This document shows, piece by piece, positions 1-64,000 of a DNA stretch of 64,000 bases (its first letter is position 1; every line of letters begins with the position of its first letter). The notes beneath the pieces were generated by a model. It saw nothing but the letters and a program-made list of their open reading frames with translations. It was not told the origin of the DNA and did no database searches. The stretch lies in the NCBI GenBank assembly GCA_965112155.1, contig OZ218098.1, one strand, 5' to 3'. The position numbers were made by a program, and so were the translations under genes. The DNA comes from Podarcis liolepis. Lineage: Eukaryota.

Positions 1-231
1 CTGTTGTGCTTATGCCACCTTGGCCCAAGGCAAGCGACGCGTGCCTATCCACCATTTTCCTAAGGCAAGCAGCCTGCCCACACATCTCGGGAGTGAGGCC
101 CGATGCACCAGCTTCCTGAACGGGGGGGGGGGGGTTGGCCTTCAAGAGCAGGAGACCCCCCCCCGAGTCAACGGCAGAGCGCCCCTTCCCCACCTCCCGC
201 AGCCTCCCCCAGCCGCCCCCCCCCCGCCTCA

Positions 232-900
<669 letters not shown>

Positions 901-1707
901 GGACACGGTCCCTTGGGTTCCTTTTGCTCCCTTTGCTCAGGTGCATCGCCATCGTCGGACGGAGGTTTGAGCAAGGAAGCGTCGCTCTCCCGTTTCTGGC
1001 CCCTCCGTCTCTTTCTGCCCAATCTTAGAACTGAGGGAGGTGCGGGTTCCTTTGCTGTAAGTGGCATCTTGCGACGCAAAGAACAAAGTTGTTGCACTCA
1101 TTGCTGTATATTGGTTTCGAAAATGCTAAAAAGAATAATATCCTGGATGGGGATGTGTGTCTGAAGTGGGCCTTGCCTTAAAATGAATGAAACACAGAGC
1201 TGTGCTTCTTGGGCAATTACGGCAGTCGGAGACTAGTGACGCCCCATAAAAAAGAACCTACTGCAAAGAAAAAAGCTATTGCCAGTTCAGAGCAGTACTG
1301 TATAGCAATCAGTTTTGTAGCATAATTCCTTAAGTGGTGGTGCAATTCATCTCCAAAAAGCTACTGTAAGGGTGGTGGGGTCCTTAAGAGATGGATTTTT
1401 AGCATGAGCGGATCTAGGCTCTTCTTTTAGGAACATTAAGGTAAAGAGCTTTTCAGCTGTTCTTTCAGGCTCAAGATCACTGAAAGCAAACAAGAGTGGT
1501 GCTTTGCCCTACTGCTCCACTCCAGATCTTCTGTAACCTTCAGACCACAAATACAACCCAAACAGGAAACTGGCGAGATACAGAGTGATACCAGCCTCCT
1601 GCCCCCCTGCATGTGTAGAGCCATTAATAAAGGGAAGAACACAGAAGACATAGAAACCTTCTCTTGATTTTTCTTTCTCTGGTGCAGGACTAGGCGGCTG
1701 GAGGGAA

Positions 1708-4700
1708 ATGAACTGGAGATTATATTACAGAGTCTCTGCAGGAAGGCATGCACTTTGTGCTGAAAGTTTTCAGAGACCAATAGGTAAGTAACAGTCTAAT
1801 ACAGAAGAATATGAATGAACTGGAAGGGGCATATCAGATTTTGGAAGAGTTAGGAGAGCTAAGACCTGGAATGGAAAAGCTTACAGGTACTCAGGGAGAT
1901 TGTTGGAATGTTTAGTATAAATAGGAAAGTTGAATATTGGAAGGATTCTTTCAGTGCATCAGACTGTTGGCTGAGTACTCTGACAGACAACTGCTCTCCC
2001 AAGTTCTCAAGTGGACAGAGGCCTTGGCCCTGCTACCTGAGATAACTAGAGATTCCAGGGACATTGTGCATGGAAAACATACAGTCTACCACTGACCTAA
2101 GGTGTTTCCTCTATGAACCAATTTAGAGTAGGTAATTTTTTACATCTATCTGTCTAGAACACTTTTAGCCTGCAAAATGGTTTATAACTCTCACATCCTC
2201 CGAGGAGCCATATGAAGGAAGTGCAGTAAAATGTAACCTCAGACTTTTGCAGTGTATCCCCCTTTATCCCCTTTTGTTGCATAAAGTGTGAGTCTCCTTT
2301 GGAGCAAAACCCTGTTGCTTTGTCTATACAACTGCATGAGGAGATACTTAATATTAATTTATGTTCTTTGGCAAATACTAGTCATATAGTCAGTGTGGTG
2401 TAGTGGTTAAGAGCGGTAGTCTCGTAATCTGGTGAACCGGGTTCGAGTTTCTGCTCCTCCGCATGCAGCTGCTGGGTGACCTTGGGCCAGTCACACTTCT
2501 CTGAAGTCTCTCAGCCCCACTCACCTCACAGGGTGTTTGTTGTGGGGGGGGGAAGGGAAAGGAGAATGTTAGCCACTTTGAGACTCCTTCGGGTAGTGAT
2601 AAAGCGGGATATAAAATCCAAAACTCTAACTCTAAGCTCTCATATATAATACAAGGCTAGGAAACCTTTCCCATTCTCCAGGGCTCCACTTGCGGGGGGA
2701 GGAGTAGTCAAGGCTATACACCTGTAGTGTTTGGGTCCAAGGCCAAAAGAAGGCAGGGTCAAAGCATACATAGACACTCACATCCTATTCACAAACCTAC
2801 ATACAGTGGTACCTTGCTTTACGAACTTAATCCGTTCTGGAAGTCCATTCTTAAACCAAGGCGCGCTTTCCCTAATGAGGCCTCCCGCTGCCAGTGCCTT
2901 TCCACCATTCGGATTCCGTTCTTAGACCGAGGTAATGTTCACAAACCGCGACACTACTTCCGGTTTTGTGGAGTTCGTAAGCCGAATCGTTCGTAAACAG
3001 GACTGTTCTTAAACCAAGGTACCACTGTACATAACACGTGCACATATACACGCTGTATCAGGCTGCCAGTGTAGTGCCCTCTCTTCAGCAGACAGGTTGG
3101 TAAGTGACCAGGAAGCATCAGAGTCATAGTTCAACAACCTCTGAAGAGTGCCACGTTCTGCTTGCATGGCTTCTGTGCTACATGCTGAGAAAGGGACTCC
3201 CTTTCTCCATGCTTAGCCCAGGAACTGCCAATGGGGGAAGAAAGTAATCTCTTCCTTCAGAAGCAGCTTAGTTAACTTTTGTGCTGCACAGTGTGAAAGG
3301 GACTCCTTTTCTCACTGTCTAGGATAAAAATGCACCACACTGCCCATGAAGGAAGAACTGCTCAGCTCAGCTCATGGGCAGCTCAGCAGCAGGACTCAGC
3401 CATCTTCCCTCTTTCCCACTACTGAGCAGTAATTTTCAGTAAGCTGAGCAGCACAGGGCAGTGCGAGGTTTTCCTCCCCTCACTATGATCTGTTCTCCCC
3501 GGGCTACTTCACGGATTGAATATTACAGCTCAGAAGTGGGGGCGAGGGTGGGGGGGAAGGGGGCTAAGTAGATGGATCTGGATCTGGGAAAAGACTGGCA
3601 AGCTAAAGGGGCGATCCTGTGGGCCACACCTGGATTATGAAGTGAAGATTCCCTACCTCAAAATAAATGTTTAATTAACTAAATTAGGGTTAATCCTATT
3701 GCTCCCACTTTACTTGTGAGTAAGCCTCATTAAATTTAATAGGACATCTTAGTAGGCATCGTTGGGATTGCACTGTTAAATGGGTTTTCTATTCCTCAGC
3801 GATATTTCATATAACCAACTATTACAAGCCCTGCATTTGAAAATGGTTGTTATGTTTTATAGGATGGAGGAATTGCTGGATATGTTCCCAGCAACATTAT
3901 TATGGGAATTTTTCTGGTTCTATGGCCTGCAGAAAACTGCTTCTAACTTCACTGAAACCCACCTTCGTCTTTCCAAATGGAAATCTTTTCTTTCAAAGAA
4001 CTCCAGAAAGCAGAATAGAAAAGATTGCAAGTACCTATGGAGTGAGGTATGATATCCTTTCTCCTGCTCATTTTGACTTTGAATTCTTCCACCTTCCTTC
4101 ACAAAACGTGCTTGAGACGCTTGTATTTATTTGTGTTTCTCTACCTTATCCCATAAGAATATAAGAATCTCCTTGACTTAAAGTGCGCTCCTGGTTCTTC
4201 CTTTGCAGCTGTGGCTTCAGTTATTTTAGAATTCAAGCAAAGGAAGTGTTGAGAGCACACTTTAAGTCATATGACACCAGACACAGGACGAGTAAAGCCA
4301 CATTGTTAAAAACAATGCCAATTCACTGCTAATATGAACTGAGGGAGTTTTCTCCCAGTAATCTCATTCTGGTGAATGGCATTCGAATGTGTTTCTTTGT
4401 AACCCGTTGCATATGTTGCTGGCAGGCCCTTTTCATTATCCACTGCTCTAATGGTATTCTTTGGAGGTGGCAGAGGAAGAAATGATGGTCAAAAGGAGCA
4501 GCTCACCCTGAAGGATGTGGCAGAACTAATTCAGAAGAAAGAATGCAAGAGAGTCATGGTGATGACTGGAGCAGGGCTCAGCACTCCTAGTGGTATCCCC
4601 GATTTCAGGTAACACTCAAACTGCTGTCAAGGCCTTGCTCTCTTGACTGTACAGACATTTCCCCTGCTCTGTAAAGTCTCCACCTTGCGGAAACTCTTCA

Positions 4701-7700
4701 GCAGCCACCACACTGTCCAGTCATGGATGGAGCAGCTTCAAGAAGCAGGGCACAGGCAGTAAGAGTGAACCAGGCTCTTTTTTTGGAATTGAATGAAGAG
4801 GCTGGTACTGTAGGTGTAACTTTTTTTCCTATCCCAACATTGCGCCAAACAAGGTTCATTAATGGTATAGTCCCTTAATGCTAAATAAATGCCATCTGGT
4901 TTTATGCTACATGGAGGATGCCACAATAGGTCCTTTAACTATTTAATTTGATTTTCTTGCATCCAAAATTTCCCCTTTTATGGATTGCAACCTATGTTCA
5001 AAAACAGATAGCAACAGAATCCAGAGCAAATACACCAGGTGTTGTGCATGAAGTGACAGACCCGCATTTGTGAACAGAATGCTATTTCACCAGTCACGCA
5101 CCTCCCCCTCCTTCATGTGGCTTGTCAGCTGCCTTTATTTAAATTTTGAAAGCATTTTGTGAACACTTATGCCTATAACCATTCAGCCATTGCCTTATTT
5201 TTTAAAAAAGAAACTTTTAACAGTTTTCTTTTCAAAAAATAAGGCAGTAAAGTGAAAAACCACTATTGGGGATTAGAGAGGTATGTTTTGGGTGGCTTTA
5301 TGCAGTGCCAGCCAGTGTCCTGCACAATCATCTTCTGCTTTGAACTTTCAGCACATTTCTTTTTTCAGAGAAGGAAGGCATGTTTAATCTGAGTATTTAT
5401 GTAAAGATCTTTGGTCTCAGGGAAGTGTCACATTTTGCTGTAGTTCTCATTTGCTTGTTTGATCCTGCTATGCTGATAAAGAGTGAAACAATATGTTACT
5501 ATATCAAATCAAAACACCCTTACCCTGTTTGAAGTTCTCTTACCAGGCATGCTATCAGCTACCCTCCTTCTCATTTTCTGGTATCATTGTCACAGGGTCT
5601 TCTCCCATCTTAAAAGCGCCATTGCTTCTTGAGAGAGGCCTCCACTGCTGAATTCTCCTTCCTGTTCACCATAAGCTGTTCACATATCAACTGATAGGCC
5701 ACTTTGGTGGTATGTCTTCTTGACAAACTTGTGATAAAATATTCCTAAACTGTGTTTCCTCATATGTGAATTTACTTCTAATAGGGGTATACCAGCACAT
5801 GAAAAACCTTTGCAATGGCTTGGTTTCCTGGCATGTTCTGTAGTTTTCTTCCCCTCTTGTCTCCACAGGTCCCCTGGGAGTGGCCTCTACAGTAATCTCC
5901 AGCAGTATAATATTCCTTATCCAGAAGCCATATTTGAGCTTAATTACTTTTTCCACAATCCTAAGCCTTTCTTTACATTGGCCAAGGAGTTATACCCTGG
6001 CAATTACAGGCCCAACTATGCTCATTACTTTCTCCGACTTCTACTTGACAAAGGGCTCCTTCTGCGTCTGTACACACAGAACATTGATGGGCTGGAGAGA
6101 GGTACGTCTCCCCATCCCCTCAATTTGGATCTAAGAAATAAAAATCTAGGCTAATGTTAGAGATACTGCAGCAAACCTTTGGATGGCAGGGAGAGTATTC
6201 TCCACTTCCTTTGCGTTGATGGAACGTTTGGGCCGAATTGACCTTAACTCTGAGTTTTGTGTTCTAGTTGCTGGGATTCCTCCAGATAAACTAGTTGAGG
6301 CTCATGGTACATTTGCTTCTGCTACATGCACTGTCTGTCGAAGGTCATACCCTGGTGAAGACTTCAGGGTAAGTGACAGCACAGCAGATACACCACTCCA
6401 GGAATATCAAGCATACTCCAAAGGGTGCTGGTTATGTTTGGCTTAGGGACCAAGAATCTTGTTTTGCGGGGTTCACAGGTTTGCTTTTACTTTCATTAAT
6501 GCTTGGGGTGTTCAGTTAATAGTACCAACGGAAAGTGTCCCTTGTAATTTCAAGTGATGTAATGTGTGGCTTATACTGCCTGATTGTGGACTCATATCCT
6601 GCTTTCTGTGTTATCATTATAGGAGGATGTGATGGCTGACAAGATCCCCAAGTGCCCTGTGTGTACTGGAATGATCAAACCTGACATTGTTTTTTTTGGA
6701 GAGGAGCTCCCTCATCGGTTCTTCTTGCACGTGACAGATTTTCCTATGGCAGACCTGCTCTTTGTCATCGGAACCTCCCTTGAGGTCTGCGCTATCATGA
6801 ACATGGAAAGAGAATGAAAGCTGGGGTATTGAGACAGAGTGGTTCGGGGACTCTGGAAAGCAATGCGGATCCAAAGGGAAAGCGAGGGTGGCAATTCAGG
6901 GATCAACAAAGTCGAGTGCATCTTGGGAAATGTGTAAGAAGGATTTATAAATAGCTCGGGAAGCATAGATTGCCAAAATCGAAGAAATGATTTTGTGTAT
7001 CTAGTGATGTAGGGAGAGGCAGAATCAGAGTTGTTGTCTCTCAGTGGCAGAGCAGAAGTAAATGTGCCTTAAGCACAGACATATGACAAGACAGTCTTCA
7101 CTAAATATTGTTGTGTATAAAGTCAGGAATATTGGAAATGCAAGCAGTTTTTCCTCTTTGACATTATCCCAGCACACACAATAGAAATCTTAACATGCAC
7201 ATTGCCTCCATCAGCAACTGTGTTAGCAGGGGAAAGGGAGAGCAATATGGACTCAAATCACCTGTACTGTAGGGATCAATGATGAATCAGTACACCCCAT
7301 TTCCTAAATAAGAAGCATGTAGATTTCCTTAGCTGCTGTTCAAATGTTCTGCATTAATTGAGGGTGAATAGCTGGTACAGTGTATGGCCAAGGGCAGGGG
7401 TCAGCAAACTTTTTCAGCAGGGGGCCGGTCCACTGTCCCTCAGACCTTGTAGGGGGCTGGACTGTGATTTTTTTTTGGGGGGGGGATGAACAAATTCCTA
7501 TGCCTCACAAATAACCCAGAGATGCATTTTAAATAAAAGCGCACATTCTACTCATGTAAAAACATGCTGATTCCCTGACCGCCTGTGGGCCGGATTTAGA
7601 AGGCAATTGTGCCGAATCTGGCCCCCGGGTCTTAGTTTGCCTACCCATGGCCAAGGGTATGCACCCTGAAATAGGAAGGCTTTGGTTCAAATATTAGATT

Positions 7701-9334
7701 AGATACAAACTCACTGGATGGCCGTGAGCAAGTCATTTTCTTACAAGCCTCAGCTATACTCTTTCACTTAGGAATAATATTGCTAACCTACCTACCTGAC
7801 TTGTTGAAAGGATAACCTGAAATAATCTTAAATTTGAATTGCTTTGAGTGGGCATTTAGCAGAACCACTGTCCAATAGGTAATATATTTCCTTTTTGTTA
7901 GCAGGTTCTCATTTACACTACCATATAGCCCTCTTCATTAACCAGTATTTGGGTGCTTTATTACAGTTGTTCGATAGATCAATAGATCTCAAGGTGTTAT
8001 GAATTTCTTTTGAGCTGTGACTTTCACTTTGGAGCAGAACATGCAGCCTTTTCCTTTTGGTGTTTGGATTTTAGGTGGAGCCATTTGCCAGTCTAGTTTA
8101 TGCAATTCGTAGCTCTGTTCCACGTGTACTGATCAATCGGGAATTGGTGGGACCATTCGCTCATCAGCCACAGCACAGTGACGTGGCTGAACTGGGAGAC
8201 GTCATCATTGGAGTAGAAAAAGTAGTGGAACTGTTGGGCTGGAAGGAGGAGTTGCAAGAATTAATGAAGAAGGAAAAAGAAAAGGTATGAAAGTTCGTGT
8301 TGAAAGGCTTTTATTCTCTAACCCCATTTCACTTGCAGAATCTCTCATGAGTGCAAACATTGCAGGAGTTCTGAAAACAGCAGTTAATCACCTGTCTTGA
8401 CATAATATGACCTGTACAGGATGGGGGGTATCTGGCATACCAGTAGTACATGTGAAAAGGTTCTCGATGTCATGGTAGACCACAAGTTTAACATGAATCA
8501 ACAGTGTGATACAGCAGCAAAAAAGCTAATGCTATTCTAGGCTGCATTAACAGAAGTATGATGTACAGATCAAGGGAAGCAATGATATCACTCTATTCTG
8601 TCTTGGTCAGACCACACTTGGGCACTGTGTCCAGTTCTGGGTGCCACAATTTAAAAAGGATATTGACAAGCTGGAACATGTGCAGAGAAGGGTGACCAAG
8701 ATGATCAAGGGTCTGGAGACCAAACCTCATGAGGAATGGTTGAGGGAGTTTTTTTCTCCTGCTCTGGAGGGTAGGACCCAAACAAAAGGTTTCAAGTTAC
8801 ATGAAAGGAGATTCTTAGTAAACATCAGGAAGACCTTTTTAACTGCAAGAGCTGTTTGACAGTGGAAGGGGCTCCCTCGGAAGGCGGTGGACTCTCCTTC
8901 ATTGGAGGTTTTTAAGCAGAGGTTGGATGGCCATCTGTCATGAATTTCAAGGGATTGTACTATTTGATTATGATTTATATACCACCCTTCATTCGAAGAT
9001 CTCGGGGAGGTAAACAGCATAAAAATACAAAATAAGAACAAATCAAATGAATGCCCCCCCAAAAAACAATGGACTAGATGAGTCCCTTCCAACTCTATAG
9101 TTCTGTGATTCTGCGACGATAGAATTAATGACATTTTCCTATGTATTTATTGTATTCTTACAACTCAACAGTGATATGCTTTCATTTAACTGTAAACGAA
9201 TCATTTCCTTCTCTGTGTTGTTGCTTTTGCACTTTAGTCAGTATCAGCTGTTGAACGGATGGACTTTGGAACAAGCAAGCTTCATAGACAAATAATGTTC
9301 TTTCTATTTTTAGCTGGATGCAAAAGAAAAATAG
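1708..9334 (+). CDS. SIRT3: NAD-dependent protein deacetylase sirtuin-3, mitochondrial (~389 aa from the putative ATG at 1708)
   Basis: Exons 1688/1708-1783 (putative), 3863-4046 (putative), 4426-4608, 5869-6101, 6268-6368, 6623-6784, 8075-8284, 9314-9334, all GT-AG with consistent phases. Motifs [27 protein letters not shown], CxxC...Cxx[18 protein letters not shown]; C-terminus LDAKEK*. The core is certain; the start codon is not. Confidence 0.93.
2388..2640 (+). mobile_element. tRNA-derived squamate SINE (Squam3-like)
   Basis: Pol III A-box (TGGTGTAGTGG) and B-box (GGTTCGAG) head with a simple-repeat tail. A near-identical copy lies at 43704-43961. Confidence 0.8.
2804..3027. mobile_element. 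Tc1/mariner(pogo)-type MITE
   Basis: TIR CAGTGGTACCTTG...CAAGGTACCACTG with TA on both sides. Confidence 0.85.
7395..7649. mobile_element. hAT-type non-autonomous DNA transposon
   Basis: Imperfect TIR CAGGGGTCAGCAAAC...GTTTGCCTACCCATG. Perfect 8-bp TSD GCCAAGGG (7387-7394, 7650-7657). Confidence 0.85.
8385..9115 (+). mobile_element. CR1 LINE 3' fragment (degenerate RT C-terminus plus 3' UTR)
   Basis: Translates to ..[25 protein letters not shown].., typical of CR1 ORF2. CR1-type 3' end GGACTAGATG..CCCTTCCAACTCTA..TTCTGTGATTCT at ~9071-9112. Confidence 0.85.
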
Positions 9335-10046
9335 GAAATCTGACCCCTGCTGTTGGAAATGATGTTTACCTCCTAAAGGACTGTTCGCTGCAGCCAAAGG
9401 TTACAGCAATAAGAGCAGAGAACTGGAGGAAAATATGCTCTCCATTGTGCTAGCACCCAGTAGGTTAGAAAAACTAAAAATCATTCAGAGAGTCTAGTTG
9501 CACATGGATGTCCTCTGAAGGATCTTGGGAGATGATGATCAAATGGCAGGTTGTGAATTTGCTTTTGCATAAGAGGCTCTAGATACCAGGGTGGAAGATG
9601 AAGATGTACATTATAGCTGCTACTTCCCATTAAACTTCACCTCTTAAGCTGTTTCTCCAAACAAACTCTTCAAATGTTTTCTAAACCATCACAGATCTTG
9701 TAGTGTTCCACTACTAGCCTTAGCTGCAATAGCATTCATCACAGTTATGCTGAATCTGACATTGTACCAACTTGTGAAAGAATTTGGATTAGGCCAGCTT
9801 TCATAACTAAGCTTAGAAGTTTGACTGTTCAGTCAGTGTGTCTTCTGCTGTAGCTTCTGTGAAGATCAATCTGAAAGCTGCTATTCTAAAATAATTTGAT
9901 GTATTAATATGCAGTGTATCATTTATGTAACATGAAAAGATAAGGGGTGTGTAACTACACTTCTAGCAAGAAATGACAATGAAAAGTGTAGTGAAGCTGC
10001 TGTTTGAACTTGAATGAACACTTATTGAGTGGCAATAATTAGTCAA

Positions 10047-10052
10047 AATAAA
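10047..10052 (+). terminator. Probable SIRT3 polyadenylation signal
   Basis: AATAAA about 710 nt after the stop, followed by T/GT-rich sequence. Confidence 0.5.
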
Positions 10053-10809
10053 AGCATGTTTCAGCAGTCTCTCAATATTCTGTCTGCAGATTTCTCAGTA
10101 TTTAAATTCTAAACTTGTATTTTCTGTCCTTTAATTCATTTAATGGGGAAAAAAGTATTGTGGGCATCATTCACATAATTGTCTGACATTTTTCTGGGTG
10201 TTATTCAGCATCTTTGAATGACAGGCTTTTATCTGTTTAAAAGAGATGCGGGGCTTCTGGGTTTCTTCTTTCAATATGTAATTGTTGACAAAGAGATGAA
10301 AGGAAGCTCGGGGTGGTTAGAACAGTGTTATTTGTAGTGTTACCCTGAATTAACATTGAAATTGTGGAACCTATTAAATCTAGTACTGCTACTTTATGAA
10401 CTTTAAATCACCATGAAGATGCAAACACCACTTTGTACATGTCAAGTGTGTGTAGCTTAATATTAACTTTGTGGTTGTGCCATCCAATAACCATGTAAGC
10501 CAAGGATTACCCTTTGCTTTTAGGAATTGTGACTTGTTTGCTCCCCCAGTTTGAAGAACTCTACTTATTTCTCTCCAATTACAATCAACCTCAGAGGCTG
10601 GATCCCCCGCCCCCAAGCTCTATTTTCGGCAAGGCCGTTTTTGCAAAGAGCTTCTGATAATTTGAATGTGCCAACAGATTTGTTTATATGAATGTGTGAT
10701 TCAAATATTGGATTGGAAAGCTCTTGAATTTAGGATAAGCCATTCAAATGAGACATTTGAATCACCAACCCTTCTGAAGTGTGTGTGTGTGTGTGTTTGC
10801 TATATACTG

Positions 10810-11290
10810 TCACCTCTTACTTCTCTTTTTGCCAAACTAAAAATGCTGCAACATTTCCTTACATGCGAGTACCTCCATCATATTGGTTGCCTTTTTCTAA
10901 ACCTTTTCCAACTCTACAATATTGTTTTTGAGGTGCGGCAACCAGAACAGTACAGTACACAGTATTTCAAATGTTGTTGCACCCAAGATTTGTATAACAG
11001 CAGTTTTATTTTCAGCTCCTTTCCTAATGCTCCCTAACATGGAATTTGCCTTTTTCACAGCTGCAGCACAGTGGAGCAGCATCTTCCATGGAGCCATACA
11101 CTACAACACCAAGGCGTTCCTGGTCACTGTCAGTTTAGAACCCATGAGCATACACATGAAGTTAATTTGACTTTTTGGTCCTGATATACATCATTTTACA
11201 CTTGCTTCCACTGAATTGCTTTTGCCCTTTCATTCAATTTGGAGAGTCGTTTTGGAGTTCTTCATAAGCTTTGTTTTAATGACCCCAAAC
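10810..11290 (-). mobile_element. CR1 LINE fragment
   Basis: Minus-strand translation ..CAAAVKKANSMLGSIRKG..FWLPHLKNNIVELEKV, a CR1 ORF2 motif. Confidence 0.8.
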
Positions 11291-11904
11291 AATTTTATTT
11301 TAATGACAAGGAAGACAAAAGGAATATCAATGGCCATAAGGCATGATGGCTACATGAACAACAGGGGAAGGCTTGGTTGTGGGCTTCCTGCAAGTGCCTG
11401 ATGATCACTCTGGGAAACAGGATACCAGGCAGACCTTTGGTCTGATGTGCAGACCTTCAATTAGTTTCATTGGGTTGAAACGTAAGTGATTAATAACCTT
11501 TTAACTATATATTAGGAGGATGGGGTATGCAGAAGAGTCATAATTATACTCAGTGTTAGTTTGTGGAGATAACCCAAAGTTTCCAACATTTTCAAACACT
11601 ACAGCTAGAATCAGAGGCAGCTGGAAGATCATCCAGTCCGATGCAATGGGCGGGATACTCCACATATGTGATCACTACAGACTGACTGATAGACACCAAT
11701 GGCCTCAGTGAGGTTTAGTTTGTTGAAAGCACAGAAAGTTCCACCGCTCACCCACATGGCATTGTGCTTGAGTACAACACTGCTATAACTGTACTCCACC
11801 CAGTTTGGCTGCAGTTACATTGCCAAGAAATTAATTTCTAATTGCTCAGATACAATCACCCAAATAATCAACAGATGCACGCATATTGTTATCTGAAGGC
11901 TTCA

Positions 11905-11910
11905 TTTATT
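11905..11910 (-). terminator. Possible RIC8A polyadenylation signal
   Basis: AATAAA on - about 1.1 kb after the RIC8A stop. Confidence 0.4.
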
Positions 11911-13006
11911 CTAGTGAAAATCTTTATATTTGTGCTAAGTTCAGAAACTGTTGGCAAAGTTGGAAACAAAGTAGGAGATGGGGGCTGCTTTTTTAAAACA
12001 GAAAAGCCTATGATCAGGATGAAGGTACATAACACGGTGAATGCAGAGTGCTGTGGATAGAGGGGAACTGAAGCAGATTTAGAGTGTGGTTAAGCAATTG
12101 GTCACCGCCTTTTGTCTGAAGAGCACAGAGAGTGAGAGTAGTCCAGAAACTAAACATGGTAGAAAGAGGAACATGGTGTCAAGGTTATAGTGGGGATTAG
12201 AGGCCTCCTGGCCCCAAATTATCAGCAAACGCAAACATTAATGTCGCTGTGAGCAAAGGATATCTCAAGAGGTTTGCACATTATCTCAGATAATGGACAC
12301 ATACTGCACATATACATACTATTTCAACAATGCATGTTTCCTTACCTGCATGTTTCCATACACATGTAATGTGTCTTAAAGGAACTGCCTAAAAATGTGA
12401 CTGATTGCCACACACATTGCACTTATATGCCTCCAGGAGTATGCTTTCTTGCATTTCACATGTAAAAAAAAATGCAGGCTTCTCATTGTTCACACTTTTC
12501 TATAATATGCCCCAGTCGTGTATGCAAATAGACATTTACCAAGAATATCCGTGTGTTTTAAACACCACCACGCTGTATGGTTGCTGCATTATGTGCATTG
12601 CACAAGTATCAATGCACGCACACATATATATCACCTGTGTGTATCACATTTTAGTCCCATATAAGTAACTCTGCAGTGCACTCACAGCACCCTTAAGTGC
12701 TACTAAACCTTGATATAATAAGAGATTGCCCTTCCCTCCATGAAATTTCTGCTCAAAAATCCTTGGAATCGGAGTGTAATAATCTTGTGGACACAGAGGG
12801 AAAACAGATCAAAAGAGCTAAGCTGTAAAGAGCTCTCTAAGGTAGGAGTGTTATAGAGCTAGAGAAGAAACAGATGTTATACCACTCTGGGCGGTGGAGA
12901 TCCATCCCACGGGAAGTCCTTTCTTAGGACTGGTCTCCTGATACAGCACCTGTTACAGAGAGAGAATAGAGGGTCCATAGGTTTTTGAGGAACAGGAAAT
13001 GTTTTT

Positions 13007-16000
13007 TCAGTCCAATTCCAAGTCAGAGTCAGATGATAACCTCTCCTCAGATATCTGATGGACAGCATCCTCCAAGGAGGTTACACCGAGAGAGGTTAAA
13101 TTGCCATCTGGATTGACCCCCATTGGTTGGATGACTCGTTGTCTGCAATGGAAAGGAGAAATAGCACAGTCAAGAGAGGGGCTCCTCATGATAACATTCT
13201 TAGAGAAACCATCAAGGGGAAGCCTACATTAAGGACAGACCAGTAGTATGCCCACTTTGAGAAATGTAATTCATTTGTTGATCCTAGCAGAAATAGTATA
13301 AAATAGCCATACATACCACCACCAGTAAAAACAGCCCCAACCCTCCCTCAGTTTGGCATCTGGTACATGTGCTGGCACTGCTTTGCTCACATCCAGAATA
13401 TAAATACTCACACCATGGACAAATGCTATTTGCTCAACTACATATGTTGCTCTATTAACATTTCTAGAAGAGAATTTGAAGCTTTCGGATGAGATTCAAT
13501 TACTAATGGTTTTATATGACAATCTACAGTAACCCAACAATCTACAGATCATCAGGTTGTGAGGCAGATTTCTTTTCAGGCACCTAAGATTGGAGACTGT
13601 AGGAACTGAATCTGGTGCCATTGGCAAAGCATGTGCTCAGTCACTGAGCTACCTTTAAGGATCAAGTGGAATGACTTTTCCACTGCTTTTCTATCTCCTA
13701 GGCCCTTTTAGTCCATCAAGGGAACTTGGTCAGTGGATTCCAAATATGAAAAACATTTTTCAGTCATAAATATTCTTCAGGAGAAACTACTAAGCAACAA
13801 CAAATGAATCCAATCAGAATGTAGATTTCTTAATCCCATTTAATCAAATGTAAATGAAATACTGTATAATCAGTGTGTCAAATCTAAGAGTGTTGTTTAG
13901 ATTTCTTGGGTAGAGAGGATGTAATCTCCATATTTGGCCAGAAAGGAGTTTTTCATGCTCAGAAACCAGAACAGAACTGCCTACATTCTGACTGAAATCA
14001 TTTTATATGATGAACCATTTCCACTGAAAGGAAAAAAAAATTTTTGTTTGAAACTCAGTGGGAAATGTGGAGACTAGCTTGCTAATGAAGGCTTTTCCTT
14101 CATTTTACAGTGCACTGGAGCTCTATTTTTGGCTTCATCGCTAGTTAAAGGGCACATTAGCCATGCACCAAATGCTAATTATCAGCCTTTCTGAACCTTC
14201 ATGACATACATCCTGGAAAAGTATAAGGGTGTGATTTTCAGAGAAGTTAAGGTCCAAATGCAAGTTTGTAACAATGCTAAAATTACACTGGAAACCCAGG
14301 AAGTGATTGCTCCAAAATCTTTCTCCGCTAATCTAGCTGGAAAATGCCTCAGGGGTCCTTCTGATTAGGCCACGTCAGCAGCAAAAGAAAGTGACATTGT
14401 AGTGGAAATAGCATTAATGAAATGCTCAGACTAGCATTTCTGTCTGTCTAATGCACACTGGAAACATGGGGCATCTGCATAGAAAGACTGGCGGCTGCTC
14501 AGCAAGATGTCATTTGAACTCCTTAGGTAGATCCTGGACTCCTGCCCGCAGTACTCTTAAATGATGTATGAACAACTACTGTAGCGTGAATGCCTGCTGG
14601 GAAGGAGAATGGGTGGCATTAGCTGCCATCTGCCTTTGCAATAGTACTTCCTACTAGCAGCTAGCTAGAGTTATCACTACATAGCCTGCAGAATGAACTT
14701 TGTGGAGATGACATTCAAATGTATACTGTAGGTAAGTGGTGTGCAATCCCCCAGGGTTTCAGATTTCCATTATTCCCAGTCATTACACCCAGTTTATCCA
14801 AGGTGTTCATTTTCCAGCACAGATGAACCTAGAGCACTGATTTTGGGTTCCACTTCCCCCTCAGGATTCTAGAAAATTTCTGCTTTAATATTATAACAAA
14901 TATTTCCAATCCTCACTGTTGAGGAAGAAACTTAATGATACATGGTCAACATTTTCCAAGCCCTGCTACTCTAGTTCCAGTAGTCAAAAGGCCAGAATAC
15001 CAGCACCCTTTTGGTATGGTCACCTGTCATTGCCTTCCTGTTGCTTGCCAAAAGTTCAATATAATTCTCCTAGTCCACTAGCAGTTACAAAACAGTCTAA
15101 ATGGTTTTTAAAAAATGAGATGCACACTATTTCATTCCAGCAACCACATTTGAAGCCAATGAGTAAAGCCCTACTGTCGCCAAATGATGGAGATCCAGTG
15201 TAGCTGTTGGTTACCATGAGAGAGGAGGGAAAGGCAACAGGGAGCTTGACACAGTGCATGGATTGGCACCCACACTGTGCTGAGCTCCCTGCTGCCATGC
15301 CCTCCCTCCACCTCTTAGTAACTCACAGTGATGCACAACATTGAGAAGCCAAGAGAGCAATGCTACCCCATCAGCCACCACTGATGGCAGGGCAGTACTT
15401 CACTCCTTTGATTCTTTCAATTGGTTCCACTTCATTCCCATTCAGTGACTGTTAACACATAATGGCTTAATGGACAAAATCATATTGATATCCTGTGCTA
15501 CCTAACAGGCTCATGGCTGTTTTCAATGGCCTTTCTTGATGTTAATAGTCCTCTTTCCTAGGAGCTCACAATCTAAGACAGTCCAATGATTTGGAGGATA
15601 AAAGAGGTCAAATGTAGGTCAACAATTCAGAAATTATTCGTTTGAAGTCACAATGAGCTTGGAATTTCAGAACCTTCGATTTTAACTGGTTGACCTCTTT
15701 TAGCCTGCTCTTCAAACTGCTGACCCACTTCCCGATAAATCTTCTCATGGTACCTTGAAAGTTTGTCAAACATGTTCACCAGTTTCATTGCTTCAACCTC
15801 TTTCTGCTCATCTGTCATTCCCTCCATTGGGTTGGGAAGCTTTTCCTCCACACGTCCCGTTATAGGGTTAATGCTGTACGAGTCAGTCAAAACAACAACA
15901 CACAGAAAGAAGGCAGAGCATGTTCATTTAAAAGGCAGATATATTGACCACTGGCATAATGACTGTTGACTGTACCAGAGATGTAGCAAACATTCTTCAA

Positions 16001-19000
16001 CACTACATGCTACCTAAGACCAAATACTACTAAAAAATTGAAAATGGCACAGGATTCTTGCTAGGGCAAGTGGCAATCCACCTACTGACATGCATGCCAG
16101 TTTTGATCCCCATTTGGACTGGTTATTGTGGAAGCAGGGGAAGAGAAGGTTAGCAGCCCAGCAATCTAGTGCTATAATTCACATGCCTATTACAGACATA
16201 TACCTTTAACATGAGAATACAAGGTGCTTTTGTGTCTCTATCCCCAAAGTGTCCAGAATAGCACTCTTTACTCAGTTCAGTTCAATCTTATCCCTCTCAT
16301 TGTCCAGGTTCTAATCTTCACCCCTTTCCCAGTAGTGTTCATTTCTCCCTCCTCTGAATTTCAATAGTCCCTACTTTAATAAATTTTCTATATGTGCAAA
16401 TGCATTCACATGTATCACAATATAAATGATGAGCAGGGGAAAATGGGAAGGGGTAGCAGAAGGAAAGAACATGGACATGGGATTGTGAAGTTTGTGCTAA
16501 TAAAACAGTTAACCAAAGAAATCCGCAAGATGGATTTAATAATGAATGATGGAAATTCTGTATATATTTGGAATAGAAGGGAGAATCATCTGCTAATGAA
16601 GGGGATGAGAGGGATGGGACAAGGGATAGGAAGAGAGAAAGCTACCAAGATAAATGGGAGTGGGGAGGAGTCAGAACCTCTTTCATGACATAAAAGCTTT
16701 CGTACATACAGCCACCTATAAATGGAGTTCAAAACAAAGGTTTGTGATGCTCTGCAGCAGATTATAGGGGAAAGCTGTTGGTCTAGACATACAACTGTGA
16801 AGATGTGGCAGACAGTGAATAAGGCCATTAGGCATGGAAGCAGATAACTACAGTATTAAACACAGGGAAATGAACATCATGCCAATAAGAACGTTGGAAA
16901 GAAAAAAATTAGTAATGGGTTGAGTGAGGAAAAGTTAACAAGAAAAGGACCTGTGCCAAAAGTAGAAGAAAGGGCAATACTTAAGGAAGCAATGCATACA
17001 AGGGTTCCATACTTGGGTTTTGCCTCCTTGTATTCCTCTGTATCAGTGTCTTCATCCTCAGAGTATTCTCCTTCTGTCCGACCTCCTGTCATGAGGCCTC
17101 GGGCTGCCAGGAGCCCCGCAGCATTCCCATAACCCGTGTACTTCACAAACCGTGACACTGTTGAAGAAAATAAAGGCAAAAGGGTCATTCTTCTGCTGCT
17201 ACAAAACAATCTGGAAAAGACTGCTGAATTCAAATGATCATAAAACCGACCCTTGCTTATCGGACCACCTTTCAAGGAAATGATTTCTTGCAAGCCTCTC
17301 AAGTCTGTAAGTCACATTCAGAGCTGCTTCACTTCACCTCTTTTGCCTCTCACTCTCCGGCCTGCCGTACAGGCCCAGGGAATCCCCTTACCCCTGTAGC
17401 AGCAGGGAACCCAGCTTCTTTGACCGTTAAATATATTTGTGTTACTTTTACCTCAAGCAAATATAATATCCACACTAGAAGAAATATGTGAAATGTCATA
17501 TGGGCCTGGTTGTAGGCATCTATGGGCTGGTGCATGTATTTGGAGGGAAACAGTCACTTTGCAAAGGAAAAATATGGAAAACTGTTGCCATTGTCCTAAC
17601 ATTCAGCAAAAAGAGTTATTTAATTGTGAAGCGAGGCCCTTTGATTGAACTTGAGAGAGAATATGTAAGTATGTGGCTATCAAAGCTTAAGTTTGGAATT
17701 CCTCCCTTTTTACAATGAATATTTTTCTTTCCTAAGTGTATCTCTAGTCAGTGAATGTTTAGGGTGAATTATTTGGTTCTGTTTCATTCCATCCTTACCC
17801 AGGCAATATGTAATTTTGCCTTATGACTCATAAGTGAATTGCCTCAGCTCTTAGCAGCCAAGCCACCATTAAAACATATTCTGCCTGTCTACCCCAGTGC
17901 TTTGAATCTTTCAGCAGATATGAAGTTGGAAGGATCAGTCTATTCACTCAATTGCTTTTTCAGACAGTCAATGTTACAAGACAACCTTCACTAGGTGAAA
18001 TAGAACATGGAAAGGCACACACCACTCTCCTTGCAGAGAACAAAGAGGAATTCCGCAGCACAGTGCTTGACATCAGTGTCAATGTGAGTCATGAGGCGCA
18101 CAAGCTTATTTCTCAACAAGTTCCCCACCTCCGGTCTATTTTTCACATCCCGCAGAGGAGGGAGTACCTGCAATCCCATGGAAAGGGAAGAGTTATTTTA
18201 AAAGGCCTTCCTATTACGTTGGCAAATATTGCTCCAAAAGTGCCACTACATCTTTGCAGAAACCATCATGGTGACTTTTGCAACTTTTACATTAGGCAGA
18301 CACATGCCCACTCACACTCATATAGCAAGGGAGCACACAACTTCAAGGCATTTTTCAAAACAATAGGATCACACACAATCTTGGGAAACAATTTCAGTCT
18401 TTCTGCATTATATATTTCCAGAATGATGGCACGGGTGGGGCTTGCCTTACATTTTTGCTGGATCAATGGAAGCATTATTGCTTAGGATCCTACGTAATTT
18501 AAATACAGTACCTTAGCTTTAAGGAATTTCCTGGTCTGCCGATGGGCTCGAGCACTCTCAGTCAGCAAGTTCAGCACAGGGGTCAGGCTCTCCTTAAGCT
18601 TGTGACCCTATAGAAGAGCCCACAAAAAGAAGGTAATAATAATAATCACAGCCATGTTGTTTCCCATGTAGGGAAAAAATACATCAGAGTACAATTTTTT
18701 TATGGAAGGATCTAAATACATTAGTTTCCTTTCTCTGAAACAGAGCAGGTAAATGGCAGCTCAGCTGCAGGAAACATAATAATAAATCATCAGAGTAGAT
18801 CAGGCACCCCCAACCTTTGGCCCTCCAGATGTTTTGGACTACAATTCCCATCATTCCTGACCACTAGTCCTGTTAGCTAGGGATCATGGGAGCTGTAGGC
18901 CAAAATATCTGGAGGGCCACAGGTTGGGGATGCCTGGAGTAGATCATAGGCATAGCCAGAGAGGTGTGGGGGCAGCTGCCCTCCCCAATCAAGTAAATAA

Positions 19001-22000
19001 ATAAATAGAAATACTTAACTAACTGACCAATTGCATCGAAGATATATCTGTTCTCCCCGCCCCCCAAAAAATAAATCCTGGCTCCACCCATGGAGTAGAT
19101 ATACCTTATAACTCATCCCTTTTCTCAGATGAAACTTTATGATTTAAGAAATTCAGGGTACCCACCAAAACCTGTAACACTCTGTAGTTCCCCCCTTCCT
19201 CTCTAAGAAATATTACAGTGTATTTCATTGGCTGCATGAAAAGAATCTGAAGTAAATGTGGGTGTGAGGCAATGAGGAACTTTTCACCCACCCTGTCAAG
19301 ACGTCGGTCAAGGAAATCCAGCAGAACATTCACAGCATCCATGTTGACTCCCATATATTCAAGCGAGCCCGGATGCACCTTGGGGGCCAGCAGGACATCC
19401 AGACACTTGAGAGGCAGATTGCCCAGAAGGTTGACTGTGTGGCTGAACATGCAATGCAAGACAAAATATGCAAAGGAGGTAGCCTCCACATCAACAAGGA
19501 GCCATTTTGTTTTGTTGTTTAAAACCTGACAAAGATCTAGCTAATTTCCATTTTCAAGCACCACGGGAACAAGACCCAAAACTATCCTTTCCTTGGCACC
19601 GTGGCAAGACTATAAACACTCCTGAGAACATTTAACAATAGCATTTACTTCTCCCATGTACTGCCTCAATTTTCTCTTCCCTTCCTTTGATGTTTTCTGA
19701 TGTCCATTTTTAGATTATATCAAACTAATTCTTTATAAAGTGCCATGTACTATATCATCATCATCAACAACAACCAGTAGCCAGTGGCGAAGCAACATGT
19801 GGCAGCCCCCGGAGCGGAGAACAGCCGTGGGCGTGGCTGGTGCACGTCCCAGGGGCGTGGCACGTCGCTTGCGGGGGCATGGTGCACATCCCAGGGTTGC
19901 GTGTCCCGGGAGGCAGTCACGATGGCACCCATTCCCCAAACAGCACCTGGTGCGGCACGCCCCCCCCCCATATGGAAGTGCAGGTAGCACTATATCAATC
20001 AGTATCAGCAACTAAAGTTCTTAGGTACTAACTGTGTCAAATAGACCTGACCCCCAGATTCTTGAATACTCAAGCTGTATGGCGGTCATGATAATGTTTT
20101 TTGTTTTCCCAGCCAATCCAAGTTTTTCACCAGGATAATCACCTGTGAAATTCTTCTGTCCGATCTTCACCATCTGCTGAAATCATCAGGCAGTGACGGA
20201 GGAGGGCACCCAAGCGTCGGTACAGAGCAGCATCTTCCTGGCCCCAAAACACAATGAAAAGCCTGATTATGAGAAAGGAACACGTCTCTCTTGTGCACAG
20301 TCTGTTGGCAGCAAAAAGCTACGCTTTACAGTACGTTCTCAAAATGGAATGTAATTCTAGTCCAAAGAAAAACTGTGCCCAAGCAAACTAAAAATGTGTG
20401 TAGCTGAATTACCCTGCTCAGAATACAGCCCTTAACAGAGTTCCTGGCACCATTTTGTGGAGAAATGTGGGCATAGTAACCAAAGTAGGGCTGAATGAAG
20501 TAGTACAAGACTCCTTCATTCAGCATTTCTTTCTTCTCTTGACCCCTTAGCCTTCTCTCTGGGTGTCTTGATTATGCTCCCACAATTTTGTCTAAGCTGC
20601 ATTCTTCCTTCTCTTTCCCCACAATGTAAAATTATGCAAAACAACAATTAAATTAGGCAGCAAGAATATAACGGTTAAATTAAATTAATTCATACATACA
20701 CAAACACGGCAAATTGCAATTTTTTAAAAAAAATATCCAGTCATGGAATTTGGATTGTCTGGTTGCTGAATCTGGAATATTTTCTTAATGCAGAACTCCA
20801 GATGCAAATATTGTTTCCCTACAGAGGTACAGTGGTGCCCCGCAAGACGAAATTAATTCGTTCCGTAATTTTTGCCGTCTAGCGAATTTTTCGTCTTGCG
20901 AAGCACGGTTTAAACGGTTTAACAAAGTCGCAAGACGTTTTCGTCTTGCGAAGCAAGCCCATAGGGGAATTCGTCTTGCGAGGCAAATCGCGAACGAAAA
21001 AACCTTTCGTCTAGCGAGTTTTTTGTCTTGCGAGGCATTCGTCTTGCGGGGCACCACTGTATCTATATTTCTTCTGCCACACTTTACCCTCTCTTCTGCT
21101 GCTTCATGTTTCATTTATTTATATTTTTAAAGGTTTATAAACTCACATCATAAAATATCAGAGCAGAATACATAAAACCCAAAGTAATTTTGTTGAGGAT
21201 TTCTACAATCGAGCAGTATAATTTTGTTGAAATAAATAAATAGTATAAAATAGACACCCAGAAATTATATCCTTCACAGGTCTCCCTGAGCTCACAGTTC
21301 ATTACTAATCCAGAAAGTGAGAGAGACTCTGGATATTTTAAATAGCTTGATCTGCTAGGTTTTCATCCCGATTTAGTTAGTAAACAGACACTGGCAGTAC
21401 CTTGCCAACACTGCTGCTTACACCTCAACACCCACAGTGCTAGGCTTTCTTTCTTGAGTTGCCATGCATTGCTGAAAAATAGATTCCACCAGATTGTAAT
21501 ATATCTGATTTTACCATGTTTTAGAACAGGTCTGTGGAAGCAAACATAACATAATTTTAGAAATGAATGTTTTCATTCATTTAGCCTTTCTTTTTTATTG
21601 GCTTCGAGTGTGCAGGAATTTGTGCTTTTGTATGTTGATAAATAGGCCTGTTTATAACAAGAGTCAGCCAGTGGGCATGAGCAGAATTGACCAAATATGT
21701 AGTAGGCGCTCCCACAGAACAAGTCAGAAATGCAGGGGGGTGGGGTGAACTAAGTCAGGCAACTTGCCCCCTTCCTTTCTTAAATGGTGTCTATAAGCAC
21801 AGGAATCATGGATGAAAGAAACAGATACATAAAAACAGAAATACATCACAAAATTGAGCTACCAAAAGCTCTGAGTGTCTTACCTCATCTACCTCCCTCT
21901 TGCTGGTGTCAAATGTGATATTGAAGAGCACTTTCAGGATCTCCATGGCACGCTCCACCTCCTGCCGAGGTAAAGGAGCAGAAGGGTTCCCTTCAGCAGC

Positions 22001-23208
22001 TACCTCGTGAGGGTCTAGCCACTTGACTCCCAGGGTCAGTTCCAAGGTATCTGTCATCAGACCGATACCCCGGAGTTCCTGCGCAAGCTGCTGTCGGATG
22101 TCCACCCTCAATGCCGTCAGCAAGAAGAGAAGGCGCAAGTCAAAGAACTTTATATCGTGCGGGAGGTTTCTCTCGTTGTAGAGTTTGATGCGGTCTGTGA
22201 GGCCCACCACGAACCGGGCTTCGGAGGTCAGCTCCTGAGCCCGGGGACTGCTGAAGACAATGTTGCAGAGACATTTCAGCGCCTCCAGGATCACTTCAAG
22301 GTCTGGAACCTCCAGAATCTGCTCTTCTGCGTAATCAATCCCCGCGTGCCTGGCCAGCGTCTTCAGGCCTTCCATGGTTGTGAAAGGGCCAAGGCAGCTT
22401 TTGTCTCGGGACAGGATCCGTATGCTTTCCAAACAGGTGACCTGGCAGGATGGCTGCAGCACCCTCTCCAGAAACTTGATCAGAAGCGCAGCCAGTTTCT
22501 GAAGCATTACAGAGGTGGGGGGTGGGAGAAGAAAACGAATAGTGAAGCAATAAACGTCTATGTGAAGAAAGAAAATTATGTCTGCGCTAGTGGATTGCAC
22601 AGGTTCAACGAGCTACGTTGTACCTCAAACCTGCACAACCCATCCAGTGCCTCGGGCCATATCCATCTTGGTCAGTCACTGCCAGTTTGGACCCCATTAG
22701 TACATCTGTGACACATGTTAATATACTGTACCACTTAGTATTTGACTGTAGAACAGTTTATAATTTTTAAATATAGTTAAAATAAATGAGGCTTTTTTTG
22801 CCTAAATGTGCACTGCTCTACACTTGCTTATATTGGGCAGGTTAAAAATTTAATAATAAAAACAGCAGCAGCAGCAGCAACTGCATTTGCAATTTTAATG
22901 ACAAGTTCCCTGCAATTTGCAGATATGCCTTTGGGACTCCTCTCAAAACCTCTGGCGTTGGTGGCAACATTCTAACTCAAGGTTATTAATGAGCAAGTTT
23001 AAAAAAGCAGGTTTAAAAATGATCCTTAAGAGGATTCCACTTTCTATACACACACCCTCATTGGTTTTAGTGATATGTAGTTCTTTGCTTTCTGCAGGCC
23101 ACAATAAAGCAGCAAAATGATGCAAAAGTGAGTGGAGTAGTGCCATGGTGGACCTTCAGTGAAAACAGATACAGTATTTAAAAATAGGCACATTTCTGGT
23201 TTCATAGG

Positions 23209-23243
<35 letters not shown>

Positions 23244-26200
23244 TCTCTTTGTATCCTTTTATTCTGCAACAGGTAAGGTAAAGGGACCCCTGACCATTAG
23301 GTCCAGTCACGGACGACTCTGGGGTTGCAGCGCTCATCTTGCTTTACTGGCTCAGGGAGCTGGCGTACAGCTTCCGGGTCATGTGGCCAGCATGACTAAG
23401 CCGCTGCTTGCGAACCAAAGCAGCACACGGAAATGCCGTTTACCTTCCTGCCAGAGTGGTACCTATTTATCTACTTGCACTTTCATGCTTTCGAACTGCT
23501 AGGTTGGCAGGAGCAGGGACCGAGCAACAGGAGCTCAACCCGTCGCGAGGGATTCTAACAACCGACCTTCTGATCGGCAAGCCCTAGGCTCTGTGGTTTA
23601 ACCCACAGCGCCACCTGCGTCCCTTTCTGAAGCAGGCTATGGGTCAATTTAATCCAAATTCAGTAAAGGTACAGAGGTGTATCTATTTTTGGAGCATTAT
23701 CAGCACTTGTTTAAATGCCTTTTTAACTGATGCTAGTGAACAGGACTGCTTATGCAAAGAACTATTGTTCTCCTCAAAGACTGGTGGCTTATTTCTGTCA
23801 GAGTTCAAATCCAGAGAAGAGAAACTGAAAACAGCTGTGGGGTGGGGTGGGAGAAGAGAACAAGTCACAGTAGCTTTCTGCCCTGAAAGTGAATACAATA
23901 AAGATATCTGCATAGTCACTGTATGCAGTTACATCTTGGATGATCCCCCTTTTCTTTCTGCAATTTGGCTATGCAGTAAAACTCAAGGAAGCTTCCTTGA
24001 ACAGATAAAATTATACTAGCTGGTGCACCTACTGAAAATGTGCCTGCCAATGTATGACCCTATTTATTAAATTTATATCATGCCTTTCCACATAATGACG
24101 CCCAAGTTGCCCAATATCAAGTAAAATAAAAATACAACATAAAATAATCCCATACACATAAAATACTACCTATAAAGCAAGCAGGTAAAAAACATGTCAA
24201 TAAAACTGCCAGTTAAAAACAGCAACGGTACTTTTTATTATCTAAAATAGTTAAATAAATATTTAATAATCAAATATTTACCTATCTATCATAATAGTAT
24301 TAATAAGATTGGTTATACTTATCATTAGTAATTGTTCATATTATTTTAACAGTTAAATAAAAGTTAACTATATTATTTTAAATAGACCTTTTAGACCTAT
24401 ATCAACAGATATGTTGATATAGAAGGATCTCAAACACTACAGCTTTACAGGACTTATGGTTTGATGTAACTGGCTTAGCACTGCTGCCTCATCAAGGAAA
24501 CTTCATGAGGGAACTGAGCTCCCATTATTTATTGTGACTGTGCCTCCTCATAGAAAGGCCTTTCTGTATAAGCACCTCACACAACTACTAGTCAAGTAGA
24601 TTATTTGCTACTCATCTCACGGCTCCAAGACTGGGGTGGGGGGTGGGGTTAACAAAAGAAATGGGACCTGAATGCAACAGGTGGCTTGCTATCAAACTGT
24701 ACTCTGCTTCTTACCCAGCATGTGGTTTTATGAGGCAGCACCATCAGCCACCCTCTAGCTGCTACCAGCATGATTTCATACTTCTTGAGGACCATAATAT
24801 ACATGAAGCATGCTTTTGAACTAGACACTTTTGTTCAGAAGGAAAAGCTTCCATGCATGTAGGAGGAATTCAGTGCTTTCAATGTCTAGGGCAAGTCACC
24901 ATCTCACAGCCTCAGTGATCCTGATGGAGTAAGCAAAATAAGAAAATAAGTACTTACCCTCCTTTCTTCCTGTTCCTCATCTTCAAAAGTGAAACACTGT
25001 GATTTCTGAGAATGAAACAGAGACAACGGATATGTACTAGGAAAATAAACTTACTCTAAAAGCGCAAAAGGAATTTTAAAGTGATAATCAACTGATTTCT
25101 TCTGAACACCTACAGCATGCAACTCCAGTGAACACTATAAAGCAGTGAGAAGTTAAGCAAGAAACATGCTTAAACTGATAAATTCATACTGAGGAGCATA
25201 TGAAAGCTATGATACAGTACTACCTCAGGTTACAGACGCTTCAGGTTACAGACTCCGCTAACCCAGAAATAGTACCTCGGGTTAAGAACTTTGCTTCAGG
25301 AAGAGAATAGAAATCATGCTCCAGTGGTGTGGCGGAAGCGAGAGGCCCCATTAGCTAAAGTGATGCTTCAGGTTAAGAACAGATTCAGGTTAAGAACGGA
25401 CCTCCAGAATGAATTAAGTTCTTAACCCGAGGTACCACTGTATAAGGAAACTGTGCAGCTCTGAACAATTCTACTGTTTCATATAAGGCTATGCTGAAGA
25501 AAACATCAAAAGATACATAGGATGCAATTCTGAAGTAATATAAGATGCAGAACAAAGCAAATTTGGGGTGCAGTCCTTAAAGTACTTGCATCTGGAAAGC
25601 CTTTTGAAGCCATTGAGGATGTGCTCAACAGAATCATTTGAACAACAAAAAAAAAAAACCGGTTCTCCATTCTGATGTCTTCACGAGAAAATGACAATCT
25701 AATTAGTTTCTCTTGACTTTGGAACAAGAAGTTTCAATACATTATTGTAGCCAATTTCTATTTGAGTAAAAATTCTTATGAGTCTGCAACATGGAAGACG
25801 GAAGAGGCAATTTTCTATAATTCTCCCTTCCTGCTGCAACCCCCTGCACTCTCTCTCATGCTTCTCTGGAGAGTCTTCCAACCTTCTAGAGCAGATTTTG
25901 TAAGGCATAAGGGACTGCAGGGGGAAAGTGAGGAAAGTTCCATTGCCCATTCATGAGATGCTCCTGCCAGCAAAAGAGGAACTCTGCTCAAGGGATGCGC
26001 CCACAAACAAGCCTAGTTATGATCCAAGTTTTTGTTTTTGGAATGTGTATATATGTCACTTATGCAAATCCCTAGCTAGCCACTACTGATCATATTGTTC
26101 AAAAGCATGTTACATGATTTGTTTCATCACAAGGAGCTTAATAAACTAGAATGTACAGAACCTAGCATGTTAGGAGTGCCTAGTAAGGGTCACTTTAATC

Positions 26201-29200
26201 CTACACAGAATTAGAGACACTGAGCACTGAAAATATCTAGAGTCCATTTTTAAAGTATGCTATGCATACTTAAAAAGTTGGAAACTTTGAATTAAATTCA
26301 TAGGGTCATTTCAAAGCATATCTATTCAGTCTTGAGGTACCAGGATACCGAGACATCCAAACATCAGCAAAAGATTAATTGTTATACTAAGGCAAGTAGA
26401 CAGCTGCCCATTCATCTCATACCACTATGTTTTTTCCTTCCATTTACACTGTATGAATCTAAAATCTTTAATTCAGTCCTACACTCTCCACATCTTGTTC
26501 TACTGAAATTAACTGTCCTGAAATAACTTTACAATCATTTTAAGTGAGGGTAGATAGTGACATTTTTTCCACAATGAAGTGGTAGGGGAGCACACAGGGC
26601 TCTAACCTGAATTGTCAACTACCACTCAAAAGATTACTACATTCAAGGGCAATCCTCAGTACAAGACAGTTCACACAGCCCAGCCAGCTTTCCTGAAGGA
26701 AGAATACATGGGAAACTGTAAATAAGGACCCAAAATTCGAGTCCATTTGCTTTTTAAAGTCTTCTAGATTCTTTTTTAATTTTATACTACTTTGTAAACA
26801 TTTCATAATCACAATGTATTTTATTTTTTTAGCAGATTCATTTTTGCTATGTATGAAGATGATTCTCAAACAGACACAGGTAAATCACTATTGACAGGTC
26901 TTGTTGACACTCATCTATGCACATTCCAAAATCATGTTCACCTCTCTCTCATTGCTATCATATAGAAAAGAAATGGAATACTAAGATTCCAAATTTAGGA
27001 ATGATTTAACAATGCATTTTGGCTGTATGAAGAGGATTTCTTTAATGGTCAGGAGGCCTTATGCTTCAGATCTTGCAATATGTTTTATTAGCAGCAGCAA
27101 TGGTTTCTGAAACTCTGTTCTATGGTACTCTGTGCTTCCTTGAAAACCTATCAAGGGATCCACAATAGTTTTAATTTATTAGATATGTATTTCACTTTTG
27201 GCTTGGAGTCCTCAGAGTGGCTCACATTCCACGTGGGAAGATACAGGGAGGGGGGAGGATGAAGAACAACATTATCAATGCGAATACAGTGGTACCTCTG
27301 GTTATGAACTTAATTTGTTCCGGAGATCCGTTCTTAACCTGAAACTGTTCTTAACCTGAGGTACCACTTAAGCTAATGGGGCCTCCCACAGACCCGCTGC
27401 CACTGCACTAACTGCACGCGATTTCTGTTCTCATCCTGGGGCAAAGTTCTTAACCCGAGGTACTACTGTCCTACTTCCGGGTTAGTAGAGTCTATAACCC
27501 GAAGTGTTTGTAACCCAGGTGTTTGTAACCTTAGGTACCACTGTATTGGTAATGATGGGCAAGCTTCTCTGAAAGACAGCCCTGCCCACTGAATCATACA
27601 CTGTTTGCTATTGCAGACAAACAACTAAACCATATTTTGTACCATCTTGTTTTGCTGGGGTAAGGAAGAGGGAGAGATACAGGAAGAACGGCCTATTACT
27701 ATGACTGTAGTTTTCAAATTTTCTACTTTCAGGGAAACCCACGCTAACTTTTCTGAAGGGAAACCCCTACAATGTAGAATATTATGATGCATGTCCTAAG
27801 ATGGGCAGTCCATTCATGCAGCGCTCTAAGGCAGCCTACCGGATCTCATCATTGCCCTCTGGGAATTAAAAACACACTCTAGAACACACTAATGCATCCC
27901 TTCAGCTTTACATTGCAATGGAAGATCAGCAATGGTGGGCAAGCCATTCTTCAGGAAAGCTTGCCCACCATTCTTGATCTTCTGATTGCAGGATTCCTAA
28001 TAAGTTTCCAAGGATCTCATGGGTTTCCCACACTACCGTTCAAAAACTCCTAGCAATATCTTGGTTTTGGTTTCATATTCTCCCGAGTGGCAAATATTCC
28101 TTCTCAACATCAAACAGAGATCACTCATGTGTCGAAGAAACAAAGTTCTACAGCCTTTGCTGCTGCTTCATATACCGTCTGATTTATATGCAAACATCAT
28201 TAAGAAAAAAAAAAATTAAATTCACATAATTGTTCCCTCAGTTGTTGAATAAGCCTACTAGTTGCACTCGATTCACTGGTAGCTGCTTGGCAGTGACAGC
28301 TGAGATGTGGAGCACAAATGTCACTGTTAGGTGTATAGCTTTTATATTATATTTTATATAGCCTAATAATTTTTTTGGGTAAAATCTAAGAAGTTTTTGG
28401 TAAGCATGACTTTTGCTTTATCTGCTGTGATTCCTCTTATGGAGTTCCCTCTCACGAATTCTTAAAATATCTCAGCATTAAACTATTTCCATACTGAGAG
28501 ACCACAGTGAAGCATTTCTGGGTGCTCAGAGAATGGCAGTCGCTCTTCCAAACACTGATAGAGAAACACCAAAAGGTTGCCTTTCTGTTTACAAAGCTCT
28601 TGTTCTCTAAACTTCCAGGTAGAATATTGATTTTCTCTATCCAAAATCGCCTACAAATGCATACATACAGTACATACACATATATCCTGAATGGAGTTCT
28701 AACAGTTTAAACCTTTTTCTCTGCTAATGAAGCTGATATTTTATCTACCAGTCTCTGCTTTATTAATGTTGTCATTGCTACAGCTGGAATCTTTGCCACA
28801 GCAAAACAAGGGGAAGGCTCAGCAGTGGAGCACAAGCTCTTCATGCAAAAGTTCCCAGGTTCATTTCCCAGCATCTCTAATTAAAAAGCATCTCAGGTCA
28901 GGCCTTGGAAAGACCTCTGGCCGAGGCCTCATTGTGAGCTGAAGTAAACAAATGCTGGATTAAAGACCAATGATCTGACACAGTGTAAGACGATTTCCTA
29001 TGCAAATAAATACATGCAGTTTGCCAACTCATTTATTTTTCCTCTGAGGAAATACCTTTTGTGCTACATATAAAATGTGCTGCCTTGCTTATTTCCCACC
29101 TAGTTTGAAGGTCTACCACAAGGGGAGTCACATAGATATGTAAACCAAAAGTATTCCTGATGCAACTGCCTGTAAATTAATGACACATTCACAGGAGCTT

Positions 29201-29896
29201 GATTCCAAGTTCTCAGATATGATTATCATTGAAGTATCTTGTTCTTGTGTTATTTTGAAACAAATCTAATGGTTAGTGCCTTAGACTGCTTGTTCTCACC
29301 ATGTTCATTGTTTTTCCTCTCTTCCCCATCAGTTTTCAAATGCCATATCTATGGCAATCCCTTCATTAAGAGATTTTTTAATTATCTAAAATTGCACACC
29401 GCACAGTAGTTCTATTCCACATACAGCTCCTCCTGGGGCTGCCTGTTTGTTAATACCACACATCTGCTTGCCACATAAAGCTCCTCCTTTCCCTTCTGCT
29501 CTCCAAAATCCGTCCTTCACTGCTAACATCGATTTTTCCAACACGTCTGACTCTGGCCAAAGCAGCACAAGCTCCCCATTACATACAGGAAAAAAGGGAG
29601 AGTGCAGTCACAAACAATCAATATGCAAAAGACCTACTCTTTGCAAAGGCAAAAAGATACTTGCCCGCAGAGGCTAACAACATTTTGTTGAAGCAATGCA
29701 GGCAGATGAAACTGAAGGCAGCTTATGGGGAACGGCATCAAAGCACCAGCACAGATTCTCCAGCTGATCCTTCTGACTGATATCAGCCAAACAAGTTCCA
29801 AGGAATACTCACCTCCTGGTTGTAGATCTGCAGCACCTTGAGAATAGTATCTTGCTCCCCACTTTCGACAGTCTCTAGCACAGTCCGGAGCGCCAT
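13007..29896 (-). CDS. RIC8A: Synembryn-A / RIC8 guanine nucleotide exchange factor A (544 aa)
   Basis: Ten coding exons on -: 29896-29813, 25005-24958, 22498-21884, 20237-20143, 19442-19292, 18607-18512, 18167-18023, 17157-17013, 15873-15754, 13142-13007. Total 1635 nt in frame, all GT-AG. Motifs [35 protein letters not shown]2 motif [31 protein letters not shown]. Confidence 0.97.
18801..18936. mobile_element. hAT-type MITE (palindromic)
   Basis: TIR CAGGCACCCCCAACCT...AGGTTGGGGATGCCTG; TSD GAGTAGAT. Confidence 0.85.
18945..19092. mobile_element. Second hAT-type MITE adjacent to the first
   Basis: Imperfect TIR CATAGGCATAGCCAG...CTGGCTCCACCCATG; TSD GAGTAGAT on both sides. Confidence 0.75.
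20830..21059. mobile_element. Tc1/mariner(pogo)-type MITE with internal TTCGTCTTGCGA repeats
   Basis: TIR CAGTGGTGCCCCGCAAGACGAA...TTCGTCTTGCGGGGCACCACTG; TA TSD. Confidence 0.88.
23211..23240. repeat. (CT)n microsatellite
   Basis: Direct read. Confidence 0.9.
23272..23624 (-). mobile_element. Sauria SINE
   Basis: GGTAAAGGGACCCCTGACCATTAGGTCCAGTC...CATGTGGCCAGCATGACTAAGCCGCT...GGTACCTATTTATCTACTTGCACTT, with an (ACCTTT)-type tail on -. Confidence 0.85.
25215..25440. mobile_element. Tc1/mariner(pogo)-type MITE
   Basis: CAGTACTACCTCAGG...CCGAGGTACCACTG, TA flanks. Same family as 27287, 56193 and 62301. Confidence 0.85.
27287..27543. mobile_element. Tc1/mariner(pogo)-type MITE
   Basis: CAGTGGTACCTC...AGGTACCACTG, TA flanks. 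Confidence 0.85.
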
Positions 29897-31923
29897 TGCT
29901 CCACGGTGTGGAGGTGGCCTGGAGTGCTGTAAAGTGTGGCAAGCGGCTTTGCAGTCTGGCTGGATAATTACAGATGCGCAGGGCCCTAATCACACAGCTG
30001 AGGAGGAGATGAGGAAAGCAAAGTGAGACTGCCCACTTCAATATGCCCAAAGCACAGAGCAGATGGATGATCCTAGTAAAACCAGCCAGCAGCTCACTCG
30101 CTCTCTCACACTAATCCTCTTCCCTCACTGAGCTTTGCAGCTTTTAAAAAATGCCCTCCCAGCAAAGCACCTACAAAAGCCTCCCCCTCCCCCAGTCTGA
30201 GGATTACCTCAGAAGGGATGCTGCAGCTCCCTGAAATAGCCTCCCTCCTCCAACTGTCCTGGTTTCTGTTACAGCACAGAAAAACCTAGAACCATCCCAG
30301 TGATATATTTTAAAAATGTGCATAGCACAATATAGGCAAACATACACACTCCCCCAAATAGGTTAAGGTGGCAAAATCATTTGTCAGGTTTCCACAGATC
30401 TGAGTATCTTTTAAATTGACTCCCGTTAGATCCAAATACATGAACCTGGTTAAATGTATCATCTGTATTCAATTGCCACAGAGTAACAAACATGGCAACT
30501 GTTTAAAGGATGTGTGGCCATGTTTGTTTCCCTCCAGTGGTCTTTCTAATCACAGCACATGATGTCAGCACACAGTGACAAGGTGAGAGAGATCAGCAGG
30601 CCATGCACACAAGCTGGGTGAGGCAACAAGAAGTCCATGCCTGTCCCATCTTGAGAGTACTCAGCCTTATAATCAAGTGCATTCCATTTACATTATAGAA
30701 TCCATCCTGGCCTTCATAACTAAAATGCTAATCATTATGATATATGTCTCTTCCTGCAAGTTGCAAATTATGTGCAAGCCAGAATTACAGAAGCCTGATA
30801 ACATTCCCAGAATGCCATGAGTTGTACTATCTAAGAGTCACGTCTCATTTTTAGAGGTGCCTGACCTTCACACTTTACATGTGTACTGAGGAATACACTA
30901 CCCAGCTGCCACAAAGTGTGAAATTGCTGTGAGCTACAGCTTACATTGACATAATTAAATACTTGCTATGAATTCTTTGCAAACCAGCAAAGAGTATGGC
31001 ACAGAACAACATCCAAATAAAGGACTAAGAGATACGATGCTATATATTTATGACCAGATACAGACAGGCATTGTCAATTCTGGCACAGCACCACCATTCT
31101 TGGATCCATAAATGCTTCATCTCATAAGAATTCAGCTGTCTTTTATACAAAATTTAATCAGCTCTCAGAGCTACAGGCATTGGAACAGTGGGGTATGTAT
31201 GTGTGGAGACTGAGATGTAAACATAACCAGAGTATTAGAAACAAACTGCATGAAAATAAGCAGCCTTCTGTACACATAGTTAATGCACGTCCCAACCCAG
31301 GGCCAATCACGCAACTAGTTCCTCGCAACTGGAGCTGGATCAAGGTCTCTATTGCTAAATCCCTGAAATCTTGTGGGGAATGTGGGCTTGTATGTTTTCC
31401 TGTATTCTCTTTTAAACACTGTACAAAAAGTTTTATGCCAGTTCTTTAACAATAAAATTGTCCCCTGATTTCTCCAAGCACCCTGGTAGATTTGTCTGGG
31501 GCCATTTGTCCCAAACTGGGTCCATTTGTCTCAAGTACAAATTGCGATTTGGCATACTGTTATTCAACTCCTATTAGGAAGGTTTGCAATGGAGTGGAAA
31601 CATGAGTTTTGTGTTTACAACAAATAATTCAGACCATCTTTTGCCATAAGGTGTAACCCATTTTCTAAGGGAACTAAAAAGGAAAATATAGAATCATGGC
31701 ATAAATTAGCTCTTAATTGCAAAACAGTTTTTTGACATCAAGCATTGTCAACAAGTGAAAGTTTATCAAAGAATGAGGCCAATAGCTCAACTGATTGTAT
31801 GAGTTAGCTTGTAACAGCTTGCGAAACAGATCACTTCCTTTATCTTATATAGACTTGTGATAATCTGAAACAAAAGCAAAGCATTTTTAATAAGGTATAT
31901 ACCTTGAAATAGGAAACATCTGG

Positions 31924-31980
31924 CTTGCTACAATGACTGTAGTTAGCACTGTACTTGCTACAATGACTGTAGTTAGCACT
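31924..31980. repeat. 30-bp tandem duplication
   Basis: CTTGCTACAATGACTGTAGTTAGCACT(GTA) occurs twice in tandem. Confidence 0.9.
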
Positions 31981-33606
31981 TCCACTACAGGTCCACACAA
32001 ATGCAAGGATTTTGTAATTTAGAAACAGCCATATCAGTTTATTTTTCACCATTTCCAGTGCCCACACTGGAAAAAAGATCAGCATCAAACAGAATATGCA
32101 AACCTTTGTATATGAATGAAAATGTAAAGCTGAAGTCAGACCTGTTTCTGTTTAGGCAAGCCATATATACATAATTATGTTAATCTTTTAAACTCCATCA
32201 AAGCCTACTGCCATCCACATCCCTCTGGAAAACATTCACAAGCTGGGGGAAATGTAAAATATCCCATTAACCTATATCCCAGCCTGTCATCCAACATGCA
32301 AGCTACAGAACAGACTCCAAAATGGTTTAAAATAATATTGTTTATATATCCATTTTTTCCTTTTTTTAAAAAAGCCAAAAAATCATTTTCACTATAAATT
32401 CATGCCTAGCTAGTCCTACTAACCTGAATTCAGAAATTTAAAAACCAAACTAATCAGAGGATGAGGGGAAAATATTACCTTCTTTTTAGTTAAGCTGCCT
32501 TTTGTGTGTGCAGTTTTCGATCAGACTTCCTGCTTCATTTCCTGAAAACAGCAACTCTCCCTCCTTCCCCCAACCCTACCAAATGCAGTTTTCAAGAGCA
32601 GGCAGCGGCTTTGTTGTCATTCTGCTAGAAATCCTGCTAGCAGAAAACAGAGGGCGCAGTGGGGAACCACAATGCTGGACTGCTCATCCAAAGACTGTAG
32701 AAGAGAAAGAACAGGAGGTCTCTTGGGAATTCCACCCCTTTCAGTAACTGTCTTCAGGCTGATGGGAAATGGTGAATGCAAAACCATACGGGAAGTGAGA
32801 AATCATGGAACAGAGCAAATGATTGGCTACAGTCAACTCTTGGCTTTGCTCCCCAGGCAGCAGTCAGAAATGGCAAACCAGCACCCACAGATTGGATATC
32901 CAAAGGGTAAAAAAGAAATCACCTGGATTTTGTTTTACTCTTGGAGATAACAGACTTATGGAAACCCTTAACCCAGCTTGTTATTTCAGAGTCCTATTTT
33001 GATTCTTCACTAACTAGATAGATAATACTTTAATCTTCTGTAATGGTACTTACAGAAGCTTGTATCCTCTTACTATTATTGTTTTAAGATTTTGGCGTTT
33101 GTCACCCTGGAGTCCTTTGAGATGAAGGCTGGGGTAGAAATTTAATAAATAATGACATAGATTAATGAGGTAGGAATAACTGCTACATCATTGTTCTACA
33201 TAAATATTGATCTAGATTCTAGACAAACACTTAAATGTATCACTCTTCTATGTATAAGCATAAAAAGTCAATTGTACCAATATTTAACTACCCTCGCTCC
33301 AGGGGGGCAACTTGTATAAAATATGGGGGGGGGAGGTAATCAATCACATGATGCAGTGCATGCACACAATTTGAGGGCTGGCCCCCTCAAATATTTTATT
33401 GGGGTGGCCGAATACCCCTTGCCCTCTAGGAGTTTGCGCCTATGCCTCTCTCTATGATTATTACACTAAGGGAAAAGTAATCCATATTATCTGTTCCTAT
33501 CTACGGTATGTGTTTCGGTTAGTTAACATGTCATTTTAGACTACTTTCTTGAATGAGTTCACTAACTTCAGTTCCACAAGGGATTTACCTCTGAGTAACT
33601 CCCCTT

Positions 33607-33849
33607 TGTCCCAGCTCCTGCCAACCTAGCAGTTTGAAAGCACACCAGCACGAGTAGATACGCTCTGGCACTCATCATGGTGTTCTGTGCGCCAGAAGCG
33701 GTTTAGTCATGCTCGCCACATGACCTGGGAAAGCTGTCTGCAGACAAATGCCGGATCCTTCAGCCTGAAAGCAGAGATGAGCATCACACCCCATAGTCGA
33801 ATTCAACTGGACTTAACCGTCCAGGGGTCCTTCACCATTATCTTTACCT
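33607..33849 (+). mobile_element. Sauria SINE (degenerate, internally deleted)
   Basis: Reverse-complement match to the copy at 23272. Confidence 0.75.
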
Positions 33850-34380
33850 AAACATTTATTTATTTAAAATAGTTGCAGGCTGCCTTTCTAGTAAAGAAAC
33901 TGCTAATTTTATCAAATAAATGTCTTTGAGCACATGCAAGCAGAGCAAGTAAACATCTGGTTGCTGTGTTATGAATAATTACCATAGGTGCACCAACTCT
34001 GCATGCGATTACACTGTAAGCCATCACAACACAAAGTTATCTGGCCCCTCAGTATGAAGATCATCCTTGCTCCTGGTGTGTTGGTAAGTGCTTTTGGACA
34101 AGACTGGACTTGCCCCTTATAAATGTATTTGGGCTTTTAGCCAGAATCCCATTCCCTTCAAAGGAACTTAAGCAACTTGCATGCAGGATGCCAGCCTTAA
34201 TTACCAATTATTATTTTGGAGTTATATACCAGTTCTTGGCAATGTATTGTATCCAGTACAAGAAAATTAGTGTCCGGTATATTTAACCTGAAGAAAAACA
34301 CATGAAGAAATTAGATGAACTGGAAGAACTAACATACTCATAAATTGTTTACATACGCAAACAAGTTTCTGTAAGCCATT

Positions 34381-34606
34381 AGGTAAAGGGACCCTTGACC
34401 ATTAGGTCCAGTCGTGGCCGACTCTGGGGTTGTGGCGCTCATCACGCTTTATTGGCCAAGGGAGCCAGTGTACAGCTTCCGGGTCATGTGGCCAGCATGA
34501 CTAAGCCGCTTCTGGCGAACCAAAGCAGCACACAGAAATGCCGTTTACCTTCCTGCTGGAGCGGTACCTATTTATCTACTTGCACTTTGACATGCTTTTG
34601 AACTGC
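34381..34606 (-). mobile_element. Sauria SINE (truncated)
   Basis: Same sequence as the copy at 23272. Confidence 0.82.
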
Positions 34607-34789
34607 ACAAAACCTGGAAGGTATGAGCGTGGTGGCATAAAAATGTCACACTTTAGCATCTGGTTTGCCAAACGCTCCAAGGCTCACTTGGAAGAATAAA
34701 TAATCTTATAGATTTGCACTGTTCAAGAAAAAAGGGCGAGGAAGGAGTGCCACCTTTTCCTCTAAACGACTTCTTGCCCTTTTAATACC

Positions 34790-35300
34790 TGTGCGACACG
34801 AATTCAGCCAACGAGCCTTTGTCGCAACCCACTAGAAGCCAGAGCGGGCCCCTTACATGGCAATCCTGCCCGAGGCCGTGGACCATCCAAGTCGTTCCCG
34901 AATAACAAGGGCGACGAGGCCTCCGCAAGAGCAGCCTGAGGCCGCCTCCCTCTCCAGCCGAGTGGAGGGCTGACAGGAGGGGACGCTGCGGCCGAGGGGG
35001 GAGTTTCCTCGGCTAGCCGAGCCTTCCCCGCCGCCGCCGCCGCCGCCGCTGCTCCTCCTCCTGCTCTCTGTGGGCGGAGCGGGACACGAAGGCAGGAAGC
35101 GGCCATGGCGGACTGGGGGCGAGGTGAGAGCGCGGAAGAGGATGGCGAGGGGGCGCCTGAGCGGGAGCGGGTGGCGGCGGCGGCGCTGCCTTCCCTCAGG
35201 AGAACGGGGCTTGGGGCGCCGTTGCTCCGGCTCGTCGCGCTGCCTCAGGACCTCCGTGGCCTGTGCTGGGGGTGGGGGACGGGGAACAAAGGAGGCATTC
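34790..35300. promoter_or_regulatory. CpG island: BET1L promoter, probably bidirectional with RIC8A; contains (CCG)7 at 35028-35048
   Basis: CpG-dense and spans BET1L exon 1. RIC8A is divergent, and its first coding exon is preceded by a splice acceptor. Confidence 0.75.
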
Positions 35301-37256
35301 TGATCCTCCCCAGGTCACAGTTGCCACCTTCCCCCCTGCTCCGGGCTCCTGTGTCTTCTGTAGTTGACTAACAGGCAAGGACGTGGCAGCTGTTTTGCCC
35401 ATGCTTTGCCAGTGTGGCTTTCTGTTGTGGTGGAGGAATGGACTCTTCCCCGCTCGCAGGGCATTTGTGTGTGTGTCTGCAGTGTGGGGTAACATCCCAC
35501 ACTAGCAAGTGGGGAGCCTGCTGTGCCCTGTGATGGTGAAAATAGGCTTTGGAGTGAGCTGGGGGAAGGTCTTCAAAATAACCACACATTTTACCATATT
35601 TTGTTGTTGTTGTTTAGTCGTTTAGTCGTGTCCGACTCTTCGTGACCCCATGAACCAGAGCACGCCAGGCCCTCCTGTCTTCCACTGCCTCCCGCAGTAT
35701 TACCTTTTGTTTTAACAGCTGTTATGTTTTAGCTGCACTAAGTGGCATAATTATTTTATCTTCATTTCAGGTCAGAATGCCAATGCTGTGGATGATATGT
35801 TAGATGTGGAAAATAAGCGTATGACCGAAAACCTAGCCTCCAAAGTCACCCGGCTAAAATCGGTTTGTAGATTACTTACTTTACTTGGGGCTCATCCACA
35901 CTTACCTTTTGCCCTGTGTTTTCTAGGCACAGGGCTGTGCTTTGAAATGTCATCACTGAACATGTTTTATTTCTCTTGCCCTGGCGCTTTTCCATCGAAA
36001 ACTTGCTCTTTCACGCTGAATCAGAACAAATAGAAATTTGTGGCATTTGGGCAAAAAGGAAGTCTGGATGAGCCCTTGCTCTTTGATTGCTGTCTTGCTC
36101 TCCAGAAGACTTTGGTCTTTGAGGGTTTTTGTTTTTGTCCCCACCCCCCTTGTATTTAGTAATATACAGAGAATTTCTCAGGAGCAAATGATATTCTTGT
36201 TTGCAGTTTTATTAGTTCTTTCCGAAAGTTGTCTAGGTATCAATAACTGCTTCATTCTGTGTTTTCAATAGCTTGCACTGGACATTGACAAAGATGCTGA
36301 GGATCAAAATCACTACTTGGATGGCATGGTAAGCAACTGTTTGCACTCTTTAAGAATTACTGATGAAGCTCAGCATGAGCAAACAGGACAATTAGTTTGC
36401 AGTGAAACATATTTCTGTACAGAGAAGAAATCACCCACAAGTCTATTGGTGTAAGTTGCTCTGTTCCAGAGAGTTAATGTGTTTTAGCCTGCCTTTATAC
36501 TTCTGGGACATGCTCATGCACACGTATCTTTTTTTCCTTTCCAAGAGGGACCAAACTTGTTGGTCTTCTGTTGGTAGTGATTCCCTGAGAAACTGGTGTT
36601 CAGTGATCTGGTATCTAATGGCAAATATGCTGTGAAACTATTTTATGCAGTAAAATTGAGGTTCGTGTCAAATATTCTGAATTTCTTATGCAAGAAGTAC
36701 CTGAATGAACAAGTGTGCAAACCTTGTGTGGACCTTGCACAGACTACCACATGTTATAATGATCACATAGAAGTCTTATTTTCTCACTGGATTATCGCAA
36801 GGATAAATGAGATCAAAATATGCACGCAGTAAAGTCATTTAAAATTGTTATTGACAAGGTCAAATCTTGAATTTCACTAGTGTATTTTGCTGGTGTGGGA
36901 TCTGAGCACATGTGTCTGCATTTGTTTGGGTTTTCTTTTTAAATATTAACAGTGTTAAATTGGAATTCAATTAACTGAGTTAAATATATTTCTCTCACTG
37001 AAATATGCCATATGTATATATAATCATGTTGCTTCTTTCAGTAAGCAATGTCTTCTAAATACCTTATTATTTCTACTCTTGGTGTTAGGATTCCGATTTC
37101 ATGAGTGTGACAGGCCTTCTGACGGGGAGTGTGAAGCGTTTCTCCACTATGACCCGGTCGGGAAGAGACAATCGTAAACTTCTTTGCTACGTCTCTGCTG
37201 GACTGATTGTAGTCTTCTTCATCCTCTATTATTTGGTTACAAGAGCACGGACTTGA
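35105..37256 (+). CDS. BET1L: BET1-like Golgi SNARE (GS15), 111 aa
   Basis: Exons 35105-35123, 35771-35862, 36272-36328, 37089-37256 (336 nt). MADWGRGQNANAVDDMLDVENKRMTENLASKVTRLKSLALDIDKDAEDQNHYLDGMDSDF...TM domain LIVVFFILYYLV. Confidence 0.97.
35601..35698 (-). mobile_element. BovB (RTE) LINE 3' terminal fragment
   Basis: On -: GGCGTGCTCTGGTTCATGGGGTCACGAAGAGTCGGACACGACTAAACGACTAAAC(AAC)n, the characteristic BovB 3' end. Confidence 0.8.
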
Positions 37257-38196
37257 GTAATTGTCAAGATTTTGTATTGGATAGTTGTTGAAGAGGGGGA
37301 AAAACTGATGAAGAAAATGGTTTTGGAAGATCTTCAGATCCTGAAAATATTATTCAAATGTTGACAGTCATCCAGAGGCACCTCTGTGGATTTCAGTATC
37401 GTCTTTGGATTGTTTTGACGCTCTCTCTTAAAAAGAATATAATTTATTCTGTCACTGTTCCTTTGAAAATTTAAATGCAGCACAATTCACATCCTTGTTG
37501 AAACCAAGTCTCTATATAATACCTTATTCTCTCTGCTGTCTGGGTGGGAAAGCATGCTGGTGATGCCACCTCTTATAATTTTGTGGTTAGCAGGAAAATC
37601 CTGACACCCATGTCAGAGATGTTCAAGTGCCCAATTTAAATGAAAAAATACTACCTGGAGGACTGTGATGCATCTCTTGAGAACTAATTGTGTTATGGAC
37701 AACTTCTTCCTAGAAAAATAACTTTGAATTTATTTCCACTTCTGTTAACACCAGCATTTATAAGTAGTCAAACAATCCTTTTTGCCTATTACTCTCAAGG
37801 ACTTGCTTAGTAAAACAGAGAATATTCCTAAACGAAGGAAGAGTGAGAACTTGCACAAATGATTTTATCTCATTTTTTTCCTTCTTGTTCTAGTCTGTCC
37901 CCTGACCAAATTATTTATATTTGTTTCTTGTTATACAAACCTTACCTTATAGCAAGTTAAAGTATATTCGCTTTAAAAAGTTTGTCCAAATCATCCTTTC
38001 TGTTAAAGAATTTTATTGATTCATTGATTCTTGGTTAAGTCTTCTTTAGCTGGCTGCTGAATAATTATCCACTTCTCTCTGGAATCAAGTAGCATTTTGC
38101 AATACTCCTCAGTTTTAATGTTTGTTACTAGGTTCTGGCACCTGGAGTGCCAGAAAGGTATTAACAGCAAAACTGGAGTTAAGTTTGTGTGTGATA

Positions 38197-38202
<6 letters not shown>

Positions 38203-38259
<57 letters not shown>

Positions 38260-38452
38260 TTCGTAGATTTTCACGGGTACAGGAATGCAGGTTTTGGTGT
38301 CCTCGGGTGTCTTCCCGTGTAAAAGTTGGGGTGTCTAGGCGACGTCGCCTAGACACCCCAACTTTTACACGGGAAGACACCCGAGGACACCAAAACCTGC
38401 ATATATATATATATATATATATATATGAGAAAGTGTGTGTGTGTGTGTGTGT
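38203..38452. repeat. 118-bp perfect palindrome (38285-38402) between (TA)n tracts, followed by (GT)n; probable Penelope-like element remnant
   Basis: The arms are exact reverse complements centred on GAC|GTC (38343/38344). (TA)n at ~38203-38254 and 38401-38426. Confidence 0.85.
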
Positions 38453-39917
38453 GTCCCCTATGCATGTATACTCAAAACTTGGGTAAAGGCACACAGGATT
38501 GCAGCCTAGGTTTTTCATCTCTCAGCTGGTGGTCTGATGTTCCAATTTCCCAGATATAACTTTCCATAATTTACTATGTCACAATTGAAATAATATAAAG
38601 AAGAAAGATTCTGGTACAGTTCTGCTGTGTATCACGGTCTAGTTGATACATTGCTGATCTTTGTCATTCAAAGCCTGACTTGATTTGGGTGAATCTTGCT
38701 TTTTTTGTTTCTCATTTATTCTATTACATCTCATCATAGCAATAGTACCTTCTCACCGTTTTTTAACTTAAAAATAAAATTAAAACAGGTTTTAAACACT
38801 TGCCAGTATTTTTTTTTTTCTGTATCCCTGTCCCTAGTATAAATTCTGGTATATACAGGTCCTGACCTAGTATTAGGCAAAGTGAGGCAGTTAGCTCAGC
38901 CAGTGCCAGGGAGATACAGTAGCAGCAACAATCCCACAAGCTGTTCCTGAGCCTTCAGCCCTCACCTGTTAAAGCACAGCTGTGCCACAGGATGTTACAC
39001 ACACCCCGCCCGCCAAAAAAGTTTCTAAAGTCTTTCTTAGTAACCTTTGGCTATTCTTAGGAAAAGCAAATATTTGCTCCTGCATGTAAGACAATAAAGG
39101 CTGCTGCCCAATGTTATAGTTGCTTCTTTAGATAGTTGCTTCTTTAGAACAAGTGAGCTAACTAGATCGGTATCATGTTTTTGAGGGCAAGTCAAAAAAT
39201 CTTCCAGGAGCCTGTCTTCTAAAACCTCTGAATGAGGGACAAGGCGGCAAGCCCCAGTTTGTGAACCCCTAAATGCATACTCCAGAGAGACACGCAGTGA
39301 ATCGTAGCTCTTAGACTAGTGTACCCGTCCTGATACATGTGGTTGCAATAATGTTTGTCATATTCACCTCATATCCCTAGGTGTACAGTACACCTAAAAA
39401 TGCAATGGGCAAAAGGAACCTGAGGTCACTGAAAAGCTAAGCAACCTTCAACTCAGGGATGCTGTCAAAAGATGCTGAATTCTTTAAAGTCACTATGATT
39501 TATTTATCATTTTTTAATGCTAGAAAATTAAAAGCACACTTCTCAGTTGGCTTCCAAGCCAGACAAACTTCATAGCATGCCATTCCTGTTCTAGACTTAA
39601 AAGTTTTTGGCAGGAGCCAGTGCAACTAGATCAGGGCAAAAATACTGCTCAAAAGCTTCCTCCCACAGCCGATAGCCTTGCTGTCTCAAAGCAGGGCTAA
39701 CTGTTTCAGTGTCAAGGGAAAGGGTTAAATACCCCTCTCCTTTTAAAGCTCTAAAAAGATATTGGGAGATCTGATCGCAGATATTCCACATCATGTGCTA
39801 GGAGGCTTTTGAAAGATAAATCTAAATAAAGAAGTTTATGCTTTTATTTTGAAAGATATCTCAATTGACATTCTGTTGCTACAGCACGGTGAGAAAGAGA
39901 GTTTATTTGCTTTTTGC

Positions 39918-40012
39918 AGCAAAAACAATCTTGTAGCACCTTTAAAGACTAACAGATTTTATGGACTGTAGACCATGAAAGCTTATGCCGTAATAAAGTT
40001 ACTGTCTAAATT
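39918..40012. mobile_element. Degenerate reptile Penelope-like pLTR fragment (inverted arrangement)
   Basis: CTTGTAGCACCTTTAAAGACTAACA...CTGTAGACCATGAAAGCTTATGC..AATAAA..GTC resembles, from recall, reptile Penelope termini. Confidence 0.55.
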
Positions 40013-40984
40013 GTGGTCAAGTGGACAGAGTAGGGCTTGGAACAAGTTTCATCTGTGCTATGAGCTTATTGTGTAGCCTGGGGGGGGGGGGGGACAGGTA
40101 CAGCCTCATATACTCATCTGTGAAATGGCTTTCCTCACAGAGTTGCTCTGAGGATGAACACAATAAATATAATGCACAAAGGATGATAAGGAGGGGGAAC
40201 TGGCAAGATCCTGGTTCCCCCTCTACACCTTTGTGCAGGAGGGGATGCAACCATTCACAGCGTCAATTATTTCAGCTGCTGTACCAGTATGAATGGGTGA
40301 GAATCCTGACTGAGCTGCAAGGCAGTATTGTTATCACTATTACTGCTAGTTCTCTATGAAAAAGCTTAACATTCTACTTTTCAAGTTCAGAATATTCCTA
40401 CAGTTTTCGAGTAGTGAACCCTCTACAAAAGAACTGATGTTTTATTTTATTTTATAGCTAGGACATGAAATAAACATTTTATTCCTGATTTATTTATTTA
40501 TTTCAAAACACGTTTCTCAGCTGAAGATATGGAATATACAAAATACTTTTTATGTGAGTTATTGCAACAAACAAGTTCCATGAAATAATTCTGGATCAGG
40601 AACACAAGTAGCTTTTTTACACAAATACATATATATATTTAATATATATTGGATCCTACTTTATGAAGAATGACACCGTTAATTGTATACTAGTTGTCAG
40701 AATGCCGACGTGCCTTTAGATATGTATTCCTTGGGCTCAAAGAGTAGGGCAAGTGTGAGCTGCGCTTTGTCTTCCTCACAAGAGGGGCTTATGGCATATG
40801 CCTTCATCAGAGGACAGAACTTCAGTCTTGAATGGTAATCAGTTTCTGAATATTTTAAATGGTCCTTTAGCTCTGGTATTTGTAAAAAAATGCAGTTAAA
40901 CAGCTGGTGGTTAACTGTTAAAATGTGGAGGAACATGATATAGAAATATCAGTAGAAAAATCATTTTCTGTACAAGGGATGAAT

Positions 40985-47349
<6,365 letters not shown>

Positions 47350-48528
47350 CTATTCGAAAGCCTAAGAAATGAAGAACACAGAGCGAATTTGTGTAAAGGT
47401 TAGGTTGGATACATCCTCCTGGGGGTAACTCTATTGTACCCTGCACTGAGCTGGCAGGATCTATAGCTAGCTATTAACACGACTGTTACCAATTCAGTAG
47501 AGTCTCATTGTATTATCTGGGTTGTATTGGAGATAGAAGTACGAAGAATGGAAGAATTAGGCCTGTCCTGCATAAGAAGTGCCTAGTGGATCATGCCAGC
47601 TGCTGATCTGGTCCAGCACCCTGTTCTCACAGTGGCCACCATTTATTGTGGGAAGGGGCACTTCATGCATCCAAGATCTTTTGTAGCTTCCACATGGCAT
47701 AGTTGTCGTCATCAAAATACCACCCTGTGTTTCTCCCTCTGTTTAATCTGGATTTACCTTTCCTGGGAGAAACCCAGTAAATAAATAAATAGAAAACCTT
47801 GTGTTGCTGATTACCAGTTTGCACTATCTAAGTGATCCGTTTACAGTATTAAACCCCTGCCCAGAATCAGCCACCGACTTCCAAACGAGTCAGGTAACTA
47901 ACTACACAGCACATGAAACAGAGGAAAAAATGAATATAAACTAAAACAATTATTAAATGGCCACTGAGTGCTAATTCACCTTCTTTTGCCCTTGGAGATT
48001 TAACTGATGTGGGCAACAGTGTTTTCTGCAGGATATTTCCTTGCTGTCTGTCAACAGGGCTGTGGACAGTTTAAGGAGAAGATGGAATTCTGAACAGGCA
48101 GAACCCATCTCCGTTTGCAGGGATTTCTCCTCCCCTTCATGTGAAGAACCTTCATGAAATTGCCATAGAAACAGACAATTGCCCTTCATAGTACTTCTGG
48201 GTGTTCTAGAACACCAGGTATGACTCTTAAGAAAGCCTGGGCTGTGTGTGTGTGTCATGATGAGAATAAGAGTCAAATCCCATAGTCTGTGGAAGATCCT
48301 TGGCTGGATCTCCAAATATATTTTTCTTTTGCTAAAAGATTTTGACTGCATAGGAGAAGGAAGGGAATTAATTTGCTCCTCTCCCATGCCAGCTACTCTA
48401 AGCAAGTTGTCTCTAATGATGCAGCCAGCCTTGTAAGTTAAAATTTCGGGTATGAAAATCTCTGAGAATGAATAGAATATCTGAAAATAGTGCACACTGA
48501 AAATACACAATCCTAATACAGGCATACC

Positions 48529-49317
48529 TGTCAGGGAGCCATAAATCAGCAATAAATCACACAGAGTACGTAGCGTTTACTCTTTATTTGAAGAAGCAAG
48601 GCCTGCTCAGGAGAGCCAGGCCTAATGAGCACAGCAACTCTTCTCAGTAGGTCTTGCCCCTATGAGGCAGTTGTGGAGGCTGAAGGTCCCTGCCTTCCCA
48701 CAGCTGTCTGAATCTCATCCTCCCCCCGGGTCCTTCCCAAGCAATCTGAAACTATGCTGGCATGCCTGTCTATGCTCCTCTGTCTTCAGACCTCTTCTGG
48801 TCCTGGGAGACTCTCTGTGGGGAGGAGAGCTTGTTGCAGCAGGAGAGGGAGACACCTACGTTTCTTCACCAGCCTGACTCATCTCTGCCTCTTGGCCTCC
48901 TTCCTCTCCTGCTTCAGATTCTGATTTTGGACTTCCCTCTGCCACAGCCTCTTCCTGAACAATAAACCATGTTACCTCTTCAGCTTCCGACACCCACTGG
49001 CAGAGGAAGGGGGTGGTGCCATCGCCCTCCGCCCCCCACTCCCGGGACACTCACTGTGGGCAGCACCCCCTGGGATGCTTGCCCCGCCCCCAGAGATGGG
49101 TAGCCCCGCCCCTAGGTGCACAGCATGTGCGCCGCTCTGGGTGCCAGAGCAGCTAGCTCCGCCTCTGCCAACACCTCCTCCTCCCAGTCTGCTCCCTCTT
49201 CTCCCTCTGACCACTCATCATCATCCCACCACCAATCCCCTGGCTCTGAGCCTTCTTCCCTTGGGGGTTCCCCAACTGGTGCCTCCCACCATTCCCGTGT
49301 CCAGCCAGTCCGCGACA
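48529..49317 (-). mobile_element. Solo LTR (789 bp including a nested MITE)
   Basis: TGTC...GACA termini, perfect 5-bp TSD ATACC (48524-48528 / 49318-49322), AATAAA on - at 48588-48583 near the 3' end. Confidence 0.8.
48995..49167. mobile_element. hAT-type GC-rich MITE nested in the solo LTR
   Basis: 8-bp TSD CCGACACC/CCAACACC. Termini match the family copy at 52739-52899. Confidence 0.7.
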
Positions 49318-49754
49318 ATACCTCAGAGATCTTGTGGGTTCAGTTCTAGACCACAGCAATAAAGCGAATATCACAATAAAGCAAGCCACACACATATTTT
49401 TTTGTTTCCCAGTTTCAGTGGGGCCCCAGAACTTATGAGCAATTATGCCCCACACAAAGTGAACATGATGGCATTGTTGACAAGATGGACGCATAGCTTG
49501 CCTTTGGTTCCAGCAACTGCCTGTTGACCTGAAACCAGCCATGTTAGGATATTGGTTCCCCTTCATAATACTGATGGCTTTTGTTTCATTTCAGGTTCAC
49601 ATGTAGTCATCAAGCCAAAATCACTGTCTCTATCACTAGATTGCCCTACAGCTGCTCTGGATACATTGGAACATTGGATATGTGTCCAGGGCAGCTCTTT
49701 ATCAGCTCTATCTGGTATGCAGGCTGAGACACTACCTGCCCACGGACTGTCTCA

Positions 49755-50345
49755 CCAAGAGTGATGCATGCTCTAGTTATCTCTCGCTTGGACTACTGCA
49801 ATGCACTCTACGTGGGGCTACCTTTGAAGGTGACCTGGAAACTACAACTAATCCAGAATGCGGCAGCTAGACTGGTGACTGGGAGCGGCCGCCAAGACCA
49901 CATAAAACCGGTCTTGAAAGACCTACACTGGCTCCCAGTACGTTTCTGAGCACAATTCAAAGTGTTGGTGCTGGCCTTTAAAGCCCTAAACAGCCTCGGT
50001 CCAGTATACCTGAAGGAGCGTTTCCACCCCCATCATTCAGCCCGGACACTGAGGTCCAGCACCGAGGGCCTTCTGGCGGTTCCCTCGCTGCGAGAAGCCA
50101 AGTTGCAGGGAACCAGGCAGAGGCCCTTTTCGGTAGTGGCACCCGCCCTATAGAACGCCCTCCCACCAGATGTCAAAGAGAAAAACAACTACCAGACTTT
50201 TAGAAGACAGCCCTGTTTAGAGAAGCTTTTAATGTTTAATCAACTATTGTATTTTAATATTCTGTTGGAAGCTGCCCAGAGTCGCTGGGGAAACCCAGCC
50301 ACATGGGCGGGGTATAAATAATAAATGATGATGATGATGATGATT
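49755..50345 (+). mobile_element. L2 LINE 3' fragment
   Basis: HALVISRLDYCNALYVGLP..KLQLIQNAAARLVTG..HIKPVLKDLHWLPV is the classic L2 RT C-terminus; (ATG)n/(AAT) tail. Confidence 0.9.
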
Positions 50346-51653
50346 GTGGAATGGATTCTATCACAAGTGCTATCATTGATATGCAGAAATAAACTGATTG
50401 ACTTTCAATCGCCTTCCACCTTTTGGCACAATAGGGAAATTGAGACAGTAGGGATCATTCTGCCCAACAGCTTTCTATCTAACCCCACCCCACTTTGCCA
50501 CTTTCCCCCATGCTGAGGCACAAACAGAAGGCTTTCCCCCCTGCATCCCTTTCCCCCCAGCTGGGGATGCCAACTGGCTGGAAAAAAAGACCTTTGCTGC
50601 TCCTGTGCTTTAGAAACACCTTCAGGGTCTGATATTGAGTTACCTTCTGGTCCATCAGACGAGAGTCGAAAAAACGTTGCTGCTAATATTTATATGAGGC
50701 ACTGATTTTTACAATATTTTTCCATGAGATTATTTTTCTTTCAATGAGATTATTTTTATCTAAACTATGTTAATTAAACCTGTAAAATAACTACATTATT
50801 TAAACATGTAGAATTTTCACTGTAGTTTTTTTTGCAGTTGATATTCATGCGTTGGTTTTTTTGGCTGCTTCTGCTGTTTGCAAACCAGCATTCATGGGTG
50901 GCGGTCAAGACATGCAGGTTCTTCATTATGGGTACATCTGGGAAGCCACAATGGGTCAAATAAAAATAAACAAACATGAAAAAACCTGCACCTGCAGTTG
51001 TCACCACAAATGCAATTTCCATGCATGTTCCAAATCATTTCTCAAATTAAATTGAATGCGTTGGTTCTGTGTGTTCATGCAGACAATTTCTGTATTTTAC
51101 AAGGTTTGCACTGAAGTTTACTTTCACGTATTGCAGACTTAAGACAGAGCCAAGATGGTGAAGGAACAGTGGTCAGAATTCACCTTTGTTACCTCCCCAT
51201 GCTCCTGGAACTGGCAGAGTTACCCAGACTCACACCAATTACCGTCTTTTTCCATATTGAATTACTTGTAGTGGATAAGCCGTTGTATTGCCTCAGTTAC
51301 TTGCAAGATTGAAAGTGAAACTCCTTAAAAGTATTATCAGCCATACAGCACTACATGTTACAGAGACCCAAATTGCTGCTGTAACTGCTGGAAAACACAC
51401 AGAGATCGTTTGTAATTTACCTGAATGCAACAAGATAAGGAATTTTAATGAAACTTGAAGCTTGTATTATTCAGGAATATTATAAAGAGGTTTCTCATTG
51501 GTTTTGTACAGCATGATGAATATACCCTAAAGGAAGGATAGGGCTTGAGCAGTGAAAGCAGAAAGAGAAAAGGGTGCATCATTCAGTGAGCAGTACTGGG
51601 CAACTGCTGCTGGCAGATGGCCTGCAATGTTATTGAAGATTTCCTTTGAATTG

Positions 51654-54600
51654 TCAGCACATCTTCAGTACATCAGCCTGAAATTAAAAGGGCAGAAGAA
51701 AATTTAGCATAAAGTCCTCTCAACATAGCAATATGGGATAAGTTCACATCTTCGCAGATTACCCTCACTATAGTTGTGTTAGTCTTTTTAATATTTTTTA
51801 TTATTTTTTATTTTTACAATTCGAAATAGATATTTTTATAAACTTATTGATATCCAATGACTTCCCCTCTTTTCTTTCCATGGTTCATTTTACATATCTT
51901 CCATTCCTGCATATTTTACTATAACCATTCAAATCAATTTTCCATTTTTACACCATTCAAACATTAATTACACTGTTGAATTTATCTTAACGCTGCCAGC
52001 GTTTTTGGGTTTTGGGACCAAAGCTCACAATTTTAAAAAGAACTATTACAAAACCAGGATAAACTTTTGTCGAGAATGTATAACCTTCTATTACAATGGG
52101 AAACAAAAGACGAACTAGTGAAAGCTTCAATGACCCACAGGGCAATGGATATAGGACACAATATGGATTTAAACCTCTGGGATAAACTCTGGAAAAGAAA
52201 TTTGAAATTTACTGCATGTTACACATTGAAAGAGAACTATCTGAAAATGATTCACAGATGGTACCCAGCTCCAAGTAGGTTGGCTAAGATGTATAATGTA
52301 CAATCAGATATGTGTTGGAAATGTAAAGAAAAGGAGGGGACCAGTTTTCATATGTGGTTGACATGTAAAATGGTAAAAGAATATTGGGAATTTTTAAAAA
52401 AAATTACCTTCCCCCAAAGACCAGAGTCCTTTTTATTAGGAATAGCCCAGACAGAAATTCCTAGGTGTCAGAAAATCTTGTTTATGTATGCAACAAGAGC
52501 AGCCCATGTTTTGTTAGCCAAAAAATGGGAAATGAGCGAGGTCCCAGATAAAGAGGATTGGCAACTTAAGATGTTAGAATATGCAGAACTTGCAGGTTTA
52601 ACACATAGAACAAGAGAGCAAGAAGAACATATGTTTAAAGAAGAGTGGAGAACATTGACTGAGTATACGGAAAATAATTGTACACCACTGTTTGTGGTAG
52701 TTTTGACCTAGTGCTATTGGAGCACCATGCCTTGTGTCCAGTGGCGGAGCTTCATGCTCCGGCACTGGGGGGCAGAGAGCAGGCGGGGGCGGGGCTGGCC
52801 ACCTGCGAGGGCGTGGTGCCCAGCGCTGGCGGGGGGGGGGGGCAGCTGCGATGGCCGGGGCGGTGCGCTCTCCCCTCCACTCCTCTTCCTCCACTAGTGC
52901 TTATGTCTACATGACGGATGCTGGGATGGCCCCACACCTGTTCACATGTTCCTTTACAAAAACTTGCTGATATTATATCTAACACAAGTGTGATTCCTAG
53001 GCTGGCCAGATACAAAAGAGGACAGGCCTCCTGGCTCTTTAATAGTTGTGTAGATGAGGGGATTTCAGCTTGCTTGACAAGCCACCCCCGCTGGAGTACA
53101 TACGCTCTTGGACCTCTGGCTGCCCATGTTAAATCTAATATCAGTGAGCATCTGGGAGCCTAAGCTACCTTGGTGAGTGGTGCCACCTCATAAGCACCAC
53201 TTTGTCTACCGAGACTGCCTCCACACAGCAATTTATTTCCTTTTCACATTTCCTTGACTGTTGATTTCTGCGTTATAAATGAGCTTTCACAGAACGTAAA
53301 AGCCACTTCTGGGAACGTAGCAGAATATAACACAAGTTGAGTGCTCATTTCTGTGTTCATAGAAGAATAGAATTGCAGAGTTGGAAAGGATCCTGAGGGT
53401 GTTTCTAGCCCAACCCCCTGCAATGCAGGTATTTTTACCTGACGTGGGGCTTGGCCCTGAAATTAAGAGTCTCATGCTCTAGTGACGGAGCGATCCTGTG
53501 TATTTACGTCCAGATAAAATCTATTTGCAAATACTGCAGAAATGAGCACTAAACTTGCACTGTGCAACTTGCAGGTGCAACTACAAACCAAAACGTAAGA
53601 GAGGACTGAGAGAGGTTGAAGTTGTGGCAAACACAACTTCCAGTTTTCCTACCAGTTTTCCTGTTTTGAGCCTGGCACCAGCTCCTGCCACCGCCTAGGA
53701 TGGCACTGCAGACCACATGGGGTAGGTTGCACCCAGTCCAGTGGTCCAGGGTTTCGCCATTCTCTAGTAGATAGAAAACTTGTTCTAATTTTTAAACATT
53801 ACTCAAGTCCCTGGAAACCTGTGTGATTCTACGTTCTTTCATGTTCAGTATGTGGACATTAGCATGATTTTTCTTAATTGAATAGCATTTGTGAAAATGT
53901 TACGACGACCCGTCAGAGTTAACTGCAAGAAAAGCAAGGACATTTTTTTAAAATAGAAAAAGAAGATTACCGCCAGATCCACCAAAGCCAGTTTGTGGAG
54001 CAAAGACAACTCGAATACACTTGCTCTCATTTTAAGTACACCATTTATCGCATGGACGTCACTTGTGTACTTTGAAAGTTCTTCCTGAAACACCGAATCC
54101 GATTTAAAAAGCCCTTTCTGCACAATGTTATTGACAGCAATACAAGAAATCAAACCTAGGTTAAAAGAAAAAGAAGAGCTGAAGAGCAAGTGATTTGAAA
54201 ATTACATTTTTTACACATATTTTATTTCATGCCTTAGGAGTGTAAAATTAATAACAGCGATGCAGTGGCTTAACAATTAATCCTTCTTCCCAAGGGACCT
54301 CTGCAAATTGTAGCTCTGTGCGGGATAGTGGGGTCTCCTAACGACTCTCAGCACCTTTAATAAACTACAGCTCCCAGAATTCTTTGGGGAAAGCTGTGAC
54401 TGTTTAAAGTGGTATCATAATGCTTGTATGGTGTGAATGTTGAGCCAGTCGCTTTCTCACACACTCTATCTCATAGGGTTGTCGAGAGGATAAAATGGTG
54501 GTTTTTTCTCAAGTTTTAAGGAAGGAAGGGACTGGCTCTTCTTAAGGTTCTGTTCATTTTCACTGCCAATCTCTGGTTTTGATCACACTTTTACCTCCAT

Positions 54601-54690
54601 CTTAAAGAGACATAAACAGTATTGGCGATACTTACCAGAGTTGCAGCCACATGGCAAGGAGAGGAGCAGAAAGACAATGGCTGCCTTCAT
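51654..54690 (-). CDS. Secretoglobin family protein A (87 aa; occupies the SCGB1C1-syntenic position and orientation)
   Basis: Exons on -: 54690-54636 (55 nt, signal peptide MKAAIVFLLLSLPCGCNS, phase 1), 54155-53971 (185 nt), 51677-51654 (ADVLKMC*). Canonical 3-exon secretoglobin structure, TATATA at ~54783-54777, ATTAAA on - at 51449-51444. Confidence 0.85.
51785..52686 (-). mobile_element. L1-clade LINE insertion with 5' inversion (in intron 2 of secretoglobin A)
   Basis: The + strand at 52010-52686 encodes the L1 ORF2 C-terminus (HRWY, CWKC...H..LTC zinc knuckle). The - strand at 52005-51785 carries ..KTLAALR*, the 3' UTR and an A-rich tail. Confidence 0.78.
52739..52899. mobile_element. 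hAT-type GC-rich MITE
   Basis: CAGTGGCGGAGC...CCTCCACTAGTG; TSD CTTGTGTC/CTTATGTC. Confidence 0.75.
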
Positions 54691-55417
54691 AGCTACAAGG
54701 ACAAAGGAGCGCTCCCTGGGAATAGTCAAAATGCTCTGTGACTTTCTTCGGAACCTCAGACATGCAGCCGAGAGAAATATATAGGAGCCAGCCAGCAACA
54801 CTGACTCCTCCCTCAATATGGCATGGCAGTTTACAAGACTTCTTTGGCTGTTTTTGTTTCTAAACAGCATGCAGTCAGAGGGAGAGATTTACTGGACTTT
54901 AAAAGACTGAAACCCATTGCTAACATGCAACGTATCATTTTGTTGCTTTGTAACAATTATTGTCTATAGCTAAATGTTTAGAAACCAGGTTCTGCAAGTA
55001 AAGCTTTTTTTTAAAAAAACTTATTTACTGTGGTGAAGAGGATTTATTTCTACACAAGAGTCAGATCCGAGACTTTCTGCTGACGCTATGAAACAGGATC
55101 TTGGCCATCGGCTGATTAATGCAACACTATACTTTCCCTTCTAGCTATACTTTATATTTCACATGCAGCTAATTGTGGAAAAATAGTGCCTCAGCACTAG
55201 TAAAAGGCTCTCGTGTTGAAGCAGCCGATATTATCAATTTTGTACTGCTCAGGTATGAAGCCTCTGAATTATTCCACTGCAGTACCTCAGGATAAAAATA
55301 AAAATAGATGCATTTTAAATAACAACAACAACAATTTAAGACAATGCATTCAGCAGCTGGGCAGGATGACCCTCTGTTGTATGATATGATCCCGCAATGG
55401 TTCTTATATACTTAGAT

Positions 55418-55781
55418 CAGGGGTCGGCAAGGCTTACCGGGCATGGGCCGGATCACTCCCATGGAGATCCTCCGTGGGCTGGACCGGCACAGCATGACGC
55501 CGGAAATTGCATCTGCACACGTCCATGGCACCAGAAATAGCTTCTGCGCATGCCCAGATGCCTAAAATCGTGCCTTCACAGAAGCGATTTCCAGCGTCTG
55601 GGCATGTGCAGATGCGATTTCTGGCGCCGCAGAAGAGAGTCCCTGCGCCGTGCTGCGCCAGTTTAGTGCAGCGTGTGGGGACTCGCCAAGTGGACGGCTC
55701 GGTTCGGGGGCGGCTCAGGGGCTGGTTAAACAGCCTCCATGGGCTGCTTCCGGCCCATGGGCTGCAGGTTGGGGACCCCTG
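55418..55781. mobile_element. hAT-type non-autonomous element
   Basis: CAGGGGTCGGCAA...TTGGGGACCCCTG TIRs; degenerate 8-bp TSD ACTTAGAT/ATTTAGCT. Confidence 0.78.
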
Positions 55782-56080
55782 ATTTAGCTGGTGTTCAAGT
55801 CCCTGCTCAGTCCAAAAGGCTGACTGGCTATCCTTGAATCAGTTGCTGCAGCTCAGACAAACCTACCTTCCAGGGCCGTTGTGAGGGTCAACGGGGAGGA
55901 GAACCAAATATGTCACTTTGAGCTGCATGGAAGGAATTAATAAAAACAAACACTTTTGTTGTGTTCTCTGGAAGCAGAGGCCAAGCAACACATGTGCGAG
56001 CATGTGCAAAATGATGTCATGACATCATGTTGAGCACACCACTGGGCACCCACAAACTGGGGCCCAAGTTGGCGCCTCTG

Positions 56081-56407
56081 CCTCAGAGATATTGTGGGTT
56101 CAGTTCCAGACCACCACAACAAAGTGAATGTTGTAATAAAGATAGTCACGCTTTTTTTTGTTTCCCAGTGCATCCAAAAGTCATGTTTACACTAGTGGTA
56201 CCTCTGATTAAGAATTTAATTCATTCCGGAGGTCTGTTCTTAACCTGAAACTGTTCTTAACCTGAGGTACCACTTTAGCTAATGGGGCCTCTTGCTGCTG
56301 CTGCACGATTTCTGTTCTCATCCTGAAGTAAAGTTTGTAACCCTAGGTACTATTTCTGGGTTAGCGGAGTCTGTAACCTGAAGCGTATGTAACCCGAGGT
56401 ACCATTG
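56081..56407. mobile_element. Tigger1-like terminal fragment (56081-56192) abutting a mariner-type MITE (56193-56407)
   Basis: Similar to 49321-49413 and to the MITE family at 27287. Confidence 0.7.
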
Positions 56408-58077
56408 TACTATTAATCCAGGCCCTTGAGGCCGCAGAGGTGGGAGGGGGAAAAACAGCTCCAGCACCAACCCACTCCTCTACTGTGGCCAGAAAAGGGG
56501 CGGTGGTGATGCGGGGGGGGGGGGAATTTCCTTACTATGGACGTGGCTGGGCTGCCTGCAGTTGCACCCCCATCCTCATAAGGAGGAATAACTGTGACGT
56601 GCAATACAACGAGGCATGCCTGTACTTTGGCAACTACTTAATAGCCTGAGAAAAATTCATTTAAAGATGTTCAGAATAGATAAACTGAACTATGCATCTA
56701 TGAAAATACCAGAAAACCTTTAAATGTATAGATACTGCATTGCAAAACGAGACAAGCAGGCTAGCAGATGACATTTTTTGTTTTTAAGGGTCTTGTCCCT
56801 CCACACTCATATTGCAACATTGGAGAAAGAGAAGAGCAAAGTGTTTTTCTGGTTCTGCTTAGATGGTGCTGGGGAGAGTGAAAACACAGCTATGTACCCC
56901 CCAAGATGAAGAAAGGCAGGCAGGCTATGCAAAGAGAGAGTTGTTTTCTCAGGACTATCCAGTGAATAAATGGCCACGTAGGCATAGCCAAAGAAGAGAA
57001 AATGCACCAGAAGGTCAAAATAAGACACACAAAATTTGCACATGGTCATTTATATGTATAGATATATATTTAGAAATAAATGCAAATATTTAATGGGAAA
57101 TATAATGCACTCCACCCTAGGGGTTAGACACTAACGAGGTGTTTGGTGTGCTTGCTGTACAAGTGCTGTGTGCTCGCAGTGTGCTCTAGTGCTTAAAGTG
57201 TTGGACTACGACCTGGGGGAGCTGGGTCAATAAACCCCACCGAGCTATAAAGATCACTGTGTGATCTTGGGCCAGTCACTGTTTCTCAGCTTAACCTACC
57301 TCACAGGGTTGTTGTGAGAATAAATGCAGATGGGGAGAAACATGTGTGCTGTCTTGAGTTCCTTGGAGGAAAAAGGGGCTTTCCCAGCTGGATAAATGGC
57401 TCCTTACCACGAGTGTCCACTATGTTAAGGTTTTAGTTTTGTTTTAAATGTATTTTCTTTTGTGCTTTTAACTGGGGTTTTTAATGTGTAAATTGCCTTG
57501 AGATGGTGGTCTAGAAGGTGATTCATAAATCTATTGTAACAGCAGCAGCAACAACAACAACAACATAAAATAAATAGATAAATAACTGTTGACAGGTGCT
57601 TCAAAACCCCTGCTTTCTCTTCTATGGCCTCCGTGGGTTTTATCTTTAAACTGGGAAACCCTTCAAACAGCAGACTGTCCTCTGGCAGTCTTTCAAATAG
57701 AAACATGGCAGTGCTACCAGAGAGCTCCATATGTGAGCAGGGATTTTCCACATTCAGATTAAACACTTCATAACACCATTTTTGCCCTCTTGCATTTTAA
57801 AACCCCATTTATATTCTGCACCTGAGTCCACAGGGAGATGCACTTGCCTTGGGCTGGGCGGGGGGAGGGAAATCTTTCCTTATTTTGCAAGGAAATGCCT
57901 TACAGTGCATGCCACGGTGACCTACACATTGTCTATTAATTTTACAATGTTTGAAGCAGCCCCGTCTCCTTCAGATTTCATTCCCCCCCTCCCTCAAGAG
58001 ACATCAGACCGCCCATCTTTTCTCTCCCTCAGGAAATAAGGAGAATAACAAGGTGAATAAGGTCATGTTTCCTCATT

Positions 58078-58160
58078 TGTCATTTTGTGGGCGGAGCCAG
58101 TCTTGCTACCAGGTATGTGTGTGTGTGTGTATATATATATACACACATACATACATACCC
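58078..58160 (+). promoter_or_regulatory. Secretoglobin B proximal promoter: GC box plus a TATA region expanded into (GT)n(AT)n(ACAT)n
   Basis: 58078-58107 matches the secretoglobin A promoter (54823-54794, -) at 24/30 nt. The TA tract lies about 90 nt upstream of the ATG, as in gene A. Confidence 0.6.
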
Positions 58161-58231
58161 GAGCTGTGCAGTCCAGGATCCCAAACAACCTGCTGCTTAT
58201 TGTAACCCTATTCAGAGCGTTCTTTGCCACC

Positions 58232-60320
58232 ATGAAGCCAGCGCTTGTCCTTCTGCTCATCACCCTGGCATTTTGCTGTTCCTCTGGTAAGCATTACTAA
58301 TGGCCTTCATTTCCTCAACAAACCGAAGGAGCAAAAATAGAACAATTCAGTGTAGTGTCTTCAGAAGCAACATTTGTAAACAAAGTGCCAGAGAGCCTCA
58401 GTGAAATGAACTCCAAAACCAGGACCCTTCAGGCATCGGGCTCTCCAGGCAAACAGTACCACCTGCCCAAAGGTAGGTATACAGGTGGCCAAATGCAAAG
58501 AGCTGTATTCAGCTGAGTTCTACACAGACCCATTGAAATTCAGGAACCTAAATTCATCCTATCCATTAACCTCAATGGTTCTACTTTGAGTAGAGCTAGC
58601 GCTGAAAACCACCGGATATGTGGAAAGGGGTCAGTTATGGATACCGCTAGGAGCAAGTTTATGAGCCTGGATGGTTAGAGCGTGGGACAGCCGCATATTC
58701 CTGCATTGCAGGGGGCTGGACTAGATGATCCTCAGGGTCCCTTCCAATTCTCTGATTCTCTGAAATTACTGGCTCTGACTGTGTTGATGCGAATTAGCAA
58801 GGCTTGCTTGTGCATCTGGGAGAACAGCTGGGTTCAGAGGAGCTGTGACAGTGGAAGGAGTGTGAAGAAAAGAAGTGTGTGGGTTCAGGGAGAAGAAAGA
58901 ATAGTTTTCAAAAAGGCTGGCCGTTGTGTTCTAGCACTATGACCCACCTACTTACTTCAGGAAAATGGGGTGGTCCTCTCAGTGCCCAGAACAAGGAGAC
59001 AAGGAGTTCACCTGGACTAACTCTTGAGAGGGCCCTGCACTCAAGCACAACCCAGCCCAAGTTCTCTCAGGAGCAGATCCCATTGTGCTTCATGAGGCTT
59101 ACTCCCTACTAATTGTGTTTACTAATTGTGTTTAGTTGCTTTTGTGCTACTGCCTGGCAGCTCACAGGACGGAGCTCAGAAAGATCTGTGAATGTGACAG
59201 TCAGTGAGTTACATGAGGCACCGCCAGTTTATGTTGGCTCTAGTAGTGACATCTCCATTCTGTGGTGAGCTCCAGTGTTGTACTCAATGGGATCCAGTTT
59301 AGAAGTTACTCAGCTCACAGGAAAGCTGGGCCAAAGTGTTTTTTGTGTTTTCTGGGGGGAGGCAGTGCTATGTAGAGGAAGCTTAATGTTTGACTGGTCC
59401 TTCCTGAATACACCACTTCCAGTGAGTGTGCCACCCTTTCATCATGGCTTCATGTCCCTGGCATGCAAACATAGCAATGAGCGAGTAAGCATTACACTCT
59501 TCCCTCATGTAGTGTCAGCAGAAGGAGTGTTTCTCCCACCACAACTCTACAGAGTTATAATTGGTATCCACATCATATCAGAGGTAGTGCATTCTCAGGT
59601 GAGCCACCACAAAGGGTTTAAATAAAGCATGCATTTTAAAAAAAAATCTGTTTGGTTTTTTTTCTTTTCTTCCTAGCTTCTTTTTATCAGTGTGCAGTTG
59701 TTCAAGATATTATGTCTCTAATGCTTCATGGATCAGAGTCCGATGTGAAGAGTGCTCTTGAAAAATACTCTGCTTCAAAGCTTGCAATATCTGCTGTTAC
59801 CACGTTGAAACAGAGCGTCGACAAATTGTCACAGGAGGAAAAAAATGGCTACAAGACACTGGTGGTAATTCTGTCACTTTTTTTCTTGCTTGTTTTTTCC
59901 CCAGTTGAAGATTACAAACAGGTTCAAAATTTTCAAACTTTATGTACAGTCTGTTTGTAAAAAACATTATGGTAGAGATCAAAAGTCAAACAGCCCTCTC
60001 TGTATACAAATTCTTATGCATAATCTCTCAATTTACACAGTATGCCTATAAAATTATGAGGAAAACCCAGGTCTGCCCACACTAAAGCTGGCCAACTGTT
60101 CCAATAGTTCAGGGAGGTGTCCCAAGTCACAAAGAGAAGGCAAAGATATTAATCATTTCCACTTATCTGCCATGATGCAATCTCATACATTTGGGGAAGC
60201 TTATTAATACTTTTGTTCATCAAAAAGTACTCTGTGCTTTTGTCTCCTGCTTCTTTTACACTTCAGCACCCTGTACTGACCTACATTTCATTTCAGGAAA
60301 AAGTGCTGGAAAAATGCTAA
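58232..60320 (+). CDS. Secretoglobin family protein B (88 aa, uteroglobin-like cysteine pattern)
   Basis: Kozak GCCACCATG. Exons 58232-58286 (55 nt, signal peptide MKPALVLLLITLAFCCSS), 59677-59864 (188 nt), 60297-60320 (EKVLEKC*). The exon sizes and phases are typical of secretoglobins, and the LKQSVDKL motif is present. Confidence 0.88.
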
Positions 60321-60483
60321 GCCTTCTAGGAATTATGATCTTTGGATGAAGCCCAGATAATTCTACATCCTGACTGCCAGCATCAGTTGCGGAGAAATAC
60401 TCCTCATCAATCTATTCTTTTCTTCCTCCTCTCTTGTATTGTCATTGATGAAGAAGTTTCATTTCCCCTGTGAAGCAATAATC

Positions 60484-61078
60484 ATTATGCTACTGAAAAC
60501 CTTGAGAATTTTTATGCCATGTTCTTGAATCTTTCATGCTTCAAATCACTGCCTTGCATTCCTGTGCTCAGGGTTCATTTCTAAATTTGTATGATGAATG
60601 CATTTTGTCACAGCCAGTGCCAGATTTACGTATAAGCTAAAGAAGCTATAGCTTAGGGCCCCACTCTCTAGGGCCCCCCAAAACTATATACTTCTTCTTA
60701 ATTGTATTTCACTATTAATATACTTCTTCTTAATTGTATTTCAGTTTAATAATTACTTTGATAAAATACATATTTTGTTATGTGCAAATGGCTTTAGGTA
60801 CCTATGAGGTCCATAAATTACCATATAGCATATATTCAACACACACAAAAACAGCGACAATTTGTTGTTGACAAAGGACAGCTGGACATATAAAGGGCCC
60901 CATTACCTTCAGTAGCTTAGGGCCTCATCAAACCTTATATCAAACCCTGATTATGCTACAGAAAACCTTGAGAATTCTTATGCCATGTTCTTGAATCTTT
61001 CATGCTCGAATCACTGCCTTGTAATCCTGTGCTCAGGATTCATTTCTAAGTTTGTATGATGAATGCATTTTGTCACAG
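60484..61078. mobile_element. hAT-like element (60615-60949) flanked by ~130-bp direct repeats (60484-60613, 60950-61078)
   Basis: Both flanks read ATTATGCTAC.GAAAACCTTGAGAATT...GAATGCATTTTGTCACAG with few mismatches. Element termini CAGTGCCAGATTTA...TATATCAAACCCTG. Confidence 0.8.
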
Positions 61079-62300
61079 AGGCTACTTTTGGGGATCTGGA
61101 GAACAAATCTAGAAGGGCAACATTCCCTCCATCCCTTAATAGTAAGTGACGATGGGTTCACATTGATATACTAAAGGACACAAGCCCAGCTCCAGAGTAT
61201 TGGGTGCCCAGAACAGGCTGCCCTTGATAGATCCCACAGCAGCAATTGCTTCCTCAGTTCCCACTAGCATTCGGTGCTGTCAACAGCCAACAGCCTTTGC
61301 CTCCCCCTTGCATGCAAGCAGACACATGCACAGTGACAGTGTTGCTGTTATGTGCTGGGCAGCCATGTAGCTCTCCCAGCCTCTGGAGGCAGCACAGCTC
61401 AAGTCAGGTAAACCCACTCTGGTGCTTTATGTATTTGCATGACAAAGACATGTGATGCAGCCCTGCTTGGAGCTGGGCAGGAAAGTAGGGACTTTAATGT
61501 ATTGTGCTTCCTCTGTGTAGCACTGGTCAAACAAAGGTTCTTCTTACAACGGTCTCCACAAGGTTTGGGTGATATCTACTCTAAGTGCAATAAGTTGCCA
61601 CAGGATCCAGATGGTCACTGTGGAGCAAATAATAACTCCTCAAGTAACATTGACCATCTTCAATGATTCTTAGAGCTCCATCTCGTGGCTTGCCAGTGAG
61701 ATGCACAAAAGAAAATACAGTAAGGGAATTAGGGAATAAGCCCCAAGGAACACAACAGAACCCACAGCTGAGCAAATCTCCATCAGATTGTGCTGCCCTT
61801 GAGTGCAGCCACACACACATACTCTTATGGCAGGCATGTACAAAGTCCGTTTCGGGGGCCTAATCTGGCTGGCCTGCCAGTCAGTTTAATGCTGTGGCAG
61901 TTTATTTCCCAGGGTAAAAAAAAGCTCAACACCACTGCCTTATGGGGTATCCAAGAGCACTATTTCAGACACGTGGCTCATATACCGGTACTTAGGTATG
62001 TTTTTACATTGTACATTTATGAATGTATTATTTTTATATATGAGACCTTAGAATTCCTATAACACCTTGTTCTCGGCAATGGGAGAACCATCAAATTCTC
62101 TTGAAGAAAGGTGGCTGGTCATCACAACGCCAAAATATTAATGCTAGAAATGAAGGAAGTTTTCCTTCATGTGACATTTTGCAGCTTAAAGAGAAGATGT
62201 TGCATTCAGCCACACAGGTGCATGTCTCAATGAGGTGATACTATGCACATGGAGAGCCAGATGTCTGAAATGTCCTCATTTTGGAACCTGTTTTACTGTA

Positions 62301-62541
62301 CAGTGGTACCTCGGGTTACATATGCTTCAGGTTACATACGCTTCAGGTTACAGCCTCCGCTAACCCAGAAATAGTGCTTCAGGTTAAGAACTTTGATCAG
62401 GATGAGAACAGAAATTGTGCTCTGGCGGCGCGGCAGCAGCAGGAGGCCCCATTAGCTAAAGTGGTGCTTCAGGTTAAGAACAGTTTCAGGTTAAGAAGGG
62501 ACCTCCGGAACGAATTAAGTACTTAACCCGAGGTACCACTG
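62301..62541. mobile_element. Tc1/mariner(pogo)-type MITE
   Basis: CAGTGGTACCTCGGGTTA...TAACCCGAGGTACCACTG, TA flanks. Confidence 0.88.
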
Positions 62542-63390
62542 TATTTCATTTACAAATGCTGTCTCTGAAAGCATGCACTGAATTGTTTTATTTTTGCTTT
62601 TTCAGTGACTTGCTGCAAAGAGCCATAAGTGATTCTTATCAAAGAAGTAGCAGCATGCTAGGGTGATGAACAGAAGGACAATGTCAGTTTCTGGGCAGGG
62701 GGGAGACACTTTAGAAGGTGTAAAACTGGGCATGTAATTTATTTAATTGCATAGTTCAGAAACAGGAAATAGCAACAGATGTTCTACCCATCACATGAAA
62801 ACGGAGGGCACTATAAACTTATTCACATCTGTTATCTTCCTTATTTCTTGAGGTGGGGGGAAGATGGATGGGAGGGGAATCCTTCAATTGGTGGAAGAAA
62901 AAGACGAATAAATAAAGGCAATAAAAGGAAGGAAAGAAAAAGAATATATAAACAGCACTAACAAAAAAACATCATCAGTTCACAGTATGGATACAATAAC
63001 CATCAGCACATCTTATTTTGATTTTTTCCTACACTGTTCTTTTTCCTTCCCCTTTTTGTGAAATCTACAGGTAAAAATCATTTAAATAATAATAATAATA
63101 AGTAAACCTTCCATTGGTTTGGAAAAGCAAATCTAGCAGAGACAGAGGGCTGTTTTAAACATTGCAAAATTTGTGGGCAACATGCTGAGTTTAGATATGG
63201 ACTTCACCAGCAGGTTGGGGGGGGAATCACTCTCTATTTGTATAGCTTACTTCACAAGGTTATTGAGAAGCTGAGATGTACCAGTTTTATGCAAATCAAT
63301 GTTCTCTTTTGTCCTCATTTTTGGTAATGCATTTCCTCTAAGCAGTGATTTAATAAGGGCTGGATGTCAAGTCCAGGTTCCTGCATCCCT

Positions 63391-63750
63391 AGGTAAAGGT
63401 AAAGGTAAAGGTAAAGGACCCCTGACAGTTAAGTCCAGTCACAAATGACTCTGGGGTTGCAGCACTCACTTTACTGGCCAAGGGAGCCCACGTTTGTCCG
63501 CAGATAGTTTTTCCGGGTCATGTGGCCAGCATGACTAAGCCGCTTCTGGCGAACCAGAGCAGCGCACGGAAACGCCATTTACCTTCCTGCCGGAGCGGTA
63601 CCTATTTATCTACTTGCACTTTGATGTGCTTTCGAACTGCTAGGTTGGCAGGAGCAGGGACCAAGCAACGGGAGCTCACCCCGTTGCAGGGATTCAAACC
63701 GCCGACCTTCCGATTGGCAAGCCCTAGGCTTTGTGGTTTACACCACAGCG
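63391..63750 (-). mobile_element. Sauria SINE with (ACCTTT)n tail
   Basis: (AGGTAA)4 on +, followed by the Sauria SINE body. Confidence 0.87.
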
Positions 63751-64000
63751 ACAGTTCAGATGATGCAAGGAGAGGCAAGCAGGCCCCACATCAGCACTTG
63801 GGTCAGCATGGGCATGTTGGAGCCCACCAAGGCTAACATCTTTTCCTTCTTATTTTGAAAAACATTCTATAGTTAGGGGGCAGCCAGCCAACCAGGCATG
63901 TGCATGGCTACAGATGTTCATTTTTAACACTCCCCCCTAACCATGTCTTATTCTTTTTTTTAGAACAAAATAGTGTTTATTCCCATTTATGTGTATTTAG

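Follow-up and report, generated by a model that had tools for sequence, protein, structure and literature searches.

Two small secreted-protein genes lie head to head in the window, the 64,000-nucleotide stretch of Podarcis liolepis contig OZ218098.1 that we analyzed, and raise the question of whether a lizard has evolved its own version of the paired secretoglobin genes that encode mouse ABP and cat Fel d 1. The basic function of secretoglobins, which are secreted in abundance, is still unclear. In the sole survey to look beyond mammals, the lizard genes figure as stand-alone sequences whose affinity is uncertain, and squamates are reported to have lost SCGB1C. We propose that the two genes, A and B, are very probably intact, anciently diverged paralogous secretoglobin genes that arose by inverted duplication in a lizard cluster at the SIRT3-RIC8A-BET1L-ODF3 block. 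Whether their products pair with each other is a separate and more finely balanced matter.

Gene A (minus strand, 51654-54690) and gene B (plus strand, 58232-60320) each comprise three exons, with coding sizes of 55, 185 (A) or 188 (B) and 24 nt that fall in the secretoglobin range; first exons of 55 nt are the less common form in this family (PMC11884772). Each of the four introns has GT-AG ends and a polypyrimidine tract, and in both genes intron 1 is in phase 1 and intron 2 in phase 0. In gene A, exon 1 (54636..54690, minus strand, 55 nt) supplies the ATG and signal peptide (MKAAIVFLLLSLPCGCNS) and runs into the phase-1 donor GTAAGT; exon 2 (53971..54155, minus strand, 185 nt) codes for the bulk of the mature chain, with the proximal cysteine and a serine at uteroglobin position 44; and exon 3 (51654..51677, minus strand, 24 nt including the stop), preceded by the acceptor TTTAATTTCAG, encodes ADVLKMC, so that the distal cysteine is the last residue. 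An ATTAAA lies 210 nt 3' of the stop. Gene B has the same plan: exon 1 (58232..58286, plus strand, 55 nt) with the ATG and signal peptide (MKPALVLLLITLAFCCSS) before the phase-1 donor GTAAGC, exon 2 (59677..59864, plus strand, 188 nt) with the mature chain, proximal cysteine and Ser44, and exon 3 (60297..60320, plus strand, 24 nt including the stop) encoding EKVLEKC, again with the distal cysteine last. No canonical AATAAA or ATTAAA occurs within 1.3 kb of the gene B stop. Intron 1 of B also contains an alternative first exon (58406..58471, plus strand; MNSKTRTLQASGSPGKQYHLPK, then GT) without a signal peptide, the counterpart of isoform X1 in the RefSeq records of P. raffonei and P. muralis (P0002/P0043). 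The divergent ATGs, at 54690 (minus) and 58232 (plus), are 3.5 kb apart, and coordinates, splice sites and phases together bear out the original prediction of two intact, divergent three-exon genes.

The precursors of 87 (A) and 88 (B) residues begin with signal peptides of about 18-19 residues and leave mature chains of about 69 residues each. The first exons of A and B are identical at 42 of 55 nt. From first to last cysteine the two chains align without gaps at 21/65 identities (18/58 plus 3/7, summed exon by exon), which reproduces the earlier count; shuffled comparisons averaged 5.2 (sd 2.1), and none of 20,000 reached 21.

Both chains belong to the secretoglobin family, as had been claimed. 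Exon 2 of B matches the Pfam Uteroglobin profile (PF01099) with 40.2 bits (E 4.6e-10) and also matches rat CC10/uteroglobin chains in the PDB, and exon 2 of A alone reaches 24.1 bits, slightly below the gathering score of 24.8. Full-length tests used orthologues from sister species, which differ from the window by 2-3 residues, as input in place of joined models from the window itself; against the whole profile they score 69.3 bits (P0003, for B) and 39.8 bits (P0005, for A). The AlphaFold2 model of P0005 (mean pLDDT 78) has four helices after the signal peptide, with rabbit uteroglobin as its closest match (1UTG; Z 8.7, rmsd 1.7 Å, 67/70 residues) and Fel d 1 second (Z 5.9); the B chain reaches pLDDT 89-90 within a predicted A:B complex. 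Each chain carries one cysteine in the exon 2 translation (position 3) and one as the last residue, in exon 3. At the central cysteine position, 44, both have serine (codons AGT and AGC, one base from a cysteine codon), and cysteine is found there in the A-like protein of Sceloporus (P0012) and in Podarcis P0007 and P0009. By the features used to recognize secretoglobins in PMC11884772, namely exons and phases, sizes, HMM match, fold (for B only in complex) and half-cystines, A and B both qualify.

These properties suggest how the proteins could work. Each gene would yield a signal peptide and a four-helix uteroglobin-fold monomer with one cysteine near the N-terminus and one at the very end; the secreted monomers would pair in antiparallel fashion, with two end-to-end disulfides locking each dimer around a hydrophobic cavity that carries a small lipophilic ligand, as in uteroglobin. 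At the cavity positions 6, 13, 21, 28, 41 and 63, aligned to human uteroglobin, A has V, G, F, Y, M and V, and B has V, M, V, Y, L and V. Five of these six residues are acceptable in each chain, the exceptions being Gly13 in A and Val21 in B; position 42 in the same alignment is R in A and K in B.

Related Podarcis genomes hold both genes. Database proteins with identical three-exon models exist for B (P0003 and P0001, 88 residues) and for A (P0005, 87 residues), and they are 97-98% identical to the exon 2 translations of the window. Open frames, canonical splice sites, signal peptides and cysteines are kept in at least three or four Podarcis species, with 2-3 amino-acid changes. Gene B is annotated as "uteroglobin-like" in P. 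muralis and P. raffonei, and gene A as a hypothetical protein in P. lilfordi only, being absent from the RefSeq sets of P. muralis and P. raffonei; this absence could reflect low expression or an overlooked short exon. The A type extends to Sceloporus, where an intact orthologue (P0012) groups with gene A at 98/93 support. Together with the intactness of both genes, this agrees with the earlier proposal of an old duplication whose copies have both stayed open, and sequence comparison suggests that A and B have been intact since before the lacertid-iguanian split. In our limited tree, lizard genes group with other lizard paralogues and are separated from mammalian SCGB1A and SCGB1D at 90/92. 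The mammalian SCGB1A clade (99/96) excludes every lizard sequence, which rules against identity with SCGB1A1, uteroglobin proper.

What, then, is this locus? At lower coordinates than the pair, the window holds profile matches to a SIR2 exon of SIRT3 (5810-6154, plus strand) and a Ric8 exon of RIC8A (21806-22600, minus strand), a BET1L-like exon at 35809 (plus strand) and an ODF3 (CIMAP1A)-like gene (42600..47300, minus strand) with its first coding exon near 47265 and PGP..Y repeats at 42615-42720. The order is SIRT3, RIC8A, BET1L, ODF3 and then gene A, the ODF3-like gene following gene A immediately downstream and sharing its strand. We take this to mirror the human order and strands of SIRT3-RIC8A-BET1L-ODF3-SCGB1C1, with gene A at the SCGB1C1 spot. 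All five human genes share one interval at 11p15.5 (PMC9027593). The position and strand of gene A match those of mammalian SCGB1C1 (RYD5) in this conserved block, and by position gene A would be its counterpart. The nearest ESM Atlas cluster of both orthologues is also named 'Secretoglobin family 1C member 1' (0.93, tied with other subfamilies). In two respects the likeness fails: the two half-cystines of A and B, proximal and distal, are both missing from published SCGB1C logos (PMC11884772), and SCGB1C1 is a single gene in mammals, whereas the lizard site is a cluster. Podarcis has three or more additional paralogues on the same chromosome, under neighboring accession numbers, and past gene B lies a decayed inverted copy of the B promoter, exon 1 and intron 1 (62065..62867, minus strand; collinear blastn blocks of 74-77% identity). 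This copy has lost its ATG, its donor GT has become AT, and an HMM search of the six-frame translation found no exon 2. A and B are part of a larger lizard secretoglobin cluster.

One reading is an ABP/Fel d 1-like module in which the shared 3.5-kb region would drive co-expression of A and B, whose products would form an obligate disulfide-linked A:B heterodimer carrying a pheromone or lipid; we give it slightly less than an even chance. Mouse Abpa and Abpbg (SCGB1B and SCGB2B) and the cat Fel d 1 chains are, like A and B, adjacent divergent genes of three exons whose products form antiparallel disulfide-linked dimers, as predicted for A and B, and the Abpa/Abpbg modules are adjacent genes in 5'-5' orientation (PMC2291036). 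ESMFold2 scores the A:B complex at an ipSAE of 0.79 in three runs against 0.30 for the best control, a score that does not separate heterodimer from homodimer. Contact agreement among the runs is at least 97% and partner pLDDT at least 88, and helix 1 of one chain contacts helix 4 of the other, giving the antiparallel arrangement. Of 78 solved complexes, 51 reach the ipSAE mark that A:B passes, as do 2 of 108 mismatched pairs; the pass says nothing about which family member binds, and the predictor may owe it to solved uteroglobin and Fel d 1 dimers that it has learned. A heterodimer would also account for the matched two-cysteine pair, with Ser44 in both chains where P0012, P0007 and P0009 have cysteine, and it fits two copies left unbroken since before the lacertid-iguanian split. 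In the divergent intergenic region (54691..58231, 3.5 kb), each gene has a separate TATA-like box, some 93-102 nt before the ATG. A further hint is that a similar short box, GGGnGGAGyCAGTsTTGCT, stands immediately 5' of each TATA in a MAFFT alignment. Similarity between the two promoters is below BLAST significance, and the common boxes are suggestive only.

Several features count against such a module. ABP and Fel d 1 chains carry three cysteines each, the central one forming a third interchain disulfide (PMC5957422), whereas A and B have two cysteines per chain, a pattern known from homodimeric uteroglobin. ABPBG and Fel d 1 chain 2 are longer and belong to Feld-I_B (PF09252); A and B are of equal length at 69 residues, match PF01099 only and give no Feld-I_B match even at E up to 10, so that neither is of the long chain-2 type. 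Partners could just as well be other two-cysteine paralogues, for example the P0013 type. The ABP/Fel d 1 analogy of the original prediction therefore has partial support, from the head-to-head layout and the A:B prediction that exceeds its controls, and none from the central cysteine or the Feld-I_B chain. The mammaglobin/lipophilin (SCGB2A/SCGB1D) heterodimers offer another parallel, as their 2A+1D pairing would be matched if A were SCGB2A-like and B SCGB1D/ABPA-like, as naming hints suggest. Mammaglobin and lipophilin chains carry three cysteines.

The second reading, to which we assign somewhat less than an even chance, is that A and B form two independent uteroglobin-like homodimers under separate regulation, their divergent orientation being only a relic of inverted duplication, to which the cluster is prone. 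Uteroglobin/CC10 (SCGB1A1) shares with A and B two cysteines, placed as theirs are at position 3 and the last residue, and a mature chain of about 70 residues; it is the closest fold match of the A orthologue, and the NCBI name of B echoes it. It differs in forming its own mammalian clade, in its 11q12 locus and in being a single gene whose product is a homodimer. The two lizard genes have separate TATA-like promoters 3.5 kb apart, and the intergenic region consists mostly of interspersed repeats. The second inverted duplication, of the 5' part of B at 62.07-62.87 kb, indicates that orientation flips here without function, and given that duplication the A/B orientation itself may be a by-product. 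Against separate homodimers stands the confident A:B prediction, with which homodimers nevertheless remain compatible, and the matched Ser44 of A and B would have to be a coincidence. Considered as dimers alone, A:B is a prospect just short of even, and A:A with B:B about the same.

It is highly improbable that either gene, or both, has fallen silent or is decaying and is intact only in appearance in this assembly: two RefSeq sets do not include gene A, none of the indexed sequencing runs containing this stretch is recorded as RNA, a decayed copy lies next door and B lacks a canonical polyadenylation hexamer, but the frames, splice sites, signal peptides and cysteines are retained across Podarcis and the A type is intact in Sceloporus, while the neighbor, with no ATG, donor or exon 2, is what local decay looks like.

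The novelty of the pair is smaller than first proposed. Karn & Laukaitis 2025 (PMC11884772) have already surveyed lizard secretoglobins, among them Podarcis ones, and annotations of both genes exist in Podarcis genomes. The lizard genes of that survey ('SCGB2A squamates' and a 'wall lizard' clade) come from the same genus and superfamily as A and B. Gene A is probably its single P. lilfordi 'SCGB2A', because we found no annotation of A in any other species, and because the A-like protein of Sceloporus bears the name 'prostatic steroid-binding protein C2-like'; gene B or its neighbors probably fall in the 'wall lizard' clade. The survey reports that SCGB1C was not found in lizards, and its main text makes no mention of a head-to-head layout or of synteny for lizard secretoglobins. 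The head-to-head layout, the SCGB1C1-like position, the decayed third copy past B and the at least three further Podarcis paralogues go beyond it.

The original prediction named femoral glands among candidate sites of expression. Because gene A is SCGB1C1-like in position, we infer that nasal/olfactory or airway glands may be at least as likely. A fuller reading would hold that squamates kept SCGB1C, that the ODF3-adjacent site is the ancestral amniote secretoglobin locus, that a lizard cluster of at least five paralogue types kept the terminal cysteines, that A and B became a co-regulated heterodimer with two disulfides in place of three, separately from the ABP/Fel d 1 and mammaglobin/lipophilin pairs of mammals, and that the central cysteine was lost in parallel in both partners; we consider this combination unlikely.

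A lizard cluster at the SCGB1C1/ODF3 site provides a positional anchor for secretoglobin orthology across amniotes, and the origin of paired, heterodimer-forming secretoglobins becomes testable through synteny, phylogeny and simple biochemistry. If A and B do not form a heterodimer, they represent an ordinary inverted duplication in a known family. If they do form a two-disulfide heterodimer, the paired-gene architecture of mouse ABP and the cat allergen would have had an independent origin in lizards.

The two divergent genes in the window are intact. By reading 51000-61000 and translating each proposed exon separately, we recovered gene A on the minus strand (51654-54690; exon 1 54636-54690, exon 2 53971-54155, exon 3 51654-51677) and gene B on the plus strand (58232-60320; exon 1 58232-58286, exon 2 59677-59864, exon 3 60297-60320), with coding lengths of 55/185/24 nt and 55/188/24 nt, respectively. 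The intron donors are GTAAGT, GTAATC, GTAAGC, and GTAATT, a pyrimidine tract precedes every acceptor, the two introns of each gene are in phases 1 and 0, in that order, and the divergent ATGs are spaced 3.5 kb apart, which confirms as written the pair of three-exon genes in the original prediction. Exon 2 encodes one cysteine in each gene and exon 3 one more, its final residue. Searches of a protein collection with exon 2 returned orthologues of B, annotated "uteroglobin-like isoform X2" in Podarcis muralis and P. raffonei (P0003 and P0001, 88 aa), and one of A, a "hypothetical predicted protein" of P. lilfordi (P0005, 87 aa), the only species in which we met an annotation of gene A. These full-length proteins from sister species are built on the same three-exon models and are 97-98% identical to the window. 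Full-length tests used P0003 and P0005, which differ by 2-3 residues from the window's own genes; exon residues of the latter were joined in a script solely for the identity count against shuffles. Later sequence searches of the window covered the sequence on either side of 56079-56141.

Alternative starts accompany both genes. A 95-aa ORF with an upstream in-frame ATG (54583-54870, minus) runs into the start of gene A, and the P. lilfordi record CAI5763091.1 (P0017, 147 aa) starts from this ATG; as the ATG lies upstream of the TATA-like box, this start is probably an annotation artefact. Intron 1 of B holds an intact alternative first exon (58406-58471, plus; MNSKTRTLQASGSPGKQYHLPK then GT), which RefSeq isoform X1 of P. 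raffonei and P. muralis uses. This exon lacks a signal peptide, so isoform X1 would not be secreted.

Both genes belong to the secretoglobin family. The Pfam Uteroglobin model matches B exon 2 at 40.2 bits and both full-length orthologues, the whole profile scoring 69.3 bits for the B type and 39.8 bits for the A type; the A exon 2 fragment alone scores 24.1 bits, slightly below the 24.8 cutoff. P0005 was modelled with AlphaFold2 (mean pLDDT 78): after the signal helix come four helices, and the model superposes on rabbit uteroglobin 1UTG (Z 8.7, rmsd 1.7 Å, 67/70 residues), the next-best structural matches being uteroglobin fusions and Fel d 1. Aligned to human uteroglobin, cavity positions 6/13/21/28/41/63 read V/G/F/Y/M/V in A and V/M/V/Y/L/V in B, and both chains have the published structural features of secretoglobins (PMC11884772), two cavity positions being doubtful. 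Against the PDB, an A-type profile matched uteroglobin and not Fel d 1 chain 2, and in the ESM Atlas the A and B orthologues are equally near (tied) the 1C, mammaglobin-B-like, ABPA, and 1D clusters. A phmmer search of the PDB with A exon 2 gave matches to uL4m only, which are due to chance.

The two chains are old relatives. Counted exon by exon from first to last cysteine, ungapped identity is 18/58 plus 3/7, reproducing the predicted 21/65; shuffled sequences averaged 5.2 and reached 21 in 0/20,000 trials. BLASTP of the A exon 2 translation against that of B gave no alignment, and homology is seen only through the ungapped count, tblastn cross-hits (E 0.005-0.024), and the shared HMM. At the nucleotide level, the signal-peptide exon retains 42/55 identities and exon 2 only 84/174; better conservation of the signal-peptide exon than of the mature-chain exon is usual in fast-evolving secreted proteins. 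In a maximum-likelihood tree of 26 sequences, P. lilfordi A groups (support 98/93) with P0012, an A-like Sceloporus "prostatic steroid-binding protein C2-like" protein to which it is 40% identical across 87 aa without gaps, placing the A/B split before the lacertid-iguanian divergence. That tree comprised lizard paralogues with mammalian SCGB1A and SCGB1D, leaving SCGB1B, 1C, 2A, 2B, and 3A outside it, and is therefore uninformative on subfamily membership or independent origin; a 90/92 split separates every lizard sequence from SCGB1A and SCGB1D.

The window carries, in order, a SIR2-family, SIRT3-like exon (5810-6154, plus), a Ric8 exon assigned to RIC8A (21806-22600, minus), a BET1L-like exon (near 35809, plus), an ODF3-like gene (42.6-47.3 kb, minus), gene A, and gene B. 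The human order and strands, SCGB1C1(+), ODF3(+), BET1L(-), RIC8A(+), and SIRT3(-), are the mirror image of this arrangement, so that gene A occupies the site of SCGB1C1, on the strand of ODF3. All five human genes fall in a single 11p15.5 interval (PMC9027593). A GC-rich stretch at the window start (about 100-1100) has the look of a CpG-island promoter.

Apart from those of A and B, the window yielded no secretoglobin exon 2 to an HMM constructed from the family members collected here. Additional Podarcis secretoglobins sit on the same chromosome, under neighbouring accession numbers: P0007/P0014 ("uteroglobin-like", 95 aa), P0009 ("major allergen I polypeptide chain 1-like", 93 aa), and P0013 (98 aa), with accession runs at CAI5763088-92 in P. 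lilfordi and at XP_053252420, 434, 447, and 458 in P. raffonei. The pair thus belongs to a cluster that comprises five or more paralogue types and reaches past the window.

A decayed third copy lies beyond B. By blastn and alignment, 62065-62867 (minus) is a collinear inverted copy of the promoter, exon 1, and intron 1 of B, in four collinear blocks of 74-77% identity; its ATG is lost and its donor GT has become AT. No exon 2 was found for it, including in the interval between it and B. This relic is what is left of a third secretoglobin gene, which lies convergent to B. A stretch homologous to B's alternative first exon persists within it (62233-62285). Several repeats also mark the region. 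The same interspersed repeat, containing GGTACCTCGGGTTACA and with the look of a tRNA-like SINE, occurs at 56200-56400 (plus) in the A-B intergenic region and at 62300-62530 (minus) within the relic intron. A 214-aa ORF in gene A intron 2 (52067-52711, plus) matches zf-RVT weakly (E 0.007, below cutoff) and probably survives from the C-terminal part of the ORF2 of a non-LTR retrotransposon. Just past the B stop, a 130-bp direct repeat, 94% identical, occupies 60484-60613 and 60950-61078 (plus), about 470 bp apart, and no canonical AATAAA or ATTAAA occurs within 1.3 kb of that stop.

The original prediction took the pair for a candidate ABP/Fel d 1-like heterodimer module, of which the gene layout stands and the chemistry does not. 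Abpa/Abpbg genes, like A and B, are arranged head to head (PMC2291036). ABP and Fel d 1 chains, however, have three cysteines apiece and form three interchain disulfides (PMC5957422), whereas the central cysteine position is serine in both A and B (codons AGT and AGC, one base off cysteine codons), and neither gene matches Feld-I_B. The two-cysteine pattern left in A and B is that of homodimeric uteroglobin. The central position is cysteine in the Sceloporus A-like protein and in the paralogues P0007 and P0009.

Complex prediction with mature P0005 and mature P0003 gave an ipSAE of 0.79 in 3/3 runs (best control 0.30), a mark reached by 51/78 solved complexes and 2/108 mismatched pairs; this result speaks to A:B pairing only, is blind to which family member binds, and may echo solved relatives. 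Contacts, predicted to be antiparallel with helix 1 against helix 4, agreed between runs by at least 97%, with partner pLDDT of at least 88. Loss of the central cysteine in both chains would fit an A:B heterodimer, which we hold to be possible at slightly under an even chance, but the matched loss would equally suit two homodimers, and the relic shows that orientation flips occur at this locus without function. The modelled heterodimer remains unproven. Partner choice aside, we consider it probable that the secretoglobin genes are intact, that their cluster occupies the SCGB1C1 site, and that the secreted products form disulfide-linked dimers.

In both genes a TATA-like box precedes the ATG by 93-102 nt, and MAFFT alignment reveals a short similar box, missed by BLAST, immediately upstream of either TATA. 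In B, a (GT)n(TA)n run encloses the TATA-like box, which coincides exactly with a (GT)n(TA)n(CA)n microsatellite (58107-58160, plus); variation in the length of this microsatellite could change B promoter strength between individuals or species. The steroid-response element RGNACANNNTGTNCY has zero occurrences in the window. A ligand carrier of femoral, oral, or olfactory glands or airway had been envisaged. For the femoral gland, the terms secretoglobin, uteroglobin, allergen, and mammaglobin are absent from the supplementary tables that accompany the femoral gland proteome of Lacerta agilis, a weak negative, and we found no literature pairing the gland with any of these terms. SCGB1C1 is an olfactory-mucosa protein in mammals and, by analogy, nasal glands would be a reasonable first tissue for A/B expression.

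Genes A and B are themselves known or nearly so. Karn and Laukaitis (2025) described secretoglobins in Podarcis muralis, P. raffonei, P. lilfordi, Hemicordylus, and Eublepharis, recognized an "SCGB2A squamate" group alongside a "wall lizard" clade whose affinity is uncertain, and stated that they did not find SCGB1C in lizards (PMC11884772). Gene A probably corresponds to their P. lilfordi "SCGB2A", and B or its neighbours probably belong to the "wall lizard" clade; the main text of that study makes no mention of lizard gene orientation, synteny, or clustering. What the window adds is the divergent pair, its SCGB1C1/ODF3 site, the two-cysteine state of both chains, and the decayed third copy. 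The annotation of A and B as secretoglobins is real and well supported, and it carries a testable evolutionary angle.
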